Source: Candidatus Nitrosomirales archaeon (GTDB taxonomy: Archaea; Thermoproteota; Nitrososphaeria; Nitrososphaerales; UBA213). Taken from it: DNA of 64,000 nucleotides. The notes beneath the pieces were generated by a model. The model was not told the DNA's origin, made no database searches, and worked only from the letters and a program-made list of their open reading frames with translations. The position numbers and the translations under genes are program-made. The stretch is from contig JBMCYV010000012.1 in the NCBI GenBank assembly GCA_049199595.1, positions 3,660 through 67,659 of the forward strand. Reading direction: 5' to 3'. Of this stretch, positions 1 through 64,000 are shown one piece after another (within the stretch, counting starts at the first letter, position 1; every line of letters begins with the position of its first letter).

Positions 1-510
1 AAGAGGAAAGAAAGCAAACTGTCCTGCTTTGTATTCGGGATATCCCTCTTTTGTGAATCTAAACGTTGCAATGTCGGTGCCCTGGAGGTGCTGCTTCCCA
101 CCCAGGGTTAGTGAGTAGTAAAGGTCTTGGTGTTTCGTATTTACATTGCTTCTATCATCGTTCTTCTCTTGTGTGGTTTCCTGGGCTTGCGGATCTAGGC
201 TTATTGTGATATCACCGCTGGTTTCGTCAACATTTACCGGATAGGAGCGCAGGTCTGTCGCCCACACTGTCTGATCTGAGACTTTCGCATTTCGGACATC
301 GAAAATCGCATAGTGCCAGGGACATTTCAGTTCGTATCCATTTAAAGAGCCGTCCTCTAACGGCCCTCCTTCGTGCGAGCAGACCGCATCCATTGCATAG
401 ACCTTGCCTTTCACCATTGCCAGTACAACGGGCTTGCCATCTATCTCCACCCTCATCAAGCCTCCCTCTTTGAGATCCTTTTTATTGGCGACCTTTTGAG
501 AGCCTACCAT
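1..510 (-). CDS. Rieske [2Fe-2S] domain protein fused to an FNR-like FAD-binding domain (C-terminus runs off the window)
   Basis: Own minus-strand translation from the ATG (complement of 508-510): MVGSQKVANKKDLKEGGLMRVEIDGKPVVLAMVKGKVYAMDAVCSHEGGPLEDG..LKCPWHYAIFD. It has the Rieske CxH and CxxH motifs. It continues ..FRFTKEGYPEYKAGQFAFFPL, which looks like the start of a ferredoxin-reductase FAD-binding domain. It is absent from the ORF track because it is open at the window edge. Confidence 0.7.
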   Translation of the reverse strand, partial: MVGSQKVANKKDLKEGGLMRVEIDGKPVVLAMVKGKVYAMDAVCSHEGGPLEDGSLNGYELKCPWHYAIFDVRNAKVSDQTVWATDLRSYPVNVDETSGDITISLDPQAQETTQEKNDDRSNVNTKHQDLYYSLTLGGKQHLQGTDIATFRFTKEGYPEYKAGQFAFFPL

Positions 511-565
511 GAAGCACATCCTCGCATATGGTAGGTGTCCAACTTCAAATCAGTATTCATCATTC

Positions 566-1252
566 TCAGGCAACACTCCTGATGACGTGCCGGCAGTATT
601 CACTTCCAAGTGCCATGCATTCTTTTAGTTCGACTCTTACTCCTGCTTTGCCTTGGCCAAGTGACTTTGAAATTATCCTGTCGTGAAGGCCGTGACAAAT
701 CGTCTTTTGATTGCTTGATGCGACCTTGTGTAGGATGCAATTCTTGCTTTGAATGCAGTATGTGTTATCCTTTTCATCCTTCTCAAGAGAAGAGACAAAT
801 CCCATTTCATTTGATGCATCGTTGATGATTCTTAGGGAGCGTTCTAGGTTGCCACCACTGTTTTCCTGACTGATTCGTGCCCTTATTCCTGAGGCAACAT
901 CATCAGCCACAGATTCGACAATCTCCCTGGCCTCATCCTCTCCCTTTTTGCAGGCTATCTTGTTTAATACAAGATTCAAAAACAGGTCATACTTTCTTGG
1001 AAATAGCTCTCTGCCTCTTTCCGTTAATTCATAGACTTTCTTCGGTCTGCCCATCTTTTCAATCTGAAACCTTGACTTTATGGCACCCAGGGTCTTCAAG
1101 GATTCTAAATGCACTCTAGCCGCGCTTTTCTGAATCTGGAGTTTATCTGAAACTTCCCCGGCAGTCATTGCGCCATCATGTAGCAGAAATTCAAGGATCT
1201 TTTCCTTCGTGTCTCCAATGTTGTTCATGTCGGCCTGGATTGGCAGAGTCAT
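566..1252 (-). CDS. ArsR/COG2345-type winged-helix transcriptional regulator with a Cys/His-rich C-terminal putative sensor domain
   Basis: ORF track. N-terminal wHTH (KILEFLLHDGAMTAGEVSDKLQIQKSAARVHLESLKTLGAI..GRPKKVYELTERG). C-terminal Cys/His cluster (YCIQSKNCILH, ICHGLH, EYCRH). Confidence 0.7.
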   Translation of the reverse strand: MTLPIQADMNNIGDTKEKILEFLLHDGAMTAGEVSDKLQIQKSAARVHLESLKTLGAIKSRFQIEKMGRPKKVYELTERGRELFPRKYDLFLNLVLNKIACKKGEDEAREIVESVADDVASGIRARISQENSGGNLERSLRIINDASNEMGFVSSLEKDEKDNTYCIQSKNCILHKVASSNQKTICHGLHDRIISKSLGQGKAGVRVELKECMALGSEYCRHVIRSVA

Positions 1253-1344
1253 CTACCATACAAACACTTTGGATACTAATATGTGTTTTTATCCCCCAGT
1301 CAGACGGTGCTAAGAATACTTTAGATACTTTATAGTAGCTATAG

Positions 1345-1354
1345 TTTATAAATA
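1345..1354 (+). promoter_or_regulatory. TATA-like box (TTTATAAATA) upstream of 1375..2160
   Basis: An A/T-rich box centred about 25 nt upstream of the ATG at 1375. This fits archaeal TATA spacing for a leaderless or short-leader transcript. Confidence 0.3.
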
Positions 1355-1374
1355 GGTTTATTGTGCTAAAGACG

Positions 1375-2160
1375 ATGGACAAGAATACAAAACGGATCTT
1401 TGTGGTTGCGCTGGTAGCTGCAGTGCTCTCATCGGCATTTGCAATAAGCCAGATCGCTGCGACATCTGCCGTGCAGAAGGTCGAAGCCACACAAGATGCG
1501 GTAGAACAAGACGATGGGAAAACTAGAGCAGATTCAACCGACCACTTCGAATCGCATGTGCCGTCTTTTGCAGCGAGCAACAGCAATTTGAACCAGACAC
1601 AAATAACTGAGCTTCGAATAGGACTCCATGACCTTTGGGTAGAGCACATCGTTTGGACAAGGCAATACATAGTTGCGGCAGCAGACGACAGGCCCGATAC
1701 CTCTTTTGCTGCAGAAAGATTGCTGGCGAACCAAGAACAGATCGGCGACGCAATAAAACCATACTATGGCGAAGAAGCAGGTAACCAGTTAACTGATCTG
1801 CTAAAAGACCACATACTTATTGCAGTAGATTTGCTTGAAGCAGCAAAGGCAGGTGACGACGCTGCTGCACAGGAAGCTGAAGACAAGTGGTACGAGAATG
1901 CAGATGACATTGCAACATTCCTGAGCGAAGCAAATCCAAACTGGACAAGGGAAGAAATAGAAAGTATGCTCGATGAACACCTTTCCCTTACCAAAACTGA
2001 GGCAGTTGCAAGACTCACAGGCGACTATGCTACCGATGTGGCTACGTTTGACGCCCTGTACAAGCATGCAGTGTCAATGAGCGACGAGTTCACGATCGGA
2101 ATCGTCAAGCAGTTCGAAGATCAGTTCGAAGTAGACAGAAATGATGAAAGGGCGAGCTAA
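1375..2160 (+). CDS. secreted or membrane-anchored acidic helical protein, family not recognised
   Basis: The ORF track gives 1363..2160 (GTG). The ATG at 1375 gives MDKNTKRIFVVALVAAVLSSAFAISQIAA, a signal peptide or anchor. The rest is acidic and helical (HDLWVEHIVWTRQY, DHILIAVDLLEAAKAG). Confidence 0.6.
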   Translation: MDKNTKRIFVVALVAAVLSSAFAISQIAATSAVQKVEATQDAVEQDDGKTRADSTDHFESHVPSFAASNSNLNQTQITELRIGLHDLWVEHIVWTRQYIVAAADDRPDTSFAAERLLANQEQIGDAIKPYYGEEAGNQLTDLLKDHILIAVDLLEAAKAGDDAAAQEAEDKWYENADDIATFLSEANPNWTREEIESMLDEHLSLTKTEAVARLTGDYATDVATFDALYKHAVSMSDEFTIGIVKQFEDQFEVDRNDERAS

Positions 2161-2183
2161 GACATCCTTCAGATCTCCCACAC

Positions 2184-2197
2184 TTTCTTTTTTTATA
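2184..2197 (+). terminator. oligo-T tract downstream of 1375..2160
   Basis: The run CTTTCTTTTTTTAT lies about 25 nt after the stop codon. Archaeal terminators are typically oligo-T. Confidence 0.3.
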
Positions 2198-2451
2198 ATT
2201 ACATTGATAATTTGAAAGAACATGACATCGGAATGCCTTGGTATAATTATGCATCTTGCCCCAAAGGTACCAGAAGTCGTAATGGAAATTTCTTCAAGTT
2301 TGACTACTTGGCATTACCGGGCAACGCGTCTCACCATTAGAACCCGCGAGGCGAACGGATTCAATCCCGACGGGCCACAACCCAAAAATTGAGTCAATTT
2401 TGGTTCACAAACCCTTGTTCGTGCCATCCATATTTATTAAAGAATCAAAAA

Positions 2452-2826
2452 TTAGGCTTCAATTATCTTTAGTAGCCTGTACATTGACACTGGTTTTTCA
2501 ATAACATCTGCAATCTTGATCGAAGGAAAGACCTTTTCAAATTCAGATTTGTACATTTCAAATGCAGTCATTATGAAAATTCGGAGCTCAGGATTTATGT
2601 CACCGAGTTTTCTTACAAGCTCAAAGCCATTCATTCCCGGCATTCTAATGTCAGATATCACTGTGTCATACTCGTCGGAATGCTGTTGAAAATGCTCAAG
2701 TGCCAAAACAGGGTCTGTAAAACCCCTTACCGATTTCCCCGATTTTCGCAAAAATGCTTCGATAATAGTGACGATATCAGGCTCGTCATCCACCACCAAG
2801 ATTGATTTTTTTGCTTTTAATACCAT
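2452..2826 (-). CDS. stand-alone CheY-like response-regulator receiver domain protein
   Basis: SILVVDDEPDIV..YDTVISDIRMPGMNGFELVRKL..RIFIMTAFE..IEKPV shows all the canonical receiver motifs (DD, phospho-acceptor D, T, K). Confidence 0.9.
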   Translation of the reverse strand: MVLKAKKSILVVDDEPDIVTIIEAFLRKSGKSVRGFTDPVLALEHFQQHSDEYDTVISDIRMPGMNGFELVRKLGDINPELRIFIMTAFEMYKSEFEKVFPSIKIADVIEKPVSMYRLLKIIEA

Positions 2827-2832
2827 TGCATA

Positions 2833-3414
2833 TCACTTGCTCATCGCGGTAACGGTAAGGCTATGTAGTCTGGAAAGTTGTCGTCGATGTTGCACAACGG
2901 ACATCTGTTCACCTATGTTGCTTGGATGTGGACAGACAATAGTAATTCTAATATTTTTCTCCGTCCATTCAGAGTGTGTATTTTGCCACCACCTCTCAAC
3001 AAGCAGACATTCGTCAGATTTTTCATTTCTAGAAAGCAAGTCAGCACAGTCAGCTATGACAAAGGCTTCAGCCATCTTACCTAGAGTGATACGTTCTTTG
3101 ATTATTTCTTCGAGAATAGCTTTTAGATCATCGAAAGGCTCCAAATCACCGGTCAACGCACGCTCATAAAATGAATATAGCTTTACAAGCAGCAAATCGC
3201 CCCGTTCGATATTTCCTTGGTAGTCTGCAATGTTTGGAGCGATTTTGTCCATATGTAACGGATCCTTCGCATCTACCGAAGCATAGACGGTCAATTGCCC
3301 TTGTTTTAGGGCTTGATTGATGTAATTTATCACAGCTTCGTTGAGGTCTTCATCAGCACTGTACAATAGCATAACATGCCGGGCAGGAGCTACTTTGTCA
3401 ATCTGTCTCGTCAC
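2833..3414 (-). CDS. MEDS-domain (DcmR-like sensory) protein
   Basis: HVMLLYSADEDLNEAVINYINQALKQGQLTVYA matches the N-terminal signature of MEDS domains. Only a 6-nt gap separates it from the downstream receiver gene, so the two are a likely operon. Confidence 0.55.
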   Translation of the reverse strand: MTRQIDKVAPARHVMLLYSADEDLNEAVINYINQALKQGQLTVYASVDAKDPLHMDKIAPNIADYQGNIERGDLLLVKLYSFYERALTGDLEPFDDLKAILEEIIKERITLGKMAEAFVIADCADLLSRNEKSDECLLVERWWQNTHSEWTEKNIRITIVCPHPSNIGEQMSVVQHRRQLSRLHSLTVTAMSK

Positions 3415-3959
3415 TGCAAGGTCTACTAGCTAATACCTAATAAAATCTTGCTTATTTGCATTGAAAGATATAGTACCTTTTATTCATATTATCATTCCAA
3501 ATAAAATACTAAGGCTGACAAAAAGGACATGTCAAGAAATCAGGTCCGTGACTGCAAAATGGTGGCATAGCATCTGAAAGCTTGGCTTTGATTTTAGAAT
3601 GAGTGCGGCACCAATCTTTGGAGATTGGTTCTCTGATAAAAAAGAGCTTTTTCCAACGGATTAGCTGGAGTCGAGCTTCAATTCAAAACGAGTCAGGGAG
3701 CAAGGTCATAGCAGTGTTTTTTGCCCCGGCACACAGACTCGCTTGCTTGAGCCTGACCCCGAGTTCAGTTTTTCTGACCTACGAGATTTTCATGGTGCTG
3801 TATTGCACTTAAGGATTGAGGGGAGATGTATGAACTTTAGAATGAATAACGCGCTATTGGTATTATTTTTCCGGCTAGGCACAGCAATCGCTTGTTTCTG
3901 TTACAAGCCTAGCTAGATTGTTAAACACTACTTAAATAATCTAATGGCTGAAGTCAACT

Positions 3960-4475
3960 ATGTCTACAACCAAACGAGAAGATAAGGTTCAGGAAAGAGC
4001 CATTGACAAAAGCATTGACGAAACAAAGGATAGTGCCAAGAAGGTACTGCAAGAAGTCAGACGGGAATTGCCGGAAGTCACATCAACCTTTCACGATTAT
4101 CAAGAACAAAACATCAGCGCCATACGAGAAATGACCGATACTTTTCTTGAATCTCAAAAGGAGGTTGCTAAATCAATGCAATATGCCATGAGACCATACG
4201 CTGCAAACCCCTACCTGTGGATGTTCTGGCCATGGATGCATCCCCAAATCGTCACTGAAAACTATGTCAGAGCAGTGACCAACTTTACTGACAGCTCTGT
4301 TGCAGCGGCCAGGACATCAAGCGACATGGTGCAGATTGCGATGGAATCAGCACGTTCTTCAATCAACACGGCGCGGGAAAATACAAAGGCTCTTTCACAG
4401 TATTTCGTCGATAGCACTCGAAGTTTTGAAGAAGCCTCAAGTGGCGCTGTCGCTTCTGAGAAATCCCGGAGATAA
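3960..4475 (+). CDS. hypothetical coiled-coil protein (phasin-like composition)
   Basis: ORF track. Lys/Glu-rich helical N-terminus. TATA-like CTTAAATAAT at 3931-3940. No family recognised. Confidence 0.5.
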   Translation: MSTTKREDKVQERAIDKSIDETKDSAKKVLQEVRRELPEVTSTFHDYQEQNISAIREMTDTFLESQKEVAKSMQYAMRPYAANPYLWMFWPWMHPQIVTENYVRAVTNFTDSSVAAARTSSDMVQIAMESARSSINTARENTKALSQYFVDSTRSFEEASSGAVASEKSRR

Positions 4476-4526
4476 AAGGAAATAACGTGCTGCCTTTCAC
4501 TTAATGGAAGGTAGCCTCCGGCATTT

Positions 4527-5076
4527 TTATCCCATCACGTCTCGCGGAACTATGCCAACTTCCTGCAATGACAAATCTATCAGTTTCCACGCCTTCGGAA
4601 TTATTTTCCTTTCCTTTCTTTTACGAATGTAAATTACCTCTAACTATAGCATACAAACGCTAGAAGTTTACACCAGATCCCTATTATAATTCGGTGAATA
4701 CCGCGGTAATGTGAGTCAACGTAGCCAGATCGAACGATTGGACAAGCTCTATCTTTGTACAGAATGCAGGGAGGCATTTCTATTCAGATCTGATATGGAA
4801 GATCACGAGTTGATGTTGGAACACAGCGACTTTACAGTCTTGTCGTTTGAATAATTGACAGGACCTACTTACCGGCGCTTGTGGCAGTGCTTACCGGCTA
4901 TCGTGCTTAATTCAGCACTCGTTCTTTAGGTCGGTATCTGTACCTGCTTTTTGACTGCGTAACATACCTGCTTCTGTACAAAGGGTTTTCGCAGCAAACT
5001 CAGCGGCTTCAATTCAGGTGAATCAGTCTCGATTTCCTTAATGGATATTTCATAGGCAGTCATTATCATAATTTTG
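4527..5076. repeat. dispersed segmental duplication A, copy 1 (pairs with 13246..13771)
   Basis: Alignable by eye over about 530-550 nt to 13246..13771 at roughly 85-90% identity. It contains a conserved promoter-like box, a 47-codon C2H2 ORF and the 3' part of a receiver fragment. Copy 1 carries a ~24-nt local duplication near 4950-4975. Confidence 0.85.
4711..4854 (+). CDS. small (47 aa) C2H2-type zinc-finger protein
   Basis: Own translation from GTG: VSQRSQIERLDKLYLCTECREAFLFRSDMEDHELMLEHSDFTVLSFE, i.e. C-x2-C-x12-H-x5-H. TATA-like CTATTATAAT lies 30 nt upstream. The paralog at 13432..13575 differs by 4 synonymous and 3 conservative changes. Confidence 0.6.
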   Translation: MSQRSQIERLDKLYLCTECREAFLFRSDMEDHELMLEHSDFTVLSFE

Positions 5077-5135
5077 ACATCTATTCTGACTTTTCGTAGC
5101 ATGACAGCAAGTGCTATCCCGTTAATCTCTGGCAT
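4926..5135 (-). pseudogene. truncated response-regulator receiver fragment
   Basis: It encodes only the C-terminal half of a receiver (MPEINGIALAVMLRKV..VKIMIMTAYE..LRKPF). Reading upstream gives ..KLTDLRMP and then a stop 15 codons before the Met. The N-terminal half survives only as out-of-frame remnants (..AIVAFDEVT*). Confidence 0.6.
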
Positions 5136-5475
5136 TCGGAGATCCGTAAGTTTCCTTTTTACGAGAGAGCGACTTCAAGTCACCTCGTCAAATGCAACAA
5201 TAGCCTGAACCTGTCGCAAAATAACAATCGCCCCGATATCGGCCGGAGGCGCAACGGCGAGTGGTCATCACCCTAATTCACCAGTCTATGACCCGAAATC
5301 AACAAGTATTCAGTTTCACCCGAATTTTCAGCAGTGTATCCGGGTGAATTCAAAGTGAGGTAGGAAGATTCCAGACGATAACTTGACATCGCGGGTTCCA
5401 GAATTGTTGTTATAGAAGTACTATGCAATTAATCCATACACACATTTAAGTGGCTTTGCCACAGTATTTTCTGCA

Positions 5476-5703
5476 ATGAAGTCCTCCCAAAATATTATAG
5501 ATCGCATCTCCGATATCAGAGGAGAACGCGATGTCGAGAAACGGCTTAGGAAGCTTCAGAGGCTGAACGAATCATTGCCTGAAGGCATCAAGCTCGAGAT
5601 GCCATCCCTGATCACGAACGCATATGTTCGAAGAGCGTTGGATATTATCGAAGATAGAATCGCCTTAATGTCCTCGAGGGGCACTACTCGCAGTCAAGCT
5701 TAA
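5476..5703 (+). CDS. hypothetical small protein
   Basis: ORF track only (75 aa, basic and helical). No recognisable motif. Confidence 0.3.
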   Translation: MKSSQNIIDRISDIRGERDVEKRLRKLQRLNESLPEGIKLEMPSLITNAYVRRALDIIEDRIALMSSRGTTRSQA

Positions 5704-5776
5704 TTTTCAACTATTTCATACTTGCATTATGCCGATGTAGGCAAAAGCTACAAAGGCAGAGGAAACAAGACGCGAT

Positions 5777-5971
5777 TTGGAATATCTGCAACTGCAGGTT
5801 GCTGATTTATCCCAAAATGTCTCCGCACTTGAAAACAGAGTCGCTGACTTAGAGCTAGCCATCTCCGGGGATAAGACGTGCACTAATGGATTAGACAACA
5901 ATGCTAACCAGTTGATCGATAGTGCAGATCCGAGCTGCGGCCAAGATAGTACCACTGGAATAGAGGACTAA
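5777..5971 (+). CDS. hypothetical small coiled-coil protein
   Basis: ORF track (TTG start). Heptad-like LQLQVADLSQNVSALENRVADLELAI. Weak support. Confidence 0.25.
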   Translation: MEYLQLQVADLSQNVSALENRVADLELAISGDKTCTNGLDNNANQLIDSADPSCGQDSTTGIED

Positions 5972-5979
5972 TCCGGTGG

Positions 5980-6294
5980 CTAGATGCCCAAGTGAGCTAG
6001 TGCGTGTGGCCGGTTGTTACCCTGCCTTCTCCTCCAAAATAGAAATCCACCTAATGCCGCAAACGACGAACCATTCAATGCAATAATTCCAATTGGGCTC
6101 TCAGTGGCAGTCGCCATATGTTCCTCGTTGACAAAATTCACATCGGCTTTAGTGGTTAGCTCCATATCAAAGTCAATGATGACAAATTGTGCAATAGCTG
6201 ATTGGCTATTCGCGAATGGAGCAGCAGCCAATCCACCCAAAAGGAATCCCAACAGTCCTAAATGGATATGTGAGATGTGATGAAGCTTCATCAA
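5980..6294 (-). CDS. small secreted protein with ESPIG-type C-terminal sorting signal
   Basis: Signal peptide MMKLHHISHIHLGLLGFLLGGLAAAPFANS. C-terminal TESPIGIIALNGSSFAALGGFLFWRRRQGNN gives motif + hydrophobic helix + Arg cluster. Confidence 0.6.
   Translation of the reverse strand: MMKLHHISHIHLGLLGFLLGGLAAAPFANSQSAIAQFVIIDFDMELTTKADVNFVNEEHMATATESPIGIIALNGSSFAALGGFLFWRRRQGNNRPHALAHLGI
5983..6105 (-). other. C-terminal sorting signal, ESPIG class
   Basis: TESPIG + ~18 hydrophobic residues + RRRQ, at the extreme C-terminus of 5980..6294. Confidence 0.55.
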
Positions 6295-6782
6295 CGTTTA
6301 GGTAGTAACCCAATTAATATCTAGCTATAGAAAATAAGAGTTGATTTTACAGAAAATGTAATACGGTTGTTTTTCCTTCATTTCCTAGTAGAATCATCCA
6401 TTTGTTAGCAACTTCATCAAGGGTCGAAAGCAGCCGCCATTGTTCAAGCAAAGTTAGTAGATCCTGTTCTACCATAATAAGCGATCATGTTACCTTTGCA
6501 AATTTGCACAGTAAGAATAGCTATCCGGGCCGCCATTCCATACAATGCACACGCTGCCAACATCGAACAAGAAATCGTTGCATGATGTTTACATAATTTT
6601 GTATAAGACTTCCTAGCAGGCCTTTTCTTTTTTCTTTAGTCTCAGTTTGGAGTTTCATTCCTAGCTATCCGAGCTCTAACCATCGTAAGGATTCACAATT
6701 TGGTGCCGATTAGGTCTCAATTTTAGTCCCTCAGTTGTCCCGTATCCACGATAGTGGTTTTTGGGAGCCGAGAAAGTGATGC

Positions 6783-8174
6783 TCAACTTGAACAACGGTT
6801 GAGCACGAGTCCCTTTATGGAGTTGCCCGTAACTTTGTCGTTCTCGTCATGCAGTGGAACCGAGACCTGTCCAGACGATAACTCATCACCGCATGCCGGC
6901 GGCTTGTTATCTATGAGGCCCTGCACAGTTATCGGGCTGTTGTTGTGCAAGAGAGTTCCATCGACCTCTACAACCACGAACAGTTCTACCAACATCCTCG
7001 CAGAACCTGGAGTAGTAAATGGTGGGAGATCCAATTCGCCAGCATTGAAGTTTGCCTGTTCTTCTATGAACCCTTGTGAGTTCATACCCTGTGCTAGGCT
7101 CACTACCACAGGGCCATTGGTGTTAGTGCCGGCAAGAGCCAGCTGGACAATCTCTATTTCGACCTCGTCGAGTCCATCACCGTCATCATCATCGGCGACC
7201 CCTTCGTGTCCCTCAAAGAACACGTTCATTGTCAGTGTTCCGGAAAGTGAAACGTCCTCCGAAGATTGATCCGAGAAAACTAATCCTATCTCAGCAGTGC
7301 GAGTGAGGACATCAGTTTCGACACAATTGTTGAGCACCAGTCTATTGATGGAATTGCCTGTTTCATCACCGGCGGCGTCCCGCAGCGGAACCGATGTGGG
7401 TCCTGAATCGAGCTCGTCGCCGCATTCCGGAGGCTTGTGGCCAATTATGCCCTGAACATTAATCGCGTTCGTGTTGTGCAGCGGTACTCCATCAATTTCC
7501 ACAATCGCAAACATTTCCACGGCCATCCTCGCGGGCCCTGGGGAAAAGGGTGCAACGTTTAATGTGCCGATGTCAACATTGATATTTTCTTCGATGAATC
7601 CCACCGACCCACTGCTTGGAAACAAGCTCACCTCCACTGAGCCTTGTGCGCTGGCGCCGGTTAGTGCCAACTGAACAATCTCTATCGGAACTTCATCGAG
7701 TCCATCACCGTCGTCATCATCCGCATCTCCTTCATTGCCTTCAAAGAAAACTTCCATGGTCAACGGGCCTGAGAGAGTTACAACTTCGGTAGAACCATCT
7801 TGGAAGCTTAGGTGTATTTGAGCATCGATTTGCAGCTCATCTCTCTCGACAGCATTAGTCGGTGGCGCTAGCCTGTCGAGTGTTTCCTCAATTTCACCAA
7901 GCCTGTCCTCGATGTCCCTAACTTCCCTCTTGATTTCCTGAAGCCCAAATCCGGGGTCGGCGAGCAAGTCGGTATTTGCCTTTACGTCATCCACCTTTTC
8001 ATCAATGCTGTCAACTTTGGTTTCTATGTTTTCCGCAAAATTGTATATGTGCTGGAGCAAGTGAGTTACGTTAGTAGTTACGTGGGCATACGCCTGCGGC
8101 ACTAGAAATCCTGTCGCAAGGATCGCCATGAGTCCTATTGACAGGTATTTCCACTTATTTTCAGAGATTTTCAT
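6783..8174 (-). CDS. secreted protein with coiled-coil stalk and two tandem ~170-aa Asp-rich domains
   Basis: Signal peptide MKISENKWKYLSIGLMAILATGFLVPQAYA, then a coiled-coil stretch (aa 40-110), then a duplicated domain. Confidence 0.8.
   Translation of the reverse strand: MKISENKWKYLSIGLMAILATGFLVPQAYAHVTTNVTHLLQHIYNFAENIETKVDSIDEKVDDVKANTDLLADPGFGLQEIKREVRDIEDRLGEIEETLDRLAPPTNAVERDELQIDAQIHLSFQDGSTEVVTLSGPLTMEVFFEGNEGDADDDDGDGLDEVPIEIVQLALTGASAQGSVEVSLFPSSGSVGFIEENINVDIGTLNVAPFSPGPARMAVEMFAIVEIDGVPLHNTNAINVQGIIGHKPPECGDELDSGPTSVPLRDAAGDETGNSINRLVLNNCVETDVLTRTAEIGLVFSDQSSEDVSLSGTLTMNVFFEGHEGVADDDDGDGLDEVEIEIVQLALAGTNTNGPVVVSLAQGMNSQGFIEEQANFNAGELDLPPFTTPGSARMLVELFVVVEVDGTLLHNNSPITVQGLIDNKPPACGDELSSGQVSVPLHDENDKVTGNSIKGLVLNRCSS
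6792..7838 (-). repeat. intragenic tandem duplication (2 x ~170 aa) in 6783..8174
   Basis: Copies lie at 7323..7838 and 6792..7298. Both contain TLSG.LTM.VFFEG.EG.ADDDDGDGLDEV.IEIVQLAL.G, ..GFIEE.., PP.CGDEL.SG..SVPL and a closing ..LN.C. Confidence 0.8.
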
Positions 8175-8329
8175 GAATTATTCGCAATGGACGAGTATTA
8201 AAGATGCTATGGAAAAAAGTAGTTCATGTTCTATGTTGGCACAACCCATTATTTGGTGCTAATGAGCTAGTGGAAGCTCTTGAAAATTCGATAATACTTT
8301 AACTCAGAGTTTATGGTGCGGCGGATTCG

Positions 8330-8588
8330 ATGACTTTTACAAGTGATACGACAATCACATCAGACCAAACGCTTGGTCCCGGCGACGTATGGACAAATCC
8401 AGTTGCAATACTTACGATCGCATCGGGTATTACCATCAACAACAACGGAGGGACGATTAACAATGTCAATACCATCGTCAACTACGGTACAATTTGACAA
8501 CGCCGGTCTCATCCTAAACTGCGACGGTTGTCCTATCTACAATTTTGGCACAATCAACAACTACGGCACCATCTGCCTCTTCTCCTAG
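8330..8588 (+). pseudogene. small G-T-I-N-N repeat protein split by an apparent frameshift
   Basis: The frame from ATG 8330 gives MTFTSDTTITSDQTLGPGDVW..GITINNNGGTINNVNTIVNYGTI and stops at 8495-8497. The same repeat continues in the next frame (ORF track 8343..8588: ..FDNAGLILNCDGCPIYNFGTINNYGTICLFS). Confidence 0.4.
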
Positions 8589-8768
8589 AGTACCAAATCC
8601 CATTCCACTGACGGCCGGACATGTCGCCAAAGCAAGTTTTCTGTTCCCAAAAAAGGGGTTATTTCAGGTGCTGTTGAATGAGAAGCTACAGTCCACCTCT
8701 ATATGCGGCTCCTGTGTCATTTTGGATACAAAAGCTTGCTTAAGTTTACGGCCGATTTTCCTTAAGGG

Positions 8769-10496
8769 ATGATGACTACAAAAAAGGGAATGAATGCAAT
8801 AACAACAACAGCATTTATGCTGTTCACGTTGAGCTTTTCAATACTGTCAGTAACAGGGCCGTCTTATTTTATGTCCGCTTCGGCAACCGATGGTGAATAC
8901 GAAGATCAAGAGCATGACTCGATGGAAGCAGAACTGGGTGAGCATAGCCACGTTGAACTCGAGCTATCGGTAGAAACAGAAGTAGAGATTGAGATCCACG
9001 AAGAGGATCTAGCCAACGGCAATTATACCATAACTTTCAATTGTACAGATCCCGAGATTTCTCAAACATTCCCCGTTCATTTTGAAGTGCTAGAAGGCCA
9101 GGGCGAGTTGGAGCATCACCTAGAACTGGCAGCTGGAATGTATGAGGGTTGCGCACTTTACATTGGTACGTTATCTGCAATCTTTGATTCGTTTACAATA
9201 GTTGAAGTACAGGAGGAAGAGCATGAGGAGCAGGAAGATGATGCCGAGCATGATGATGAAGATCACGACGATGTAGATGGTTCATACACAAATGAAGATG
9301 GTTACGTGAGAATTGAAAAGGACCTTGGTGAACACAGCGAAGTCCACTTCAAGGCAGAAGCAGGATCAGCAAGAGTCATGGTAGAAATTGAAGAGGGAGA
9401 TCTGCGAGATGGAAGATACAATGTTACTCTTGCGTGTGCTTCGCCAGATTCGTCTTTGACATTTTCTGACAAGTTACTTGTAGAAGGTGGGGAAGGCGAG
9501 TTTGAGGGTAAACTGACCCTTCGATCAGGCACTTATTCAGAGTGCATCTTAAGTGTTGGCGACCTGTCAGTCATGTTGCCCGAGTTTACGATAGTCGCAA
9601 CTGAGTATCGCCATGGACACGAGGATGAAGAAGGGGAAGACCGAACAGCAACTAGTGTTGACGTCAAGCACGATGGCATTGTGAGGTTTGAGGCCATGGT
9701 GAATCATCCTGGCTTTGAACCAGGCATGTATGATGTGCTCGTGAACTGCGAGGAGCCTGCAGGACTATCTATGCCGTTTAACGATGCGTTTGTAATGGAC
9801 GAGTACGGAAAAGGAAAATTCCGGGCTGAGACAACGTTAGGAGCAAGAAGCTACAGTGGATGTGAAGCCTCAATTGAAGAGGAATCAGGCAGAATGGTCA
9901 TCGCCACTTTTGACCCATTTAGGGTAGCGGAGGAGACGTCGCACGACGAAGATGGCGATGAGAGGACGGTAGACGAAAAACGAAAGGAGGCCAGACACGC
10001 TATCTTGGAGAGAATTGTGGCAGACGATATCCACAGGAGGCATGTTGATGCTGCAAGAGCGTCCAGCACAGGACAATATGAGCCGGGAATGGCATACAAC
10101 CTTACGTCAGCAGGGACAGCAGAAAGCCATGATGACGAGATGACAGTCGCTGAAGTTAATGCAGACGTTGGCGTATGGAAGTCAAACCGCGCCATTGTCC
10201 TGATGGATGTGCTTGGCGGTTCGGTAGTTGTGGGCGACGATAGTTATACAGTACGAGTTGGATACGCACTGTATTCGCTGCAACATGATGTGCTACGGCT
10301 AAGGGCACTTGCGACTGACGATGCCACTGGCGAGATAGTCAGTCTGAAACTGCTCGGAGCCGCGACATCCGACGATGCCTCATTTCCGATGACCGAAGGA
10401 GAAGCAATGGAGCTACAGTTTGAAGGAAATAGCGAAAGGTTCTCAAATCAGATAGGAAGCTGGGAACTCTTCCTGGATGGAAGTATCGAGGCATAG
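8769..10496 (+). CDS. secreted, highly acidic protein with three ~90-aa two-Cys repeats
   Basis: Signal peptide. Repeats lie at about 8931-9203, 9321-9593 and 9675-9923 (ELGEHSHVELE..NYTITFNC..YEGC..FTIV; DLGEHSEVHFK..RYNVTLAC..YSEC..FTIV; a third, degenerate copy). E/D/H-rich linkers. Confidence 0.8.
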   Translation: MMTTKKGMNAITTTAFMLFTLSFSILSVTGPSYFMSASATDGEYEDQEHDSMEAELGEHSHVELELSVETEVEIEIHEEDLANGNYTITFNCTDPEISQTFPVHFEVLEGQGELEHHLELAAGMYEGCALYIGTLSAIFDSFTIVEVQEEEHEEQEDDAEHDDEDHDDVDGSYTNEDGYVRIEKDLGEHSEVHFKAEAGSARVMVEIEEGDLRDGRYNVTLACASPDSSLTFSDKLLVEGGEGEFEGKLTLRSGTYSECILSVGDLSVMLPEFTIVATEYRHGHEDEEGEDRTATSVDVKHDGIVRFEAMVNHPGFEPGMYDVLVNCEEPAGLSMPFNDAFVMDEYGKGKFRAETTLGARSYSGCEASIEEESGRMVIATFDPFRVAEETSHDEDGDERTVDEKRKEARHAILERIVADDIHRRHVDAARASSTGQYEPGMAYNLTSAGTAESHDDEMTVAEVNADVGVWKSNRAIVLMDVLGGSVVVGDDSYTVRVGYALYSLQHDVLRLRALATDDATGEIVSLKLLGAATSDDASFPMTEGEAMELQFEGNSERFSNQIGSWELFLDGSIEA

Positions 10497-10523
10497 CCTC
10501 ATCCTTTCCTTCCCACCTTTTTC

Positions 10524-10902
10524 GTCATGAAATGTCGGAAAGCATCCGGTGGGACATTATTTCTGTTATAACCCCACTGACTCCACATGATCTCCCAATT
10601 TTTCCAAGCTCTTAATGATTGGCTATATCGTCTGTAATGTACTGAATCATTACATCTCGAAATTGATATTGTATGACTCTGGGCAATTCAATGATGTCGC
10701 AAAGGGAGATTTACTCTGTTAGATCTTTTAACAAGCCAGCCTCCAAACATGCCAAGAAGAATGTCACATGCATAAGCTGCGACGAACATGCAACCAAAGA
10801 GATAACCTTCTTGATACAAGAACAAGATGTAATGGTAACAGAAAGATATTGCAACAATTGCGCAGATGCAATAGTTGCGGAAAATAAACAAAGCTAGCCA
10901 AG
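10524..10902. repeat. dispersed segmental duplication B, copy 1 (pairs with 14790..15172)
   Basis: About 380 nt alignable by eye to 14790..15172 at roughly 85-90% identity. It covers an upstream region plus a small CxxC ORF. Homology ends at AGCTAGCCAAG. Confidence 0.85.
10691..10897 (+). CDS. small zinc-ribbon-like protein (CxxC...CxxC)
   Basis: MMSQREIYSVRSFNKPASKHAKKNVTCISCDEHATKEITFLIQEQDVMVTERYCNNCADAIVAENKQS. The conserved MMSQ start is shared with the paralog at 14961. The ORF track starts at 10673. Confidence 0.55.
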   Translation: MMSQREIYSVRSFNKPASKHAKKNVTCISCDEHATKEITFLIQEQDVMVTERYCNNCADAIVAENKQS

Positions 10903-11304
10903 TATTCTCAGCATCTCCTCAACTTCGACTATTCTAGTGCGCCTGAACCTTCTCAGTTGAAGCAGATGCCTGTCTCCTGACACTATGTAGCTTGCCCTTG
11001 CGTCATATGCTGTCCTCAGGATAACGTCATCATCCGGATCTTGCTCTATTACGCTGAAACTTGATGTTGTGTGCAATATCTTTGCCGCAGTAGCGATGTT
11101 GTGTAAAAAATCAGCAATGTCCTGCTGGACAACATACCTCTGTATCCTGGCCTCGTTTGCAACCATGACAAACTCTTCCAGAATTTCCTCTGATGTAATC
11201 AGTTGGTGTTTTTTGCTTTTGATTATTCTAAAAACAAGCCGTCTAGGCGCTCCTTCCTTGATCAGAGCCGACACAAGCACGTTAGTGTCGAGCACTATCT
11301 TCAT
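10894..11304 (-). CDS. vapC: PIN-domain toxin (VapC-like)
   Basis: MKIVLDTNVLVSAL..ITSEEILEEF..DPDDDVILRTAYDARASYIVSGDRHLL shows the PIN acidic residues in their typical positions. A 4-nt ATGA overlap joins it to the upstream antitoxin gene. Confidence 0.85.
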   Translation of the reverse strand: MKIVLDTNVLVSALIKEGAPRRLVFRIIKSKKHQLITSEEILEEFVMVANEARIQRYVVQQDIADFLHNIATAAKILHTTSSFSVIEQDPDDDVILRTAYDARASYIVSGDRHLLQLRRFRRTRIVEVEEMLRILG

Positions 11305-11594
11305 GCTGCTGCCTGTCTTCTCTTGCGCCTGCTTTCTTGTATTATCTGGTTAATATCCTCATCAGACAGCGGGCCGTACTTCGCCACCTTTTTGTCAACC
11401 TTCGCATAAAGCCTTTCCAGATCTTTGGCTACATCAGGTATATCCATCTTTTTCATAATGACGGCGTCATCGTAGCCGTAGACTAGAAGTTTTGTCTTTG
11501 GTCCTATGCCTAGCTTTTGCCTTATTGACTGGGGAATTACCACCTGCCCCTTGCCACTTACAACGGTGACTTCAGCTTCCTCATATTTGGCCAT
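11301..11594 (-). CDS. vapB: AbrB/SpoVT-family antitoxin (VapB-like)
   Basis: VVSGKGQVVIPQSIRQKLGIGPKTKLLV is a swapped-hairpin AbrB/MazE motif. It is translationally coupled to the PIN gene. Confidence 0.85.
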   Translation of the reverse strand: MAKYEEAEVTVVSGKGQVVIPQSIRQKLGIGPKTKLLVYGYDDAVIMKKMDIPDVAKDLERLYAKVDKKVAKYGPLSDEDINQIIQESRRKRRQAAA

Positions 11595-11847
11595 GCTTTG
11601 CCACTAGTGGTATTCTTACTTTCTTACTTAATATAGATGATGGTCAGGAATTGGACACAACCGCCATCTGGCTATTCTCGAGGATTGAAGGTCTGCTGTG
11701 TTTGTCCAGTTTGGACGCATACGGCAGCTACAAGCCCACATGCTTCAGCGGTGGGAGTAGTCAATACCTGTCTTTGTAGCCATTCCAGAGCCTCCAGCTC
11801 ATTGTACAGTCCCAGCTGGCTAACATCTCTAAATTCTTCAACCTCCG

Positions 11848-13083
11848 CTATATTCGTAGGCCACCGAATCTATGGAACCTACTTGTCGCTACGATTGTTC
11901 CGACGATCGCCATTGACACTACCATGATCGCTAGCGAGCCAAACTCTGGAACTATGAAGGTACCTGCGATCTCGACTTCCCCAGCTCCATCTTCGAACTC
12001 AATTTCAAGAACCCTTGCATCTGCAGTAGAGTCTATCTCGGTGAAAGTGGCCGATTCACCATCGACAAATACAGTGAATTCATTATCTGCGTCGATCACT
12101 TCAGTCGGCAGCCAGACGGTGAGGGTGCCACTTGCATTAGAGGAGATGGTAACAATTAGACTCTTTGAATCAATGTCTGCAGTGACTTGCTGCACAGTGC
12201 CTCCTGTAACTTCGTATGGAATATCGTATGCCTGACCTTCTATTTCGACAGAGACGGTCTGCGGCGCCGGTTCAGGCTCTTCTCCTCCAACCATGGACGT
12301 ACCCACTATTTCGACTTCCTCTGTCCCATTCTCAAATTCAATCTGGAGAACTCTGGAATCTGCGGTTGGCTCTAATTCGTCAACAACAAAATTCCCGAAT
12401 TCACCATCAATAAATACCGAGAACTCGTCCTCTGCATCTATCACATCGGTTGGAAGCCAGATAGTGAGATTACCGTCTGACGTAGAAGAAATGGCAATCA
12501 GCAAAGTTTCCAGCGCGGGCTCCGCAGTTAGCTCATCTAGAGTGCCTCCACTTATCGTGTATTGAATGTCAAACTCTTGGTCTCCAATTACTAATGTTGC
12601 AGTCTCCTCTGATCCTCCATCTGGAGCAGGGGTAGACTCGCATGATACTTGCCCTCTAATTTCACCATCCGGATTGGCTTGGGTGTGGATGTTAATGTAC
12701 AACAGTCCTTCGAGCAACGAAGACGCCTGCTCTGGAGTTAATTCAGCTGACCCTTCCATTGGTGAAACTAGGCCAGAGACTTCACCTATGTTCACCTGTA
12801 CTCCAGCGTTAGTCCCAGCATTAGCGGGCCCATGGAAATGCGCCGCAGTGGCAGGTCCTGACAGACCAGAAAACTCTATTGACCATGATAATTCGTTATT
12901 GGATGGATCAAACTCCATGGTTGCCGATCCGGTACCGTCAGTGTTTACAGGAGGCACTTCTTGGGACCCATCGAGCGATGCCGTGCAGCTGGTAGAGGTG
13001 GTCGAGTATGCTGTATTTGGACTGGTGATGGAAAACATTCCAATCAGCAACACCGCGCCTAAAAAGATTGTGATCGCGTTCAA
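11848..13083 (-). CDS. secreted CHRD-domain protein with two ~105-aa repeats and a PEFG C-terminal sorting signal
   Basis: Signal peptide. CHRD-like LDGSQEVPPVNTDGTGSATMEFD..ELSWSIEFSGLSGPATAAHFHGPA..LYINIHT..PDGEIRGQV. Two repeats (..LTIWLPTDVIDAEDEFSVFIDGE..LQIEFENGTEEVEIVGT / ..LTVWLPTEVIDADNEFTVFVDGE..LEIEFEDGAGEVEIAGT). Ends IVPEFGSLAIMVVSMAIVGTIVATSRFHRF. Confidence 0.85.
   Translation of the reverse strand: MNAITIFLGAVLLIGMFSITSPNTAYSTTSTSCTASLDGSQEVPPVNTDGTGSATMEFDPSNNELSWSIEFSGLSGPATAAHFHGPANAGTNAGVQVNIGEVSGLVSPMEGSAELTPEQASSLLEGLLYINIHTQANPDGEIRGQVSCESTPAPDGGSEETATLVIGDQEFDIQYTISGGTLDELTAEPALETLLIAISSTSDGNLTIWLPTDVIDAEDEFSVFIDGEFGNFVVDELEPTADSRVLQIEFENGTEEVEIVGTSMVGGEEPEPAPQTVSVEIEGQAYDIPYEVTGGTVQQVTADIDSKSLIVTISSNASGTLTVWLPTEVIDADNEFTVFVDGESATFTEIDSTADARVLEIEFEDGAGEVEIAGTFIVPEFGSLAIMVVSMAIVGTIVATSRFHRFGGLRI
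11851..11952 (-). other. C-terminal sorting signal, PEFG class
   Basis: VPEFG + ~20 hydrophobic residues + SRFHRFGGLRI, at the extreme C-terminus. Confidence 0.65.
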
Positions 13084-13245
13084 TGATTGTGGAAGAACTT
13101 TATGTTACTTATTCTTTGCGACAAGTTATGGCAAAATCTTAAATACAATGAACGTTCGCACTGTTAACTTGGGGGTTCGTCTACGCAGCATCAGAGAATA
13201 AACATTGGCAAACTAGGGGAAGCAGAACCTCTACTCTTCCTGCCC

Positions 13246-13771
13246 TTATCCAATCACGCCTCGTGGATCTATGCCAACTTCCTGCAATAACAAACCTATC
13301 AGTTTCCGCGCCTTCAGAATGATGTTTTCCTTTCCTTTCTTTTACGACTGTAAATTACCTCTAGCTATAGCATACGAACGCTAGAAGATAACACCAGATC
13401 CCTATTATAATTCGGTGAATAGCGCGCTCATGTGAGTCAACGTAGTCTGATCGAACGATTGGACAAGCTCTATCTATGTACAGAATGCAGAGAGGCATTT
13501 CTATTCAGATCTGATATGGAAGATCACGAGCTAATATTGGAACACAGCGACTTTACAGTCATGTCGTTTGAATAATTGACAAGCCCTACTCGCCAGCGAC
13601 TTGTGCAGGCTGCCGGCTTTCTGGCTTGATTTGGCACTCGTTCTTTAGGTCGGTATCTGTACCTGCTTCTGTACAAAGGGTTTTCGCAGTAAACTCTGCG
13701 GCTTCAATTCTGGTTCGCCAGACTCAAGTTCCTTAATGGATATTTCATAGGCAGTCATTATCATAATTTTG
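13246..13771. repeat. dispersed segmental duplication A, copy 2
   Basis: See 4527..5076. Both copies have the same orientation. Confidence 0.85.
13432..13575 (+). CDS. small (47 aa) C2H2-type zinc-finger protein, paralog of 4711..4854
   Basis: VSQRSLIERLDKLYLCTECREAFLFRSDMEDHELILEHSDFTVMSFE. The same TATA-like box lies 30 nt upstream (13402-13411). Confidence 0.6.
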   Translation: MSQRSLIERLDKLYLCTECREAFLFRSDMEDHELILEHSDFTVMSFE

Positions 13772-13839
13772 GTAGTGTTTCCTTGACGGGTGTTATCTTC
13801 GGGTGTTGCAGAATAGGCGGTAGGCAAGGCTTGGTTCAA
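13645..13839 (-). pseudogene. response-regulator receiver remnant
   Basis: It retains only ..KIMIMTAYEISIKELE..LRKPF. The N-terminal two thirds of a receiver domain are absent. Confidence 0.55.
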
Positions 13840-13944
13840 TCCTTCGCCGTATGTGTCTGCGCTGCCTATGTGTCATAGTTCCAGCCTAAACAGTAAAGTC
13901 TCAATGGCGTTGGTAATATGGCGTTAGTTCCTAATTAGGAATAC

Positions 13945-14556
13945 TCAGGTATCAAACACCATTATCCCGGTACGCACTATGTTTAATTCTTCTGAAGCTA
14001 CGCATGCATTTCGTATAGTAACAGTGACTGTGTCGTCGACAGGTATACCGGGTTCAGCCCAATCCAAAACAAAACAGTGTGAGGTATTCACATCATCAAT
14101 TGTCGCGAAGGCGACATCTTGGTCGTCTGCTCCCAGAACTTCACAACTATACTCCACGGTTGCACCGGCATTGACAAGCAAACCCTGAAAGTCCCGCACG
14201 CATTCCTCGAATATCAACTGAGTTACGCCCTGTATTTCACTTGCCCCTACGGCGTCTGCACCGATGTCAGCAGCCGTTACCGAACCATCCTTTATCTTTG
14301 AAGTTGTTACCGCATTAGCTCCAATGTCTGCATTGAGTACCGAACCGTCATTTATTTTTGCACTTGTTATGGCACCTAGACCTATATCGCTATTCTTTAC
14401 TTCACCATTTTTAATGTCCTGTGAGAGTATGGATTCGTCAATGATGTCAGACGACCCTACAGTGTCTGCAGCATACGCCCTCAGCTCTGGCGAAGCAACA
14501 AAAGCGCCAGCTATGAAGGCAGCCACAATTATTCCACCTATCTTTAGGCTGATCAT
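13945..14556 (-). CDS. secreted or anchored protein with ~13-aa D-I-G/A-V-T repeats
   Basis: N-terminal hydrophobic anchor. Five to six tandem ~13-residue units (KNSDIGLGAITSA KINDGSVLNADIG ANAVTTSKIKDGS VTAADIGADAVGA). Cys-containing C-terminal domain. Confidence 0.7.
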   Translation of the reverse strand: MISLKIGGIIVAAFIAGAFVASPELRAYAADTVGSSDIIDESILSQDIKNGEVKNSDIGLGAITSAKINDGSVLNADIGANAVTTSKIKDGSVTAADIGADAVGASEIQGVTQLIFEECVRDFQGLLVNAGATVEYSCEVLGADDQDVAFATIDDVNTSHCFVLDWAEPGIPVDDTVTVTIRNACVASEELNIVRTGIMVFDT

Positions 14557-14789
14557 GCTTTCACGTTAGCTAATGCGTGTATAAAACAAGGTATGGAACA
14601 TCATCCTTTCATTTATCTACTGACAGCTTCAGCAATTCCTTCCATCCCTTTGCTTGCAATCCTGCCGCGTTGGCAGGCGTCTTTCCTCCTAGTGCCATGA
14701 AAGAATTGAAACTCGAGATAACTGCTATGATAGCCCAGATCCAGGCAGAGGTAGTAGCAGCCTCGGTTGCAAAGTAGGCCTCTCCAGCG

Positions 14790-15172
14790 TTATGAAATGT
14801 CGGAAAGCTTCTGGTGGGACATTGTTTCTGCTATAACCCCGCTGACTCAAATGATCTCACCATTTTTCCAAGCTCTGGTTAAGGCTTGGCTCTATCGTCT
14901 TTAATGTACTGAATTATTACATGTCGAAGTTCATATTTGATTGATCCCTTGGGCAAGTCAATGATGTCGCAAAGGGAGATTTACTCTATTAGCTCTTTTG
15001 ACAAGCCAGCCTCCAAACATGCCAAGAAGACTGTCACATGCCTAAGCTACGACGAACCGGCCTCGAAGGAAATCACTTTTTTGATACAAGAACAAGATGT
15101 AATGGTAACAGAAAGATATTGCAACAATTGCGCAGATGCAATAGTTGCAGAAGATAAACAAAGCTAGCCAAG
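14790..15172. repeat. dispersed segmental duplication B, copy 2
   Basis: See 10524..10902. Confidence 0.85.
14961..15167 (+). CDS. small zinc-ribbon-like protein paralog with a degenerate first CxxC
   Basis: MMSQREIYSISSFDKPASKHAKKTVTCLSYDEPASKEITFLIQEQDVMVTERYCNNCADAIVAEDKQS. The second Cys of the first knuckle is Tyr. Confidence 0.45.
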   Translation: MMSQREIYSISSFDKPASKHAKKTVTCLSYDEPASKEITFLIQEQDVMVTERYCNNCADAIVAEDKQS

Positions 15173-15537
15173 GTCAGCTTTCTGGCAATCCAAGTGGTAT
15201 TGAGGTTTGGCTAGGGTGGTGAATAAACATATTTTGTCTCATAGCATGGTAATTCTATAACATGTGTATATGAAAATACACGCACCTTATCTTAACACCG
15301 GCAATATGATCCAAATATGTGCAGCTGTATATTCGGGAGGAGCACTTCGTCAACCAAAATAGCTTGCTCGTGAAATTCAAAACTATGATTTTCGGGCATA
15401 CCAAGTTATGTCGATATCGTGGGCTGCAATTCTACGCATTTCGATGTCCGGTACATGGGCTAGTAGTAGACTATGTGCATGGAAACAGCAACTACCTAGC
15501 TTGTCATTATTGTACTTCTGATTAACTGACTAGCAGG

Positions 15538-15753
15538 CTAATCAGCATATTTTCTTGTTATAGTATTATCGCTTACTGGCAGATCAATGCACCGGTAAAG
15601 AAATGATATATTGCGCAGCTCCAATATCTGCTTGTCATTAATGTCGGTCTGCACTAGATCAGCAATATCGTACCCGAGTTCCTCAAGCTCTCTCAATGCG
15701 TATAGTACGGCAGTTGGTGCTGAAAGGCAAACGTCAATTAATCGTGTAGGCAA
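15538..15753 (-). CDS. small hypothetical protein, paralog of 26067..26288
   Basis: Shared core A.R.LE.LGYDI..L.Q.....Q..ELRN..F.YR....P between the two ORFs. Confidence 0.45.
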   Translation of the reverse strand: MPTRLIDVCLSAPTAVLYALRELEELGYDIADLVQTDINDKQILELRNISFLYRCIDLPVSDNTITRKYAD

Positions 15754-15880
15754 TTTGCAATAACTAAATGATCAAGATATTTAGAGTTTGAGAAGGCTGT
15801 GTTACATGACAAGTCCAATGATGTACTAGAACTTCCTGATTATCATTCTTTATTGCAATCATTGGGGAGAAGCCTACTGC

Positions 15881-16762
15881 CTAATTTTGTAATGGCAAAA
15901 ATACCCAATATTTTCGACCCTTAAAACCGACAGTAGCTATCGTAGAGTGAGCGAAGGAAAAGAACTGGGTCAGTTCTTCCGCGTTAGGTTCATACATTCC
16001 ATCCAAGCAGGCACGTTTTAGCCAACCATAGTCCGTAGTTGAATCAAGGTCTAGATGATTAAATTGAATGTTATTCTTATTGTCGCTACCTCTTGCAGCT
16101 TTTAGTTGCAACTCCAATCCCTGAATCAGGAAATCGTTAGGTGGATCTCTAGTAGTCTTCTTTAGACGATCAGTGGCCAACCGCTTAACCACTTCATCGA
16201 CTTGCTCCTGCACGTTTGAATAATCCTGTCTAATCACTAATCTTGAGGGTGAGCCGGCGAGTTGCTTGACAAGTCTTGTCATGTATTCGGGAATTTTTTC
16301 CCTTAACAGAGCTAGGCCTACATCTTTCTTAGCCGGGCCAATCGGATTATCAAGAATCCAATTCATATCACAGCCATGCACTGCATCAAGAGTGAAATTA
16401 TCTTTAGAATAGGACAATATCTTGTGTGCAAGACAGTCGCTGCATACGTCAGCCTTCAAGCCAACGCTTTCACCTTTACGCATTAATTCGTCCAATTTGG
16501 GGACTACATCCTTTATTTTCTCAAAAGAATTTTGAACTAGGGTATCGAAAAATTGTTGGTTTCTGCCTAGTTGCGATGCTGGCAATCCAGATGGTCTGCT
16601 ATAGCTTGGGTATGGCAGTATTCCTGCTTGGACTTTGAGCGTGTAATCCATTATGTCTAGCGGCTCACCATGACCCTGATGCTTGCTTAGGATATGGCGA
16701 ATTACATTTTGCTTTCTGCTAGATTTCATTCCACAGCTGCTGCATACCGACTCGTTTGCCAT
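15881..16762 (-). CDS. hypothetical protein with N-terminal classical C2H2 zinc finger
   Basis: CSSCGMKSSRKQNVIRHILSKH, i.e. C-x2-C-x12-H-x4-H, at aa 7-28. The remaining 265 aa are not recognised. Confidence 0.6.
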   Translation of the reverse strand: MANESVCSSCGMKSSRKQNVIRHILSKHQGHGEPLDIMDYTLKVQAGILPYPSYSRPSGLPASQLGRNQQFFDTLVQNSFEKIKDVVPKLDELMRKGESVGLKADVCSDCLAHKILSYSKDNFTLDAVHGCDMNWILDNPIGPAKKDVGLALLREKIPEYMTRLVKQLAGSPSRLVIRQDYSNVQEQVDEVVKRLATDRLKKTTRDPPNDFLIQGLELQLKAARGSDNKNNIQFNHLDLDSTTDYGWLKRACLDGMYEPNAEELTQFFSFAHSTIATVGFKGRKYWVFLPLQN

Positions 16763-17092
16763 GGTGTTATTAGCAGCGCTCCGAGTGACTCTGCGTCACT
16801 CGTACTATTCGTAGACGCTAATAAACCTAACCTTTCGAGAATATTCGCTACTCTGGAATATTCTGGCTGCAATTCGCAACATCAAAATGTTGCATCAACA
16901 AAACGAGCGCCACGTCCACAAAAGAAAAAATATGAAATATTTAAGCAACAGCCTATTGGCGATTGTCGATTAGAATTCTGGCAGAAAATTGCTTGTTCAA
17001 TGTTGCCATAAAAAGCCAGAATGCAACACCACATGTAGTAGTTGTTACTGTATTCAGCCTATGTATTTTGACCGTAACAGAGTATAACAAGG

Positions 17093-17100
17093 TATAATAA
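17093..17100 (+). promoter_or_regulatory. TATA-like box (TATAATAA) upstream of 17127..19835
   Basis: About 27-34 nt upstream of the GTG start. Confidence 0.3.
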
Positions 17101-17126
17101 CAATTTTCCATAGAGCGTCCGCGTAC

Positions 17127-19835
17127 GTGAACCGTGATCTTAGAAACATAATTGCTGGCTTCGCTGGACTGATCATAGCAGGCTTGCTGCTAATCTTTGT
17201 TTTCCTGCCCCCTGAAGAGCCACCTATCCCAATTCAGCCGATAGGGGAAGAAATACCCGACACTGATAACGGCGAGGGAGAAGAGGAGACGCCTCCCCTG
17301 CCATCGGATTTCGCAGAGGTAAACGGGGATGGATTGGAGGTTCTCGATAATCTTACTCTTACAATAATCAAGGCCAGTTCTGGAACTATCGGTAGCCAAG
17401 GTTCTGGCAGCGGAGGTGGAGGAGGGGGCGGCGGAGGCTCGAGAGACAGAACTCCTCCAATAGTCACTGGTATTTTCTCCCGGCCAAATGATACCGGCGA
17501 CGGCTGGTATACGCATCCATTCACAGTAACTTGGGTTGGAGAAGATGCTAGGAGCGGAATTGACTTTTGCGACCCTCCAACAAACTATTCTGGACCTGAT
17601 GGTAGCGCAATCGTCCTTGAAGGACATTGCACAGATAAAGCTGGTAATGAAGGCACTGGTCAGGTGACGTTTAACTACAATGCAACGCGATTCGTGCCTC
17701 TGCTATTTTACGACCTCACATTGACCCCTAACACGATCAATGCCGGCTCGGATATAACAGGTGTTGCCAAGACCAACGATACTAGCATAACAAACGTTGT
17801 ATTTTCTTGGAAAGATCCATCAGATACCATTGTGGCGTCCAATGCCAAAATAGTTACGATAGGAGCTAGTCTTCGTATAGCTGTCGATATCTTTACCGCT
17901 CCAAACCAGGGCGGAGTATGGTCAGTCGATGCTCATTTCAAGAATACCGCCGGTAATGATGTGACTGTATTATCAAAGAACTTTACTGTGGTGTCTACGT
18001 CTGTCAACTACCTTTACAGCCTTTCTCTGGATAAGGAAACCGTCAAGATAAACAATCCAATTACTTCTACTGCGGGAACCAACGATTCTAGTATTAATAA
18101 AGTAGAATTTGATTGGAGCCACATTGAAACCAACGAAGTGGTATCTCATCTAAAATCAATCTCTAGTGGAACTGCACAAGACTCTCTCCTTCCTGATGCA
18201 CTAGGACAATGGATAGTTGATGCTCACTTTAATAACGCAACTCATGATGACGTCGCCATAAAGTCAAAGTTGTTTACGGTAATTCCTATTAACGGTGGAG
18301 GCGGTGGCGGAGGGGACAATCGTCCACCGGTGGCTGTCGATGATACGATTACAACCCTTGTAAACGTCCCGGTTACTATTAATGTCCTATCCAACGATTT
18401 TGACCCCGATGGGGATCCTATCTTTATCCTGTTGTTCACTCAGGCAGACAATGGATCTGTTATCGATAACCATGACGGCACGCTGACATATACACCCATG
18501 GAGAACTTTACCGGACAGGACAAGTTTACGTACAAGATCTCTGACGGTTCTCTGGAAAGCAACGTTGCCAATGTTACATTAAGCGTCATTCGAGCGGATG
18601 GTGCACCTACTGCGAATGCAGGCCCAGATAAGGTTGTGGATGAAGAATCTTTAGTTATGTTGACTGGCTCTGCCACAGATGATCATGATAATCTGATCTT
18701 CCTATGGTCCCAGATAGCTGGACCGGTACCAGTTATCTTTACAGGGGCGGACACTCTGGCTCCTTCATTCACAGCACCATCTATTGATCATGATGATCCA
18801 GCATCCCTGCAATTGACATTAACATTCCAGTTGGTAGTAACTGATGCTGACGGAAATACAGCGTCAGATACTGTTACCGTGACAGTGAAGGATGTCAATA
18901 AACTGCCACTTGCCGATGCGGGAAGTGATCAAACTATTCATGAGGCCACCCAAGTGCACTTGTCAGGATCTGGTTCATCGGATCCCGATGATGATGATCT
19001 AACGTTCAGCTGGAAACAGACAGGAGGTCCTTCGATTGAATTGAGCGATGCCACCTCTGCCGCACCATCATTCACAGCACCTGAGGTCAGCAATCAGACG
19101 GTATTAACGTTCGAGCTCAAGGTAAATGATGGATTTGACGGTAACTCTACAGATTCGGTGAACATCACTGTTCTGGATGAGGATGAATGTAATGGAGAAG
19201 GACATGACAAGGATAGACACCGCCATGGAGAAATACACCGACACAAAGAGATTGACGAGGACAAACACAAGCATGGAGACATACACAAACACAAAGACAT
19301 GAGCGGAGACCACGATGAATGTAACGGCGGAGGCCAGAATGATGACAAGGACCAACCCAAGGATAAGCACAAACACAATGACAATGGCAACGACAAGGAA
19401 GAGGCAGGCGATAATGACCAAGGAGGAAAAGATGACAATGAAGACTCAGAAAAAGATAGAAGCAGTTCAGGGGGAGGTGACAAGGAGCGCAAGAATGAGC
19501 ATAGCGAAAAAGGCGCGAACAATTCCGGTCAGCATGACAACGGATCGCACGACGACTCATCTGACAAGGGACAGAGAGGAGGCAATGACAATAAATCAGG
19601 CGGCAACGATAACAGAGTTCGTGACTCATCTGGTGAAGGAGATGGAGGAAACCAAGGCTCCGGAGACAACGGATCAGGACACAAAAAGAATGGCAACGAT
19701 AACAAAGGTTCATCCTCATCTTCACGGGAAGGTGAGAGAGCTCAAAAGAGCGATGCAGGCGATAAGGGTGGTAAAGATAATGATCGCAGCGATGGTGATC
19801 ATGATAACAAGAAGGGCAAGCAGAAGCGTCCATGA
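17127..19835 (+). CDS. large N-terminally anchored surface protein (Ig-like, cadherin-like and PKD-like modules, H/K/D-rich tail)
   Basis: N-terminal TM helix. Poly-Gly linkers. Two ~95-aa Ig-like repeats. A cadherin-like/VCBS-type module (NRPPVAVDDTITT..VLSNDFDPDGDP..LTYTP..FTGQDKFTYKISDG). Two PKD-like modules (ANAGPDKVVDE.., ADAGSDQTIHE..LTFSWKQTGGP). Confidence 0.85.
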   Translation: MNRDLRNIIAGFAGLIIAGLLLIFVFLPPEEPPIPIQPIGEEIPDTDNGEGEEETPPLPSDFAEVNGDGLEVLDNLTLTIIKASSGTIGSQGSGSGGGGGGGGGSRDRTPPIVTGIFSRPNDTGDGWYTHPFTVTWVGEDARSGIDFCDPPTNYSGPDGSAIVLEGHCTDKAGNEGTGQVTFNYNATRFVPLLFYDLTLTPNTINAGSDITGVAKTNDTSITNVVFSWKDPSDTIVASNAKIVTIGASLRIAVDIFTAPNQGGVWSVDAHFKNTAGNDVTVLSKNFTVVSTSVNYLYSLSLDKETVKINNPITSTAGTNDSSINKVEFDWSHIETNEVVSHLKSISSGTAQDSLLPDALGQWIVDAHFNNATHDDVAIKSKLFTVIPINGGGGGGGDNRPPVAVDDTITTLVNVPVTINVLSNDFDPDGDPIFILLFTQADNGSVIDNHDGTLTYTPMENFTGQDKFTYKISDGSLESNVANVTLSVIRADGAPTANAGPDKVVDEESLVMLTGSATDDHDNLIFLWSQIAGPVPVIFTGADTLAPSFTAPSIDHDDPASLQLTLTFQLVVTDADGNTASDTVTVTVKDVNKLPLADAGSDQTIHEATQVHLSGSGSSDPDDDDLTFSWKQTGGPSIELSDATSAAPSFTAPEVSNQTVLTFELKVNDGFDGNSTDSVNITVLDEDECNGEGHDKDRHRHGEIHRHKEIDEDKHKHGDIHKHKDMSGDHDECNGGGQNDDKDQPKDKHKHNDNGNDKEEAGDNDQGGKDDNEDSEKDRSSSGGGDKERKNEHSEKGANNSGQHDNGSHDDSSDKGQRGGNDNKSGGNDNRVRDSSGEGDGGNQGSGDNGSGHKKNGNDNKGSSSSSREGERAQKSDAGDKGGKDNDRSDGDHDNKKGKQKRP
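19175..19832 (+). other. ~220-aa low-complexity H/K/D/G/N-rich C-terminal tail
   Basis: DEDECNGEGHDKDRHRHGEIHRHKEIDEDKHKHGDIHKHKDMSGDHDECNGGGQNDDKD.., followed by G/N/D/S/K-rich sequence to the C-terminus. Confidence 0.8.
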
Positions 19836-19903
19836 TAGCGATTAATTTTTGAGGCTTCAGTCAAGCGGCTATTCATAATAAAGATGTGATTGCAGTACCC
19901 TTT

Positions 19904-20092
19904 ATGACGGAGTTAGGGAAAAAGCTGAGCAAGCTTCTGATCATCAATGAAAAGGATTGCTTCAAGGTTAAACCAAAGGAATGGCTTGACCTGAAAGCAT
20001 GGAGGGAAATTCATGACATGCTGAGGCTTCAGGGATTCAACTGGCTTGCCAATGGAAAGGATACTTGCTGGATAAAGCCTGCTACTAAGTAG
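19904..20092 (+). CDS. small hypothetical protein with conserved KLLIINEKDCFKVKPK core
   Basis: ORF track 19886..20092, with an ATG at 19904. The core peptide is identical to that of the 24284..24448 ORF despite 8 synonymous nucleotide differences. Confidence 0.5.
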   Translation: MTELGKKLSKLLIINEKDCFKVKPKEWLDLKAWREIHDMLRLQGFNWLANGKDTCWIKPATK

Positions 20093-20627
20093 TAACAAAT
20101 ACTCAACATCTTTATCGTTATTCCATAGTCTGCTAAATAGGCTAGTTCTAAAATTGCATTAGTGAAGGGCATCAAGCTGATTCTTACCCTTGTGGTACTA
20201 GTCTTTGTAGGACTCACTACAATTCCGCAGGCACATAATGTGTAAGCGGCACAAGTTTGTGCTCAGGAGGGAGGCGTTCTCTTTTTATTCATAGGGCATA
20301 AGCAGAATTGCCTTAATTGCGGCCAGTTATTCATAATCGCAAAAGGCGCTATGTACTGGCGCGATTAGCAGGCGGCGACAAGCTATTACTCCGGGGAGTG
20401 AAAGCGCCCGCCGCACCCCTATTAGCCCGAAAAACCTCAGTCTCCAAAAACCCTAAAAATTAGGGCATTATCATGCGGAAAATTCCAGTTCAAAGCCTTA
20501 CGAAAAAACCTTTGGCCAAACAAAAGTAGTGATTTTATTGCATATTATGTTATCCAGAAACTAGAAGATACCCGTCCCACTACCATTGCTAGATAAATGT
20601 CGCGCTTCAACAGAGAATGCGCCCTAA

Positions 20628-22319
20628 ATGATAAAATATTATGTCTTCATTGCTGCTTTAATTGCTGTCTTCCTAATTCCTAGTTTATTTGAAAGTGCTG
20701 ATGCCGCATCTTTTGATGTTCAGCCTAGAAGTGTCGCAAGTGGTACTCCGCTTCACTTTTCAATAATAATGGAGGGGACGTCCCCAAACGGGTTTGTCCC
20801 TGGCGGAGAGTTATTTCTTCAAGTCCGTATCAATGGTCCGTGCACGACTTCCATAGATTTTGGGGGGAGAAGCCTGGCTCATTATGGACTTGATTATGAG
20901 TTGGATGGCCCACAGCCAGGCTGGGCGAGTAACTTTCCATGCTTTCTAACTCTCAGGCCTGGTGAATATGTCGCCTCTTTAGATTATAGGCTAGTTGAAG
21001 CTGACGGGGCGACGACCACCATTCACACTATTGATGTACCATTCACAGTCTTTGGCGATACTGACAATGACGGAGTCCCAGATGCGGACGACAACTGTCC
21101 TTCCAATGCAAATCCCGGTCAAGAAGATGCTGATGAAGACAATATTGGCAACGCATGCGATCCAGATTATGACCGTGATGGAGACGGGGTACTGAACGAT
21201 GATGACAACTGCCCAGACGTGCCTAATCCAGATCAGTTGGATTCTGACAATGACGGACTGGGCTTTGTGTGTGACCCCAATGATTTTGATGGTGATAATG
21301 ACGGGATTGATAACGATCTGGATAATTGCCCGACAGTGTTTAATCCCTTCCAAGACGACTCGGACAATAACGGCACAGGTGATGCATGTGAGACAGATTT
21401 AGATCACGACGGAGTTCCAAATACATCTGACAACTGCCCACTGGATCCAAATTCGGACCAGCTGGACGGAGATCATAATGGCTTTGGAGATGCATGTGAC
21501 GAACCTGATAGAGACGATGATGGCCTAACGAATGACATAGACAATTGTCCTGATACACCAAATCCGGACCAGCTGGAGAGCGACTTTCCGCCTGACGGAC
21601 TGGGCGACGCATGCGATCCTCCTGATACCGATGGCGATGGAATTACCAATGATCTAGATAACTGTCCTAACACCGAAAATACAGCACAGTTTGACGAAGA
21701 TGGGGATGGACAGGGCGATTTGTGTGACGAGGACTATGATCCCGATGGGGATGGACTAACTGGAGCTGGTGACAACTGTATATTTCAATATAACCCAGAC
21801 CAGCATGATGCTAATGATGACGGCGCCGGCGACGCATGCGATCCTTGGTCAGACACAGATTCTGATGGACTAAATGATATGCAGGAGGATCAAATCGGCA
21901 CGGACCCTAACACTTTCACAGAGACAGAAGAAGGGATAAACACCTATTCAGACGGAGAGGCGATCGACTCTTCTGATGATGCTTCGATTGGTCAAGAAGT
22001 GGGCGTAGCCATCGTGCCTCCGGAAGAAGTGGACGCAATAGGCGTCACAGTAACGGATTCTAATGGGGAGGTATTCCTTGAAGATACGCTTATCCCAGAA
22101 TCTCCTGTCGTATTTTCGTTCATACCAGACAAGCCGGGCGAATGGACAGTAGCCGCAGACTTTTTCAATGGTACGATACTTACAGAAACTCTTAGTGTTT
22201 CGTTCTTTGTAGTTCCAGAGTCGCCGATAGGTGTGATAGCTATTCTTGCATCAAGCCTCGCAACTCTTCTATGGTTCATAAGAAGAAGGAACAACGATAG
22301 AAAGACTAGGCTAATCTAA
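20628..22319 (+). CDS. secreted thrombospondin type-3 repeat (Ca-binding) protein with PESPIG C-terminal sorting signal
   Basis: Signal peptide. Seven D.D.DG..D..DNCP...NP.Q.D.D repeats. An Ig-like module. Ends FFVVPESPIGVIAILASSLATLLWFIRRRNN. Confidence 0.9.
   Translation: MIKYYVFIAALIAVFLIPSLFESADAASFDVQPRSVASGTPLHFSIIMEGTSPNGFVPGGELFLQVRINGPCTTSIDFGGRSLAHYGLDYELDGPQPGWASNFPCFLTLRPGEYVASLDYRLVEADGATTTIHTIDVPFTVFGDTDNDGVPDADDNCPSNANPGQEDADEDNIGNACDPDYDRDGDGVLNDDDNCPDVPNPDQLDSDNDGLGFVCDPNDFDGDNDGIDNDLDNCPTVFNPFQDDSDNNGTGDACETDLDHDGVPNTSDNCPLDPNSDQLDGDHNGFGDACDEPDRDDDGLTNDIDNCPDTPNPDQLESDFPPDGLGDACDPPDTDGDGITNDLDNCPNTENTAQFDEDGDGQGDLCDEDYDPDGDGLTGAGDNCIFQYNPDQHDANDDGAGDACDPWSDTDSDGLNDMQEDQIGTDPNTFTETEEGINTYSDGEAIDSSDDASIGQEVGVAIVPPEEVDAIGVTVTDSNGEVFLEDTLIPESPVVFSFIPDKPGEWTVAADFFNGTILTETLSVSFFVVPESPIGVIAILASSLATLLWFIRRRNNDRKTRLI
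21060..21860 (+). repeat. array of seven TSP type-3-like coding repeats
   Basis: DNCPSNANPGQ, DNCPDVPNPDQ, DNCPTVFNPFQ, DNCPLDPNSDQ, DNCPDTPNPDQ, DNCPNTENTAQ, DNCIFQYNPDQ. Confidence 0.85.
22209..22316 (+). other. C-terminal sorting signal, PESPIG class
   Basis: VVPESPIG + 16 hydrophobic residues + RRRNNDRKTR. Confidence 0.65.
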
Positions 22320-22431
22320 TTGCTGCCGCCAACCACGTATTGGGATAGTCTGTCAATCTAACACGGCCAGCCAGCTCGTTGTGTTAATTTCATTTAGGCT
22401 CGAGATTTTCGTCCACTAATTGATCTTAACA

Positions 22432-22633
22432 CTACTGCCCTTCTTGATAGAGCTCAAGTATTTCCTCGGCAGTAAGTGCCTTGTCGTAAATTCTTATTTC
22501 GTCCATTAGTCCACCGAAATAGTCTGGTGCAGTTGGATGGGATCTTTTTCCAAAAGTCAATGGGTCCGAAGTATCCCGTACCGTTCCAGATAAGGGCGCG
22601 CTTTGACCTAGGACGCCGTCAATGTATATGCGA
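22432..22633 (-). pseudogene. out-of-frame continuation of the second LamG module of 22608..24245
   Basis: In the adjacent minus-strand frame the sequence reads YIDGVLGQSAPLSGTVRDTSDPLTFGKRSHPTAPDYFGGLMDEIRIYDKALTAEEILELYQEGQ* (stop at 22432-22434). This is the canonical LamG_3 C-terminus. The frame break lies near the GCATATACA tract at about 22624-22632. Confidence 0.6.
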
Positions 22634-24245
22634 TCTCGCCATTCTTGTACGTTCCAACAAGAAGATGGAATGTTGCGGTGTCAGTTATGGTTTGTGATGG
22701 GACTACAGTGTTCAATGAGGTAGTGGTATCAACTGCCCAGCTAACTCTATTGTTGTTAGCTGGGTCAAACCACAATCCATAGCTTGATGTGTTGTCTCCG
22801 ATGAGCTGACCTTTTACGACTATCATTTGGAACGTGCCCAATTGTTGCCGCTTAATCCAGGCAGAGACGGTCAGTTCACTCATTCCATCTAGGGTACTGG
22901 AATCAAGGACATTCACGTAATCGTTAGAGCCGTCGAAGCTCAAACAGGATCCTGATACACAAGAGCTAGACCATATAGGACCATTAACCAAAGTACCAGT
23001 GTTACTGTTTCCACTACTATCTGCCGCCGTTGTCCCGGCGCCTTCATCGAATTTCCATTGTCCAACGAGACCTCCTGTTATAGTTGGGGGCTGGGCAGGA
23101 GTATTTTCTTGGAATAGTTGAAGAATTTCTGTCTGGCTCAATGCCCTGTTGAATATACGAACATCATCCATCGTCACGTTTGTGAAGAACTCAAGGTTGT
23201 TGTATTTTCCCACCAGAAGTGGTTTCTCATAATATGATATAGTGCCTGTCTTGGGAACAGATGCCTTCAGCTGTCCGTTCACATACTCTTTCATTTGCGA
23301 CCCGTCATACACAACGGTAACTAACTGCCAGGTGTTTAGATCAATTAATACCTCGCTTGCACCTTCTCCCATGAATGTCCATATACCGTTTGTGGTTATC
23401 GACCAAATCAATTCCGCTTTATTTGATTGTCCGGTCTTGGGTTCTAATTGTAAGTTGTAAGAATAGAAGGGACTAGAATGAGTTGTAAATCCTTTATCAA
23501 TCAGTGCTCCTCTCGGCTGGGCTGCGTTGACCCACATTGAAATTGTGATAGCATTGGCAGGTTCGATAGTTGAGGACCTAGGAACACTGACGTAATCGTT
23601 AACTCCATCAAAGTCCAAGCAGCTGCTGCCTACGACACATTGGGTATTGCTCGTCCACGTAGGACCGTTCACTAAAGTCCCAGTGTTTCCATTACCGCTG
23701 CTATCGTTGGCTTCTGCTCCACTGCCTTCATCAAGCTTCCAGTGAGCAACAAGACCAGTGCGAACAATTTCACAGTTTCCTAATACTTTATCGCCATCTG
23801 CTTCCGAAAAGTCTTGTACAATATCATTTCCTTGTCCACAATTAAAAATGTCGGCACCTAGACCGCCTGTTAGGATATCGTCCCCAGGTCCGCCTGAAAG
23901 CAGGTCGTCTCCTCTACCACCAGACAACTTGTCGTTGCCGCGTCCACCGTCCAGCCTATCATTCCCATCCCCGCCAAATAGATTATCAGGACCACCAAGT
24001 CCCTGTATGAAATCGTCACCGCCTTCCCCGCTGATATAGTCTTGACCGTTTGTACCTTTAAGATGCTCATTGGCACTCGTGCCCGTTATGCTTAGAGCGG
24101 AGGCAGTTGGTAGCAATGATGCAAAAACTCCCATGATAAGAATTGTCGAAAGTGCCAGGAATGTCGCAAAATATAAGGCGTTTGTCTTATTATTCACAAA
24201 TCCAATACTGTGAAGGGCTATATAGCGTATTATGGATAATTTCAA
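22608..24245 (-). CDS. secreted RTX-repeat / double LamG (Laminin_G_3-like) protein, 3' end apparently frameshifted
   Basis: N-terminal anchor or signal. GGDGNDRLDGGRGNDKLSGGRGDDLLSGGPGDDILTGGLGADIF nonapeptide repeats. Two LamG-like modules begin LVAHWKLDEGSG.. and LVGQWKFDEGAG... The second module is cut short by the stop at 22608. Confidence 0.8.
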   Translation of the reverse strand: MKLSIIRYIALHSIGFVNNKTNALYFATFLALSTILIMGVFASLLPTASALSITGTSANEHLKGTNGQDYISGEGGDDFIQGLGGPDNLFGGDGNDRLDGGRGNDKLSGGRGDDLLSGGPGDDILTGGLGADIFNCGQGNDIVQDFSEADGDKVLGNCEIVRTGLVAHWKLDEGSGAEANDSSGNGNTGTLVNGPTWTSNTQCVVGSSCLDFDGVNDYVSVPRSSTIEPANAITISMWVNAAQPRGALIDKGFTTHSSPFYSYNLQLEPKTGQSNKAELIWSITTNGIWTFMGEGASEVLIDLNTWQLVTVVYDGSQMKEYVNGQLKASVPKTGTISYYEKPLLVGKYNNLEFFTNVTMDDVRIFNRALSQTEILQLFQENTPAQPPTITGGLVGQWKFDEGAGTTAADSSGNSNTGTLVNGPIWSSSCVSGSCLSFDGSNDYVNVLDSSTLDGMSELTVSAWIKRQQLGTFQMIVVKGQLIGDNTSSYGLWFDPANNNRVSWAVDTTTSLNTVVPSQTITDTATFHLLVGTYKNGEIAYTLTAS

Positions 24246-24283
24246 GAGGTGCTCTATACCTTGAATACCTGTAGAATTCCCTT

Positions 24284-24448
24284 TCAGTCAGCAGTTATCC
24301 TTACAGAGTAGTCAGTTGGACAGCCTTTTGGCTTGACCTTGAAACAGTCTTTTTCATTGATGATTAGGAGCTTTTGCATTCTAATTCCTAATCCTTTCAC
24401 AATAGGTTGAGCTATATCATCTTTATTACGGATAGCAGCTTGTCCCAT
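24284..24448 (-). CDS. small (54 aa) hypothetical protein, paralog of 19904..20092
   Basis: Own translation: MGQAAIRNKDDIAQPIVKGLGIRMQKLLIINEKDCFKVKPKGCPTDYSVRITAD. It is below the ORF-track length cut-off. It lies directly upstream of, and co-directional with, the RTX/LamG gene. Confidence 0.45.
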   Translation of the reverse strand: MGQAAIRNKDDIAQPIVKGLGIRMQKLLIINEKDCFKVKPKGCPTDYSVRITAD

Positions 24449-24639
24449 GAGGCTTTCTACTTTGTTTTCTCCTAGGTTCAGATTGATCCCTGCGGCTTGA
24501 GCAGGTGTTTGTAACCATCAACCTAAGATGTCGTGCTGCCATATACACGAATCAAGCTCGGGATGCGCTAGACGCGCCAATTACATAAGATTACTCAAGT
24601 TATTCTATCGTTGCTTAAATAAGACTCTAGATTATCGTT

Positions 24640-26025
24640 TTGCGGGTAGTGAAAACTTCGACTGAATACATTGATATCTGTGACCTTGAGATTGAGAATA
24701 GAAGAATAGTTGCTAATCTAAGGTTTTCAGAAGGGCTAAGAAAGTACTTTTTCACAACTGAATTGAAAGTAGAATATGATACAAAGATAACGTGCGATCG
24801 CAGCATTTCAGTGCTTCCGGCTTTATCACTTGTTGCTCCTATAGCTTGGGCGCGGGGAACAGATATTGTAGTAGATAGAGTCGATGAAGCATACCTAAAC
24901 TCACTCCAAAACGTTAGAAGGATCCTGGAAGGTTGGTTTCCCCAGTTTGTTTCAAAAAGCCAGATAAAGCCTAAAAGCATTGTAAAAAACGAACTCCACA
25001 ATCATCAAGGAGCCTTATTGTTTAGCGGTGGGCTAGATTCTATTACCTCATACCTGAGAAATAAAGCCGAGCATCTAACGTTGATTACATTGTTAATGAG
25101 CGAAGATCGTTATCGTCCTTTCTACGAGAAATTAAAGAATACTTTTCAAGGCTTTGCAAAGGATCAGGGAAACGACATACATTTCATTCAATCCAACATC
25201 AGGGGAGGAACCAATAATGTTGTAAATAACATGCTGCTAGCAAGTGAATTTGGCTTACCAACTTGGTGGAGATCAGTTAGCCTCGGCCTTGTTACACTGG
25301 GACTTTGCGCGCCATTGACTGCTTCGGCAGGAATAGCATTTGTAAGAATGGCATCAACGTATCGAGACAATCATGGGATTCCAGAGGCGGATTACTATTT
25401 GTCCAAGACAAAAATTTCTTGGGCTGATATTAATGCAATAGATGATAGTAGCGATCTGACAAGACAGCAAAAGATACGATATTTCTTTAAGGGACATAAG
25501 GATCTCTACAAGTACCTGCTAGTATGCAACAACCTGAGTGGGCATACCATCCCTATTGCAAAACCATATCCTGAAAACTGCGGTTACTGCGAAAAGTGTT
25601 TGAGAACGATTACAGGCCTGATGCTAGAAGGAATAGATCCCAATGAATGTAATTTCACAGTTGAGCCTGACATCCTCAGCCATATCAAGCATGCTTTTAC
25701 TAGCGGTTCATTGAATTTGCCTCGAAATAACAAGATATTTTGGCAGGATATACAAGAAAATGTTGTTGATTCTACAATAAATTTCAATGGTGCTACTGGT
25801 CAAAAATACCCAGCTGAAGAATTCTTTACATGGTTCAGGAATTTTGATATAGAAAGCTACAGGCCAAAAACCTACAGGCTTCTAACAAGCGAACTTCATT
25901 TTGCAATAAAGCATAAAGGAGTCCATCATGCTCTCAAGAGGACAATGGGATATGTGATTAGAAAGGGTAAGAAAAGAATGCGCAATAGGGATAGTGAGAC
26001 CCCCGAACTAGTCTCACCAATCTAA
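24640..26025 (+). CDS. PP-loop (SGGxDS) ATP-pyrophosphatase-superfamily protein, QueC-like Zn-Cys cluster
   Basis: LLFSGGLDS at 25024-25041. C-terminal VCNN-x..-ENCGYCEKC (C-x17-C-x2-C-x2-C) resembles the four-Cys site of QueC. It has an extra ~120-aa N-terminal and ~110-aa C-terminal region. Confidence 0.5.
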   Translation: MRVVKTSTEYIDICDLEIENRRIVANLRFSEGLRKYFFTTELKVEYDTKITCDRSISVLPALSLVAPIAWARGTDIVVDRVDEAYLNSLQNVRRILEGWFPQFVSKSQIKPKSIVKNELHNHQGALLFSGGLDSITSYLRNKAEHLTLITLLMSEDRYRPFYEKLKNTFQGFAKDQGNDIHFIQSNIRGGTNNVVNNMLLASEFGLPTWWRSVSLGLVTLGLCAPLTASAGIAFVRMASTYRDNHGIPEADYYLSKTKISWADINAIDDSSDLTRQQKIRYFFKGHKDLYKYLLVCNNLSGHTIPIAKPYPENCGYCEKCLRTITGLMLEGIDPNECNFTVEPDILSHIKHAFTSGSLNLPRNNKIFWQDIQENVVDSTINFNGATGQKYPAEEFFTWFRNFDIESYRPKTYRLLTSELHFAIKHKGVHHALKRTMGYVIRKGKKRMRNRDSETPELVSPI

Positions 26026-26066
26026 TCAGAAGTGGCATTAAATACGATCTACGCGATAGGGAAGGC

Positions 26067-26288
26067 TCATAGATCAGGTATTGTTAGTCCACGGTAGCGA
26101 AATGCTTTATTACGCAATTCCACTACCTGTTGCTCGTTCATGTTCATCTGCATCAATGCATTGATGTCATAGCCCAAACTCTCTAGATCTCTCCATGCCT
26201 TCTGTGACATCGAAGACGATGAAAGGTTCGGGCTAGATTCAAAGGGTTCTGACATCGTCCTGAATAACTTTACCTTTGTATTTATCAT
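26067..26288 (-). CDS. small hypothetical protein, paralog of 15538..15753
   Basis: ..AWRDLESLGYDINALMQMNMNEQQVVELRNKAFRYRGLTIPDL. Confidence 0.45.
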   Translation of the reverse strand: MINTKVKLFRTMSEPFESSPNLSSSSMSQKAWRDLESLGYDINALMQMNMNEQQVVELRNKAFRYRGLTIPDL

Positions 26289-26466
26289 TTGAGAAGTTTC
26301 AGTTACATGATAAAATCATGCAAATAATAGAATATCTGTTGGGTTATTCTAGTCTATCTGACCCAGAGACACTACGCATAGAGTTTCTATAGGATATCCT
26401 GATGCTTTTGATTTAGACGATGGACAAACCATATCCTTATAGGTTCATGAAATTTTCTGAAAATAT

Positions 26467-27018
26467 GTGACTAAAATAATCAAATGCCTGTCCAAGAATC
26501 TAGCATACAAGAACAAGTGGTTCACACTCTACCATGACGATGTAGAATTTCCAGATGGCAAGCGGGGCAATTACACCAAAATAATCGAAGGTACTAGCGG
26601 TGAGGCAGTCGTAGTCATCCCATGTGCTAGCGATAAGAGGATCGGACTTATCCGGATATACCGCTATTCGGCTGCAAAATGGGAATGGGAGTTCCCAAGG
26701 GGCATAGTTGAGAAAGGAGAATCGCTCTCCGCCAACGCAAAAAGGGAATTATCTGAAGAAACCAGCCTTGAAGCAAGAAAATTGACTTTGGCGGGATTAT
26801 TTTACCCCAATGATGGCCTGATTACTACACTAGCCCATGTTTATGTCGCGAAAGGATTATCCACGAATCACAAGATCCATGTCCAGAAAAGCGAAGGGAT
26901 AGACAGGCTAAGATTTCTTACCAAGAATGAATTACTCAAACAGGTATCTAAGGGCCGGATAAGAGATGGCTTTACCCTATCAGCTCTTTTTCTGGCGTTA
27001 ACGAGAAAGCTACTTTAA
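26467..27018 (+). CDS. Nudix hydrolase (ADP-ribose pyrophosphatase-like)
   Basis: Nudix box GIVEKGESLSANAKRELSEETSL (G-x5-E-x7-RE-x2-EE). GTG start. Confidence 0.85.
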   Translation: MTKIIKCLSKNLAYKNKWFTLYHDDVEFPDGKRGNYTKIIEGTSGEAVVVIPCASDKRIGLIRIYRYSAAKWEWEFPRGIVEKGESLSANAKRELSEETSLEARKLTLAGLFYPNDGLITTLAHVYVAKGLSTNHKIHVQKSEGIDRLRFLTKNELLKQVSKGRIRDGFTLSALFLALTRKLL

Positions 27019-27288
27019 TCATTTCTCTGGGTTACACACCGATTAAATCCCTCAGAATTGTCTACTTAGATGCGAATGGCAGACCAAGATGGATTGCTCT
27101 GTGAGCTCGAGACTCTGTTGTTTTAAGACTAACTGTAATTCCTCCATGTCGTCAATTGACGTCGAAGTTGCTGACACGGCCAGCAGCATTTTGGCGATCT
27201 TGCTTATTGATTGCGTGCGCCTCATGGTTTGGACAGCAGCCGTAGCACATATAGCCATGCCAATGCGCAGTCATCCAAGAGGATGGGT

Positions 27289-28662
27289 CTATTTGATTTT
27301 GGATGAAAGAGCAGGGGCCTCAGATCTCTCTAACGTCGAGGCCCTGGCGACACTATCGGTAACATAATTCAGGTTTAACAAAGATAACAGGAATTTTCCG
27401 TTTTCTAATGACTTATTTCTAACAGCAGGAAGCCGCTCTTTAATTTTCTCACCAATCAAATCACGTTCATTCACCATCTTGTATATAGCGGCCACTAATG
27501 TGTCAGCGGATATGTTAGATGCATCCAATACGTAATTGCCCAAACCCATAATCTCCATTATGCCATGATTCTTATGAGGTTCACATGCTATATTCAGCAA
27601 TGGAACATTCATTGTGAATGCAAAAATTCCAGAGTGAGTTCTTGTAGCGACAAATACATCCGTATTTCCTATCATTGCCTTGGTTTCCTCTGGAGTATAG
27701 TCATCAGTAAGAACAAAAATTCTATTACGCAAATTTTCGCTAATTGATTCTCTGATTTTCACAGATATTGTTCGGTCATCATCACCAAAGTCAGTGTTAA
27801 TAGATGTTGTAAATACGATGATTTCCCAGTCAGTTTCAGAAAGTATTCTTTCAATTGCTGATGAAATGGCTCTTAAATATTGCAAGCGTATGCCATCGCC
27901 ATTTGGCTCGCCAGGAAAGTCAAAATCCCTTATGGTCATTCCTATCCTCAATTTTTTATTTCCGGATACACCGAATAAGTGCAACAACTCCAAGCCGCGA
28001 TCTAGTGATTCATGATCAACTAAGAACGCAGGATCTGCGGTCATGTAAAATGGCCGCTTAATGCCTAGCGATTTTAATAGATTAAAGGTATATTGTTCTC
28101 TTACTGTGATGATATCCGCCTTGTTAAAGGCAAATTTTGTTGCCAATTTCACAATCTTGCTGGTAAACGGTTCCACTGTTGGCGCATATATAATGACCTT
28201 TTTTCCGAACTGTTTTGCAAGAAGTATCGGAAACAGGTTACCCGCGATGGATCGAAATTTGTTCCCTCCAAACATGCCCCCGCCACCTATGATAACGATA
28301 TCAGTTTTCCGGAATAATTCTAGAACAAACTTAGTTTTTGGATTTAGCGGAAAACGACCGCCAATTTTGGCATTAAGCAAGTAAATAAGCCCCTTCAATA
28401 TCAGTTCGCCAAAAGCTAAAATCTTCTTTGAACCCCGGTGTCGTTGCGGCGCAATATTGAGCAGACGTTCATAGTTTTTTACACCATATTTAGAATAATG
28501 TCGGGCTTCTTCAACCGGCGCAGGTGACACTATTGTTATTTCTGAATCTGGGAAGAATGTCCTAATCGTATTGATTATTCCTATTGCAATCGCTGCTGTT
28601 CCCTTGTTGTAAGTCGAGTATGCTTGCGTAATCAAGAATCTGTTAAAAAGTTGTCCCCCCAA
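27289..28662 (-). CDS. polysaccharide pyruvyl-transferase-family protein (WcaK/CsaB-like)
   Basis: N-terminal YNKGTAAIAIG.., ..TDIVIIGGGGMFGG.., and length and layout typical of the PS_pyruv_trans family. Assigned by eye only. Confidence 0.55.
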   Translation of the reverse strand: MGGQLFNRFLITQAYSTYNKGTAAIAIGIINTIRTFFPDSEITIVSPAPVEEARHYSKYGVKNYERLLNIAPQRHRGSKKILAFGELILKGLIYLLNAKIGGRFPLNPKTKFVLELFRKTDIVIIGGGGMFGGNKFRSIAGNLFPILLAKQFGKKVIIYAPTVEPFTSKIVKLATKFAFNKADIITVREQYTFNLLKSLGIKRPFYMTADPAFLVDHESLDRGLELLHLFGVSGNKKLRIGMTIRDFDFPGEPNGDGIRLQYLRAISSAIERILSETDWEIIVFTTSINTDFGDDDRTISVKIRESISENLRNRIFVLTDDYTPEETKAMIGNTDVFVATRTHSGIFAFTMNVPLLNIACEPHKNHGIMEIMGLGNYVLDASNISADTLVAAIYKMVNERDLIGEKIKERLPAVRNKSLENGKFLLSLLNLNYVTDSVARASTLERSEAPALSSKIK

Positions 28663-28964
28663 GAATGACTCTGGCTAATCCATACCAGAAATATGTGCCC
28701 CAGGAAGGACTTTTGATCAACACGTTATTGACTCCATAGCAAAAATATGTTATAGTATCATATTTTAGGATGTACGGAATTATCTGATTTCTATTATGGT
28801 ATCTGGAGTATCGATGTGGTAATATAACAAAGATTTTGACTGATTGGATTTAAATCGCGAAAAAATACAATCTCTTATACAATGGTATGTTTGTATGTCA
28901 GCAGATACTGAACTTGAAGACTACAAAAACTACTAGTACACATCATTCTTCATACCCTGCTAAA

Positions 28965-29099
28965 ATGATCAACGAGGAAACCGAGGTTGAAGGGCACGCC
29001 ACATCTTTGAGAAGAGCATTGATATTCATGATCGATGCATATTCCGATTCCGGCGTTTTAAGAAAGATGAAGTTACGATTATTCCTTCAGATATCATAA
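28965..29099 (+). CDS. small hypothetical protein with ALIFMIDAYSDSG core
   Basis: MINEETEVEGHATSLRRALIFMIDAYSDSGVLRK... The core is shared with 29798..29971. Confidence 0.35.
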   Translation: MINEETEVEGHATSLRRALIFMIDAYSDSGVLRKMKLRLFLQIS

Positions 29100-29296
29100 G
29101 ACATTAGGAGCTGCGCTCTATGAACTTGGGATCCTGAAGCGATGACGCACTAGTGCTTCGATAAAGCAACCAGTAAATGTTATTTCTGATCTTAATGAGT
29201 CAATAGAGCTGATATGAGAAACCCTCAGAATCTTCTGTCTACTTTTAGTTTGTTCTTAATCTTGAAGCCCCACAATTGTGATTCTATGCAATTTAT

Positions 29297-29569
29297 CTAA
29301 TCGGTCAGGTCATCAAGCTCGTACATTTTCCTAATGCTTTCCAAGAAATCATGTCCTTTTTCTGTTGTCCTATACGAATTTGTTTTGACGTCATAGCTTA
29401 GAAGCTCATTTCGTATCATAGATGAGACGTAAAGGTCAACCTCGATGTGTGGTAGAGAGAACGCATACATAATTTTTCGTTCAGTGAGGCCCGCCTCGCC
29501 TTGTGCTGCTTCTAGAATCCGTTCGATAATATCGGTCCGGTCAGTCACTGTAGGTGTCAAGGGATTCAT
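29297..29569 (-). CDS. small winged-helix DNA-binding protein (COG3432-like)
   Basis: IIERILEAAQGEAGLTERKIMYAFSLPHIEVDLYVSSMIRNELLSYD..YRTTEKGHDFLE. Typical archaeal ~90-aa wHTH. Confidence 0.65.
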   Translation of the reverse strand: MNPLTPTVTDRTDIIERILEAAQGEAGLTERKIMYAFSLPHIEVDLYVSSMIRNELLSYDVKTNSYRTTEKGHDFLESIRKMYELDDLTD

Positions 29570-29797
29570 GCTACCTCTGACAAAGGCTGTACTTTGATCT
29601 CATTTAGCCATTTTGACACTTGAGCTATAGAATATCATCTGAATAATACCGGGCTTGCCATAACATTACCGGCGTAGTAATTCAAAATATTGCCAAGCGA
29701 GCATCATGAAAGATGATGCGAGATTTTCTATAACGCCCATTAGTGATTTTCTTGTCGATAAAGGCTATTAATCTATCTAACTTTATATCTTTCATAA

Positions 29798-29971
29798 TTG
29801 CTCAATGAAGGAACCCAGGAAAGCACGAGAGAGGCATTGGAAAAGGCATTGATCTTCATGATTGATGCATATTCAGATTCAGGCCTTATTGAAAAGGAAA
29901 ATGTTGTCGCAATGCTCAAAGATCTAGCAAGGTACTATCAGCTAAGTTCTCGTTCAGGCGCTTCTGAGTAA
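29798..29971 (+). CDS. small (57 aa) hypothetical protein, paralog of 28965..29099
   Basis: Own translation from TTG: LLNEGTQESTREALEKALIFMIDAYSDSGLIEKENVVAMLKDLARYYQLSSRSGASE. Below the ORF-track cut-off. Confidence 0.35.
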   Translation: MLNEGTQESTREALEKALIFMIDAYSDSGLIEKENVVAMLKDLARYYQLSSRSGASE

Positions 29972-29997
29972 AGATTATTATTCATGGCATTTTGAGC

Positions 29998-30723
29998 CTA
30001 ACGATGCCTTGAATCCTGCGGTTCCTTTATCGTTGAACTTGTCTTCTTATTTAACGATAGCAATAACGATGCTGATAGGATGCCAATCAATATAAGATGC
30101 ATTGCAAGAACGTAAGGAAACAGAGGATGCTGTACTGCAATGGGAACGGTATCTAGCAAGCGGTCCTCTCTCAAGATGCCCCAATCAACGAATAAATCGC
30201 TTATCGCGCTATAAGATAGGATAAACAAGACAAAACCAGCAACAAGGACCAAAGGAAGGACTGCTAGGACTTTTCTGTTTGAATTCACAAAGAAACTGAT
30301 TCGTGCTCTTTTAGTTGCAAGGGTTAGTAAAAGAAATATTGCAAGACCTGCAGCTTCTAGAGCTACAACTTCAATTGAAAATAGGCTGTAGCCTAGAGCA
30401 AAGTTGAAATGACTTAGGGGGTAAAAAGGCCTGTTCCATGCGCCTACAATAGCATCTCCGAAAATAATGTGTTGAATTGGAGCAATAAAGTATGGCACGC
30501 TGCGTTTTCTATATATCACAAAAAATGGAACAAACACCACTGACCAGAGTAAAATGCTGTGCGTCCATGTTCTATGGTTAATACCCACAATTCCTAAAAG
30601 TAAATCAATATCAGGCAGAGCGGCCAGAAACATTAGAAGATAGGGATTTGCGTTGACCCGCAAAAGCGAGGAAGATGCTTTACCGGTAAGGTATCCCCAA
30701 CACATGTGGCCGAGTATAAACAA
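29998..30723 (-). CDS. membrane-bound metal-dependent hydrolase (DUF457/YdjM-like)
   Basis: MFILGHMCWGY.., ..LPDIDLLLG..NHRTWTHS.., and about 6 TM helices. Confidence 0.65.
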   Translation of the reverse strand: MFILGHMCWGYLTGKASSSLLRVNANPYLLMFLAALPDIDLLLGIVGINHRTWTHSILLWSVVFVPFFVIYRKRSVPYFIAPIQHIIFGDAIVGAWNRPFYPLSHFNFALGYSLFSIEVVALEAAGLAIFLLLTLATKRARISFFVNSNRKVLAVLPLVLVAGFVLFILSYSAISDLFVDWGILREDRLLDTVPIAVQHPLFPYVLAMHLILIGILSASLLLSLNKKTSSTIKEPQDSRHR

Positions 30724-30912
30724 AGTTTAGTTGATAACAGGATTACTCCATTCTTAACTGTAATGGCGTCTATGTTACATCGAGTGAATTGAGCCACGGA
30801 GAGACACATATTCTCTGGTCCCTCCTTCTTCAGGGTTACTTTGAAATTCGCATAAGGACAAGATCGACAACATGTAACACATAATATATATGATAATTCA
30901 GTCATAGGAGTT

Positions 30913-31075
30913 ACATATTTGCCGTACACTATGCTGCGATTCACAATGCTAATAATCTCGATATAGAATATCGGGCTAGATGTTCAGATTAAGAATCAAT
31001 ATCACTAGATCTCATAAAACTTCTATTTTCATTGAGGAACACACTGCCATGAGAAGTGGACTATGGGTTCCCTCA
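30913..31075. repeat. direct repeat, copy 1 (pairs with 35355..35520)
   Basis: ACATATTTGCCGTACACTATGCTGCGATTCACAATGCTAATAATCTCGATATAGAATA.. matches ACATAATTGCCGTACACTATGCTGTAAGTCACAATGCTAATAATCTTGGTACAGAATA... Homology continues (~70%) into a 47-codon ORF remnant sharing A(M/L)RSG(L/V)W with the 35422 gene. Confidence 0.7.
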
Positions 31076-31107
31076 CCAGTTGGCATCCGCAGGATAGGAC
31101 TGTCTAA

Positions 31108-33372
31108 ATGAGTCAAATAATATTGGGCGTCGTAGTGGCTGCAATTTTGGGTGTAGGGGCGTTAGGTGGCGCTTTTTATTACCTGAACTCAAATCAGAAA
31201 GAACAACCCCAGGATGATAATGTGATTGTGAGCCCTCCCGCGCCAACAATTGACACCAATAGTCCATCGCCACCGTTAGACAATGAAAACGAAGATGACG
31301 AACCACAAGATGTGATTCCTGTTCCAAACAACAATCAAAATACCGGAAATGTACCTCAAGACGGTCAAAGTGATGATAATAATAATCCCGATAATACTGT
31401 TGTTGATGATGACACCAGTCCTGATAACATAGATAACGATAACCCTAAACCAATTTTCACAATAACTAAACCTACCACAATAAGCCTGCCTGGCCTGCAG
31501 GAAGAGCCACAACAAACTCCAAAAACCATCAGAATAGCAGTAATAAGCGATAGCCATGTTGCACCGAATATGAAAGACTATGCGTTAACTTGGTTGCGAA
31601 TGGTTGCAGAAGATTCTGCAGCACAAAACTTGGATTTTGGCGTGATCACCGGCGATTCTATAGATGCAGTTCACGGACAATTCTTACCGCATATGGCGTA
31701 CTTTCAATCTAATTTTGGATCCACAGCAAAAGTTCCTTTTATAACAACTTATGGTGACCATGGATCGGAATTTGCCAAGCACTATTCAGTCGATGGGCCT
31801 CCCAGTGCTTTGTTTGGGGGCACATTCACTGAAGGATCATTTAACACAGATGGTCAAGGCTGGTTTATGGAGAAGGGAACTCCCTACTATTGGTCAATGA
31901 CCTATAAAGGAGTGCATTTTGTGTTTCTGGCATCAAGATTTGACTCCAATCAAATGATGGAATGGTTGGAGCAAGATCTCACCGATAATAAGAACACTAC
32001 TACTATTCTCTTTAACCACTATCCCGCTCAACCTGACGTCGGCGGATTGGATGATTTTGAACGTGAGTGGTTGTATGATATAGCTGAGCGCAATCCGCAA
32101 ATAATAGGCCTTGTTGCTGGTCACACACACAAAGGAGAGATGCCAAAGCTACTAGCCGGCAACATGTACCAGTTCTGGGCTTGGAAGGATCAAGATTACC
32201 TGGATAGCTATACCAGGAACAAAGTATACCTAATATATGAAATTTTACAAGATAGGATTGATATCTATAAGCGATTCATGAATGATGATCGTGACAATCG
32301 AATCTATTCATTCAGGGTGCCAGAGAAAGTGACGTTGCAACCCCAACAAGGGATTGAATTTAGCCTGCCTTACCTCGTGAGAGAAAATCAGACAGTGTCA
32401 TTGCCATTTCTTCAGACGGGTGATGATGTAAAACTCCGAATCTGGAACACAACCATCGAGCAGATAGTTAACCCATCAACAGTGCAGTTCACAGCGAACT
32501 CTTCAAATGCTGTTCCAAGTGGATCTATTTCACGGTCGATCGGCAATGAACACTTTTTGTCCCAGAAATTCGAATCGATAGGAGGCGTGGACGGCTATGG
32601 CGAACGATGGGGGTATTATGATATCTTTAAGGGGAAAGACCTGACTAATACTGACAGCGCTGTACGGTACATGATTTTAGCGAGCATTAGGACTACGTCA
32701 GACTTTAGCAGTGTGACTGGGCTCCAGCTGATAGATGAAAACACAGGTAAGGTCATGTACGCCACTCTAAAATCAACCAAAGAAGCGGACCTATTTTGGA
32801 ATTTCAAGTGGTCTATACATGATGGCCGTGCCCAGGGTCTTGTGGGAAATACTGGTATAGGCAATTCACCACTTAGCGACTTTACAAATGTGACCTTGCG
32901 ATTCTGGTTTGGTGCAGGTGAGAGTTCAAAAACCGTCGAAAATATTGATTTAGGCCTATTTGTTCAAAAGCAGGTTTACTTGATTGCACCCACAGAAGGA
33001 GATGGGAATTATTCCACTCAAAATGTAAAACTAGAGTTTACCAGTGCAAATGGCACAATCATAGATTCGATAGATACAACAGGTCAGCAGTATGCTCCAT
33101 ATTATGAGATATCGCTTGAAGGCAAATTGAATGCTACAAATATTCACATTACGAATATTGACGGAAGCAGGATAGCATTGATCGAAATCGTAGGATCAAG
33201 CGATTATCCCGTTTTGGTGTATACGAATCCACGAGAAGTTATCAACCTAAATGACTCCTCAATAACATTTGGAGACTACCTCTATGCGCATTCAGCAACC
33301 ATCGAGGACACGATCCTATTCCTTTTTGGTGAGGGCGATGGCCGGACTATTCATTTCACTTCCACAGGTTAA
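31108..33372 (+). CDS. membrane-anchored calcineurin-like metallophosphoesterase with large C-terminal domain
   Basis: N-terminal TM helix. N/D/P-rich linker. Metallophosphatase motifs IAVISDSH, VITGDSID, YGDHG, LFNHYP, VAGHTH in canonical order. Confidence 0.75.
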   Translation: MSQIILGVVVAAILGVGALGGAFYYLNSNQKEQPQDDNVIVSPPAPTIDTNSPSPPLDNENEDDEPQDVIPVPNNNQNTGNVPQDGQSDDNNNPDNTVVDDDTSPDNIDNDNPKPIFTITKPTTISLPGLQEEPQQTPKTIRIAVISDSHVAPNMKDYALTWLRMVAEDSAAQNLDFGVITGDSIDAVHGQFLPHMAYFQSNFGSTAKVPFITTYGDHGSEFAKHYSVDGPPSALFGGTFTEGSFNTDGQGWFMEKGTPYYWSMTYKGVHFVFLASRFDSNQMMEWLEQDLTDNKNTTTILFNHYPAQPDVGGLDDFEREWLYDIAERNPQIIGLVAGHTHKGEMPKLLAGNMYQFWAWKDQDYLDSYTRNKVYLIYEILQDRIDIYKRFMNDDRDNRIYSFRVPEKVTLQPQQGIEFSLPYLVRENQTVSLPFLQTGDDVKLRIWNTTIEQIVNPSTVQFTANSSNAVPSGSISRSIGNEHFLSQKFESIGGVDGYGERWGYYDIFKGKDLTNTDSAVRYMILASIRTTSDFSSVTGLQLIDENTGKVMYATLKSTKEADLFWNFKWSIHDGRAQGLVGNTGIGNSPLSDFTNVTLRFWFGAGESSKTVENIDLGLFVQKQVYLIAPTEGDGNYSTQNVKLEFTSANGTIIDSIDTTGQQYAPYYEISLEGKLNATNIHITNIDGSRIALIEIVGSSDYPVLVYTNPREVINLNDSSITFGDYLYAHSATIEDTILFLFGEGDGRTIHFTSTG

Positions 33373-33408
33373 AGATGTGATGGTGCTGATTATGAGTAGT
33401 GATAAACC

Positions 33409-34482
33409 ATGAAGGTAGCATTTGTAACTCCTAGATACCCGCCACATATCGGAGGCATAGAAAAACACGTTAAAGAAATTGCTGAAAGACTTGCGAAAAA
33501 TCACGACGTAGAGGTTTTCACTCTTGATGACACTGATTCGTCATCAGATACGGTGGAAAATGGTGTAAAGGTAAAGAGGTTCAAGCCCATCAGCTTGAGT
33601 AAAGTAATGCAGGTGCCGCCAAGCAGTATGGTCGCTGAATTAAAGTCTTCCAAAGCAGACATTGTTCACGCTCACGGCATACAGAATGTTCTGCCGTATT
33701 TTGCCTACAGGGGCGTAGGAAAGTCAAAGTTTGTCGTGACATCGCACTACAGTGGAACGAATTTTGGAGAATTTCGAAAGATATTATTCCGCGTGTACAA
33801 GCCGTTTCTCAATCGAGCTCTTCATCGCACAGATCACATAGTCTGCGTCTCGAACTTTGAAAAAGAAGCAATTGCTAAGCAGTTCAATGTTGAATATGGA
33901 AGGATAAGCGTTATCCCAAACGGAGTGGAAAAATTTACTGCAGAAAATGTCAAGACATCCCCAGGAGAATTCAGAATAATGTTTGCTGGGAGGCTTGACT
34001 TTGCCAGCAAGAATGTGGACAAGTTGATAAAAGCATTTGCATTCCTTGATAGAAAGGACGCAAAACTTGTCCTCGTCGGTAATGGTGTGGATAGAGAAAG
34101 AGTCTTAAAAATGATCGGTCAATACCATCTACAGGATAGGGTCGAAGTAATTACCAACCCTTCTAAGAAGCAGTTAGCTGAAGAGTATTGTAGGGCGAAT
34201 CTATTCGTCATGCCGTCGATGCATGAATGCTTCGCCATGGCTGCCGCTGAGGCATTATCGACTGGCGTCACTACTATAGTTACTAATTCTACAGCCATGA
34301 TGGATTTCGTAAGTCAACGCTATGCATATGGGATAGAACCCCCAGTGACTCCAGAAAAGATAGCCGACGCGATCAAGCGGGTGACTATCGGTGACATACA
34401 GTTTAACAAGTATTCAGGTTATTCTTGGGACGCAGTGTCGAATAGCTTGGAGGTTTTGTACAACAATCTATTGCATAAATAA
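33409..34482 (+). CDS. GT4-family (GT-B) glycosyltransferase
   Basis: MKVAFVTPRYPPHIGGIEKHV.. and C-terminal ..LFVMPSMHECFAMAAAEALSTGVTTIVTN (E-x7-E). Confidence 0.9.
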   Translation: MKVAFVTPRYPPHIGGIEKHVKEIAERLAKNHDVEVFTLDDTDSSSDTVENGVKVKRFKPISLSKVMQVPPSSMVAELKSSKADIVHAHGIQNVLPYFAYRGVGKSKFVVTSHYSGTNFGEFRKILFRVYKPFLNRALHRTDHIVCVSNFEKEAIAKQFNVEYGRISVIPNGVEKFTAENVKTSPGEFRIMFAGRLDFASKNVDKLIKAFAFLDRKDAKLVLVGNGVDRERVLKMIGQYHLQDRVEVITNPSKKQLAEEYCRANLFVMPSMHECFAMAAAEALSTGVTTIVTNSTAMMDFVSQRYAYGIEPPVTPEKIADAIKRVTIGDIQFNKYSGYSWDAVSNSLEVLYNNLLHK

Positions 34483-34704
34483 CATTTCAGTTGATAAAAT
34501 ACGCATATAATCGACCACGGTAGAAACGATTTACTATTGAATAACCGGAATTTCTTCGGTCTTGAAAAATTCCCTAGGTTTCAATTTGCTTACCCATGCT
34601 AAAGATAGTCTTTGGATAAAGCGAAGTTCGTAAGGAATATTGTTACGGTACAAGTTGGCAAATCTACCATAGAAGGCTATATCATTCCACCATTGACAAA
34701 GACT

Positions 34705-35190
34705 ATGAGCAGACTAAACTTGCTAGTTGTTACGGTAGCAATTATCTCAGCTTCGTTATCAAGTATGGGTAGTGCATTTGGACAAGAAATATCAATAATA
34801 TGTCAAGATGAGGAAGGCAATTATGCACTGGGAACTGATCCAGTCAAACTAGGTGCCGAGATATCATGTTTTGTAAATCCATCAGAAATAACAGCGTCTG
34901 CAGATGGTCAGATAATAGTAACTAGTCCTAGCGGTGAGACAGTGATCGATCAAGCGGCAGCCCAGTCGGGTACGACTCCCTTTAATTTTATCGCCAGTGA
35001 AGCAGGATCCTACCTGATCACAGCGACATTCATCGACTTTGAACAGCAAGTCCACGAAGTCAGCGCAAGTGTGAGGGTCTCATCAAATGTAATACCCGAA
35101 TCGCCAATAGGCGCTATTGCCATGGTCGTTTCGGCTATTTCCGCTCTTTTGGGCTTTACTGCGCTACGAAGCTATAGAAAGCGAACCTAG
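34705..35190 (+). CDS. small secreted Ig-like protein with PESPIG C-terminal sorting signal
   Basis: ATG at 34705 gives MSRLNLLVVTVAIISASLSSMGSAFG. The body resembles the C-terminal module of 20628..22319. Ends NVIPESPIGAIAMVVSAISALLGFTALRSYRKRT. Confidence 0.75.
   Translation: MSRLNLLVVTVAIISASLSSMGSAFGQEISIICQDEEGNYALGTDPVKLGAEISCFVNPSEITASADGQIIVTSPSGETVIDQAAAQSGTTPFNFIASEAGSYLITATFIDFEQQVHEVSASVRVSSNVIPESPIGAIAMVVSAISALLGFTALRSYRKRT
35089..35187 (+). other. C-terminal sorting signal, PESPIG class
   Basis: VIPESPIG + ~18 hydrophobic residues + RSYRKRT. Confidence 0.65.
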
Positions 35191-35354
35191 CCACCGTGAC
35201 GCAGCAAAAAAACCGACACACATAGGGCACTGGAAGCGAGCCACCAAATTTGCAATCGAACTTTGTGAAAAATCATAGCTTTTGACGGAATGTAACCTGG
35301 GGTACGTAATTAAGCCCAAATTAATCCAGAAGAAAGAGTTATGAACTCTAAACT

Positions 35355-35520
35355 ACATAATTGCCGTACACTATGCTGTAAGTCACAATGCTAATAATCT
35401 TGGTACAGAATAACGCATTGAATGTTGAGATTTGGAGCAAGACCACTGAATCTCTTGGCGGTTCTCTCATCTTTAAGAACTAAAGCCTTGAGAAGTGGAG
35501 TATGGTTTGCATCATTATCC
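35355..35520. repeat. direct repeat, copy 2 (pairs with 30913..31075)
   Basis: See 30913..31075. It includes the start codon and first ~33 codons of 35422..35838. Confidence 0.7.
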
Positions 35521-35838
35521 CATGAAGACCGAGTGTTGGCCAGCCTAATAGCCAAAAATATCAAAATAGTGAAGAACGCCACACTCGCGACAGTCATTGC
35601 AAGGATAGTGTGTAAGCTGTTCCAAGGCTTGAAGAATGCTTCATTTCTATCTAGAATCGAAGCATTAGGCAGGCCTATTGCCCAGAACTACAGTGAAAAA
35701 GCCCTCCTGATGGGCAACAAAGACGCCTTAGATTGGGCAAACGATCCGAACTATATCAGGTACCTTGGCATGATGGCATACCACTATAACCCGGCATTCC
35801 CAGTTCATCGCCAAAAGCTTGTCGCGGCTACCGTTTAG
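35422..35838 (+). CDS. hypothetical protein
   Basis: ORF track (138 aa). No motif recognised. Confidence 0.4.
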   Translation: MLRFGARPLNLLAVLSSLRTKALRSGVWFASLSHEDRVLASLIAKNIKIVKNATLATVIARIVCKLFQGLKNASFLSRIEALGRPIAQNYSEKALLMGNKDALDWANDPNYIRYLGMMAYHYNPAFPVHRQKLVAATV

Positions 35839-35860
35839 TGGAGCATGGGGTACAATAAAA

Positions 35861-36172
35861 ATGAAATCAGTATTTGAAAACAGAAAGAAGCGAAGCAGAG
35901 AAGAGATTATTGCATCCATATTGTTTTCCGCAAAAAGAGGCTCTAGCAAAACAGGAATCATGTATGCTAATTACCTGAGCTTCAGCCAACTCAATAAATA
36001 TCTAAGCTTTGGGTTGAAGGCTAAAATACTCTTCATCAGTGATGATGGCAGATATTTTACAACTACAAAAGGACTTGAATACCTGTCATGCTTTGAGCAG
36101 GTTCATAATATTGAAAATAGCGCCTTGGCAAAGAGAAAAGCTCTCACAGAAATTTTAAGCAGTGAAGAATAA
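35861..36172 (+). CDS. small winged-helix DNA-binding protein (COG3432-like), first gene of the glycan operon
   Basis: ATG at 35861: MKSVFENRKKRSREEIIASILFSAKRGSSKTGIMYANYLSFSQLNKYLSFGLKAKIL..YFTTTKGLEYL. Its stop overlaps the next start. Confidence 0.65.
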   Translation: MKSVFENRKKRSREEIIASILFSAKRGSSKTGIMYANYLSFSQLNKYLSFGLKAKILFISDDGRYFTTTKGLEYLSCFEQVHNIENSALAKRKALTEILSSEE

Positions 36173-37110
36173 TGTTAGAAGAGAGAGCCGCAGTTGAACG
36201 GAATACCGACTTGGACAAGGCAATAACAGTTGTAATTCCAACTCTGAATGAAGAGGCTGGAATAGCCAAAGTGTTGGAAGAGCTCCAATCAATGAATATC
36301 AGAAATATACTGGTCATCGATGGATATTCAAGGGATAAGACAGTTGAAGTTGCTACAAAGCTTGGTGCAAAGGCTATTTATCAGCAGGGCAAGGGCAAAA
36401 CTGGAGCACTAAGAACTGCAATTGATGTTGTGCAGACGCCCTACATACTTGTTATGGATGGTGACTTTACCTATGACGCCTCATGTGTAAGCAGACTTGT
36501 TCAGCATATGGGATCATATGATGAGGTCATTGGAGCAAGGATTCCAACTAACAAGGAAAGCATGACGTCAATCCACAAATTCGGAAATAAGATGATAACT
36601 AAGGTGTTCAATTTGCTCCTCAGCACTACCATTACAGACGTCTGCTCTGGCATGTACATTCTAAGGACAGAGGCTGTTCGTGACATGCATCTTTCGACAT
36701 CCGGCTTTGATGTGGAAGTGGAATTAGCTGCACAGATAGCATCATCTGGAAGAATAGCAGAAGTTCCGATAAACTATAGACCTAGAATGGGTAGGCAAAA
36801 ATTGTCCACTTGGAAGCATGGGTTTAAGATAACCAAGAGCATCGTGAATCTCGGACGGACGTATAACCCAGGCGTATTCTATTCTATGCTAGCAAGCTTG
36901 CTCTTGATCCCTGCAAGTTTGATGCTGGGCAATTCGGCATTGGAGTGGATACTTTCAGGAAGAATTAGCTCTCCTTGGTTCTTCCTAGGCATATCTATGG
37001 TCCTTGTAGCAATTCAGGCTATGGGCGTAGGAGTAGTTGCACTCTTGATGAGAAGAAGTGAGCTACGTTCGATAAGAAGGCTCTCAAGAGTCTTAGCCTC
37101 TGTCCAATAA
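36172..37110 (+). CDS. GT2 glycosyltransferase, dolichyl-phosphate-hexose-synthase-like with C-terminal TM helices
   Basis: ITVVIPTLNEEAGIAKVL..ILVIDGYSRDKTVEVA..ILVMDGDFTYD. Two C-terminal TM helices as in AglD/AglJ/DPM1-type enzymes. Confidence 0.85.
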   Translation: MLEERAAVERNTDLDKAITVVIPTLNEEAGIAKVLEELQSMNIRNILVIDGYSRDKTVEVATKLGAKAIYQQGKGKTGALRTAIDVVQTPYILVMDGDFTYDASCVSRLVQHMGSYDEVIGARIPTNKESMTSIHKFGNKMITKVFNLLLSTTITDVCSGMYILRTEAVRDMHLSTSGFDVEVELAAQIASSGRIAEVPINYRPRMGRQKLSTWKHGFKITKSIVNLGRTYNPGVFYSMLASLLLIPASLMLGNSALEWILSGRISSPWFFLGISMVLVAIQAMGVGVVALLMRRSELRSIRRLSRVLASVQ

Positions 37111-37116
37111 AGGATA

Positions 37117-38097
37117 TTGGTAAAAGTGATACATGAAGTGCAAGACACTGGGAAAACAGAATCGGATGGGATGGATCAGGCTCCCACTGAAAGCAAAGAA
37201 GTGCAGCATTTACAAGATTCATCGTCTGAGGAGCAAATTCAACAGCGACTACATGAGTTAGAATCTCAGAACATTGCCTTAAGACAAAAATTATGGCAGT
37301 CGCAAAATAAGGGACCATTATCGACAGGCATCATACTATTGAGCATAGGCGCTGTCATCCTAATGTTTTCCTTCTTGTCTAATTTGACAATCTTGGCATT
37401 CATAGGGCTTGGGATAACTTTATGGGGCCTGCTTCTCATATACATATCACCCTCCAGACACGTTCGTGCGGAATTGCTCAATTCAGTATCATCTTCCATA
37501 CAAAAGTGCTTTGACAGCCTAGTGACTTATATGGGATATAGCGGAGAAGTCATATTCTTCCACCCAAAGAGCCTGACAGGACTTGGCCAAGGTTACGTCT
37601 TCATACCCCATTATGTGGCAAGGCTGGAAGCAAACCCGAGCGCCAAGCTGGATGCTCTAAATCTTTTACCGTACAGTAACGAAACGAACATCCCTTCGAC
37701 TTATCTCACTCCTAAAGGCGTATTTCTTACTGCACCAAGCCAGGGACTTGTAGACCTCTTTGAGAAAGAGCTCGAAGTGAATTTTGCCTTGGTGAACCTA
37801 GAGTACATCCAAGAAGCACTTCCAAAACTCTTAGTTGAAGACCTTAAGATGGCCGATGATATGTCTATAGAAAAGTATGAGGACGGAAATATTCTCGTGA
37901 AAGTTACTGACGGTCCGTGCACTGAAATGTGTCGGTTTGTGAGTAATCATACCCGCCTAGGAAATCACTTAGGCTGTCCTCTTTGTTCAGCACTTGCACT
38001 AGTAATCAGCAAGGTTAGCGCAAGGCCAGTAATCATCAAGGAAACAAATATCCTCGACAACGTGATCTCAACTACATATTCTGAGCTGAATCCCTAA
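37117..38097 (+). CDS. hypothetical membrane protein (coiled-coil N-terminus, 2 TM, soluble C-domain)
   Basis: ORF track (TTG start). Tightly packed in the operon. No family recognised. Confidence 0.45.
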   Translation: MVKVIHEVQDTGKTESDGMDQAPTESKEVQHLQDSSSEEQIQQRLHELESQNIALRQKLWQSQNKGPLSTGIILLSIGAVILMFSFLSNLTILAFIGLGITLWGLLLIYISPSRHVRAELLNSVSSSIQKCFDSLVTYMGYSGEVIFFHPKSLTGLGQGYVFIPHYVARLEANPSAKLDALNLLPYSNETNIPSTYLTPKGVFLTAPSQGLVDLFEKELEVNFALVNLEYIQEALPKLLVEDLKMADDMSIEKYEDGNILVKVTDGPCTEMCRFVSNHTRLGNHLGCPLCSALALVISKVSARPVIIKETNILDNVISTTYSELNP

Positions 38098-38307
38098 TTG
38101 GTTCTAGCCTTTTCGTTCTGGGATATTGCATTGTGGTTAGCAGGCACATCTCTAACAATGTTGGTGACATCGGAGTTCTTAGGACCTCACTTGGGTAGGA
38201 AACATACTTTTTTCGAAGTAAAAAAATTAAGAACTGTCGCGTTAGTATTTGCAGTAGCCTTTGTTTTTACAATAGGAATTAGAATTCTAACTCTGACCAT
38301 AAAGTAG
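38098..38307 (+). CDS. small 2-TM membrane protein
   Basis: ORF track. It begins 1 nt after the previous stop. Two hydrophobic helices. Confidence 0.4.
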   Translation: MVLAFSFWDIALWLAGTSLTMLVTSEFLGPHLGRKHTFFEVKKLRTVALVFAVAFVFTIGIRILTLTIK

Positions 38308-38332
38308 CCAAAGCTGAGATACTGAAAACAAT

Positions 38333-40579
38333 ATGATAGTAGGACATCTCATTCATCCGTCGTTACAACGATCTATTCCGAATGTAGCTAATTCCTTGCT
38401 TACAAACAGAATATTGTTAATAAAAGCTGGCATAATCATAGCTTCTGCTATATTCTTTTATTCGTACGATCTGTCAATCGTCTTCTCGAATGCACTGAAA
38501 TTCACTACAGGCAACATCACAAATTACGTGTTAACTATTCCCTTCTTATCTGCATTCATAATCTATAGAAAGCGCGCTATGCTGAAAATAGTCGCGTCAA
38601 AGGCTAGTCGGATCGGAACAAGGACCATAAGACTGGATGATGCTGCAGGCGTTACTTTATGTCTTCTTGCAATAATAATCTACACTGCTGGTTCTGGTAC
38701 ACTATATACACTCGAGTACCATATTCTCACTCTGCCACTGTTCCTTGCTGGAGGCACTTTGGTTTTGTTTGACTTTGCAACTCTGCGTCATGTCTTTGTT
38801 GCGATTCTGCTTACCTTGTATATCCAGCCGCCACCAGGCCAGCTGGTTTCAGAATTGGCGGCAGATCTATCATGGACGAGCGCAGTAATCGTTGAAGCGC
38901 TGCTCGCTTCTGTTGGAGTTCCTATATCCCTAGACACCAGTTTTGGTGCACCGGCACTAATAATAATGCTGGACAACGATCACAAGATACCATTCTTTGT
39001 CGGCGAGCCAAGTTCTGGGGTCTTTTCAACTATAGGGCTATCCCTTTTTGCCGTTTTTGTGGCATACATTATCCGCGGTAAGATGTGGAAAAGGATGGCA
39101 CTATTTGCAAGTGGTTTCCCGGTATTTTATATGCTAAATACTCTCAGAATTGCAATCGTCATTTCCTTGTGGTACCTTTGGGGCCAAGAGATATCTGAAG
39201 CATACCACCTTGTTTCAGGTTCATTGATGGTTGCTTTCGGAACTTTCCTAATACTCATAATGGGAGAAAAGATATTCAAATTGAAAATTGGAAAGCAGGA
39301 AATCAAAACATCAAGATGCAGTATCTGTGAGAAATGCTCGCAACTACGTGAACCATTTTGTTTCATATGCGGTAGGCTACTTTCTAACCTCAAACACCCA
39401 TTTGGCAGAAGTACTGTTGAAAGAAGCGCTGTACTAGTGTTCATTTTGCTTCTCGGAATTGCGGTTAACATGGAAAATAATTCCCCGAGCATTACAAAGA
39501 GTACCCGATTATCCGACTTGGATATATCAACGATCGAAGGTCCGGAAACGACTGAATATTTTGTCCCCGCCATTGATGGATGGGATCAGGTTTACGCATA
39601 CAGAGATCAAAGAATAGAATCAATCCTAAACCAAGATGCCGCTCTAGCTTATCGGTATATTCCAAATGCTGATTTCATTACACTAAGTGACGGAACAAGT
39701 GTGCCAACCAATTCTGAAAACCGATTTTCAGTTTATACTAGCATACAAATATCAACAGGCCATCACATATGGGAAGATTCCCTTGTTACGCATCCTTCTA
39801 GGATAGGCAGGCCTGCGGCCACTATCCTTGAATCAGATAACGTGGATATTTCAGATGACAAGCAGGGTCGTTTCCTTATGTTCAAGAGAGTCGGATCTGA
39901 GGCTACTGAGGCTGTATTTTATTGGTTTGAAAGAGTTCCTCTAAAGTTTGGTTCTCAATTTGAAAGCCGAAATGTTCTCATAAGCATTTGGGCGAATACA
40001 GATGCACTAACTAAAAGTGGTATCCTTCAAAGGCCCGATGATTCGGAGAATATTAAGAAGTTGTACTTCTCACTTTCTGCCCCGATTGCAGACTATTGGC
40101 AACAACAATCCACGACGCTCAACGGCAGCGAATTACTCTACACATTCGTTTCTCAAAATGCATTAGTCATTCTAATGCTAGTCATCATACCGCTTGCGGC
40201 GTACTCTGTATACTTTATCAGGAACAAATCCATATCATCGTCTAGAAAGTTCAAGGCATACCAGAGGCTCGATATCGCAGATAGATCTTTTCTTGATACG
40301 CTATTGCCAACCTTAAATGGCAGCAGACATGTTTTTGGACATACCATTGCAATTAATTATCAGCAAGTATCCGGTCAGCGTCTTTCTGATGACCAATTAT
40401 TGGAAAGACTAAAGATGGCACGGAATTCAGGATTGGTAAACGACATAGTTATTTCTGTCAAGGACGAACCTCATCTAGTATGGAAGGCAGCCTTTCGTTA
40501 CGATAACAAGAGTGGCGCAAGCTGGGTGACCAAGATAAAAACACCCGTAAGCATATTTCAGAGGATCAGGTTATGGTAG
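38333..40579 (+). CDS. exosortase/archaeosortase-family protein (thaumarchaeosortase-like), Ser at the Cys position, fused to a zinc ribbon, EpsI-like ectodomain and cytoplasmic tail
   Basis: Eight-TM core with FFVGEPSSGVFS (CSG-motif position, S227 = AGT 39011-39013), YMLNTLRIAIV (Arg) and AYHLVSGSLM (His). CSICEKC-x7-CFIC zinc ribbon (39317-39370). TM helix, ~225-aa ectodomain, TM helix, ~115-aa tail. Confidence 0.75.
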   Translation: MIVGHLIHPSLQRSIPNVANSLLTNRILLIKAGIIIASAIFFYSYDLSIVFSNALKFTTGNITNYVLTIPFLSAFIIYRKRAMLKIVASKASRIGTRTIRLDDAAGVTLCLLAIIIYTAGSGTLYTLEYHILTLPLFLAGGTLVLFDFATLRHVFVAILLTLYIQPPPGQLVSELAADLSWTSAVIVEALLASVGVPISLDTSFGAPALIIMLDNDHKIPFFVGEPSSGVFSTIGLSLFAVFVAYIIRGKMWKRMALFASGFPVFYMLNTLRIAIVISLWYLWGQEISEAYHLVSGSLMVAFGTFLILIMGEKIFKLKIGKQEIKTSRCSICEKCSQLREPFCFICGRLLSNLKHPFGRSTVERSAVLVFILLLGIAVNMENNSPSITKSTRLSDLDISTIEGPETTEYFVPAIDGWDQVYAYRDQRIESILNQDAALAYRYIPNADFITLSDGTSVPTNSENRFSVYTSIQISTGHHIWEDSLVTHPSRIGRPAATILESDNVDISDDKQGRFLMFKRVGSEATEAVFYWFERVPLKFGSQFESRNVLISIWANTDALTKSGILQRPDDSENIKKLYFSLSAPIADYWQQQSTTLNGSELLYTFVSQNALVILMLVIIPLAAYSVYFIRNKSISSSRKFKAYQRLDIADRSFLDTLLPTLNGSRHVFGHTIAINYQQVSGQRLSDDQLLERLKMARNSGLVNDIVISVKDEPHLVWKAAFRYDNKSGASWVTKIKTPVSIFQRIRLW

Positions 40580-41655
40580 AATTGGTAATAGTGGTCGTTG
40601 TGTTGCTCTTTGTTCCTTATGCCATAGTAGGGGCAATTATCCTTGCTCACAATGGCAGAGTCAAGGTGAACAAGGACTATAAGTATCGACCATCGGTGTC
40701 TGTTTTCCTTCCTACATTTAACGAAGAGAAAAATATAGCAAAGAAACTGGACAATTTGCTTGCGCAAACATACCCTATAAGTGAGATCCTGGTATTTGAT
40801 TGCTCCACTGACAACACTGTGAAAATAGTCAAGGAATATCAAAAAAGAATGTCAACGATAAAGCTGATTGAACAAAAGCAAAGAATAGGAATGGCAAGAA
40901 CCCTCAATGAAGCATTCACGCTTGCCAATGGTGAAATCTTTGTGAAGACAGATTGTGACTCGATATCTCGACCAAATGCTCTGAATGAGTTAGTAGCAAA
41001 TTTTGGCGATCATCGTGTGGGAGGAGCTACAGGGATATGTATAGCAGAAAATGGGGTCGAAAAGTACTTTAGAAAAGTGATGACAGCAATACAAGTAGCT
41101 GAAACAAACATAGATAGTACTCTGATTGCACACGCGACAAGCCTGCTTGCATTCCGGAGTTCCCTACTGGAACCTGTAAGTGCTGATTCACTAGCTGATG
41201 ACACAGAAGAGTTCCTGCTGATACGTAGGAAGGGCTACAGAACGGTAATTGATACGGCTGTAGTCTCGCACGAAGAAGTACCCAGTGACTATATGACAAG
41301 AAGAACCCAGAAAGATAGAAGGTCTCAGGGCATCGTCAAGCTATTGTTGCAGAATATTACCATGCCGTTTAACCCAAAATATAAGAAATATGGTGCAATT
41401 GTGTTGCCTCTAGAGTGGTTTATTCTGGTATTCTCTCCTATTTTGCTTATTGCTTTCGGCGTGCTTATAGGTCTAGTACTTTACGCTGTACACCAACTAT
41501 TGCCACTTGCTGTATTTTCAGCAATTGGTATTGCAGCAGTGAAAAGATCGAACTTTATTTCTGCCATCATTGATACTCAATTAAGCGGTCTTATGGGTCT
41601 AGTCAGGGCGTTTACAAAACGTAATGCGCAGGGCATGTGGGTAAAGGCGAGATAA
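40573..41655 (+). CDS. membrane GT2 glycosyltransferase, processive-synthase-like
   Basis: VSVFLPTFNEEKNIAKKL..ILVFDCSTDNT.., KTDCDS, ADDTEEF, QKDRRSQG (QxxRW-like), with flanking TM helices. A 7-nt overlap with the sortase gene. Confidence 0.8.
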   Translation: MVELVIVVVVLLFVPYAIVGAIILAHNGRVKVNKDYKYRPSVSVFLPTFNEEKNIAKKLDNLLAQTYPISEILVFDCSTDNTVKIVKEYQKRMSTIKLIEQKQRIGMARTLNEAFTLANGEIFVKTDCDSISRPNALNELVANFGDHRVGGATGICIAENGVEKYFRKVMTAIQVAETNIDSTLIAHATSLLAFRSSLLEPVSADSLADDTEEFLLIRRKGYRTVIDTAVVSHEEVPSDYMTRRTQKDRRSQGIVKLLLQNITMPFNPKYKKYGAIVLPLEWFILVFSPILLIAFGVLIGLVLYAVHQLLPLAVFSAIGIAAVKRSNFISAIIDTQLSGLMGLVRAFTKRNAQGMWVKAR

Positions 41656-41658
41656 TCG

Positions 41659-42621
41659 TTGGAAACTATAGCTGAAACCCAATCATCAATCTTCTTGGAG
41701 CTAATACGTACCATAGGCGTACCTGGCATGATAGAAGGCAAGAATGGGAGATTTGACAAACAAGTAAAGGAATTGGCCGATCTGAACAAGGTCGCGTTAG
41801 TTTATTCTTTGGCATGCGGACATGAAGCAAAGGATCTGACTGCTAGGTACCAGCTAATGATGGATACATTAGCTGAAATTAGCACCCTCTTTAACTCCAA
41901 CGGAATAAAGTATTCAATATTTAAAACGATAAAGCCTTTTCCAACGACCCCTTCAGATATTGATGTGTTGCTATCACAAGAGGTCTTTGGTAAGGCACAA
42001 TCTCTGCTATTATCTTCAGGCTATAGGAAGACGGCTAATGATGCATACAGTAGCACATTGGAAAAAGAGATGATTATAGATTTGCAACAGCAACCATCTG
42101 TGTCAAATATCCCATATCTTCCAAAGAATCTTTTGATTGAAAATACCAGTGTTAGGAAGATAAATGGAGCCGACGTGTCTACCTTAAATCCAGAGGCAGA
42201 ATTGCTTGTAATCGCATCACATAGCTTGTACAAAGAGCAATTGTTTACATTGAATGACTATTATTCGATTACACTCCTTGCTGAGCAGATTGACTTTTCA
42301 AAGCTTGTCAACTTGGCTAAGATTGCCAACGTTTTTGAAGCATTGCAAATCGTAGTCGGTCTTTGCTTACAGATTACGGAATCAGTGTTTGGTAATGGAT
42401 TGAGGATATGTGAACTAGCCCGGCTTATTCAAGCACAGAAGGGAGGTCGTGTGTATACGATGCCTGTAAAGTTCCCTTTTTCACTGGTAATTAGGGCATT
42501 AATCAATAGGGCAAGTAAAGACAAAGAAATGCGGCAGAAAATGCTGCCCGCAATTCTTAGGATTGCAAAACCCGGCCAACTGTTCAAGCTCCTCTCACAT
42601 CTAACGAGAAGGACATACTGA
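41659..42621 (+). CDS. uncharacterised nucleotidyltransferase-like protein (NTP_transf_5-like)
   Basis: GIKYSIFKTIKPFPTTPSDIDVLLSQEVFGKAQSLLLSSGY resembles the ..KG....yp..R...DiDlLV....a...L...Gy core of that family. By eye only. Confidence 0.45.
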   Translation: METIAETQSSIFLELIRTIGVPGMIEGKNGRFDKQVKELADLNKVALVYSLACGHEAKDLTARYQLMMDTLAEISTLFNSNGIKYSIFKTIKPFPTTPSDIDVLLSQEVFGKAQSLLLSSGYRKTANDAYSSTLEKEMIIDLQQQPSVSNIPYLPKNLLIENTSVRKINGADVSTLNPEAELLVIASHSLYKEQLFTLNDYYSITLLAEQIDFSKLVNLAKIANVFEALQIVVGLCLQITESVFGNGLRICELARLIQAQKGGRVYTMPVKFPFSLVIRALINRASKDKEMRQKMLPAILRIAKPGQLFKLLSHLTRRTY

Positions 42622-42626
42622 TCATA

Positions 42627-43703
42627 ATGAAAACTCTGCTAATTGCGTACGAGCTTTCACCTCCGTGGGATAACGGTCTAAAGGTCTATGGCAGGGGATT
42701 GAAGAATTCGCTAGAAAATATTGGCGACATGAATCTCACTACTATTACCAATATTAACGACATTTCAAGCAATAATTTGAAAGATTATGATTTTGTACAC
42801 GTTGTTCAGACTGGTATTCATCCATTCTCCGTGGCTCTTAAACTCTTCAAGCAGGCTACAATATTCAAACATATTGTTACGCCTTCGATTGGACTGAGGA
42901 ATTCACTTTCAACAAAACTTTGCTACAGCATGGTAAATAGCTTGCAGAAGCGACTAGTACGTTGCTTCTCTTCAAAATTTGTTGCAATTTCGTATTTCAT
43001 GAATAGTAACAACCTGATAATACCGCCGTCTATCGATACATCAACCTTTGTGAATATTGCCCGGCCAAACCAGGAAAAGATTTTGTCATTGTTGGACAAT
43101 AGTCCTACAAAATTTGGAATACATAACATCGCAAAGCGTTCAGACGGAGTAATATTGTATAGTGGACCGCTGACCAAGGACAGATTTCCATATGCTACGG
43201 TGTTGAATGCACTGAAGCAAACAAAATCAAGCCTTCTCATAGTGGGAAGAAGCACTAATAACGGAGCTGAACACGGTATGGTAGAAGAAATAATTGATCA
43301 TGTCAAGAAATTGGATCTAGAGGATAGAATATCGATTGTACAAAAGTTGCTGACAGAAGATGAAAAGGTAGATCTATTGAATTTTGCCGACATGGTGATA
43401 CAGCCATTCACAACCAACACTCAGGTGTATGTTGCTGTGGATCCACCCATATTTCTCCTGGAGGCAATGTCTTGCGGCAAGCCCGTTATTACTTCAAAGA
43501 CATACTCTTTTCAGTCACTGATAAAAAATGGCTACAACGGCTATGCTATCAACTGGGATGATCCAAGTGCTGTTGACGAGGCGCTAAGAGGCTGCCAGGC
43601 TACGAGTAAGCTTGGCCTAAATGCTAGGCAGACTATATTGAAGCAATTCTCTACTGAATTTGTTTCAGAAACAATCCAAGGGATCTACAATGATTACAAC
43701 TAA
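42627..43703 (+). CDS. GT-B (GT4-like) glycosyltransferase
   Basis: C-terminal FLLEAMSCGKPVITSKTYSFQSLIKNGYNGYAI. Confidence 0.8.
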   Translation: MKTLLIAYELSPPWDNGLKVYGRGLKNSLENIGDMNLTTITNINDISSNNLKDYDFVHVVQTGIHPFSVALKLFKQATIFKHIVTPSIGLRNSLSTKLCYSMVNSLQKRLVRCFSSKFVAISYFMNSNNLIIPPSIDTSTFVNIARPNQEKILSLLDNSPTKFGIHNIAKRSDGVILYSGPLTKDRFPYATVLNALKQTKSSLLIVGRSTNNGAEHGMVEEIIDHVKKLDLEDRISIVQKLLTEDEKVDLLNFADMVIQPFTTNTQVYVAVDPPIFLLEAMSCGKPVITSKTYSFQSLIKNGYNGYAINWDDPSAVDEALRGCQATSKLGLNARQTILKQFSTEFVSETIQGIYNDYN

Positions 43704-44379
43704 TCGAATCCCTCCGGCCATTATCTTTTTTGGCCCAGATGGATCTGGCAAGACTACACAGGCTGAATTGCTAATCAAGGAACTGAGGAGAAATGGTATC
43801 AGAAGTAGGAAATTATGGCTGCGGTCGCTTCACACATTCGCATTTCTGATATCAAAGGTCGCAATGCATACCATGGGTCTTCAAAGCGTCTATGATTTCA
43901 GGGCTAGATACTCCCACAAGAAATTCTTCAAAGGTATCTGGTACACCATTGAATTTTGCAGTATACTTCCACTTATCTTGTTCAGACTGCAATTGCCGTT
44001 AATGAAAGGATACACCATCGTCGCAGAAAGATATGTGATTGACTGGATTGTCTCCCTATCTTACGTTAGCCGAAACGAACGTCTATTAGATAGCAGTTTC
44101 GGGAGAGCGGCACTAAAGTTCATACCCAAGAATTCTTCACTAATTTATATAGATGCCACGTATGATGCAATTAGTTCACGAGGAAGAAACGAAGACAGCT
44201 TGGAGTATATCGAGTTTCAACGGAGATTATATCAAGAGATTGCGCGCAGGCTAAACGCAAAGGTAATAGATACATCAGATAAAACTCTCCAAGAGGTACA
44301 CAAATTGATATGCCAATATTCGCTCAACTCAAACACCTCAGCCTCCCAAGACATAGGACTAAGAAGAGATCTTGAGTAA
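43690..44379 (+). CDS. thymidylate-kinase-like P-loop kinase with a hydrophobic insertion
   Basis: ATG at 43690: MITTNRIPPAIIFFGPDGSGKTTQAELLIKEL.. (Walker A). ..AERYVIDWIVSLSY (DRY-like). A ~55-aa hydrophobic insert lies between them. Confidence 0.55.
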   Translation: MITTNRIPPAIIFFGPDGSGKTTQAELLIKELRRNGIRSRKLWLRSLHTFAFLISKVAMHTMGLQSVYDFRARYSHKKFFKGIWYTIEFCSILPLILFRLQLPLMKGYTIVAERYVIDWIVSLSYVSRNERLLDSSFGRAALKFIPKNSSLIYIDATYDAISSRGRNEDSLEYIEFQRRLYQEIARRLNAKVIDTSDKTLQEVHKLICQYSLNSNTSASQDIGLRRDLE

Positions 44380-44875
44380 ATCATCACTGCTCCTGATGGT
44401 TACGGTAGGGCTTGTACTCCTACTGACAAATCTTGACAATTCTAGTGCTGCGCCAGTAGAGCAAATCGATACAGCACTTCCGAATGCTGAAGGGGAGAAA
44501 ATATCGTCGATAATTAACGATGCGTTGAGCGCAATTCATGCAGCTGAAGCCTCGGGTGCCAATGTGTCACCGCTGGTGGATCAGTTCAATATCGCAATAG
44601 AGCTATTACGGCTAGCTGAGGGACCTGATTTTGGTTCATGCAGTTCTTTTGATCAGTGCACAGATAACGCGAACCAAATATTCGTATCAATCATAAATGA
44701 CGCAGATGGGCTGAGCGAGAACGCAAAGATGGAATACTATGAGAATATGGCTGTAGGAGAGATTTATGCAATTCTTATAGCATTTGCCTTATCGTTTGTT
44801 GGATTGTACCTTTATGGGCAATACAAATCCCATGAGCTAAAGAGATTTCTTGAAATGGAAGTTAAGGAGAATTAA
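44372..44875 (+). CDS. hypothetical secreted protein with C-terminal TM anchor
   Basis: Signal-like N-terminus (LLLMVTVGLVLLLTNLDNSSA), a helical body, and a C-terminal helix IYAILIAFALSFVGLYLYG. Confidence 0.45.
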   Translation: MSKSSLLLMVTVGLVLLLTNLDNSSAAPVEQIDTALPNAEGEKISSIINDALSAIHAAEASGANVSPLVDQFNIAIELLRLAEGPDFGSCSSFDQCTDNANQIFVSIINDADGLSENAKMEYYENMAVGEIYAILIAFALSFVGLYLYGQYKSHELKRFLEMEVKEN

Positions 44876-44878
44876 GAA

Positions 44879-45526
44879 ATGGATCAACCTTTATCGCATT
44901 GGAGAATCGCTCAAGAATTGATACGGTCAAGAAAGTTCCTAATAGCTTTCGCTTCTCTTGTCGCCCTGTTATCTCCATTGGCACTGATCTCTAATTCTGC
45001 CGGTGACCAAAAAGAAGGATATCTTACAATGATTACTCTTGGCAGTAGCATGAAAGCAGATGACTACTTCCCAAGTGCTAATAACACAGTAAACCTTTCT
45101 GAGCCTATAAAATGGTACATCAAGGTTTACAATGGAATGGACAAATCAGAATATCTCTCTCTCAGATTGAAGCTGCTCAACTCTACACAAACCATACCTG
45201 ATGATGTATCGAATACGCCCAGCCCAGTTCCTGAGCTAATTGAGTATCGGCAGTTGATATCAAAGCAATCTGAAGTGATAGTTCCCTTAGAGTGGAAAAT
45301 AACTGACATCGACAAGGGGGAAAGTGTTGTAACCATCCGGGAATTGATGATAAATGGTGAGAGAATAGATAACTTAGACATCAATAGTATAAATGGCCAA
45401 AACTTCAGAATAGTCCTAGAGCTCTGGAAATACGAGAGTGACAGTGGAGATTTTAGTTTTGTGTGGTCCTCAAACAATAAAGAGGCAAGTGTGTGGAATC
45501 AGATTTGGTTCAATATAAAGAATTAG
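44879..45526 (+). CDS. hypothetical N-terminally anchored protein
   Basis: ORF track. One N-terminal TM helix and a beta-rich ectodomain. Packed in the operon. Confidence 0.45.
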   Translation: MDQPLSHWRIAQELIRSRKFLIAFASLVALLSPLALISNSAGDQKEGYLTMITLGSSMKADDYFPSANNTVNLSEPIKWYIKVYNGMDKSEYLSLRLKLLNSTQTIPDDVSNTPSPVPELIEYRQLISKQSEVIVPLEWKITDIDKGESVVTIRELMINGERIDNLDINSINGQNFRIVLELWKYESDSGDFSFVWSSNNKEASVWNQIWFNIKN

Positions 45527-46137
45527 AAATCGGCCTTATCCAGTTAAAGGTTCTTGAAATAGTTCACACTCGTAAATGCAAGAAGGTACAAGAAATTGTA
45601 GAAATACTAAGACAGTCAGATTCAGCTCTTACCATTGACGAGATAAGAGAAGCTATTGAATCACTTCATGACGATGGAAAGCTCGTTTTGAATGAACCCA
45701 GACTGCAAGGGTCTTTTTTCAGCCACATTACAAAGAATTTTGATTTCATCGCTCTTCCACTCTGGCTAAGTTTAGCCGCAATCATCCTGACCATGATTAC
45801 GATTTATGTTACACCAGATATCCAAGAGCTACTACATGTAAGAATCATTTCAGGCTCTGCAGTTGTACTACTTATTCCTGGCTATGGATTGATTGGCTTG
45901 CTATTTCCCAGCAAAGATACTACAACACTTGAGCGCATAGGGTTCAGCTTTGCAATTAGTCTAGCACTAATTCCAATCCTGTGGCTCGTCATGACTTATT
46001 CGCCACTTGAAGCGAGTATAGATTCAATGGTGTTGGGCATGAGTGCCGCCGGAGCTTTATTGATATCGACTGGCGCATATAGGCAATTTTCGGCAAAAAA
46101 GGAGAGGGTTGCAGTGATGGTAGTAGATAACAAATGA
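45493..46137 (+). CDS. membrane protein with N-terminal wHTH-like domain and 4 TM helices
   Basis: LKVLEIVHTRKCKKVQEIVEILRQSDSALTIDEIREAIESLHDDGKLVL, followed by four hydrophobic helices. GTG/TTG start uncertain. Confidence 0.45.
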   Translation: MESDLVQYKELEIGLIQLKVLEIVHTRKCKKVQEIVEILRQSDSALTIDEIREAIESLHDDGKLVLNEPRLQGSFFSHITKNFDFIALPLWLSLAAIILTMITIYVTPDIQELLHVRIISGSAVVLLIPGYGLIGLLFPSKDTTTLERIGFSFAISLALIPILWLVMTYSPLEASIDSMVLGMSAAGALLISTGAYRQFSAKKERVAVMVVDNK

Positions 46138-47621
46138 AGCCAAAAACTTCGTTTAACAAATTTGCAAAAGGATCATATTTCCTAATACTGGACAATCTTA
46201 CGAATCTCGGCATTGGGGCGATCTTCTGGGTCGTTCTAGCAAAGATCGCTGAACCTGGTGTAATAGGACAAGCAATGGTCATCACGGGTTTTGCAACTAT
46301 CTTCATTGCGTTCACTGGGCATGGCATCCAGATCGGACTGTCAAAATACATCTCTGAATATGATGCAAGGAACATGCCAAATACTGTTAGACGGTTATTG
46401 AGAAACGGGATCAAAGGTGGTCTAATGATAAGTGCTGTATTGGTCGTAGCGATTTCGTTATTGTCGGGTCAAATATCAGAATCGGCCTATCAAAATGAAT
46501 CACTTGCATTGTTACTTGTATTTTTGATCGTGACATTCGTTCCCACACAGACCGTCATGTGGGTGCTCATTGGCGCATTCCAAGGGATGCAGGAAATGAA
46601 GTATGTTACGGCAACAGACCTCATATTCCAACTTTCAAGAATGGGTTTTGCCGTGTTTGGTGTTCTATATGGTCTTGATGTTTTTGGAATTCTTCTTGGA
46701 TTTGCACTTGCTTCATTTCTATCCTTAGGGGTTTGTTATTTCTACCTTTTACCGCGAGCGATTCCGAAATCAACAGACCAAAAGGAATCTGAATCAAAAG
46801 AAGGAATGAAACAAGTAACTCGCTTCACCAGCTTCAACTATTTCGAGATAGGAATTAAGACATTCAGTGTGCAACTTGGGATACTCGTCCTTGGTACACA
46901 AAGCTTCGAGTGGGCTGCCTTTTACGGATTGGCGTTGCTTATTTCAAAAATTGTAGGGTCATTTTCGCGATCGGTAGGAATGGCACTTCTTCCTGCGGCT
47001 TCGGTCCAGCTAGCAACTGGCAGCAAAGTCGAACTGCGAAATATGGTCAATACTGCTGTAAGAATTTCTACAATGATCAGCGGTTTTGGATTTATTATCC
47101 TAGTTATAGATCCAACGTACTTCCTTAACCTAATATCAGACAAATATGTCGAAGCTGCGTTGGCTCTGCGGATCTTGGCTGCATCTGCAATAATTACTGC
47201 TATGGCCTCGATATTTACATCACTCCTAAATGCCTCAAATCGGGCCAAAGATGTGGCCAAAATAGGATTTATTTCATCTATGATCGGCATTGCGCTCACG
47301 CTTATTCTCCCACAATTCATTGGCTTGGAAGGAGCTGCACTTGCATTTCTTACTAGCTCAATAATTAACTTGAGCCTAGCATTACTTGCGCTCAAAAAGG
47401 AAAAGATCACTGCCTCATCGCGAAGCATGATTAGACCATTTGTTGCTATCATAAGCGGAATTCTTGTAGGTCAAGTGTTTGTATTTTTCAACCAAATATT
47501 ATTGGGCATAATTATCGCAATTGTCTGCTATATCGGGTTTTGCATAGCTTACCGAGTTACCACAAGAGTGGAAATAAAGAAATTGATTAGCATAGCAGTA
47601 AACAAAAAGACTGCAGAGTAA
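46134..47621 (+). CDS. Wzx-like oligosaccharide/polysaccharide flippase (MOP superfamily)
   Basis: About 12-14 TM helices. N-terminal ..FAKGSYFLILDNLTNLGIGAIFWVVLAKIAEPGVIGQ.. is typical of the polysaccharide-biosynthesis flippase family. Confidence 0.8.
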   Translation: MKPKTSFNKFAKGSYFLILDNLTNLGIGAIFWVVLAKIAEPGVIGQAMVITGFATIFIAFTGHGIQIGLSKYISEYDARNMPNTVRRLLRNGIKGGLMISAVLVVAISLLSGQISESAYQNESLALLLVFLIVTFVPTQTVMWVLIGAFQGMQEMKYVTATDLIFQLSRMGFAVFGVLYGLDVFGILLGFALASFLSLGVCYFYLLPRAIPKSTDQKESESKEGMKQVTRFTSFNYFEIGIKTFSVQLGILVLGTQSFEWAAFYGLALLISKIVGSFSRSVGMALLPAASVQLATGSKVELRNMVNTAVRISTMISGFGFIILVIDPTYFLNLISDKYVEAALALRILAASAIITAMASIFTSLLNASNRAKDVAKIGFISSMIGIALTLILPQFIGLEGAALAFLTSSIINLSLALLALKKEKITASSRSMIRPFVAIISGILVGQVFVFFNQILLGIIIAIVCYIGFCIAYRVTTRVEIKKLISIAVNKKTAE

Positions 47622-47741
47622 GGTAAAATCACTTTGAGCAATAACCAAAGAAGCAAATTCTTGTATGTATATATTCAATATTGTCAAGTCCTTGAAAATT
47701 ATCTTGCCTTGAACAGACGCTCAGTTTTAGTAGGGTAAAAT

Positions 47742-48797
47742 TTGTTAAGTAGAAGTGTAAGAATTCCCAGCTTCTTCTATGTCAATAAGGGAGCTGTAGA
47801 TACAATTAATGAAATCTTGGCTACAGAAACAGTTAATTCGGCAAGAACAATGATTGTCTCGGGAAGATCCTTTACAAAGTCTATTGGAGATCGTGTAAAG
47901 AGATCTATTGATGGCGAGTGCTCGAGGATTTATCTGAATAATAACACACCAGGTTCAATTAATGAAATCGAAAATGCCATCAAGAATTTCGATCCCACTT
48001 TGGTTGTGGGTGTTGGTGGAGGAAAAGTTCTGGATGCAACAAAGTTTTGCGCGTATAGATTAGATAAGCCATTCATGGCTATTCCAACCGTCCTCTCAAA
48101 TGATGGGATATCCTCACCTGTGTCTGTCATAAACACAGACCATGGCACAACTAGCATTGGCGCCAATCCGCCTGTAGGAATAGTAGTAGATATTGATGTT
48201 ATTAAAAAGGCGCCTGTCGAGACTGTTCTGTCTGGCATAGGTGATCTGATATCTAATATTTCTGCAGTAGATGACTGGAACTTAGCCAATAGATACGTGG
48301 GTGAAAAGATAGACAAATTTGCAGAGATACTAGCCAAGAACTCTGCTGAAGGCTTCGTTCAACATCTTGTAGCTGCTGGAAATGACTCTATGTCAATTCT
48401 AACTGATCGAATCCTTACTTTACTTGCCGAAGGTCTAATACAAAGTGGGATAGCAATGTCATTAGCAGGTTCTTCAAGACCTTGCAGTGGCTCAGAACAC
48501 CTAATTAGTCATGCCCTTGATCGCCTGTTGAATTTTGAAAAGCCCCACGGCCTTCAGGTTGGTCTCTCAACTATCTTTACAATTGCGCTTAGGAAAAAAG
48601 ACGCCTCTAACCTAGTTAACCTATATCAAAAAATAGGTTTTCCAACTACTCCAGCTCAATTGGGTATACCCATGGCCACTTTTGTTGAAGCGATAAATCT
48701 TGCTCCCACTACAAGGAAAGAAAGATTTACGATACTAGATGTAGTGACAGATTCCGAAATAAAGAGGGCATTAGACGATGCCTATGGCACAGGCTAA
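47742..48797 (+). CDS. egsA: sn-glycerol-1-phosphate dehydrogenase family protein (iron-ADH/DHQS fold)
   Basis: GVGGGKVLDATKF.., PFMAIPTVLSNDGISSPVSVI, GDLISN, SGSEHLISHALD are G1PDH-type signatures. Whether this is the housekeeping lipid enzyme or a cluster-specific paralog cannot be told from the window. Confidence 0.7.
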   Translation: MLSRSVRIPSFFYVNKGAVDTINEILATETVNSARTMIVSGRSFTKSIGDRVKRSIDGECSRIYLNNNTPGSINEIENAIKNFDPTLVVGVGGGKVLDATKFCAYRLDKPFMAIPTVLSNDGISSPVSVINTDHGTTSIGANPPVGIVVDIDVIKKAPVETVLSGIGDLISNISAVDDWNLANRYVGEKIDKFAEILAKNSAEGFVQHLVAAGNDSMSILTDRILTLLAEGLIQSGIAMSLAGSSRPCSGSEHLISHALDRLLNFEKPHGLQVGLSTIFTIALRKKDASNLVNLYQKIGFPTTPAQLGIPMATFVEAINLAPTTRKERFTILDVVTDSEIKRALDDAYGTG

Positions 48798-48907
48798 GGT
48801 TGTTGTCGTGCAATGATAAAGTTGAGCCAACCAAGTACTGTTTTCGCTATATATCACCCAAGTTACATAAGGCTTATGAAGAAACTCTACAACAAAGTGA
48901 CCAGTCA

Positions 48908-49669
48908 ATGCCAAGTCCAAAGCTAGCTATTATTCTTGCCGCTGGAATGGGTTCGAGACTAGGTGAGTACAGTAAGCATCTACCAAAGACCCTGTTAACA
49001 GTAGGTAATTCCACAATATTTGATAGGATGGTCGTAGGTTTAAGTATGATCGGGATAAAAGATATTGTCGTTATCACAGGTCACGCTGCGTCAACTTTGG
49101 AGACTCATGCCCTATCATATTCTAGCAAACTTGTAAATAATAATGTCAATTTTCATTTTATTCGGAATAACAATCTTGATATCGGAAACATCTACTCCTT
49201 TTGGCTAGCAAGAGGCAGAATGAACGAGGATTTTATCTTACTCAACAGCGATGTCGTTTTTGATTACGGGATTCTGAATCTTTTGAAAAATGACATACAC
49301 AGCTCTTCTTTGGTCATTGATGACTCCAAAACTCTCGGTGAAGAAGAAATGAAGGTTAATGTAACGGAAGGAGAGATCATTAAAGAAATCAGCAAGAAGT
49401 TGGATCCGATCTCCGCCGACGGCGAATACATTGGAATCATGAAGCTCTCAAGTGGTGATGCTACAAAAGTTATAGAACAGGTGGAGAGACTCATGTCTGA
49501 AAAGCAATTTCCGCTATATTATGAAGATGCACTGAGGAGAATCGCAAATAATAATGATTTTCTCGTTGCCTGCAGTACAAAGGGTTTGCCATGGACTGAA
49601 ATAGATACAGTTGAAGACATGCAATATGCCCAAACTATCATTTTACCACAATTGCAAAGTCCAGCATGA
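48908..49669 (+). CDS. sugar/alcohol-phosphate nucleotidyl(cytidylyl)transferase
   Basis: The in-frame ATG at 48908 gives MPSPKLAIILAAGMGSRLG..LPKTLL, the G-x-G-x-R-L signature at the N-terminus. The ORF track starts at TTG 48800. Confidence 0.75.
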   Translation: MPSPKLAIILAAGMGSRLGEYSKHLPKTLLTVGNSTIFDRMVVGLSMIGIKDIVVITGHAASTLETHALSYSSKLVNNNVNFHFIRNNNLDIGNIYSFWLARGRMNEDFILLNSDVVFDYGILNLLKNDIHSSSLVIDDSKTLGEEEMKVNVTEGEIIKEISKKLDPISADGEYIGIMKLSSGDATKVIEQVERLMSEKQFPLYYEDALRRIANNNDFLVACSTKGLPWTEIDTVEDMQYAQTIILPQLQSPA

Positions 49670-49706
49670 TTTGGGTTCAATTAGTTTGCTAGGGGAAATA
49701 TAGTAA

Positions 49707-50483
49707 ATGTCAAAAATTACAATCAAGGATATAAAGGATAGGTATCTAGTTTCCAAAGAAGAAGAGAAGAAGTTCAAATGGACATACTATGTGCGGAGGC
49801 CCCTATCATATTATCTGGCATGGTCTTGCTTAAACCTGGGCATTTCTGCAACAAAGGTTACTGTACTTTGGCTGATAATTGCGGTGACTGGTTGCATCTT
49901 TATTGCTTCAGGAGATTATCTTAGTACAATAATCGGTACATCCTTGCTTGAATTAGCCGTAATTCTAGACTGTGTTGACGGTCACATTGCTAGGCTTACC
50001 CGATCCACACGCATTGGACAAATCATGGATACTTGGGTTGGAGAAATATTGTTAGTCTCCTCACTTTTCTCTATTGGAATAGGTCTATCGAATAGCAATG
50101 AGGAACTTATGGTCAACAAAATAGCTGGTCTATTTGGATTTGCAGTAGATACGGAAACATTCCTTTATCTCGGATTCTTTACAGCACTCGCGTCACTATC
50201 CTCTTGGACCGTCAGGCTTCATTGGCGTACGATTACACAGAAACTATCATTGAATCAAGGGGAACCAGACAAAGATTTGAGAGAATCAAAAAGAGTTCTA
50301 ATCCTTGATAATTTGTTTCACTACTCTGGTGCATTAACAATGCTAATGGTCGCATCAGCCATTACCAGGACTCTGGACCTATTGTTGATCATTCTGAGCA
50401 TAATTATTGGTGTGTACCTACTGGGAATTATGTATCGTATCCTGAGAAAAGCTCGTTCTTTAGAGGCAGATGGCTCCGAATAA
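49707..50483 (+). CDS. CDP-alcohol phosphatidyltransferase-family membrane protein
   Basis: DCVDGHIARLTRSTRIGQIMDTWVGE gives D-x2-DG-x2-AR-x7-G-x3-D-x3-(G). The last Asp of the canonical motif is replaced. About 6 TM helices. Confidence 0.8.
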   Translation: MSKITIKDIKDRYLVSKEEEKKFKWTYYVRRPLSYYLAWSCLNLGISATKVTVLWLIIAVTGCIFIASGDYLSTIIGTSLLELAVILDCVDGHIARLTRSTRIGQIMDTWVGEILLVSSLFSIGIGLSNSNEELMVNKIAGLFGFAVDTETFLYLGFFTALASLSSWTVRLHWRTITQKLSLNQGEPDKDLRESKRVLILDNLFHYSGALTMLMVASAITRTLDLLLIILSIIIGVYLLGIMYRILRKARSLEADGSE

Positions 50484-50624
50484 TGCTATCAAGAGATTTT
50501 TATCTGAGTGCTCTTTTCGCCCGTCAACAGCATCCATTGGCTATTCAAATTGGAATTAAAGTTCAAACCGGAGATGAGTATCTGAACCAATACATCTTCT
50601 TTACTTCTCAAATATTGCAGTCAA

Positions 50625-52301
50625 ATGGTGCATTTAGGAGGACATAGCTATTTGGCATTAAGTTATTCCTCGATGATTGTAATTGAAGTTTTGATATTAG
50701 TTGCTGCCTTTACTTTTCTTTTATTCCTGACAAGGAAGGGGGTAGTATCTAGATCGCTATTGTTTGGACGACAACGGGCCAAGCTAATAGCTTCATTGCT
50801 ATTGGTGGCCTCAGTTGTTATATTCATTGCTCCGAAAATTAATCTACTTAATAATTACGAGTACACCAAACTCACGGCTGACTCATGGGATCATTATTTG
50901 GTAGTAAACAGCTGGAGCGAAACAGACGGATTTCAAACTAAGACTTATCCTTATTATACAAAATTCCCAGTCACATATTCAGTGCAAATAATGCTGCATC
51001 AACTATCAGGGTTATCTCTGTTTGATTCCATGACTGTCTACTATCTTTTTGTAGGTATTGGTGGCTTGCTAATTATCTACGGTATTGGAAGGGAGATAAT
51101 AAAGGGTTCAGGTACTGAGAAAATGATTTATGCTGGTATTGCTGGACTAGTCTACTCCTTCCTACATTACTTTAACCTGCTATTTGTACAGCAATATCCA
51201 ATCGCGATTGGAACTGTAGTCGGGCTCTTGTGCGTATATTCATTCATTCTGTTAGTAAAAAGAAGGAAAAGAGCTTTGATTTACATGTTTGTCGCAGGAG
51301 TTGTACTTGCCATATCACATCCTTTCGCCCCTATTTTTCTCTCCCTTCTATTCCTAACCTATTATATCACGAATAGGGTAGTTCCGTTTAGATCAAATCT
51401 GTATAAGGGTCTAATATCAAGACGCACGGCCCTTTTGATGTCATTTACGATTCTAATTGCTGGCATGACTTATTCTATGTTTGTAGCCACGGGGACTTTT
51501 GAGAGTGGTGTCAGGTGGTCAGAACTCAATACCCAGTATACTTTGCAAAAACTTTCATCCCAATTTCTGGAGTCGACTTTATCTGGTGTGGAGGAGTCAT
51601 TTGAGGCTCGTTATGGCATAATAGACTCGATGATCTATCCGCTAAACTGGGCGCTGCCAGCCTCTGCATCTATAAGCGTTCTAATCTTCTTCTTGATTAG
51701 GAAATTAAAGGTCGAGGAAGATGAAGAACTGCACATCCTCTTTCCGCTATCGATCATGTCAACATTGCTATTCCTACTGTCATTTGCATTCTCATTTGTT
51801 GAATTCGCATTTAGCAGGTATTTCGGAGCGTTTGCACTAGCACTCAATATCCCAGTTACCGCCTTTTTGATTTTTAGGATTGTGAAAACGAGAATTGCTT
51901 TTGCAAAATATATTGTATACGGAATAGTAGGCTTTGCGATAATATCATCTGTCACAGATCCTACCTTTTTTCCGTACATCGGTTATGAAACATCAGTCTA
52001 CAGAGATGCAAAAATATATCCCTCAGAATTGGACATTGTCGCTTGGAACGACTTTTATTCATCAGTGAGTAGTCAACAAAAGATAATCGAGACCGACCTG
52101 CATGGAGCCCCGATTAAATACTTTAAAGAGACACACGACTACAATAACGAGATAGTAGTTAACCCAAATACGTACACCCTCACCAGTGACAATGCTTACG
52201 TCGTTATCGACAAGGACAAGACTGACCTTACGCCACAACTACAGGATAACCCCTTGTTAGATAGAGTGTATGATAATTCGAAAATTTACTTTGGCCATTA
52301 A
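50625..52301 (+). CDS. polytopic membrane protein, candidate GT-C glycosyltransferase or glycan polymerase
   Basis: About 12 TM helices plus a ~110-aa C-terminal soluble domain. An acidic first loop (TADSWDHY). No WWDYG motif seen, so it is not an obvious AglB. Confidence 0.4.
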   Translation: MVHLGGHSYLALSYSSMIVIEVLILVAAFTFLLFLTRKGVVSRSLLFGRQRAKLIASLLLVASVVIFIAPKINLLNNYEYTKLTADSWDHYLVVNSWSETDGFQTKTYPYYTKFPVTYSVQIMLHQLSGLSLFDSMTVYYLFVGIGGLLIIYGIGREIIKGSGTEKMIYAGIAGLVYSFLHYFNLLFVQQYPIAIGTVVGLLCVYSFILLVKRRKRALIYMFVAGVVLAISHPFAPIFLSLLFLTYYITNRVVPFRSNLYKGLISRRTALLMSFTILIAGMTYSMFVATGTFESGVRWSELNTQYTLQKLSSQFLESTLSGVEESFEARYGIIDSMIYPLNWALPASASISVLIFFLIRKLKVEEDEELHILFPLSIMSTLLFLLSFAFSFVEFAFSRYFGAFALALNIPVTAFLIFRIVKTRIAFAKYIVYGIVGFAIISSVTDPTFFPYIGYETSVYRDAKIYPSELDIVAWNDFYSSVSSQQKIIETDLHGAPIKYFKETHDYNNEIVVNPNTYTLTSDNAYVVIDKDKTDLTPQLQDNPLLDRVYDNSKIYFGH

Positions 52302-52391
52302 CTATTACTATAGACTTGCTCCTACATAAAATACTTATAAAAGAAAACCTAATAGGTGTCGGCCGCTCGTGAAAGAAGAGGATTATTGAAC

Positions 52392-53804
52392 ATGACAGAT
52401 CAAGATACTAAGAAAGTGAAGCTGTTGGTGATAGGCTTGGATTCTATGCCCTCCACCCTATTCAAGAATTTGGATATCCTTCCGAACATTAGAAAAATGG
52501 TGGAGAATGGCTTTCATTCTGTGTTAGAGAGCTGTCACCCCCCAATTACAATTCCAGCTTGGATGGTGATGATGACCGGCAAGTCGCCCGGTGAATTGGG
52601 GATTTATGGATTTAGACATCGAAAGGGGCCTTCATACAACGAAGGGTGGATAGCTACATCAAACTCTATAAAGGAGAAAAAGGTCTGGGATTATCTTGCC
52701 GAACAAGGTAAGAAATCATGTCTGATAGGCGTTCCTCCAAGTTATCCTCCCTATCCTGTAAACGGAAATCTCGTATCATGCTTCATTACCCCCAGCAACA
52801 AAAATGATTATACATATCCGCCTGAACTGAAACAAGAAATTGAATCGCTGGTCGGCAATTACATGTTCGACGTAGTATTTAGAACTGACGATAGAGACGC
52901 GATTTTAAAAGCCCTCTATGAAATGACCGAAAAGCGCTTTGCCGTCATTAAGCAACTAATGAAGAAGGATACTTGGAACTTCTTAATGTTCGTAGAGATT
53001 GGGGTAGATAGGATTCATCATGCATTTTGGAAATTTCATGACAAGACTCATCCAAGGTATATTCCGGGTAACAAATATGAAAATGTTATTACAGAATACT
53101 ACAAATTCATAGACAAAAAGATAGGCGAGCTTATGGCGCTAGCAGACGATGATACCTTCATCCTTACTGTCTCAGATCATGGCACCGCAGGAATGAAGGG
53201 TTGTTTCTGCATAAATGAATGGATGATTCAGCAAGGATACCTGTCAATGAAGCGTTACCCAGACAAACAGACGGATATTGACAAATGCGATATTGATTGG
53301 TCAAAAACTAGTGCATGGGGTTGGGGTGGATATTATGCACGGATATTTCTCAACATAAAGGGCAGAGAACCAAATGGAGTGATACCACAGGAGGATTACG
53401 AGAAGGCAAGAGAAGAGCTGCGCCAAAAGTTATCAAAAATTAGAGGGCCGAATGGAGAAGTGTTTGAAAACAAAATCTTTACTCCTGAGCAGCTTTATGA
53501 AAAGGCAATCGGTGATAGACCTGATCTCATGGTATATTTTGATAACCTATATTGGAGGTCCGCAGGCACAATAGGTCATAATTCATTGTACTTGAGTGAA
53601 AATGATACGGGGCCAGACGACTCTGTTCACTGGTATGATGGTATCATAATACTGTATAACAAGAAAAAGGCCAATAAAATGCAACGGGAGCGGATGACCA
53701 TTTACGATGTCGCCCCTAACATATTGAAGATGATGGGATTGCAGATTCCAAACGATATGCATGGAAGTGTAATTCCCGAGATAGAGCAATGGCTCAAAAG
53801 CTAG
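52392..53804 (+). CDS. alkaline-phosphatase-superfamily protein (nucleotide pyrophosphatase/phosphodiesterase type)
   Basis: ATG at 52392. KLLVIGLDSM.., ..CHPPITIPAWMVMMTGKSPGELGIYGF (Thr nucleophile context), ..VSDHGT... No signal peptide. Confidence 0.7.
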   Translation: MTDQDTKKVKLLVIGLDSMPSTLFKNLDILPNIRKMVENGFHSVLESCHPPITIPAWMVMMTGKSPGELGIYGFRHRKGPSYNEGWIATSNSIKEKKVWDYLAEQGKKSCLIGVPPSYPPYPVNGNLVSCFITPSNKNDYTYPPELKQEIESLVGNYMFDVVFRTDDRDAILKALYEMTEKRFAVIKQLMKKDTWNFLMFVEIGVDRIHHAFWKFHDKTHPRYIPGNKYENVITEYYKFIDKKIGELMALADDDTFILTVSDHGTAGMKGCFCINEWMIQQGYLSMKRYPDKQTDIDKCDIDWSKTSAWGWGGYYARIFLNIKGREPNGVIPQEDYEKAREELRQKLSKIRGPNGEVFENKIFTPEQLYEKAIGDRPDLMVYFDNLYWRSAGTIGHNSLYLSENDTGPDDSVHWYDGIIILYNKKKANKMQRERMTIYDVAPNILKMMGLQIPNDMHGSVIPEIEQWLKS

Positions 53805-53848
53805 ACATTCTGGCACGCTCGGCTCACTTGTAAGAGGTTTTGCAAGAA

Positions 53849-54376
53849 ATGCAATTGAATGGGAGAATATTCAGACCAATTGTGATAGCTTTTATTATTA
53901 TTGTCTTCCAACCAAGTTGGGCTAGCGCAGAAATTCCTCAGAATGAATACATTCTCAACATCGATGGGTATGATTTTCCAGTAGATTACACGATCACAGG
54001 TGCGACTATTACTTCGATTCTTGCTGACAAAGATGCTGCCGCACTCCGGATATTAATTAATGCCCAAGATGCTGGAATTCTGACCATCGCGCTTCCAAGG
54101 ATTATGATAGACTCTCTGGATGGCGAAGCCGATAAGGCATTTGTTGTTCACCTGTCAGAAGAAGGTATCGATGATGGCGGAAATCCAATTCAAACAATTG
54201 AAATGTATGATGACTCGTCCGACTACCGAATATTACAATTTGAATTCACCGAGAGGACAACACAAATACAGATAACAGGTACGCACATTGCCCCGGAATT
54301 CGGCCCGATCTACGTTCTTGCCGGACTGATGATCTTGACCATGCTCATCGCACGAATTGCAAGAAATAGCCAGTAG
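53849..54376 (+). CDS. small secreted protein with PEFG C-terminal sorting signal
   Basis: Signal peptide. One copy of the ~105-aa module found twice in 11848..13083 (..ILTIALPRIMIDSLDGEADKAFVVHL..ILQFEFTERTTQIQITGT). Ends HIAPEFGPIYVLAGLMILTMLIARIARNSQ. Confidence 0.8.
   Translation: MQLNGRIFRPIVIAFIIIVFQPSWASAEIPQNEYILNIDGYDFPVDYTITGATITSILADKDAAALRILINAQDAGILTIALPRIMIDSLDGEADKAFVVHLSEEGIDDGGNPIQTIEMYDDSSDYRILQFEFTERTTQIQITGTHIAPEFGPIYVLAGLMILTMLIARIARNSQ
54290..54373 (+). other. C-terminal sorting signal, PEFG class
   Basis: APEFG + 16 hydrophobic residues + RIARNSQ. Confidence 0.65.
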
Positions 54377-54504
54377 CTGAAGTCAGATAAACAATTTTGA
54401 GGATAACTGAACCAATTATCTATATCCCGACCTACATAACATCAACTTCACAGAAGTTATAAAATACCAAAATATCTGATGGTTGTTTGACCCAAATAGA
54501 AGAG

Positions 54505-55059
54505 ATGAAGCAATATCAACAGCCCGGATTTGGGTTTGTCATATGGCTAACAGGATTGCCCGGATCGGGAAAAACCACTATCGCGAAAGAGTTGGCTCCA
54601 AAGCTCAGGGAAGCAGGTCTTAAAGTCGAGCTGTTTGATGGAGACGAGGTTAGGAAGCAGTTAAGCCCAGATCTGGGTTTTACAAAAAAGGATAGAGAGG
54701 TCCATGCTAGAAGAGTCGTATATCTTAGCAAAATACTTGCAAGGAATGGTATAGTGTCTATTGTCTCTTTAATATCGCCTTATCGTGAATTTCGCGAATT
54801 TGCTAGAAAGGAAATCGTCAATTTCGTTGAAGTATTTGTCAAGGCATCATTAGAGACTTGCATTAAAAGAGATCCAAAAGGACTTTACAAAAAGGCTCTA
54901 AATGGAGAAATAACCGATCTGACTGGCCTACAAGACGTGTACGAAGAGCCATTAAATCCAGAAGTGATGGTTGAGACAGAAATGGAACCTGTTGAAGCCA
55001 GCACACAAAAAATTATTCAAGGGCTCATGGACAAAGGGTACGTTGCCCCAATGAGTTAA
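54505..55059 (+). CDS. cysC: adenylyl-sulfate (APS) kinase
   Basis: GFVIWLTGLPGSGKTTIAKEL..LFDGDEVRKQLSPDLGFTKKDREVHARRV..IVSLISPYREFREFAR..VFVKASLETCIKRDPKGLYKKA. Full APS-kinase signature. An upstream TTG at 54487 is also possible. Confidence 0.9.
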   Translation: MKQYQQPGFGFVIWLTGLPGSGKTTIAKELAPKLREAGLKVELFDGDEVRKQLSPDLGFTKKDREVHARRVVYLSKILARNGIVSIVSLISPYREFREFARKEIVNFVEVFVKASLETCIKRDPKGLYKKALNGEITDLTGLQDVYEEPLNPEVMVETEMEPVEASTQKIIQGLMDKGYVAPMS

Positions 55060-55079
55060 TCCAGGGACTGTAACTGATT

Positions 55080-56651
55080 ATGGTAGTCATTACACTTGCA
55101 CTCGATGGGTTTGACGAAAACCTATTTCAGTTAGAAGAATTCGGAAGCATACGTGATCTCTTTAGGAACAACCCTTCATCTCCTCTTCAAAGTACGCTCC
55201 CTGCTCTAACTCCTTCTGCCTTTGTCTCTATGCAGACTGGCAAGGATGTCGGAAAACACGGAGTATCTGGTTTTCTTAGATTCGATGGCTCATCCGCACG
55301 TCCTTACACAGGATCTGACATAAAGGACAAGACATTTTATGAAATTCTCTCAGAGCAGGGAAAGAAATGTTTCTTATTGAGTATGCCGTACAGCTATCCC
55401 GCTCGTATACATGGCGATGTAGTATTTGATTGGCTTTCAATAGGTAAGGCACATACCCATGACTGTGTTTATCCGTCCACGCTGTTCGAATCTTATCCTG
55501 AATTATATGATTACAAGGTATTTCCAGATGGAGGTAATGGGATGGTCGATTACATGCAAGATGTCAAAAAGTCCTCAGAAGCACTTGATAGGATAATAAG
55601 ACATGTCATATCGTCAAAAAGATATGATTACAATTTCTTCTTGATAAGAGCGACTGATTGGATACAACATTCCATGTTGAGCCAAATAATGAATGGCGAC
55701 AAATCTGCCAAAGTTAGAATTGCAAGGGAAGCTTTTGCCGTTATAGATAAGACTGTCAGATATGTTGCAGAAAATATCCGAGGTGACGATCAATTGGTCG
55801 TAATGTCTGATCATGGGTTTAAAACCTACAAACATCGGTTCTACATCAATGATTGGTTGAAAGAGAACGGTTATGTAGTGACATCAAACAAGACTACGGA
55901 TTCATTAGAGAAGACCAAATATCCATTCTTGTTTGATGATGACTCGATAGGCTCAACGAATACGTCACATGTGCCCGGTTTCATAAGCAGGATAATGCGA
56001 GAACATCACACTCTTATGAGAACCGCTGGACACTTTAGAGGCAAGCTTGAACATATGCTGAACCGACGCTTTGTTCTTAGTCAACCTATAGATCTGGACA
56101 AATCGGAGGCATTCGCAGTAGAAGAGTCCGCTGGAGCTATATTTCTAAACAAGAAAATGTTATCTGAGGACCAAGTGCTGGATACGAAGAAGGAGATTCT
56201 GTCTAAACTAGGCTCTATCAAGGAGATTGAAACATTTGATAGCAGAGCAATGTATGGTCCTTCAGCAGCAAGTACAGTACCAGACATATATCTCAGCTCT
56301 TCAAAGTATTGGATAAGACGAGGTTTGGTTGGGACTGTTTTCTCTGATATCTACCAAGACCATCACAGGAGGCAAGGGATTCTTGTATTATCTGGAGATG
56401 CCTTTGAAAAGGCCCCAACCAATCCTACCATGATGGATCTAGCACCCACTATACTTCACATGTTTAATTGTCCCGTACCTGAGGATATGGACGGAAGGGT
56501 TCTCCATGAGTCACTAAAGAGCTCATCAGAGCAAGCAAAGAGACCTGTCAAGTATGTCCAATCCAGTGCTTCAACTGTTCAGGAACAAGTTCTATCAAAA
56601 GCCGAACAGGAATTGATAGAAGACCGCCTGAAGTCTTTGGGATACATGTGA
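55080..56651 (+). CDS. alkaline-phosphatase-superfamily protein (NPP type), second copy
   Basis: VITLALDGFD.., ..STLPALTPSAFVSMQTGKDVGKHGVSGF.., ..VMSDHGF... A distant paralog of 52392..53804. Confidence 0.7.
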   Translation: MVVITLALDGFDENLFQLEEFGSIRDLFRNNPSSPLQSTLPALTPSAFVSMQTGKDVGKHGVSGFLRFDGSSARPYTGSDIKDKTFYEILSEQGKKCFLLSMPYSYPARIHGDVVFDWLSIGKAHTHDCVYPSTLFESYPELYDYKVFPDGGNGMVDYMQDVKKSSEALDRIIRHVISSKRYDYNFFLIRATDWIQHSMLSQIMNGDKSAKVRIAREAFAVIDKTVRYVAENIRGDDQLVVMSDHGFKTYKHRFYINDWLKENGYVVTSNKTTDSLEKTKYPFLFDDDSIGSTNTSHVPGFISRIMREHHTLMRTAGHFRGKLEHMLNRRFVLSQPIDLDKSEAFAVEESAGAIFLNKKMLSEDQVLDTKKEILSKLGSIKEIETFDSRAMYGPSAASTVPDIYLSSSKYWIRRGLVGTVFSDIYQDHHRRQGILVLSGDAFEKAPTNPTMMDLAPTILHMFNCPVPEDMDGRVLHESLKSSSEQAKRPVKYVQSSASTVQEQVLSKAEQELIEDRLKSLGYM

Positions 56652-56793
56652 GTAGTGTTCCTATGGAAGAGCCCTCGAATCCGGAGAAATTCATCAAACG
56701 ACGATTAAATACCCCGTGATACCTAATTACCGCCGATATTTTCTATACTAACTCAAATATATGTCCATGATGGCTTCACTGAAGCGTTAGATC

Positions 56794-59700
56794 ATGCCTA
56801 TCGAAAGAAAGGCTCTTAGTATCCTGGTAGTGTGTATGATACTAGCAAGTATTCTTGGAAATTCAGGCTTATTGCTAGCCGGAACAGGATTTCATCACGC
56901 CTTTGCAAATGAGCCGCCGGTAGCTAACGCTGGTGATGATCAAGCAGTTGACGAGGGATTCCAAGTTACCCTAAATGGTTCAGCAAGTGACCATCCAGAC
57001 GACAATCCGATAACCTATTTCTGGAACCAGACGAGTGGTCCCTCGGTTGGTCTAGATGATCCTGCTTCTGCCACACCTTCATTTACAGCTCCACAAGTAA
57101 GCCCTGCAAATGCCACCCTTACTTTCCAACTAACTGTCAATGATGACATAGGTGGGAATGACACTGATTCTGTAGAAGTAATAGTAAACAACGTCCCTAT
57201 GGCTCCCGTCGCTGATGCCGGACCTGACCAGAGTGTAAGCGAAAGTACCCCTGTCTCTTTGGATGGTACAGCTAGTTCTGACGCAGATGGTGATACGCTA
57301 ACATATTCATGGAATCAGATAAATGGAACGGCTATAGCACTATTGAACGCTACTACAGCTGAACCATCATTCAATGCGCCAGAGGTTACATCCGGAGGCG
57401 AGACACTCACCTTCGAGCTAACAGTTGATGATGGCAATGGTGGGAATGCTACCGACATTGTGAACATAATTGTAAATAATATCAACCAAAGCCCTGTAGC
57501 TGATGCAGGCATAGATCAGTCGGTGATTGAGGAAGGAGTTGTTATGTTGAATGGCTCGGGAAGCAGTGACCCGGATAGCGATCCATTAACATATTTCTGG
57601 AACCAGACAGCTGGCATTGCTGTTACGCTAGTAAATGCCACTACTATAACTCCAACCTTCGTGTCTCCCTCGATACCCAATGGTACTGAAATCCTTACTT
57701 TCGAACTCATCGTAGATGACGGCTTTCTTGCTTCAGATACAGATAGTGTCAATATTACAGTTAATGATTCATCTCCTCCAGACGGCGCACCCCCCATCGC
57801 TAACGCTGGTTCTAACCTAACTGTAGATGAAGGGACTAATGTCATATTAGATGGAACTGCCAGCAGCGACTCAGACGGTACCATTTCATCTTTTTCATGG
57901 AACCAGACATCTGGTACAGTAGTTGCGCTGGACAATGATACGTCTGCCATGCCATCATTTGATGCTCCAGACATTGATGATAGTGAGATCCTATCATTTA
58001 ATTTGATAGTGACTGATAACGATGGTAATACTAGCTCCGACAGTATTAGCATAACAGTTATCGACTCTACAGCTACTGCTAATTCTTCGCCGACAGCTAA
58101 CGCCGGACCTGACCAGACTGTAAATGAAGGCATACTTGTTACCCTAGATGGTACAGCTAGCTCTGACCCAGATGGTGACACTTTGACGTATTCTTGGGCG
58201 CAGACGAGTGGTCTACCAGTCGAGTTGGTTGGTGCCAATACCAGTACTCCTTCTTTTACAGCTCCAGAAGTAAACTTTACAGGTGCTATCCTCACTTTCC
58301 AGCTGACTGTCGATGACGGCTTGGGTGGTAACGCTTTTGATACTGTTAATGTTACAATTAATAACCTTCAAGGGTATCATTACCTGCCGTCATTTATTGC
58401 CGATGGCACTAATTACTTTGATACTAATCATCACCCCTCACTCAGCCTAGAAACGTTCAGCCTGGCCACTTGGTTCAAGACCACAAAGAACTATGCTACT
58501 TCTACCACCAAATCTGTGATTGCAAACAAGGGCGGCTTTGGAATAGATGCCCCAGGCCAGAACATGAACTATGGCATATGGGTTGATAATGGCTCTACTA
58601 ACGGCAACAAGATAGAAGCAGGATTTGAAATATCTGCCGGCCCAGATGTCTTTGTAAGGTCTCCTGGAACGTACAATGACGGCCAATGGCACTATGCCGT
58701 TCTTACATATGACAAGTCAGTGCTAAGACTATACATAGATGGAGCGCAGGCAGCTAGCAAGTCTACTACTGCCATACCAGACAACATTGGAACTCAGCCA
58801 CTAAGGATTGGCGCAGATGCACTGGAGGGAAAGAGATTCTTCTCTGGCGAGATTGATGAAGAAAGAGTGTGGAATAGAGCCATCAGTAGTAAAGAGATTA
58901 TAGATCAGTATAATCAGGGCATTTTAGATACAAGCGGGTTGCTTGTACATATGGATGGAGTGAGTAATAACGTCGCTCCCATAGCAAATGCCGGACCTGA
59001 CCAGACTGTAAATGAAGGCGTGCTTGTTACTCTAGATGGCACAGCTAGCTCAGACCCCGACGGTGACGCACTGTCATATTCATGGACCCAGACAGCTGGA
59101 CCTTCAGTAACGCTAACTGGTGCCAACACGGCTACACCGTCATTTACGGCTCCAAATGTTCCTACTAGTGGTAATACCCTTACCTTTAAGCTGACAGTCA
59201 ACGATGGACATTCAAAAATTAGAGGAGGAACGACAACTGATAATGTCAACATCTCTGTTCAGAATGTCAATCAGCCACCAGTAGCTAATGCCGGCACCAA
59301 TCAGACAGTTGGCGAAGGTACTCTTGTTACCCTTGACGGAACAGCCAGTTCTGACCCAGACGGTGACGCACTGTCATATTCATGGACCCAGACAGCTGGA
59401 CCTTCAGTAACGCTAACTGGTGCCAACACGGCTACACCGACGTTTACTGCTCCAGAAGTTCGGCTTGGAGGCGACGTGCTCACCTTTAGGCTCACTGTAA
59501 ATGATGGAAAGGGTGGCACTTCGACTGATGATGTTGATGTCACCGTGCAGAATGTCAATCAGCCACCAGTAGCTAATGCCGGACCTGACCAGATTGTAAA
59601 TGAAGGCGTACTTGTTACTTTACAGGGTACAGCTAGTTCTGACCCGGACAGCTACCCGCAACCGCTAACATTTCTCTGGGAGCAGGTTGACTCATCAGGA

Positions 59701-62700
59701 TTGACCATTACTTTATCCGATGCAACCTCTGCTACACCGACATTTACTGCACCAGACATAAGTGTCAGCAGCACTGTGGTAACGTTTAGACTGACTGTCA
59801 ACGATGGAGCGGCAAGTAATACGGATACCGTCAACATTACAATCAACAATGTAGGCGCCGCTGGCTATCACTACTCTCCTTCTTATATTGCAGGCGGAGC
59901 TAGCTATACAGACGTACCAGATAATCTGTCATTACGCCTAGAGCAATTCACTCTGGCCACCTGGTTCAAGACAAGCAAAGACTACTCCACTGCCACTGCC
60001 AAATCCGTGATTGTAAACAAGGGCGGCTTTGGAATAGATGCCCCAGGCAAAAACATGAACTATGGCATATGGGTCGACTTTGGTTCTACTAACGGCAACA
60101 AGATAGAAGCAGGATTTGAAACATCTGCCGGTCCAGACATTTTTGTAAGGTCGCCTCTGAGGTACAATGACGGCCAATGGCACTATGCCGTTCTTACATA
60201 TGACAAGTCAGTGCTAAGACTATACATAGATGGAGCGCAGGTAGCCAGTAAATCCACTACTGCTGTACCAGATACAACGGGAAATCAGCCATTGAGAATA
60301 GGTGCAGATGCACTAGAAGGAAAGCGGTTCTTTACTGGCGAGATTGATGAGGTAAGAGTGTGGAACAGCATGATAAGCGACGCAGAGGTTGCAGACCAGT
60401 ACAATCAGGGAATTTTCAACACAGTAGGATTGCGTCTACATTTCAACGGTGTCAGTGCTAATCAGTACCCATTCGTCAATGCAGGTTCTGATCAGGTAGC
60501 AATTGAAGGTACTCTTGTTACCCTTGACGGAACAGCCAGTTCTGACCCAGACGGTGACGCACTGTCATATTCATGGACCCAGACAGCTGGACCTTCAGTA
60601 ACGCTAACTGGTGCCAACACGGCTACACCGACGTTTACTGCTCCAGAAGTTGGCATTGGTGGCGACGTGCTCACCTTTAGGCTCACTGTAAATGATGGAA
60701 AGGGTGGCACTTCGACTGATGATGCTGATGTAGTTATACAACACACCAACCAGCCACCAGTAGCGAACGCAGGGCTTGACCAAAATGCGAATGAAGGTAC
60801 CGATCCAGTTATTCTGCTTGGTGCCGACAGCTCAGACCCCGACGGAGACCCTTTGACATACTCTTGGATGCAAACAGCTGGGCCAACAGTATTCTTGGAT
60901 GATCCTAATGCCGAAAACCCATCATTCACCGCTCCGATTGTTGCATTTGATGTCACATTAAGCTTTTCACTTACAGTAAGCGACGGAAGCTCGAATAGTA
61001 CAGCTAGCGTCAACGTGATGGTCATTAATACAGCTGGAGGCTATAACTACTCACCTGCTTTCCCAGCAACAGGATCTTCATCTTTTAGCATTACACACCA
61101 TCCTTCGCTCAGCTTACAGAAATTCAGCCTAGCTGCCTGGTTTAAGACCACAAAGGACTATGCGCCTCTTACTGTCAAGTCAGTGATTGCCAACAAGGGT
61201 GGCTTTGGTTTTGAAGACCCAGGCAAAAACATGAACTATGGCATATGGGTTGAAAATGGTTCAACCGATGGTAACAAAATAGGTGGAGGGTTTGAAACAT
61301 CAGCCGGCCCAGATATCTTCTTGAAGTCTAGCGCCAAATACAATGACGGCCAATGGCACTATGCGGTTCTTACTCATGATGGCTCTATCCTTAGGCTATA
61401 TGTAGACGGTACGGAGGTCGCTTTCAGGTCAGGAGGAGCACCAGATACAACAGGAACTCAGCCATTGAGAATAGGCGCAAACTCTCTTCAAAATGACAGA
61501 TACTTTACCGGTGAAATAGACGAGGTGAGAGTATGGAGCCGAGCATTAGTCACACCCGAGATTTCTGAACAGTACTTCTCTGGGATATTCAGTCTAGATG
61601 GGCAGTTAGTACATATGAATGGGGTAAGCTATGATAGTACTCCAATAACAAGTGCCGGACCTGACCAAACAGTCAATGAAGGCGACCCTGTCTCATTAAC
61701 CAGCACAGGTACCTCAGACCCAGACGGACAACCAATAACATATTCATGGATCCAGACAGCTGGGCCATCCGTAACACTGACTGGAGCCAGCACGCCCAAC
61801 CCCTCGTTTACAGCACCAACTGTCGCATTTAATGTCACATTAAGCTTTTCACTAACTGTAAGTGATGGACAACTTCAGTCTACCGACTTTGTTAACATCA
61901 ATGTTATCAATACTGCAGGTGGCTATAGGTACGCGCCTGCTTACACTTTTTCAGGTAATCAATATATTGATGTACCGGACAGCGCAACTTTACACTTACA
62001 GAGATTTAGCGTAGCTGCCTGGTTCAAGACACCTTCAACATCTACATCACAAGCAATGATTGTCAATAAAGGAGGATTCGGAACTGACTTGGGAGGTCAG
62101 AATATGAATTATGGAATATGGCTAGAAAATACCCAGAAGGTCAGCGCAGGATTTGAAAAGCTAGACGGTACTGATATATTTCTCACATCATCAGCAACGT
62201 ATAATGACGGCTTGTTGCACTATGCCGTCCTCACCTATGATGGCTCAACGCTCCGCCTATACATAGATGGGTTACAGATAGCTAGTAGACCCACTACATC
62301 TTCACCAGATACAACAGGAACCCAGCCATTGAGAATAGGCGCAAACTCTCTTCAAAATGACAGATACTTTACCGGTGAAATAGACGAGGTGAGAGTATGG
62401 AGCAGCGCGCTCACACAAGCTGATATATCGAACCAATATTTCTCAGGTATAATTAGCGAAAGCGACCAAGTTCAACATGTAGACATGGCACACGTACCCT
62501 TGGCTAATCCTGGATCTATTCAGGTTGTGACAGAGAATAATCAAGGATCTCTTGATGGAACAGGTAGTTTTGATCCAGATGCAGCTGCATTAACTTACTC
62601 TTGGATCAGATTATCGGGTCAAAATGTAACGATAACAAATGCTAACCGCGCTACAGCCTTCTTCACAGCTCCAGATGTTGTGGGCGAAAAAAGTCTGGTT

Positions 62701-63690
62701 TTCCAGCTTTCTGTCAATGATGGATCTTACACGGCTACAAATACTGTGAGAAAGGTTGTAATAGATTCAAACATCCAGAACACATTACTAAAAACACCAG
62801 ATTATATGAATGATATTGCAAGCGAGATTGACAATGCAACATCATCTGTACATGCGGCCATGTTTTATGTCGAACCTTATTCGACTAACAAGGTAATTGA
62901 TGCACTAGAGAGAGCAGTGGATAGAGGAGTTGAAGTTAGGCTAGTGTTTTCTGATCATACCCTGCAACAGTATCCTGATACGCCCACTCTGCTAACCGAC
63001 AAGGGAATACCGTATGTGATAATCTCGAACCACTTCAAAGTAGTTGTAATTGATAACAAAATTGCATACGTGGGGTCTGCTAACTGGAACAAGAATGGCT
63101 TGGAACGCAATCGTGAACTGACGCTGAAGACCAACAGCCCGGACACAGTGGCCGAAGCTTACGACCTGCTCAACATATTGTGGCTTCAAGGGAGCAAGAA
63201 GGTAGTCGTTAATGACTTTTACTACGAGCGATTCGCAAACGGCTTCGAGTACAATAATCTTCTTTTAGAAAGTATAAAGAATGCTCAGAGCATCAAAGTA
63301 CTTATGTTTATGGTGGACTATAATTCCACAAATATGAACGCGCCAGAAACTAAATTACTAAACGAAGTTAGAAGCGCGTACCAAAGAGGTGCTAATGTTC
63401 AGATGGTCCTAGATGACCCGAAATATTTTGAGGTACCAGGGGGCGGACATTTCTTCACTAGGAACAACGTACCACACAAGCTGGACCAAAAGAACATAGG
63501 GACTGATGAGAGATTGCATGCAAAAGCCATTCTCGTCGACGATCAAATGCTATTCGTAGGCTCGCAGAACTGGCATGACGATCATTTGGATTCGGCTCAG
63601 GATGCTTCAATTATTACCAGAAACCCACAGGCAATTGCCGATTATCTCACGATATTCAATAATGAGTGGAGCCTGGCACACGATCCCTAG
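56794..63690 (+). CDS. giant secreted repeat protein: ~12 PKD-like modules, 4 LamG modules, C-terminal two-HKD phospholipase-D-like domain
   Basis: Signal peptide. Architecture PKD x5 - LamG - PKD x3 - LamG - PKD x2 - LamG - PKD - LamG - PKD - PLD. PKD consensus ANAGPDQTVNEG.LVTLDGTASSDPDGD.L.YSW.QT.GP.V.L. LamG consensus F.LA.WFKT...Y......NKGGFG...PG.NMNYGIW...YNDGQWHYAVLTYD...LRLYIDG. Confidence 0.9.
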   Translation: MPIERKALSILVVCMILASILGNSGLLLAGTGFHHAFANEPPVANAGDDQAVDEGFQVTLNGSASDHPDDNPITYFWNQTSGPSVGLDDPASATPSFTAPQVSPANATLTFQLTVNDDIGGNDTDSVEVIVNNVPMAPVADAGPDQSVSESTPVSLDGTASSDADGDTLTYSWNQINGTAIALLNATTAEPSFNAPEVTSGGETLTFELTVDDGNGGNATDIVNIIVNNINQSPVADAGIDQSVIEEGVVMLNGSGSSDPDSDPLTYFWNQTAGIAVTLVNATTITPTFVSPSIPNGTEILTFELIVDDGFLASDTDSVNITVNDSSPPDGAPPIANAGSNLTVDEGTNVILDGTASSDSDGTISSFSWNQTSGTVVALDNDTSAMPSFDAPDIDDSEILSFNLIVTDNDGNTSSDSISITVIDSTATANSSPTANAGPDQTVNEGILVTLDGTASSDPDGDTLTYSWAQTSGLPVELVGANTSTPSFTAPEVNFTGAILTFQLTVDDGLGGNAFDTVNVTINNLQGYHYLPSFIADGTNYFDTNHHPSLSLETFSLATWFKTTKNYATSTTKSVIANKGGFGIDAPGQNMNYGIWVDNGSTNGNKIEAGFEISAGPDVFVRSPGTYNDGQWHYAVLTYDKSVLRLYIDGAQAASKSTTAIPDNIGTQPLRIGADALEGKRFFSGEIDEERVWNRAISSKEIIDQYNQGILDTSGLLVHMDGVSNNVAPIANAGPDQTVNEGVLVTLDGTASSDPDGDALSYSWTQTAGPSVTLTGANTATPSFTAPNVPTSGNTLTFKLTVNDGHSKIRGGTTTDNVNISVQNVNQPPVANAGTNQTVGEGTLVTLDGTASSDPDGDALSYSWTQTAGPSVTLTGANTATPTFTAPEVRLGGDVLTFRLTVNDGKGGTSTDDVDVTVQNVNQPPVANAGPDQIVNEGVLVTLQGTASSDPDSYPQPLTFLWEQVDSSGLTITLSDATSATPTFTAPDISVSSTVVTFRLTVNDGAASNTDTVNITINNVGAAGYHYSPSYIAGGASYTDVPDNLSLRLEQFTLATWFKTSKDYSTATAKSVIVNKGGFGIDAPGKNMNYGIWVDFGSTNGNKIEAGFETSAGPDIFVRSPLRYNDGQWHYAVLTYDKSVLRLYIDGAQVASKSTTAVPDTTGNQPLRIGADALEGKRFFTGEIDEVRVWNSMISDAEVADQYNQGIFNTVGLRLHFNGVSANQYPFVNAGSDQVAIEGTLVTLDGTASSDPDGDALSYSWTQTAGPSVTLTGANTATPTFTAPEVGIGGDVLTFRLTVNDGKGGTSTDDADVVIQHTNQPPVANAGLDQNANEGTDPVILLGADSSDPDGDPLTYSWMQTAGPTVFLDDPNAENPSFTAPIVAFDVTLSFSLTVSDGSSNSTASVNVMVINTAGGYNYSPAFPATGSSSFSITHHPSLSLQKFSLAAWFKTTKDYAPLTVKSVIANKGGFGFEDPGKNMNYGIWVENGSTDGNKIGGGFETSAGPDIFLKSSAKYNDGQWHYAVLTHDGSILRLYVDGTEVAFRSGGAPDTTGTQPLRIGANSLQNDRYFTGEIDEVRVWSRALVTPEISEQYFSGIFSLDGQLVHMNGVSYDSTPITSAGPDQTVNEGDPVSLTSTGTSDPDGQPITYSWIQTAGPSVTLTGASTPNPSFTAPTVAFNVTLSFSLTVSDGQLQSTDFVNINVINTAGGYRYAPAYTFSGNQYIDVPDSATLHLQRFSVAAWFKTPSTSTSQAMIVNKGGFGTDLGGQNMNYGIWLENTQKVSAGFEKLDGTDIFLTSSATYNDGLLHYAVLTYDGSTLRLYIDGLQIASRPTTSSPDTTGTQPLRIGANSLQNDRYFTGEIDEVRVWSSALTQADISNQYFSGIISESDQVQHVDMAHVPLANPGSIQVVTENNQGSLDGTGSFDPDAAALTYSWIRLSGQNVTITNANRATAFFTAPDVVGEKSLVFQLSVNDGSYTATNTVRKVVIDSNIQNTLLKTPDYMNDIASEIDNATSSVHAAMFYVEPYSTNKVIDALERAVDRGVEVRLVFSDHTLQQYPDTPTLLTDKGIPYVIISNHFKVVVIDNKIAYVGSANWNKNGLERNRELTLKTNSPDTVAEAYDLLNILWLQGSKKVVVNDFYYERFANGFEYNNLLLESIKNAQSIKVLMFMVDYNSTNMNAPETKLLNEVRSAYQRGANVQMVLDDPKYFEVPGGGHFFTRNNVPHKLDQKNIGTDERLHAKAILVDDQMLFVGSQNWHDDHLDSAQDASIITRNPQAIADYLTIFNNEWSLAHDP
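59314..59533 (+). repeat. near-identical intragenic DNA repeat, copy b
   Basis: 220 nt with 4 mismatches to 60505..60724 (offset 1191 nt). Confidence 0.9.
60505..60724 (+). repeat. near-identical intragenic DNA repeat, copy c
   Basis: See 59314..59533. In addition, 58672..58750 is identical to 60163..60241 (LamG1 vs LamG2, offset 1491 nt). Confidence 0.9.
62771..63687 (+). other. PLD-superfamily domain with two HKD motifs
   Basis: HFKVVVIDNKIAYVGSANWN (His codon at 63031) and LHAKAILVDDQMLFVGSQNWH (His codon at 63517), each H-x-K-x4-D-x6-GS-x-N. Confidence 0.85.
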
Positions 63691-63922
63691 GATTACACCT
63701 TGCTCTTTTCAAAAGGTTTGGTCCCGAGACGAGCCAGCTAGCGCAGCAATGTGATTGGGACTTGCAAATTACGAGACTTCAGTAACGCGTATTACATTGG
63801 ATTGGAAGCCAAGGTGTATGTCTCACGGAGAAAGTTAATAAGAATAAATAGAGAAAGACTCTAGATCCTAATATAATAAAATTTAAAAGTAATCATCTTC
63901 TGCCTGCCAAGTGTTCAATCCA

Positions 63923-64000
63923 ATGAAGTCGATTCTAGAGTCTATTCTAGGTAGTAAATCACTTGTTTTTTTGGCAATAGGTCTGATTGTCCTATTGATG
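63923..64000 (+). CDS. start of a membrane protein (runs off the window)
   Basis: Own translation: MKSILESILGSKSLVFLAIGLIVLLM... Only 26 codons are visible. Confidence 0.25.
   Translation, partial: MKSILESILGSKSLVFLAIGLIVLLM

Follow-up and report, generated by a model that had tools for sequence, protein, structure and literature searches.

The 64-kb stretch of DNA analyzed here (the window) carries a forward-strand gene whose product appears to join an exosortase-type membrane core to three further domains, laid out as follows.

38333..40579, + strand: the whole gene (748 aa), a four-part fusion of a Ser-type exosortase core, a predicted zinc ribbon, an EpsI-like ectodomain and a predicted winged-helix tail
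38405..39286, + strand: polytopic exosortase/archaeosortase core, about aa 25-318 (PF09721 at aa 55-311, TIGR04178 at aa 223-310, hydropathy)
39005..39019, + strand: putative nucleophile motif E225-P-S227-S-G229, with Ser (AGT, 39011-39013) where the family has Cys (alignment, codon)
39137..39148, + strand: Asn269-x-x-Arg272 motif (among Ser types, N269 in 94/97 and R272 in 96/97)
39197..39220, + strand: Glu289-x-x-His292-x-x-x-Gly296 motif (H292 in 94/97 Ser types; E289 characteristic of Ser types)
39317..39370, + strand: predicted cytoplasmic CxxC-x10-CxxC zinc ribbon, aa 329-346 (invariant Cys columns; weak Pfam zinc-ribbon matches in homologs)
39419..39472, + strand: TM helix heading outward, aa 363-380 (hydropathy)
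39473..40156, + strand: extracytoplasmic EpsI-like (DUF3485-related) alpha/beta domain, aa 381-608 (AF2, hhalign to P0278, XrtW colinearity)
40157..40225, + strand: TM helix heading back in, aa 609-631 (hydropathy)
40274..40489, + strand: predicted winged-helix domain on the cytoplasmic side, aa 648-719; the C-terminal extension after it is of low confidence (AF2, PDB matches)

The public model of an identical protein (P0001) is 666 aa long and begins at M83; residues upstream of M83 are conserved in homologs of the 38333..40579 protein. Ser227 falls within FFVGEPSSGVFS, where its AGT codon is one transversion away from TGT, R272 within LNTLR and H292 within YHLVSG, exactly at the S227-R272-H292 spacing first given, and hydropathy together with the positive-inside pattern fits a polytopic core in which successive TM helices would carry these three residues close to the outer face. 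The 64-kb window contains no second exosortase-like gene, and we found no solved structure related in sequence to the protein.

The product is a member of the exosortase/archaeosortase family, as the original prediction held on the basis of motifs. Pfam Exosortase_EpsH (PF09721; E=1.7e-22, 80.5 bits, cutoff 25.7) and the NCBIfam exo_archaeo signature (TIGR04178; 51.4 bits, cutoff 23) both match significantly, so the prospect raised at the time, that no family HMM would match, did not materialize. Haft 2006 defined the EpsH motifs C-x-G, N-x-x-R and H-x-x-x-G (PMC1569441), which read here as S-S-G, N-T-L-R (269-272) and H-L-V-S-G (292-296); the Asn-x-x-Arg and His-x-x-x-Gly motifs are present, and in place of the superfamily's invariant Cys (PF09721, TIGR04178, MEROPS C106) stands Ser227-Ser-Gly. 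All 12 specific models among the named subfamilies (XrtA-Y, ArtB, ArtC, ArtE, ArtF and others) score below their curated cutoffs. The best for the core are those of the bacterial exosortase-EpsI fusions XrtD (TIGR04152; E=8e-17) and XrtW (NF038142; E=2e-12), which nonetheless fall far short (61.4 bits against 400, and 46 against 425). Like the window protein, these fusions continue from a polytopic core through a TM helix into an extracytoplasmic domain of EpsI type, and they too are linked to EPS loci. Unlike them, the window protein belongs to an archaeal family (Nitrososphaeria, Bathyarchaeia), has Ser for Cys, and includes a predicted zinc ribbon behind its core, another TM helix and a winged helix on the cytoplasmic side. 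The EpsH/EpsI PEP-CTERM system likewise shares N-x-x-R, H-x-x-x-G, association with EPS loci, P-E-containing C-terminal signals and a fused or adjacent EpsI, the fusion having been described by Haft 2006 (PMC1569441). Unlike EpsH, however, the window protein reads S-S-G at C-x-G, the signals of its family are [VI]PES[PI]IG, VPEF[GP] and VVPE[LV]xP rather than PEP, and its hosts lack an outer membrane. Among archaeal enzymes, ArtA of Haloferax volcanii (MEROPS C106) and ArtB-ArtF belong to the same superfamily, with an active site predicted, as here, at the outer face. The substrates of ArtA are secreted archaeal surface proteins that end in a tripartite signal (PMC6098224, PMC9263693); in contrast to the window protein, ArtA uses Cys173, recognizes PGF-CTERM and lacks an ectodomain, zinc ribbon and winged helix, and the ArtC and ArtF models give the window protein 19-20 bits against cutoffs of 100-150.

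Beyond the core, the cysteines C329-x2-C332-x10-C343-x2-C346 align in conserved columns (C332, C343 and C346 invariant in 38 homologs, C329 at least 90% conserved), and homologs give weak DZR/Zn_ribbon Pfam matches; the CxxC-x10-CxxC segment is a predicted zinc ribbon, in agreement with what had been proposed. The ectodomain is modeled by AF2 with a pLDDT of 89.6 and lies where an EpsI domain is expected, a TM helix and then a 228-aa domain following straight after the core. The window's own ectodomain matches no EpsI-family HMM at E<=1, an NCBIfam search of 28 ectodomains (where the EpsI model is TIGR02914) returned nothing, a Pfam search of ten full-length Cys types gave no EpsI match, and PF11984 (DUF3485) is weakly matched by 4/28 homolog ectodomains (best E=0.02). 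A truncated family member, P0278, does pass Pfam DUF3485/PF11984 (27.1 bits, cutoff 26.1); its domain matches the ectodomain profile (hhalign 99.8%, E=3e-30), and the protein is colinear in one stretch with positions 3-430 of 494 of the exosortase W (XrtW) model. The EpsI-like character first suggested from short stretches is therefore supported by transitive homology only, through P0278 and not through any match of the window's own domain. Two further proteins, P0087 and P0092, considered as stand-alone ectodomains or a split EpsH/EpsI, were rejected: L017 carries a frameshifted full-length gene, and the start of P0092 falls within the final helix of the core.

For the tail, whose fold the original prediction had left unassigned, the AF2 model (pLDDT 81) shows a winged helix with the order H-H-H-beta-beta; most of its 50 best PDB matches are PadR, LmrR, RosR, PerR or Cdc6-WH (E=2e-3 to 2e-2, TM-score ~0.45-0.6). 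This domain is roughly neutral (mean net charge +0.4; helix 3, -0.4), and no sequence relation was detectable between the tail and the neighboring HTH_45/Sso10a protein. We found no described counterpart in the literature for a sorting enzyme with a cytoplasmic winged helix and zinc ribbon.

The gene lies in a tightly packed co-directional block, 35422..47621, which comprises 14 ORFs (counting a conserved 69-aa ORF) and not the 13 genes first counted. The 7-nt overlap with the following glycosyltransferase gene was correctly described, and so was the EPS-operon context, for a glycan/EPS operon is conserved across loci. The neighbors that recur, or that are fused to exosortases elsewhere, are these.

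37117..38097, + strand: partner gene, a conserved DUF7982-type membrane protein (syntenic homologs with PF25939 in Ser- and Cys-type loci)
38098..38307, + strand: the 69-aa two-TM ORF between partner and exosortase genes (same-sized gene in L001, L002, L017, L019 and L020)
40573..41655, + strand: GT2 glycosyltransferase with a TM region at its C terminus; its gene overlaps that of the exosortase
41659..42621, + strand: NTP_transf_5 protein (fused to an exosortase in P0008 and P0011)
45493..47621, + strand: DUF1616 protein and Wzx-type flippase (Polysacc_synt; flippase-exosortase fusion in P0027)

In alignments Ser227 occupies, as originally claimed, the very column that holds Cys, within D[IV]ACSG, in 80-88 Cys-type relatives, and the core contains no conserved cysteine at any other position (C110 comes closest, in 46/80), which leaves no candidate for a Cys supplied from elsewhere. 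Ser is also lineage-wide, a point that the original prediction had put up for checking: it is present in 91/91 representative clusters of one NJ clade, with the root reconstructed as Cys, and is encoded at all 34 Ser-type DNA loci with a recognizable motif (30 AGY, 4 TCA). Cys-type loci with a motif match use TGC or TGT, and Cys is found in sister lineages that, where named, are Bathyarchaeia. For an ordinary Cys enzyme to pass for a Ser type, through misread bases or a mutation private to one strain, the single transversion noted above would suffice; since Ser recurs at independent loci and clusters, from different samples and genera and through three codons, base-call error is refuted, and we give such an explanation virtually no credence. 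Both Ser codon classes, AGY and TCA, occur inside one subgroup, and as their interchange takes two substitutions, selection appears to keep Ser itself in place across the lineage.

The surroundings of the site have changed as well. The motif forms a series, from D-V-A-C in Cys types through G-V-A-S in a sister group to G-E-P-S in the crown, and in that GEPSSG crown (n=80) conservation reaches 97% or more at each of G224, E225, S227, S228, G229, N269, R272, E289, H292 and G296. E289 is found in 85/97 Ser types and in 15/80 Cys types, although its co-variation with Ser, like that of E225, is largely one phylogenetic event; the sporadic Ser types P0125 and P0133 also carry E289, where their nearest Cys neighbors have Q or G. 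Such remodeling is consistent with Ser chemistry. The Cys-type members themselves (e.g. P0077, P0118, L014; named matches are Bathyarchaeia) share with the window protein the core, zinc ribbon, ectodomain and winged helix, the DUF7982/DUF1616/Wzx neighborhood and an in-operon PE-signal protein; they differ in reading D-[IVL]-A-C-S-G and lacking E225, and are 26-31% identical to it.

As for what such an enzyme might process, the original prediction counted five candidate substrates, whereas we count four proteins in the window whose C-terminal signal is of the PE type; one is encoded in the operon.

34612..35190, + strand: candidate substrate in the operon, small and secreted, ending ..VIPESPIG-TM-RSYRKRT
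20628..22319, + strand: candidate substrate, a thrombospondin-type-3-repeat protein, ending ..VVPESPIG-TM-RRRNNDRK
11848..13083, - strand: possible substrate with a PEFG-type signal, ending ..IVPEFG-TM-..R
53840..54376, + strand: possible substrate with a PEFG-type signal, ending ..IAPEFG-TM-ARIARNSQ

NCBIfam models gave no match to the PEFG and PESPIG tails at E<=0.01. Secreted proteins of ~160-215 aa, with a signal peptide, [VI]PE-x, a TM helix and a basic tail, recur inside or next to the module: those at the G-V-A-S loci L034, L036, L037 and L038 are orthologs (63-75% identical), and small PE-signal proteins also occur at crown loci (the window, L012) and at the Cys-type locus L014, which lies near a VPEPGT signal. 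Further proteins with a VPEFP C-terminal signal lie near L003 (Cys-type) and L007 (Ser-type). A PE-signal gene was found within 10 kb at only 3 of ~30 crown loci. The tripartite-signal proteins beside Ser- and Cys-type genes are, by this co-occurrence, candidate cognate substrates in cis.

We consider it probable, at roughly 65%, that 38333..40579 encodes an active intramembrane sorting enzyme with a Ser nucleophile, Cys having been replaced in the Nitrososphaeria branch of the family. The mechanism we infer begins with Sec-exported proteins that would remain tethered through their C-terminal [VI]PE-x motif, TM helix and basic tail, the motif docking on the outside of the membrane, the presumed location of Ser227, His292 and Arg272, which would sit at or inside three successive TM helices. 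His292 would activate Ser227, clade-specific Glu289 and/or Glu225 perhaps orienting the His, and attack of Ser227 on the signal would give an acyl-ester intermediate instead of a thioester, from which the processed protein might pass to an acceptor (a lipid, or a glycan from the surrounding operon) or be released. A probable task of the EpsI-like ectodomain is to handle substrate or acceptor on the cell's exterior, while the zinc ribbon and winged helix probably connect the enzyme to cytoplasmic partners or regulation. Exosortases and archaeosortases at large may work by one-step transpeptidation or by plain cleavage. Precedent for serine-based processing of a C-terminal sorting signal exists in rhombosortase, a rhomboid-family Ser-His intramembrane sorting protease; its fold and family are unrelated, however, and the resemblance would be convergent.

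Several observations weigh against an active enzyme, and would suit a Ser type that cleaves nothing and serves instead, through its ectodomain, zinc ribbon and winged helix, as a scaffold, sensor or regulator of the glycan/EPS machinery. Cys is critical in ArtA, the only characterized archaeosortase (PMC9263693), and a substrate gene is missing from the vicinity of most crown loci. L016, P0202 and P0225 have no catalytic residue left, neither nucleophile nor His, yet retain ectodomain and winged helix, which implies a catalysis-independent role for the scaffold, and Bathyarchaeial xSSG forms of ~500 aa, without the His and the ectodomain, keep core, zinc ribbon and winged helix. Some members lacking nucleophile and His are even without the zinc ribbon. 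Nevertheless, S227, S228, G229, N269, R272, H292 and G296 are among the residues so strictly conserved across the 80 crown clusters, two Ser codon classes are in use, the Ser clade keeps the His that is gone from most of the ~13-15 family members with F, Y, W, T or N at position 227, and dedicated PE-signal proteins still adjoin Ser-type genes. The original prediction had left a Ser nucleophile, a pseudo-enzyme and a base-call error side by side; with the last eliminated, the conserved active site and the adjoining PE-signal proteins favor the first, and we regard loss of catalysis as unlikely.

An active enzyme could also have altered its chemistry or target, being a simple hydrolase that releases proteins or acting on the operon's lipid-linked glycan intermediate. 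The embedding of the gene in a glycan operon, the flippase and NTP_transf_5 fusions of some genomes, the conserved catalytic residues and the many loci without a substrate gene would all accommodate this; to our knowledge, however, no exosortase acts on glycans, and PE-type protein signals are kept next to Ser and Cys types alike. The same operon context is, moreover, typical of Cys-type exosortases (PMC1569441), and we judge such a change very unlikely. A more elaborate account would combine a branch-wide switch from Cys-His-Arg to an intramembrane Ser-His-(Glu), recorded in the D-V-A-C, G-V-A-S and G-E-P-S motifs, with a signaling role in which the ectodomain reports surface or glycan status and the tethered zinc ribbon and winged helix govern how the glycan operon is expressed or assembled; this we hold to be quite unlikely as a whole.

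Exosortases and archaeosortases have been described as cysteine enzymes, with Cys, Arg and His almost perfectly conserved (PMC1569441). The sequence comparisons suggest that this family, thought to be all-cysteine, also has a serine-based branch, in ammonia-oxidizing archaea, and a large Ser clade in which Arg and His persist, joined by what looks like an intermediate grade, amounts to a natural experiment on the mechanism of the family. A review placed archaeosortases in a subset of Euryarchaeota (PMC6098224), beyond which the fused family extends exosortases/archaeosortases to ammonia-oxidizing archaea and Bathyarchaeia. We found no published description of a Ser-type fused family; searches for thaumarchaeosortase, for Nitrosomirales with sortase and for ArtA with C173 returned nothing, and those for exosortase with Nitrososphaera or ammonia-oxidizing archaea gave incidental mentions, none of which appears to describe it. 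The pairing of a dedicated small PE-signal protein with a glycan operon offers a compact system in which to study how the archaeal cell surface or biofilm matrix is built.

The two PEFG-type proteins of the window may stand apart from this pairing. Signals of the PEFG type are also present in Nitrosopumilus (PMC6593220), where we found no named match (at the level of the genus) to the exosortase family in pattern-based searches, which could miss members. For this reason the proteins at 11848..13083 and 53840..54376 may belong to a different enzyme.

The following reading frame was originally predicted to encode an archaeosortase-family enzyme with Ser at the position of the catalytic Cys:

38333..40579, + strand: exosortase-family open reading frame, 748 aa

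Its family placement is borne out by Pfam Exosortase_EpsH (aa 55-311, E=1.7e-22, 80.5 bits against a cutoff of 25.7) and by the NCBIfam exosortase/archaeosortase signature model (51.4 bits against 23), and none of the named Xrt/Art subfamily models reached its cutoff for this protein, the top one being XrtD at 61 bits against 400. The EpsH family motifs Cys-x-Gly, Asn-x-x-Arg and His-x-x-x-Gly (Haft et al. 2006, PMC1569441) read here as Ser227-Ser-Gly, Asn269-Thr-Leu-Arg272 and His292-Leu-Val-Ser-Gly296, with Ser227 encoded by AGT at 39011-39013. Judged from its sequence, the protein belongs, as a divergent member, to the exosortase/archaeosortase superfamily and is predicted to work as these enzymes do; it falls in no named subfamily and lacks the family's defining Cys. 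The other predicted parts are all seen: a CxxC-x10-CxxC zinc ribbon (aa 329-346), two more TM helices (approximately aa 363-380 and 609-631), an intervening domain of about 228 aa, a C-terminal tail of about 117 aa, and a 7-nt overlap with a GT2 gene. The public model of an identical protein (P0001, 666 aa, NCBI/JGI) begins at Met83; as Y43, D46, L47, F51, Y65, P70, R79 and K80, which lie upstream of it (38333-38578), are kept in homologs, the deposited start is probably too late and removes the first two TM helices.

A database search returned 82 homologs, nearly all of 670-770 aa; the identical protein is from a Candidatus Nitrosomirales MAG, and the other named matches are Nitrosocaldaceae, Nitrosocaldus, Nitrososphaera and 'Thaumarchaeota'. 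In an alignment of 38 sequences, GEPSSG is present in 32/32 closer homologs, while five distant homologs (26-31% identical) have D[IV]ACSG or a near variant, placing Cys in the Ser227 column as had been proposed; S228, G229, N269, R272 and H292 do not vary across the alignment. When 1.84 billion representative proteins were searched with a profile, 256 clusters were obtained at E<=1e-30, the best 149 of which comprise 83 Cys-Arg-His, 31 Ser-Arg-His and approximately 12 with other residues, the remainder being truncated proteins. In a neighbour-joining tree computed with the motif columns left out, the clade that holds the window protein comprises 91 clusters, all with Ser: a crown of 80 with G-E-P-S and a sister group of 11 with G-V-A-S; the next outgroups are D-V-A-C, and the root is inferred to be Cys. 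Across 34 Ser-type loci the Ser227 codon is AGC (20), AGT (10) or TCA (4), and Cys-type loci with a motif match use TGC or TGT. Both AGY and TCA, which are two substitutions apart, occur within one Nitrosocaldus-like GLFST subgroup, and thus Ser itself appears to be maintained. A base-call error at 39011, initially offered as one explanation, is contradicted by the three Ser codons at 34 loci and by the 91-cluster clade; from these comparisons, Ser227 is taken to be lineage-wide. Nor does another Cys seem to have assumed the active site, as the core has no other conserved Cys (the most frequent, C110, occurs in 46/80 crown clusters).

Whether such a protein is an active enzyme or a pseudo-enzyme may be approached through conservation. 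In the crown, conservation reaches 97% or more at each of G224, E225, S227, S228, G229, N269, R272, E289, H292 and G296, and the His is also missing from most relatives in which the nucleophile has gone (F, Y, W, T or N at 227). Decay is therefore visible in the family, and the Nitrososphaeria clade shows none of it, which is evidence for a putatively active Ser-type enzyme. E225 is found in 80/97 Ser types, a position occupied by I, V or L in Cys types, and E289, three residues before His292, in 85/97 Ser types versus 15/80 Cys types. The G-V-A-S group already has E289, as do the sporadic Ser types P0125 and P0133; at this position their nearest Cys relatives carry Q or G. From the E225 and E289 counts we infer a Ser-His-Glu arrangement in the Ser types.

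Among the degenerate relatives, three proteins of approximately 500 aa (P0268, P0297 and P0316, the last named Bathyarchaeia) keep the core, zinc ribbon, two TM helices and winged helix; their ectodomain is deleted, the His is lost, and the motifs read xSSG and FLxLGG. This subfamily looks like a decayed derivative and is possibly purely regulatory. In a 'Candidatus Sulfotelmatobacter' (Acidobacteriota) MAG, a relative of 691 aa (locus L016, 9929-12004) lacks the Cys/Ser, the His and the zinc ribbon, with ectodomain and winged helix still present; the contig may be mis-binned archaeal DNA, or may reflect horizontal transfer.

The ectodomain, predicted to resemble EpsI, was modeled with AF2 (pLDDT 89.6) as an alpha/beta domain whose long C-terminal helix runs into TM2. 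Its own sequence matched neither Pfam DUF3485, which we take to be the counterpart of EpsI/TIGR02914, nor the NCBIfam models, and 4/28 homolog ectodomains matched DUF3485 weakly. However, P0278, a truncated Cys-type member, passes the DUF3485 cutoff (27.1 versus 26.1 bits), aligns to positions 3-430 of 494 of the XrtW model, and matches the ectodomain profile (hhalign 99.8%, E=3e-30), so that the likeness to EpsI would hold by transitive homology and position. EpsI is fused to some EpsH proteins, and its function was described as unknown (Haft et al. 2006, PMC1569441). Two candidate stand-alone ectodomain-plus-winged-helix proteins, P0087 and P0092, turned out to derive from full-length genes that are frameshifted or truncated (L017, 2503-4629; L018, 6001-7224).

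The tail, formerly considered of unknown fold, is modeled as a winged helix (pLDDT 81), and PadR, LmrR, RosR and the Cdc6 winged-helix domain account for most of its top PDB hits. Its roughly neutral charge gives no reason to infer DNA binding. Just upstream of the operon lies a group of several small HTH_45/Sso10a-type winged-helix genes (window 35819-36172; L001 2001-7750; related loci), with no detectable sequence relation to the tail. Of the architectures described so far, the bacterial exosortase-EpsI fusion (XrtD, XrtW) comes nearest; the window protein adds to it a zinc ribbon, a winged helix and Ser in place of the nucleophilic Cys. Archaeosortases have been placed in a subset of Euryarchaeota (PMC6098224), and our literature search found no paper describing the fused exosortase family to which the window protein belongs.

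The gene lies in a tightly packed co-directional block of 14 ORFs (35422..47621), which runs from a 138-aa protein through an HTH_45/Sso10a protein, GT2, a DUF7982-type protein, a 69-aa ORF and the exosortase to GT2, NTP_transf_5, GT1, a P-loop protein, two small proteins, DUF1616 and a Wzx flippase. The proposed glycan/EPS context is upheld by a gene order kept in L001, L019, L020 and two further contigs, and by natural fusions of the exosortase to operon genes, namely NTP_transf_5 at the C-terminus (P0008, P0011; ~1070 aa) and a Polysacc_synt flippase (P0027). A core of DUF7982, small ORF, DUF1616 and Wzx is common to Nitrosocaldaceae and Cys-type loci. Fusion homologs comprise P0008, P0011, P0027, P0116 and P0127, and forms with a flippase or other N-terminal extension measure 957-1238 aa. 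The small ORF appears to be unannotated:

38098-38307: 69 aa, starting at TTG, with two TM helices; flanked by the DUF7982-type gene and the exosortase gene

A 67-70-aa gene occupies the same place in L001, L002, L017, L019 and L020. The operon is closed by a trio (47742-50483) encoding Fe-ADH_2 (glycerol-1-phosphate-dehydrogenase-like), NTP_transferase and CDP-alcohol phosphatidyltransferase, also kept in L001, L019 and L020, which suggests decoration of the glycan with a CDP-activated alcohol phosphate (teichoic-acid-like).

Four secreted proteins in the window have a C-terminus made up of a P-E motif, a TM helix and a basic tail:

34612..35190, + strand: candidate substrate, 192 aa, VIPESPIG; 3 kb upstream of the exosortase gene and part of the same co-directional run
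20628..22319, + strand: candidate substrate, 563 aa, VVPESPIG, thrombospondin-type-3 repeats
11848..13083, - strand: C-terminal signal protein, 411 aa, IVPEFG
53840..54376, + strand: C-terminal signal protein, 178 aa, IAPEFG

At four G-V-A-S loci (L034, L036, L037, L038) we observe an orthologous protein of ~215 aa (63-75% identity among them) with a signal peptide and a VVPE[LV]xP-TM-KRRK C-terminus, its gene lying in L034 between the DUF7982-type gene and DUF1616. The Nitrosocaldus locus L012 has a small VVPESIIG-ending protein with weak homology to the 192-aa protein, the Bathyarchaeial Cys-type locus L014 has a small PVPEPGT-ending protein in the same position, and VPEFP signals occur near L003 and L007. 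Dedicated PE-signal neighbours thus stand beside both Cys and Ser types, which argues that the Ser types would still sort proteins; in most crown loci no PE-signal gene was seen within 10 kb. PEFG-type signals are annotated in Nitrosopumilus too (PMC6593220), and pattern-based searches gave no named Nitrosopumilus-family (genus-level) member of the fused Ser/Cys enzyme family; the two PEFG proteins of the window may therefore be clients of another enzyme.

The 20628-22319 product scored 202 bits against the MtsC model (MYXO-CTERM cohesion protein), under its cutoff of 350, and similar repeat proteins increase under H2O2 stress in Nitrosopumilus (PMC6593220). At the Cys-type locus L003, an Oxidored_molyb (molybdopterin-oxidoreductase-domain) protein with a VPEFP/TM/KRRHST tail adjoins the exosortase (8724-9728, - strand); as a sorting substrate it would be an enzyme, not a structural protein.

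Follow-up and report, generated by a model that had tools for sequence, protein, structure and literature searches.

Four genes on the forward (+) strand, at 52392-56651 of the 64-kb window (the whole stretch of DNA that was analysed), form a run in which two alkaline-phosphatase-superfamily proteins, here called AP1 and AP2, bracket a gene for a PEFG-tailed protein and cysC. AP1 (52392..53804, +) is NPP-like and of the COG3379 type; its ORF (52356-53804) opens at GTG 52356, but comparison with homologues makes ATG 52392 the likely true start, which would give a protein of 470 aa. The second gene (53840..54376, +) encodes a small secreted protein of 178 aa, which has a signal-like N-terminal segment and a C-terminus (...APEFGPIYVLAGLMILTMLIARIARNSQ) whose PEFG motif, hydrophobic helix and basic end make up a PEFG-CTERM-type sorting tail. 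This protein has no Pfam match. Only in this lineage does its gene separate AP1 from CysC; it is missing from the syntenic relative L086, where the order AP1-CysC-AP2 is otherwise kept. The third product, CysC (54505..55059, +; ORF opening at TTG 54487), is by its sequence a genuine, PAPS-making adenylyl-sulfate (APS) kinase, as the preliminary description of this DNA had stated: it matches PF01583 (E 1.1e-56), scores 217.2 bits against TIGR00455 (cut-off 138.7), and the motifs GLPGSGKTT, DGD, LISPY and KGLYKKA are legible in it. As sat, cysC and cysH also serve sulfur assimilation in Thaumarchaeota (PMC7819960), this kinase need not serve sulfation alone. AP2 (55080..56651, +; 523 aa) is a more divergent, NPP/PafA-like protein that closes the run.

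The surroundings are those of an archaeal cell-surface glycan cluster. Adjoining AP1 on its upstream side, here and in L086, is a polytopic membrane protein of 558 aa (50625..52301, +) with no match in Pfam or NCBIfam, for which a polymerase or GT-C-like function is no more than a guess. Immediately before it the array carries a triad (47742..50483, +), also syntenic in L086, of a G1P-dehydrogenase-like Fe-ADH_2 protein (PF13685, E 9.5e-34), a nucleotidyltransferase (PF00483, E 5.9e-10) and a CDP-alcohol phosphatidyltransferase-family protein (PF01066, E 2.4e-7), which are genes for a CDP-activated polyol-phosphate. In the remaining glycan-assembly array (31108..47621, +), Pfam scans identified GT4, GT2, a wHTH protein, an archaeosortase-like protein of 748 aa (38333-40579, +; NCBIfam exosortase/archaeosortase signature TIGR04178), a further GT2, NTP_transf_5, GT1, a P-loop protein, DUF1616 and a Wzx-type flippase (46134-47621, +). 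A polysaccharide pyruvyl transferase (27289..28662, PF04230, E 1.3e-40) is encoded on the opposite (-) strand; both it and the glycerophosphate triad had been recognized earlier, and the Pfam matches bear this out.

Two divergent NPP-like proteins

Profile and structure searches of both AP proteins, proposed in the preliminary description, returned PF01663 and NPP/PafA-type folds, in agreement with the NPP type suggested there, while PF00884 scores remained sub-threshold for both. PF01663 spans the full length of AP1 (E 1.4e-48) and is also found in AP2 (E 1.2e-19), and the Thr-nucleophile contexts lie in the genes to which they had been assigned, CHPPITIPAW in AP1 and LPALTPSAF in AP2. The two-metal ligands and Thr core are intact in both proteins: T53, D206, H210, D262, H263 and H413 are invariant in an alignment of 63 AP1 sequences, with D17 present in at least 90%, and D9, T44, D193, H197, D244, H245 and H429 are invariant among 54 aligned AP2 sequences. 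The two are distant paralogues of one another (24% identity, E 8e-25). Both lack a signal peptide, as previously noted, because the first beta-strand and metal-binding Asp start too near the N-terminus, at residues 10-17 in the AF2 model of AP1 (pLDDT 93) and residues 3-9 in that of AP2 (pLDDT 88). Both are therefore soluble, cytoplasmic enzymes, and within the alkaline-phosphatase superfamily they belong to an uncharacterised NPP/PafA-like branch (COG3379).

The best fold matches are ENPP1, ENPP3 and Xac NPP for AP1 (TM 0.52-0.59) and PafA, ENPP1 and SPAP for AP2 (TM ~0.5). Core fold, two-metal ligands and Thr nucleophile are shared with the NPPs (Xanthomonas NPP, ENPP1/3) and PafA-type alkaline phosphatases, and folds of this type bind adenine nucleotides and UDP-sugars. 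Unlike these secreted relatives, AP1 and AP2 are cytoplasmic, have a large additional segment inserted behind the SDHG motif, carry many family-specific invariant residues (RHRKG, WGWGGYY, ENDTGPDD), sit in Sat/CysC cassettes, and align structurally at only 10-18% identity (TM ~0.5-0.6). Proteins of the AP1/AP2 type had no sequence match in the PDB. Hydrolases account for every one of the closest folds (NPPs, PafA, phosphonoacetate hydrolase) and, to our knowledge, the two-metal Thr site is established for phosphoryl but not for sulfuryl transfer; both points count against the sulfotransferase role that we propose below.

It would be very surprising if AP1 and AP2 were ordinary nucleotide pyrophosphatases or alkaline phosphatases that scavenge phosphorus independently of the cluster. 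Database names (‘alkaline phosphatase family protein’, ‘nucleotide pyrophosphatase’) favor such a role, and a genome paper took a gene of this kind in Ca. Nitrosothermus to help when phosphorus is limiting (PMC7819960), yet a cytoplasmic protein with neither signal peptide nor membrane anchor, extreme divergence from characterised NPPs, with just 13-18% identity in structural alignments, and a conserved association with Sat and CysC, including fusions, all argue against it.

The C-terminal tail of AP2 (residues 500-523, ...EQELIEDRLKSLGYM; 56577..56648, +) is the sole match in the window to an HMM of a small RHH protein (E 2e-5), the same motif ending the RHH protein that heads the AP1 cassette elsewhere. 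In the AF2 model this tail is a flexible linker, disordered at 501-505 and followed by a helix at 507-519, and its motif occurs in 53 of 120 AP2 homologues and in none of 120 AP1 homologues.

AP1 in a cassette with PAPS-making genes

AP1 orthologues (52-71% identical) are held in a cassette ordered as RHH protein, Sat, an optional DHH PAP phosphatase, AP1 and CysC in 80 genomes that span Thaumarchaeota, Asgard archaea, Bathyarchaeia, Aminicenantes and Firmicutes. CysC is fused to AP1 or lies directly downstream of it in at least 60 of the 76 loci with room for it, an adjacency far above chance. In at least 47 of 70 loci AP1 directly follows a genuine Sat, and in one locus CysN-CysC replaces Sat. 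Fusions of AP1 to CysC occur in several lineages (P0048, P0051, P0062, P0094, P0114), and other fusions join AP1 to PAPS enzymes as CysC-AP1 (P0255), Sat-AP1 (P0251) and AP1-PK-Sat (P0300), or to further partners as AP1-GT2 (P0243), AP1-methyltransferase (P0361) and nucleotidyltransferase-AP1 (P0296). Such Rosetta-stone fusions tie AP1 to PAPS enzymes and glycan enzymes alike. The glycan neighbors of the cassette include a TviC-like epimerase (37 loci), UDP-sugar dehydrogenases (22 loci), GT2/GT4, Wzz, Wzy and flippases, with uronic-acid sugar-nucleotide genes often following it.

The preliminary description had reported neither an ATP sulfurylase nor a classical sulfotransferase in the 64 kb. 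We likewise found no ATP sulfurylase in the window by Pfam scans of all substantial ORFs or by phmmer with a genuine Sat, and no classical sulfotransferase by Pfam scans or by a jackhmmer search of the six-frame translation that used seven canonical sulfotransferases as queries. The gene for the missing sulfurylase probably just lies in another part of this genome; most other genomes place a genuine Sat directly upstream of AP1. Canonical sulfotransferases, in turn, occur in only 2 of ~86 AP1 loci.

Some features of the cassette would suit a helper role for AP1 in the PAPS pathway, as a hydrolase that removes PAP (a CysQ analogue), edits APS/PAPS or hydrolyses the pyrophosphate from Sat, the true sulfotransferases being encoded elsewhere. 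AP1 stands between Sat and CysC and is about as conserved as they are, its closest folds (NPP and PafA) are hydrolases, and both PAPS operons with a PAP phosphatase and eukaryotic PAPS synthase-pyrophosphatase fusions exist. Distant AP2-like proteins, moreover, share their clusters in L087 and L089 with between one and five canonical sulfotransferases, and PAP must be removed after sulfation and PAPS reduction alike (PMC10322725). We nevertheless consider this role unlikely. Eight cassettes already encode a protein closely related (E 1e-79) to MtPAPP (PDB 8A8K), a characterised PAP phosphatase of the DHH type, so AP1 is unlikely to be a PAP phosphatase itself, and a 3′-phosphatase fused to a PAPS-making kinase would risk a futile cycle. 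In Nitrososphaerales (the window, L001, L026, L086) AP1 remains with glycan genes though Sat is absent nearby, and in some bacteria it remains with epimerase and dehydrogenase genes where both Sat and CysC are lacking, which argues against a Sat-serving role. Fusions to GT2, methyltransferase and nucleotidyltransferase domains, the two to three highly divergent paralogues per cluster (window; L001), and the near absence of nearby sulfotransferases from ~80 cassettes in glycan loci are also unlike a housekeeping hydrolase. The gene set of Methanothermococcus thermolithotrophicus similarly clusters ATPS, APSK and MtPAPP (PMC10322725), as Sat, CysC and, in eight loci, the MtPAPP homologue are clustered here, but it lies with PAPS and sulfite reductases, whereas the AP1 cassette lies among glycan genes and adds AP1 and the small RHH protein.

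An improbable alternative, to our minds, is that the substrates of AP1 and AP2 are phosphoryl-containing groups on the glycan, such as glycerophosphate or sugar-phosphate, which they transfer or cleave in the manner of LtaS, EptA or MdoB-type AP-superfamily transferases, or that they act as a phosphomutase in sugar-nucleotide supply, with the link to CysC indirect. The superfamily does include phosphoryl-group transferases and phosphomutases with a Thr/Ser covalent intermediate, the JGI family name is ‘phosphohydrolase/phosphomutase’, the CDP-polyol-phosphate triad lies directly upstream in the window, and AP1 often precedes sugar-nucleotide enzymes or is fused to a nucleotidyltransferase. However, nearly all other AP1 loci lack the triad, the known phosphoryl-group transferases of the superfamily are anchored in the membrane and have their catalytic domains outside the cytoplasm, unlike the soluble, cytoplasmic AP1 and AP2, and the repeated Sat/CysC fusions and the cross-phylum Sat-AP1-CysC order would be left unexplained.

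A possible role in glycan sulfation

We hypothesize that AP1 and AP2 are the PAPS-coupled sulfotransferases of this glycan cluster, in an uncharacterised NPP-like branch, a reading to which we give an even chance. A functional tie of these AP-superfamily proteins to PAPS is supported by the cassette, by the independent fusions and by the near absence of canonical sulfotransferases. Some Bathyarchaeia loci with Sat-AP1 but no CysC nearby count against a sulfotransferase. The reaction and niche proposed, in glycan clusters with PAPS supply, would be those of classical PAPS-dependent sulfotransferases (PF00685, PF13469 and related), from which AP1 and AP2 differ in their unrelated fold and lack of 5′-PSB or 3′-PB motifs; the classical enzymes transfer directly, with neither metals nor a covalent intermediate.

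Cytoplasmic AP-superfamily sulfotransferases of archaeal glycans have a published precedent in Agl30 (VNG1056C) and Agl31 (VNG1057C), the N-glycan sulfotransferases of Halobacterium salinarum, whose activity was shown by deletion and heterologous expression (Zaretsky et al., 2025, PMC11980604). Like AP1 and AP2, they are alkaline-phosphatase-like-core proteins inside an archaeal glycosylation cluster, and one member of the pair is a soluble protein of the cytoplasm; the two divergent paralogues there serve two positions, target uronic-acid sugars and replace absent classical sulfotransferases (PMC11980604). Agl30 and Agl31 are sulfatase-like, with 5G2U and 6HHM as best structural matches, whereas AP1 and AP2 fall into the PF01663 branch, which is NPP/PafA-like and has Thr as nucleophile; this difference in branch counts against our reading. 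Sulfation by Agl30 and Agl31 is demonstrated but the paper makes no mention of a donor or of PAPS (PMC11980604), whereas the candidates AP1 and AP2 have an explicit link to PAPS synthesis.

That the AP proteins supply the missing transfer step had been proposed in the preliminary description; the tie to PAPS and the precedent of Agl30/Agl31 strengthen the proposal, whereas its donor and acceptor are our inference, as are a covalent intermediate and the preference for sulfuryl transfer over phosphoryl transfer or hydrolysis. CysC, with an ATP sulfurylase encoded elsewhere in the genome, would supply PAPS, which the nucleotide slot of the NPP-like fold would take up; the two-metal site would then activate the conserved Thr (T53 in AP1, T44 in AP2) or the acceptor hydroxyl directly, the sulfuryl group would pass to a sugar hydroxyl, possibly via a covalent sulfo-Thr intermediate, and PAP would leave.

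The evidence is unequal for the two proteins, AP1 being a conserved member of the cassette and AP2-like proteins being variable. Bacterial and archaeal AP1 are >50% identical, as might be expected if the small acceptor, or the step itself, were conserved and the target were not a glycan peculiar to one lineage, although such identity is also compatible with a housekeeping step on a universal small molecule and to that extent counts against a sulfotransferase. The acceptor of AP1 is probably a conserved one, for example a UDP-(N-acetyl)hexuronic acid or an early lipid-linked sugar. AP2 is a variable paralogue and a candidate for a second sulfotransferase, probably serving a second position or a different acceptor; since AP2-like proteins co-occur with canonical sulfotransferases in other organisms, they are not simple replacements for them. 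On this reading the cassette would be a mobile unit for sulfation with AP1 as its conserved enzyme, and AP1 is the best candidate here for an undescribed kind of sulfate-attaching enzyme.

APS kinase and NPP-like proteins in a surface-glycan array

From 31 to 64 kb the window is a single long plus-strand array for a surface glycan: genes for GT4/GT2 enzymes, an archaeosortase-like protein and a Wzx flippase are followed by a triad (G1P-dehydrogenase-like, nucleotidyltransferase and CDP-alcohol transferase genes), a 558-aa membrane protein, and then AP1 (52392–53804, +; PF01663, E 1e-48), a PEFG-tailed secreted protein (53840–54376, +), the APS kinase CysC (54505–55059, +) and AP2 (55080–56651, +; PF01663, E 1e-19). 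The best database matches are from Nitrososphaerales, and an 81% identical syntenic relative from this order (L086) keeps the order flippase–triad–membrane protein–AP1–CysC–AP2 but lacks the PEFG gene. Directly 3′ of AP2 lies a 2298-aa secreted surface protein (56794–63690, +), in which 12 K319L-like PKD repeats and four LamG (Laminin_G_3) modules form a repeating pattern and two PLD-like (PLDc_2) phosphodiesterase domains make up the C-terminal end. Elsewhere in the window, a second PEFG-CTERM protein (11848–13083, −; a CHRD-domain protein ending ...VPEFGSLAIMVVSMAIVGTIVATSRFHRF), together with a 748-aa protein of the archaeosortase/exosortase family that is encoded within the glycan array and has a long C-terminal extension (38333–40579, +), suggests that sorting system and glycan cluster act on a common set of surface proteins.

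The identification of CysC as a genuine APS kinase, made in the preliminary description, is secure: it scores 217.2 bits against TIGR00455 (cut-off 138.7), aligns over positions 2–151 of the 152 in PF01583 (E 1.1e-56), and every motif is readable in the translation, namely GLPGSGKTT (Walker A P-loop), FDGDEVR (DGD, Mg/APS), LISPYREFR (lid) and PKGLYKKAL. Its further claim that the 64 kb hold neither ATP sulfurylase (Sat) nor a classical sulfotransferase was borne out by Pfam, NCBIfam and jackhmmer searches of the window, which encodes no sulfatase-like protein, TauE permease or DHH phosphatase either. Seven genuine sulfotransferases drew zero jackhmmer matches in the window, and relaxed Pfam, NCBIfam and jackhmmer searches of its unannotated ORFs disclosed no hidden classical sulfotransferase. 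A 239-aa P-loop protein with hydrophobic, membrane-like segments (43660–44379, +; conserved in L086) was rejected as a hidden sulfotransferase because its dTMP-kinase-like Walker A (FFGPDGSGKTT) is of kinase type and not a PSB motif. No weight attaches to the lack of Sat in the window, since Thaumarchaeota have been reported with sat, cysC, cysH and sir (PMC7819960) and the AP1 cassette described below usually contains Sat.

AP1 and AP2 are only 24% identical to each other, and each has a two-metal site with a Thr nucleophile (D17, T53, D206, H210, D262, H263 and H413 in AP1; D9, T44, D193, H197, D244, H245 and H429 in AP2), these seven positions (six metal ligands plus Thr) being invariant or nearly so in alignments A1, A2 and A3. 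In both models (pLDDT 93 and 88) the fold's first strand starts right at the N-terminus and the proteins therefore lack signal peptides, in agreement with the earlier picture of two signal-less NPP-type proteins around the kinase. The models match ENPP1, ENPP3, Xac NPP, PafA and SPAP with Foldseek probability 1.0 and TM 0.45–0.59 (best E 6.5e-20 for AP1, 1.2e-14 for AP2), at identities of 10–18% to the structural matches, and PDB sequence searches with the two proteins gave no significant match. PF00884 scored 18.3 bits with AP1, under its cut-off of 25, and did not match AP2; the profile and structure searches that had been called for favour NPP/PafA folds, not sulfatases. Classical PAPS sulfotransferases (PF00685, PF13469) are distinguished by their fold and their 5′-PSB/3′-PB motifs, whereas AP1 and AP2, like all other ORFs of the window, have no Pfam sulfotransferase match.

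Substrate choice in NPPs depends on an Asn that contacts a phosphoryl oxygen and on an aromatic nucleotide sandwich. By hand alignment only, the NPP segment ‘HGIVxN’ corresponds to ‘LGIYGF-RHRK’ in AP1, where a basic cluster seems to take the place of the Asn. Segments invariant in AP1 across domains are RHRKG, WGWGGYY and ENDTGPDD. The uncharacterised family to which both proteins belong, COG3379, is commonly mislabelled as alkaline phosphatase.

The AP1 cassette across genomes

A scan of one genome per species, with an alignment of AP1 orthologues as query, returned 495 relatives, and the best 80 loci (52–71% identical to AP1) were analysed. They come from archaea (Thaumarchaeota, several Asgard lineages, Bathyarchaeia, Hydrothermarchaeota, Methanomethylicota and Archaeoglobaceae) and bacteria (Aminicenantes, uncultured Eubacteriales and Desulfotomaculum). 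ORF calling and clustering of these loci revealed a recurrent, same-strand order RHH–Sat–AP1–CysC with genes that often overlap: a small RHH protein (∼72 aa) heads the cassette in 49 of the 80 loci, Sat immediately precedes AP1 in at least 47 of the 70 loci with room for it, and CysC is fused to AP1 or immediately follows it in at least 60 of 76. In one Aminicenantes locus CysN–CysC replaces Sat, and some bacterial loci keep RHH–AP1–epimerase–dehydrogenases without Sat or CysC. The neighbours include a TviC-like epimerase (37 loci), UDP-sugar 6-dehydrogenases (22) and a TauE-family permease (11), and frequently nucleotidyltransferase, GT2, GT4, Wzz and Wzy genes. Natural fusions with AP1 N-terminal to CysC number seven among the 120 closest database homologues, and 1.8 billion cluster representatives, of which 13,312 scored as family members (E ≤ 1e-3), added Sat–AP1, CysC–AP1, AP1–pyruvate-kinase-barrel–Sat, AP1–PK, nucleotidyltransferase–AP1, AP1–GT2 and AP1–methyltransferase. 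A link between AP1 and PAPS metabolism has very good support; the cassettes jointly encode sulfate uptake, PAPS activation and PAP removal, and are seated in glycan loci.

Several variants of this arrangement were observed. Two fusion proteins lack a CysC domain: P0300 (1151 aa) joins an AP1 domain to a pyruvate-kinase barrel and a complete ATP sulfurylase, and P0359 (786 aa) joins an AP1-family domain to the barrel, which might serve ATP regeneration or as an alternative kinase. Four Bathyarchaeia loci (L057, L059, L065 and L066, at ∼8800–12700) carry Sat–AP1 followed by two tandem PhoU + TrkA_C proteins, with no CysC within 10 kb, which raises the question of whether APS is used there instead of PAPS. 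In Ca. Nitrosothermus koennekii (L006, 6431–11386), Sat, a 607-aa AP-like protein and the AP1 orthologue stand in a row. An ‘alkaline phosphatase’ has been reported in Ca. Nitrosothermus only and read as an aid under phosphorus limitation (PMC7819960); that statement may refer to this gene set, and the phosphorus-limitation reading would then probably be wrong. Among plasmid or secondary-replicon records with a COG3379-like protein, all 61 of 61 are haloarchaeal (e.g. NZ_CP044524.1, 464258–465973), from genera including Halorussus, Halobaculum, Haladaptatus, Haloterrigena, Natrinema and Haloferax, and the one glycan-type neighbourhood inspected, in Halorussus (L090), contains GT2, GT4, GT39 and DUF354 genes.

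What, then, does AP1 contribute? That it might be a non-homologous ATP sulfurylase, working through an AMP–Thr intermediate and sulfate, was rejected, as most genomes have directly upstream of it a Sat that is genuine by NCBIfam (NF003166, 547 bits; TIGR00339, 413 bits). A role as helper hydrolase, either a PAP phosphatase like CysQ or a pyrophosphatase serving Sat, seems unlikely to us, the PAP-phosphatase form being the strongest rival. In eight archaeal cassettes, however, a DHH protein is encoded immediately before AP1 (with Sat on its other side in the cassettes that have one) and matches PDB 8A8K at E 1e-79, the biochemically characterised, highly PAP-specific phosphatase MtPAPP of Methanothermococcus thermolithotrophicus (PMC10322725). 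Because the role is already filled in those eight cassettes by an MtPAPP homologue, the case for AP1 in it is weakened; AP1 and AP2 also match neither group of PAP-phosphatase families (CysQ/FIG; NrnA or MtPAPP DHH), and AP1 is probably not a PAP phosphatase. Nor is it probably a pyrophosphatase serving Sat: AP1 is found away from Sat yet with glycan genes in the window, in three further Nitrososphaerales loci (L001, L026 and L086) and in the bacterial RHH–AP1–epimerase loci, and such a role is a poor fit with fusions of AP1 to GT2, methyltransferase and nucleotidyltransferase domains. No PAPS reductase or sulfite reductase recurs in the AP1 loci, and the cassette is therefore not part of an assimilatory reduction set; one protein cluster (c27) considered as a PAPS reductase proved to be an ABC ATPase.

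AP2-type proteins and a shared C-terminal tail

AP2-like proteins are variable, one occurring within 10 kb of AP1 in ∼16 of 80 loci. Distant members share glycan clusters with canonical sulfotransferases, of which L087 has five and L089 one, or, in L088, with sulfatase-like proteins. AP2-type enzymes accompany sulfation genes rather than strictly substituting for sulfotransferases, and this company lowers our confidence for AP2. In L087 (2279–11643) the five canonical sulfotransferase genes are interspersed among GT2/GT4 genes with one LGY-tailed AP2-like protein; this is a heavily sulfated-glycan locus, in which the role of its COG3379 protein could be separated from that of classical sulfotransferases.

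The modelled C-terminal tail of AP2 (56577–56648, +) is a disordered linker with a short helix, ending ...EQELIEDRLKSLGYM. Its consensus, EExxvKeRLraLGYid, is also the C-terminus of the RHH protein that heads the cassette, and an HMM of the RHH protein has the AP2 tail as its sole match in the window (E 2e-5), which itself lacks the RHH gene. The pattern, an acidic run and then ...RL(K/R)xLGY(I/L/M), ends three unrelated kinds of protein, and is found on 53 of 120 AP2 homologues and on 0 of 120 AP1 homologues. It is carried by RHH proteins (L003, 8570–8800; L066, 8603–8833; and 47 other loci), by cytoplasmic sulfatase-like proteins (L019, 3603–6565; L055, 17354–18724) and by a 73-aa protein just upstream of the haloarchaeal family member in L090 (8689–8910). 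The RHH protein has a ribbon-helix-helix-like N-terminus (..vsIPtxLyxkieexIkgtefxSVssYVtxVLre..), has no Pfam or NCBIfam match, and at a few Bathyarchaeia and Thaumarchaeota loci carries an additional ∼140 aa fused to its N-terminus. AP2-type enzymes have the tail in cis, whereas beside AP1 it is provided in trans; it looks like a common docking or functional element and may act as a relay.

A putative sulfuryl-transfer role and its meaning

A classical sulfotransferase is detectable in only two of about 86 AP1 loci (L035 and, weakly, L079), by a regular-expression screen that caught five of seven known enzymes and a jackhmmer screen that recovered all seven seeds. AP1 is the sole always-present cassette protein without an assigned function. 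With PAPS cassettes seated in glycan loci where sulfotransferases are almost absent, AP1 becomes a candidate for the missing enzyme. Putative sulfotransferase activity is, in our view, the best explanation for AP1 and AP2, at about even confidence. The earlier proposal that the AP proteins supply the missing transfer step is partly supported, for AP1 through its conserved cassette and fusions, but not as a strict replacement in the case of AP2, given its company in L087 and L089.

Enzymes of the AP superfamily are cross-reactive between phosphoryl and sulfuryl transfer, and sulfate monoesters carry a single negative charge, as do the phosphodiesters preferred by NPP sites. That AP1 and AP2 perform phosphoryl-group chemistry seems to us improbable. 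For sulfuryl transfer, PAPS from CysC would enter the nucleotide slot with its sulfuryl group at the two-metal centre, where Thr53 (AP1) or Thr44 (AP2) would attack sulfur to give a sulfo-enzyme and release PAP; alternatively, the site might activate an acceptor hydroxyl that takes up the sulfuryl group directly. A separate phosphatase would afterwards clear the PAP. The very high conservation of AP1 across domains, as in its invariant segments, points to a conserved acceptor, which might be UDP-uronic acid or an early lipid-linked sugar.

The Haloferax protein Agl7 (HVO_2046) is reportedly implicated in sulfation. In Halobacterium salinarum, VNG1056C (Agl30) and VNG1057C (Agl31) add sulfate to the N-glycan's iduronic and glucuronic acids, as shown by deletion and by expression in Haloferax volcanii; they are sulfatase-like, and the paper mentions neither PAPS nor any other donor (Zaretsky et al., 2025, PMC11980604). 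Like Agl30/Agl31, AP1 and AP2 combine an alkaline-phosphatase-like core with genes in a glycosylation cluster (GT2, GT4, flippase, archaeosortase). Since that Halobacterium work, the notion that cytoplasmic AP-superfamily proteins act as sulfotransferases in archaeal glycan clusters has a precedent. In contrast to the published description of Agl30/Agl31 as sulfatase-like, AP1 and AP2 are of the NPP/PafA-like branch, and we do not regard them as Agl30/Agl31-family members because PF00884 stays under its cut-off and sulfatases are not among the best folds. The TviB/TviC-like neighbours suggest that uronic-acid sugars are targets at AP1 loci too. Our literature searches found no relevant report on an NPP-like or COG3379 sulfotransferase, or on sulfated glycans of ammonia-oxidising archaea. 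More speculatively, COG3379 enzymes could constitute a third, mechanistically distinct class of PAPS-dependent sulfotransferase (NPP fold, two-metal site, covalent sulfo-Thr), spread between Archaea and Bacteria as a self-contained cassette, with the ‘...RLxxLGY’ helix of the AP2-type or RHH protein as a docking element or even a Tyr-sulfate relay arm; we hold this tentatively, and rather less firmly than the activity itself.

If AP1-type proteins are sulfotransferases, ∼13,000 representative sequences (50% clustering) are currently misnamed under the label ‘alkaline phosphatase family protein’, which is sometimes read as a phosphorus-scavenging trait. The family would then add a metal-dependent, possibly covalent route of sulfuryl transfer, of relevance to enzymology and to sulfated-sugar synthesis, and the cassette offers a compact, directly testable gene set. 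It would also link the 2025 finding in Halobacterium with a defined donor pathway, help to explain glycan sulfation in the many archaea that do it without classical sulfotransferases, and be a marker of sulfated surface glycans in Thaumarchaeota, Asgard archaea, Bathyarchaeia, Aminicenantes, Firmicutes and haloarchaea.
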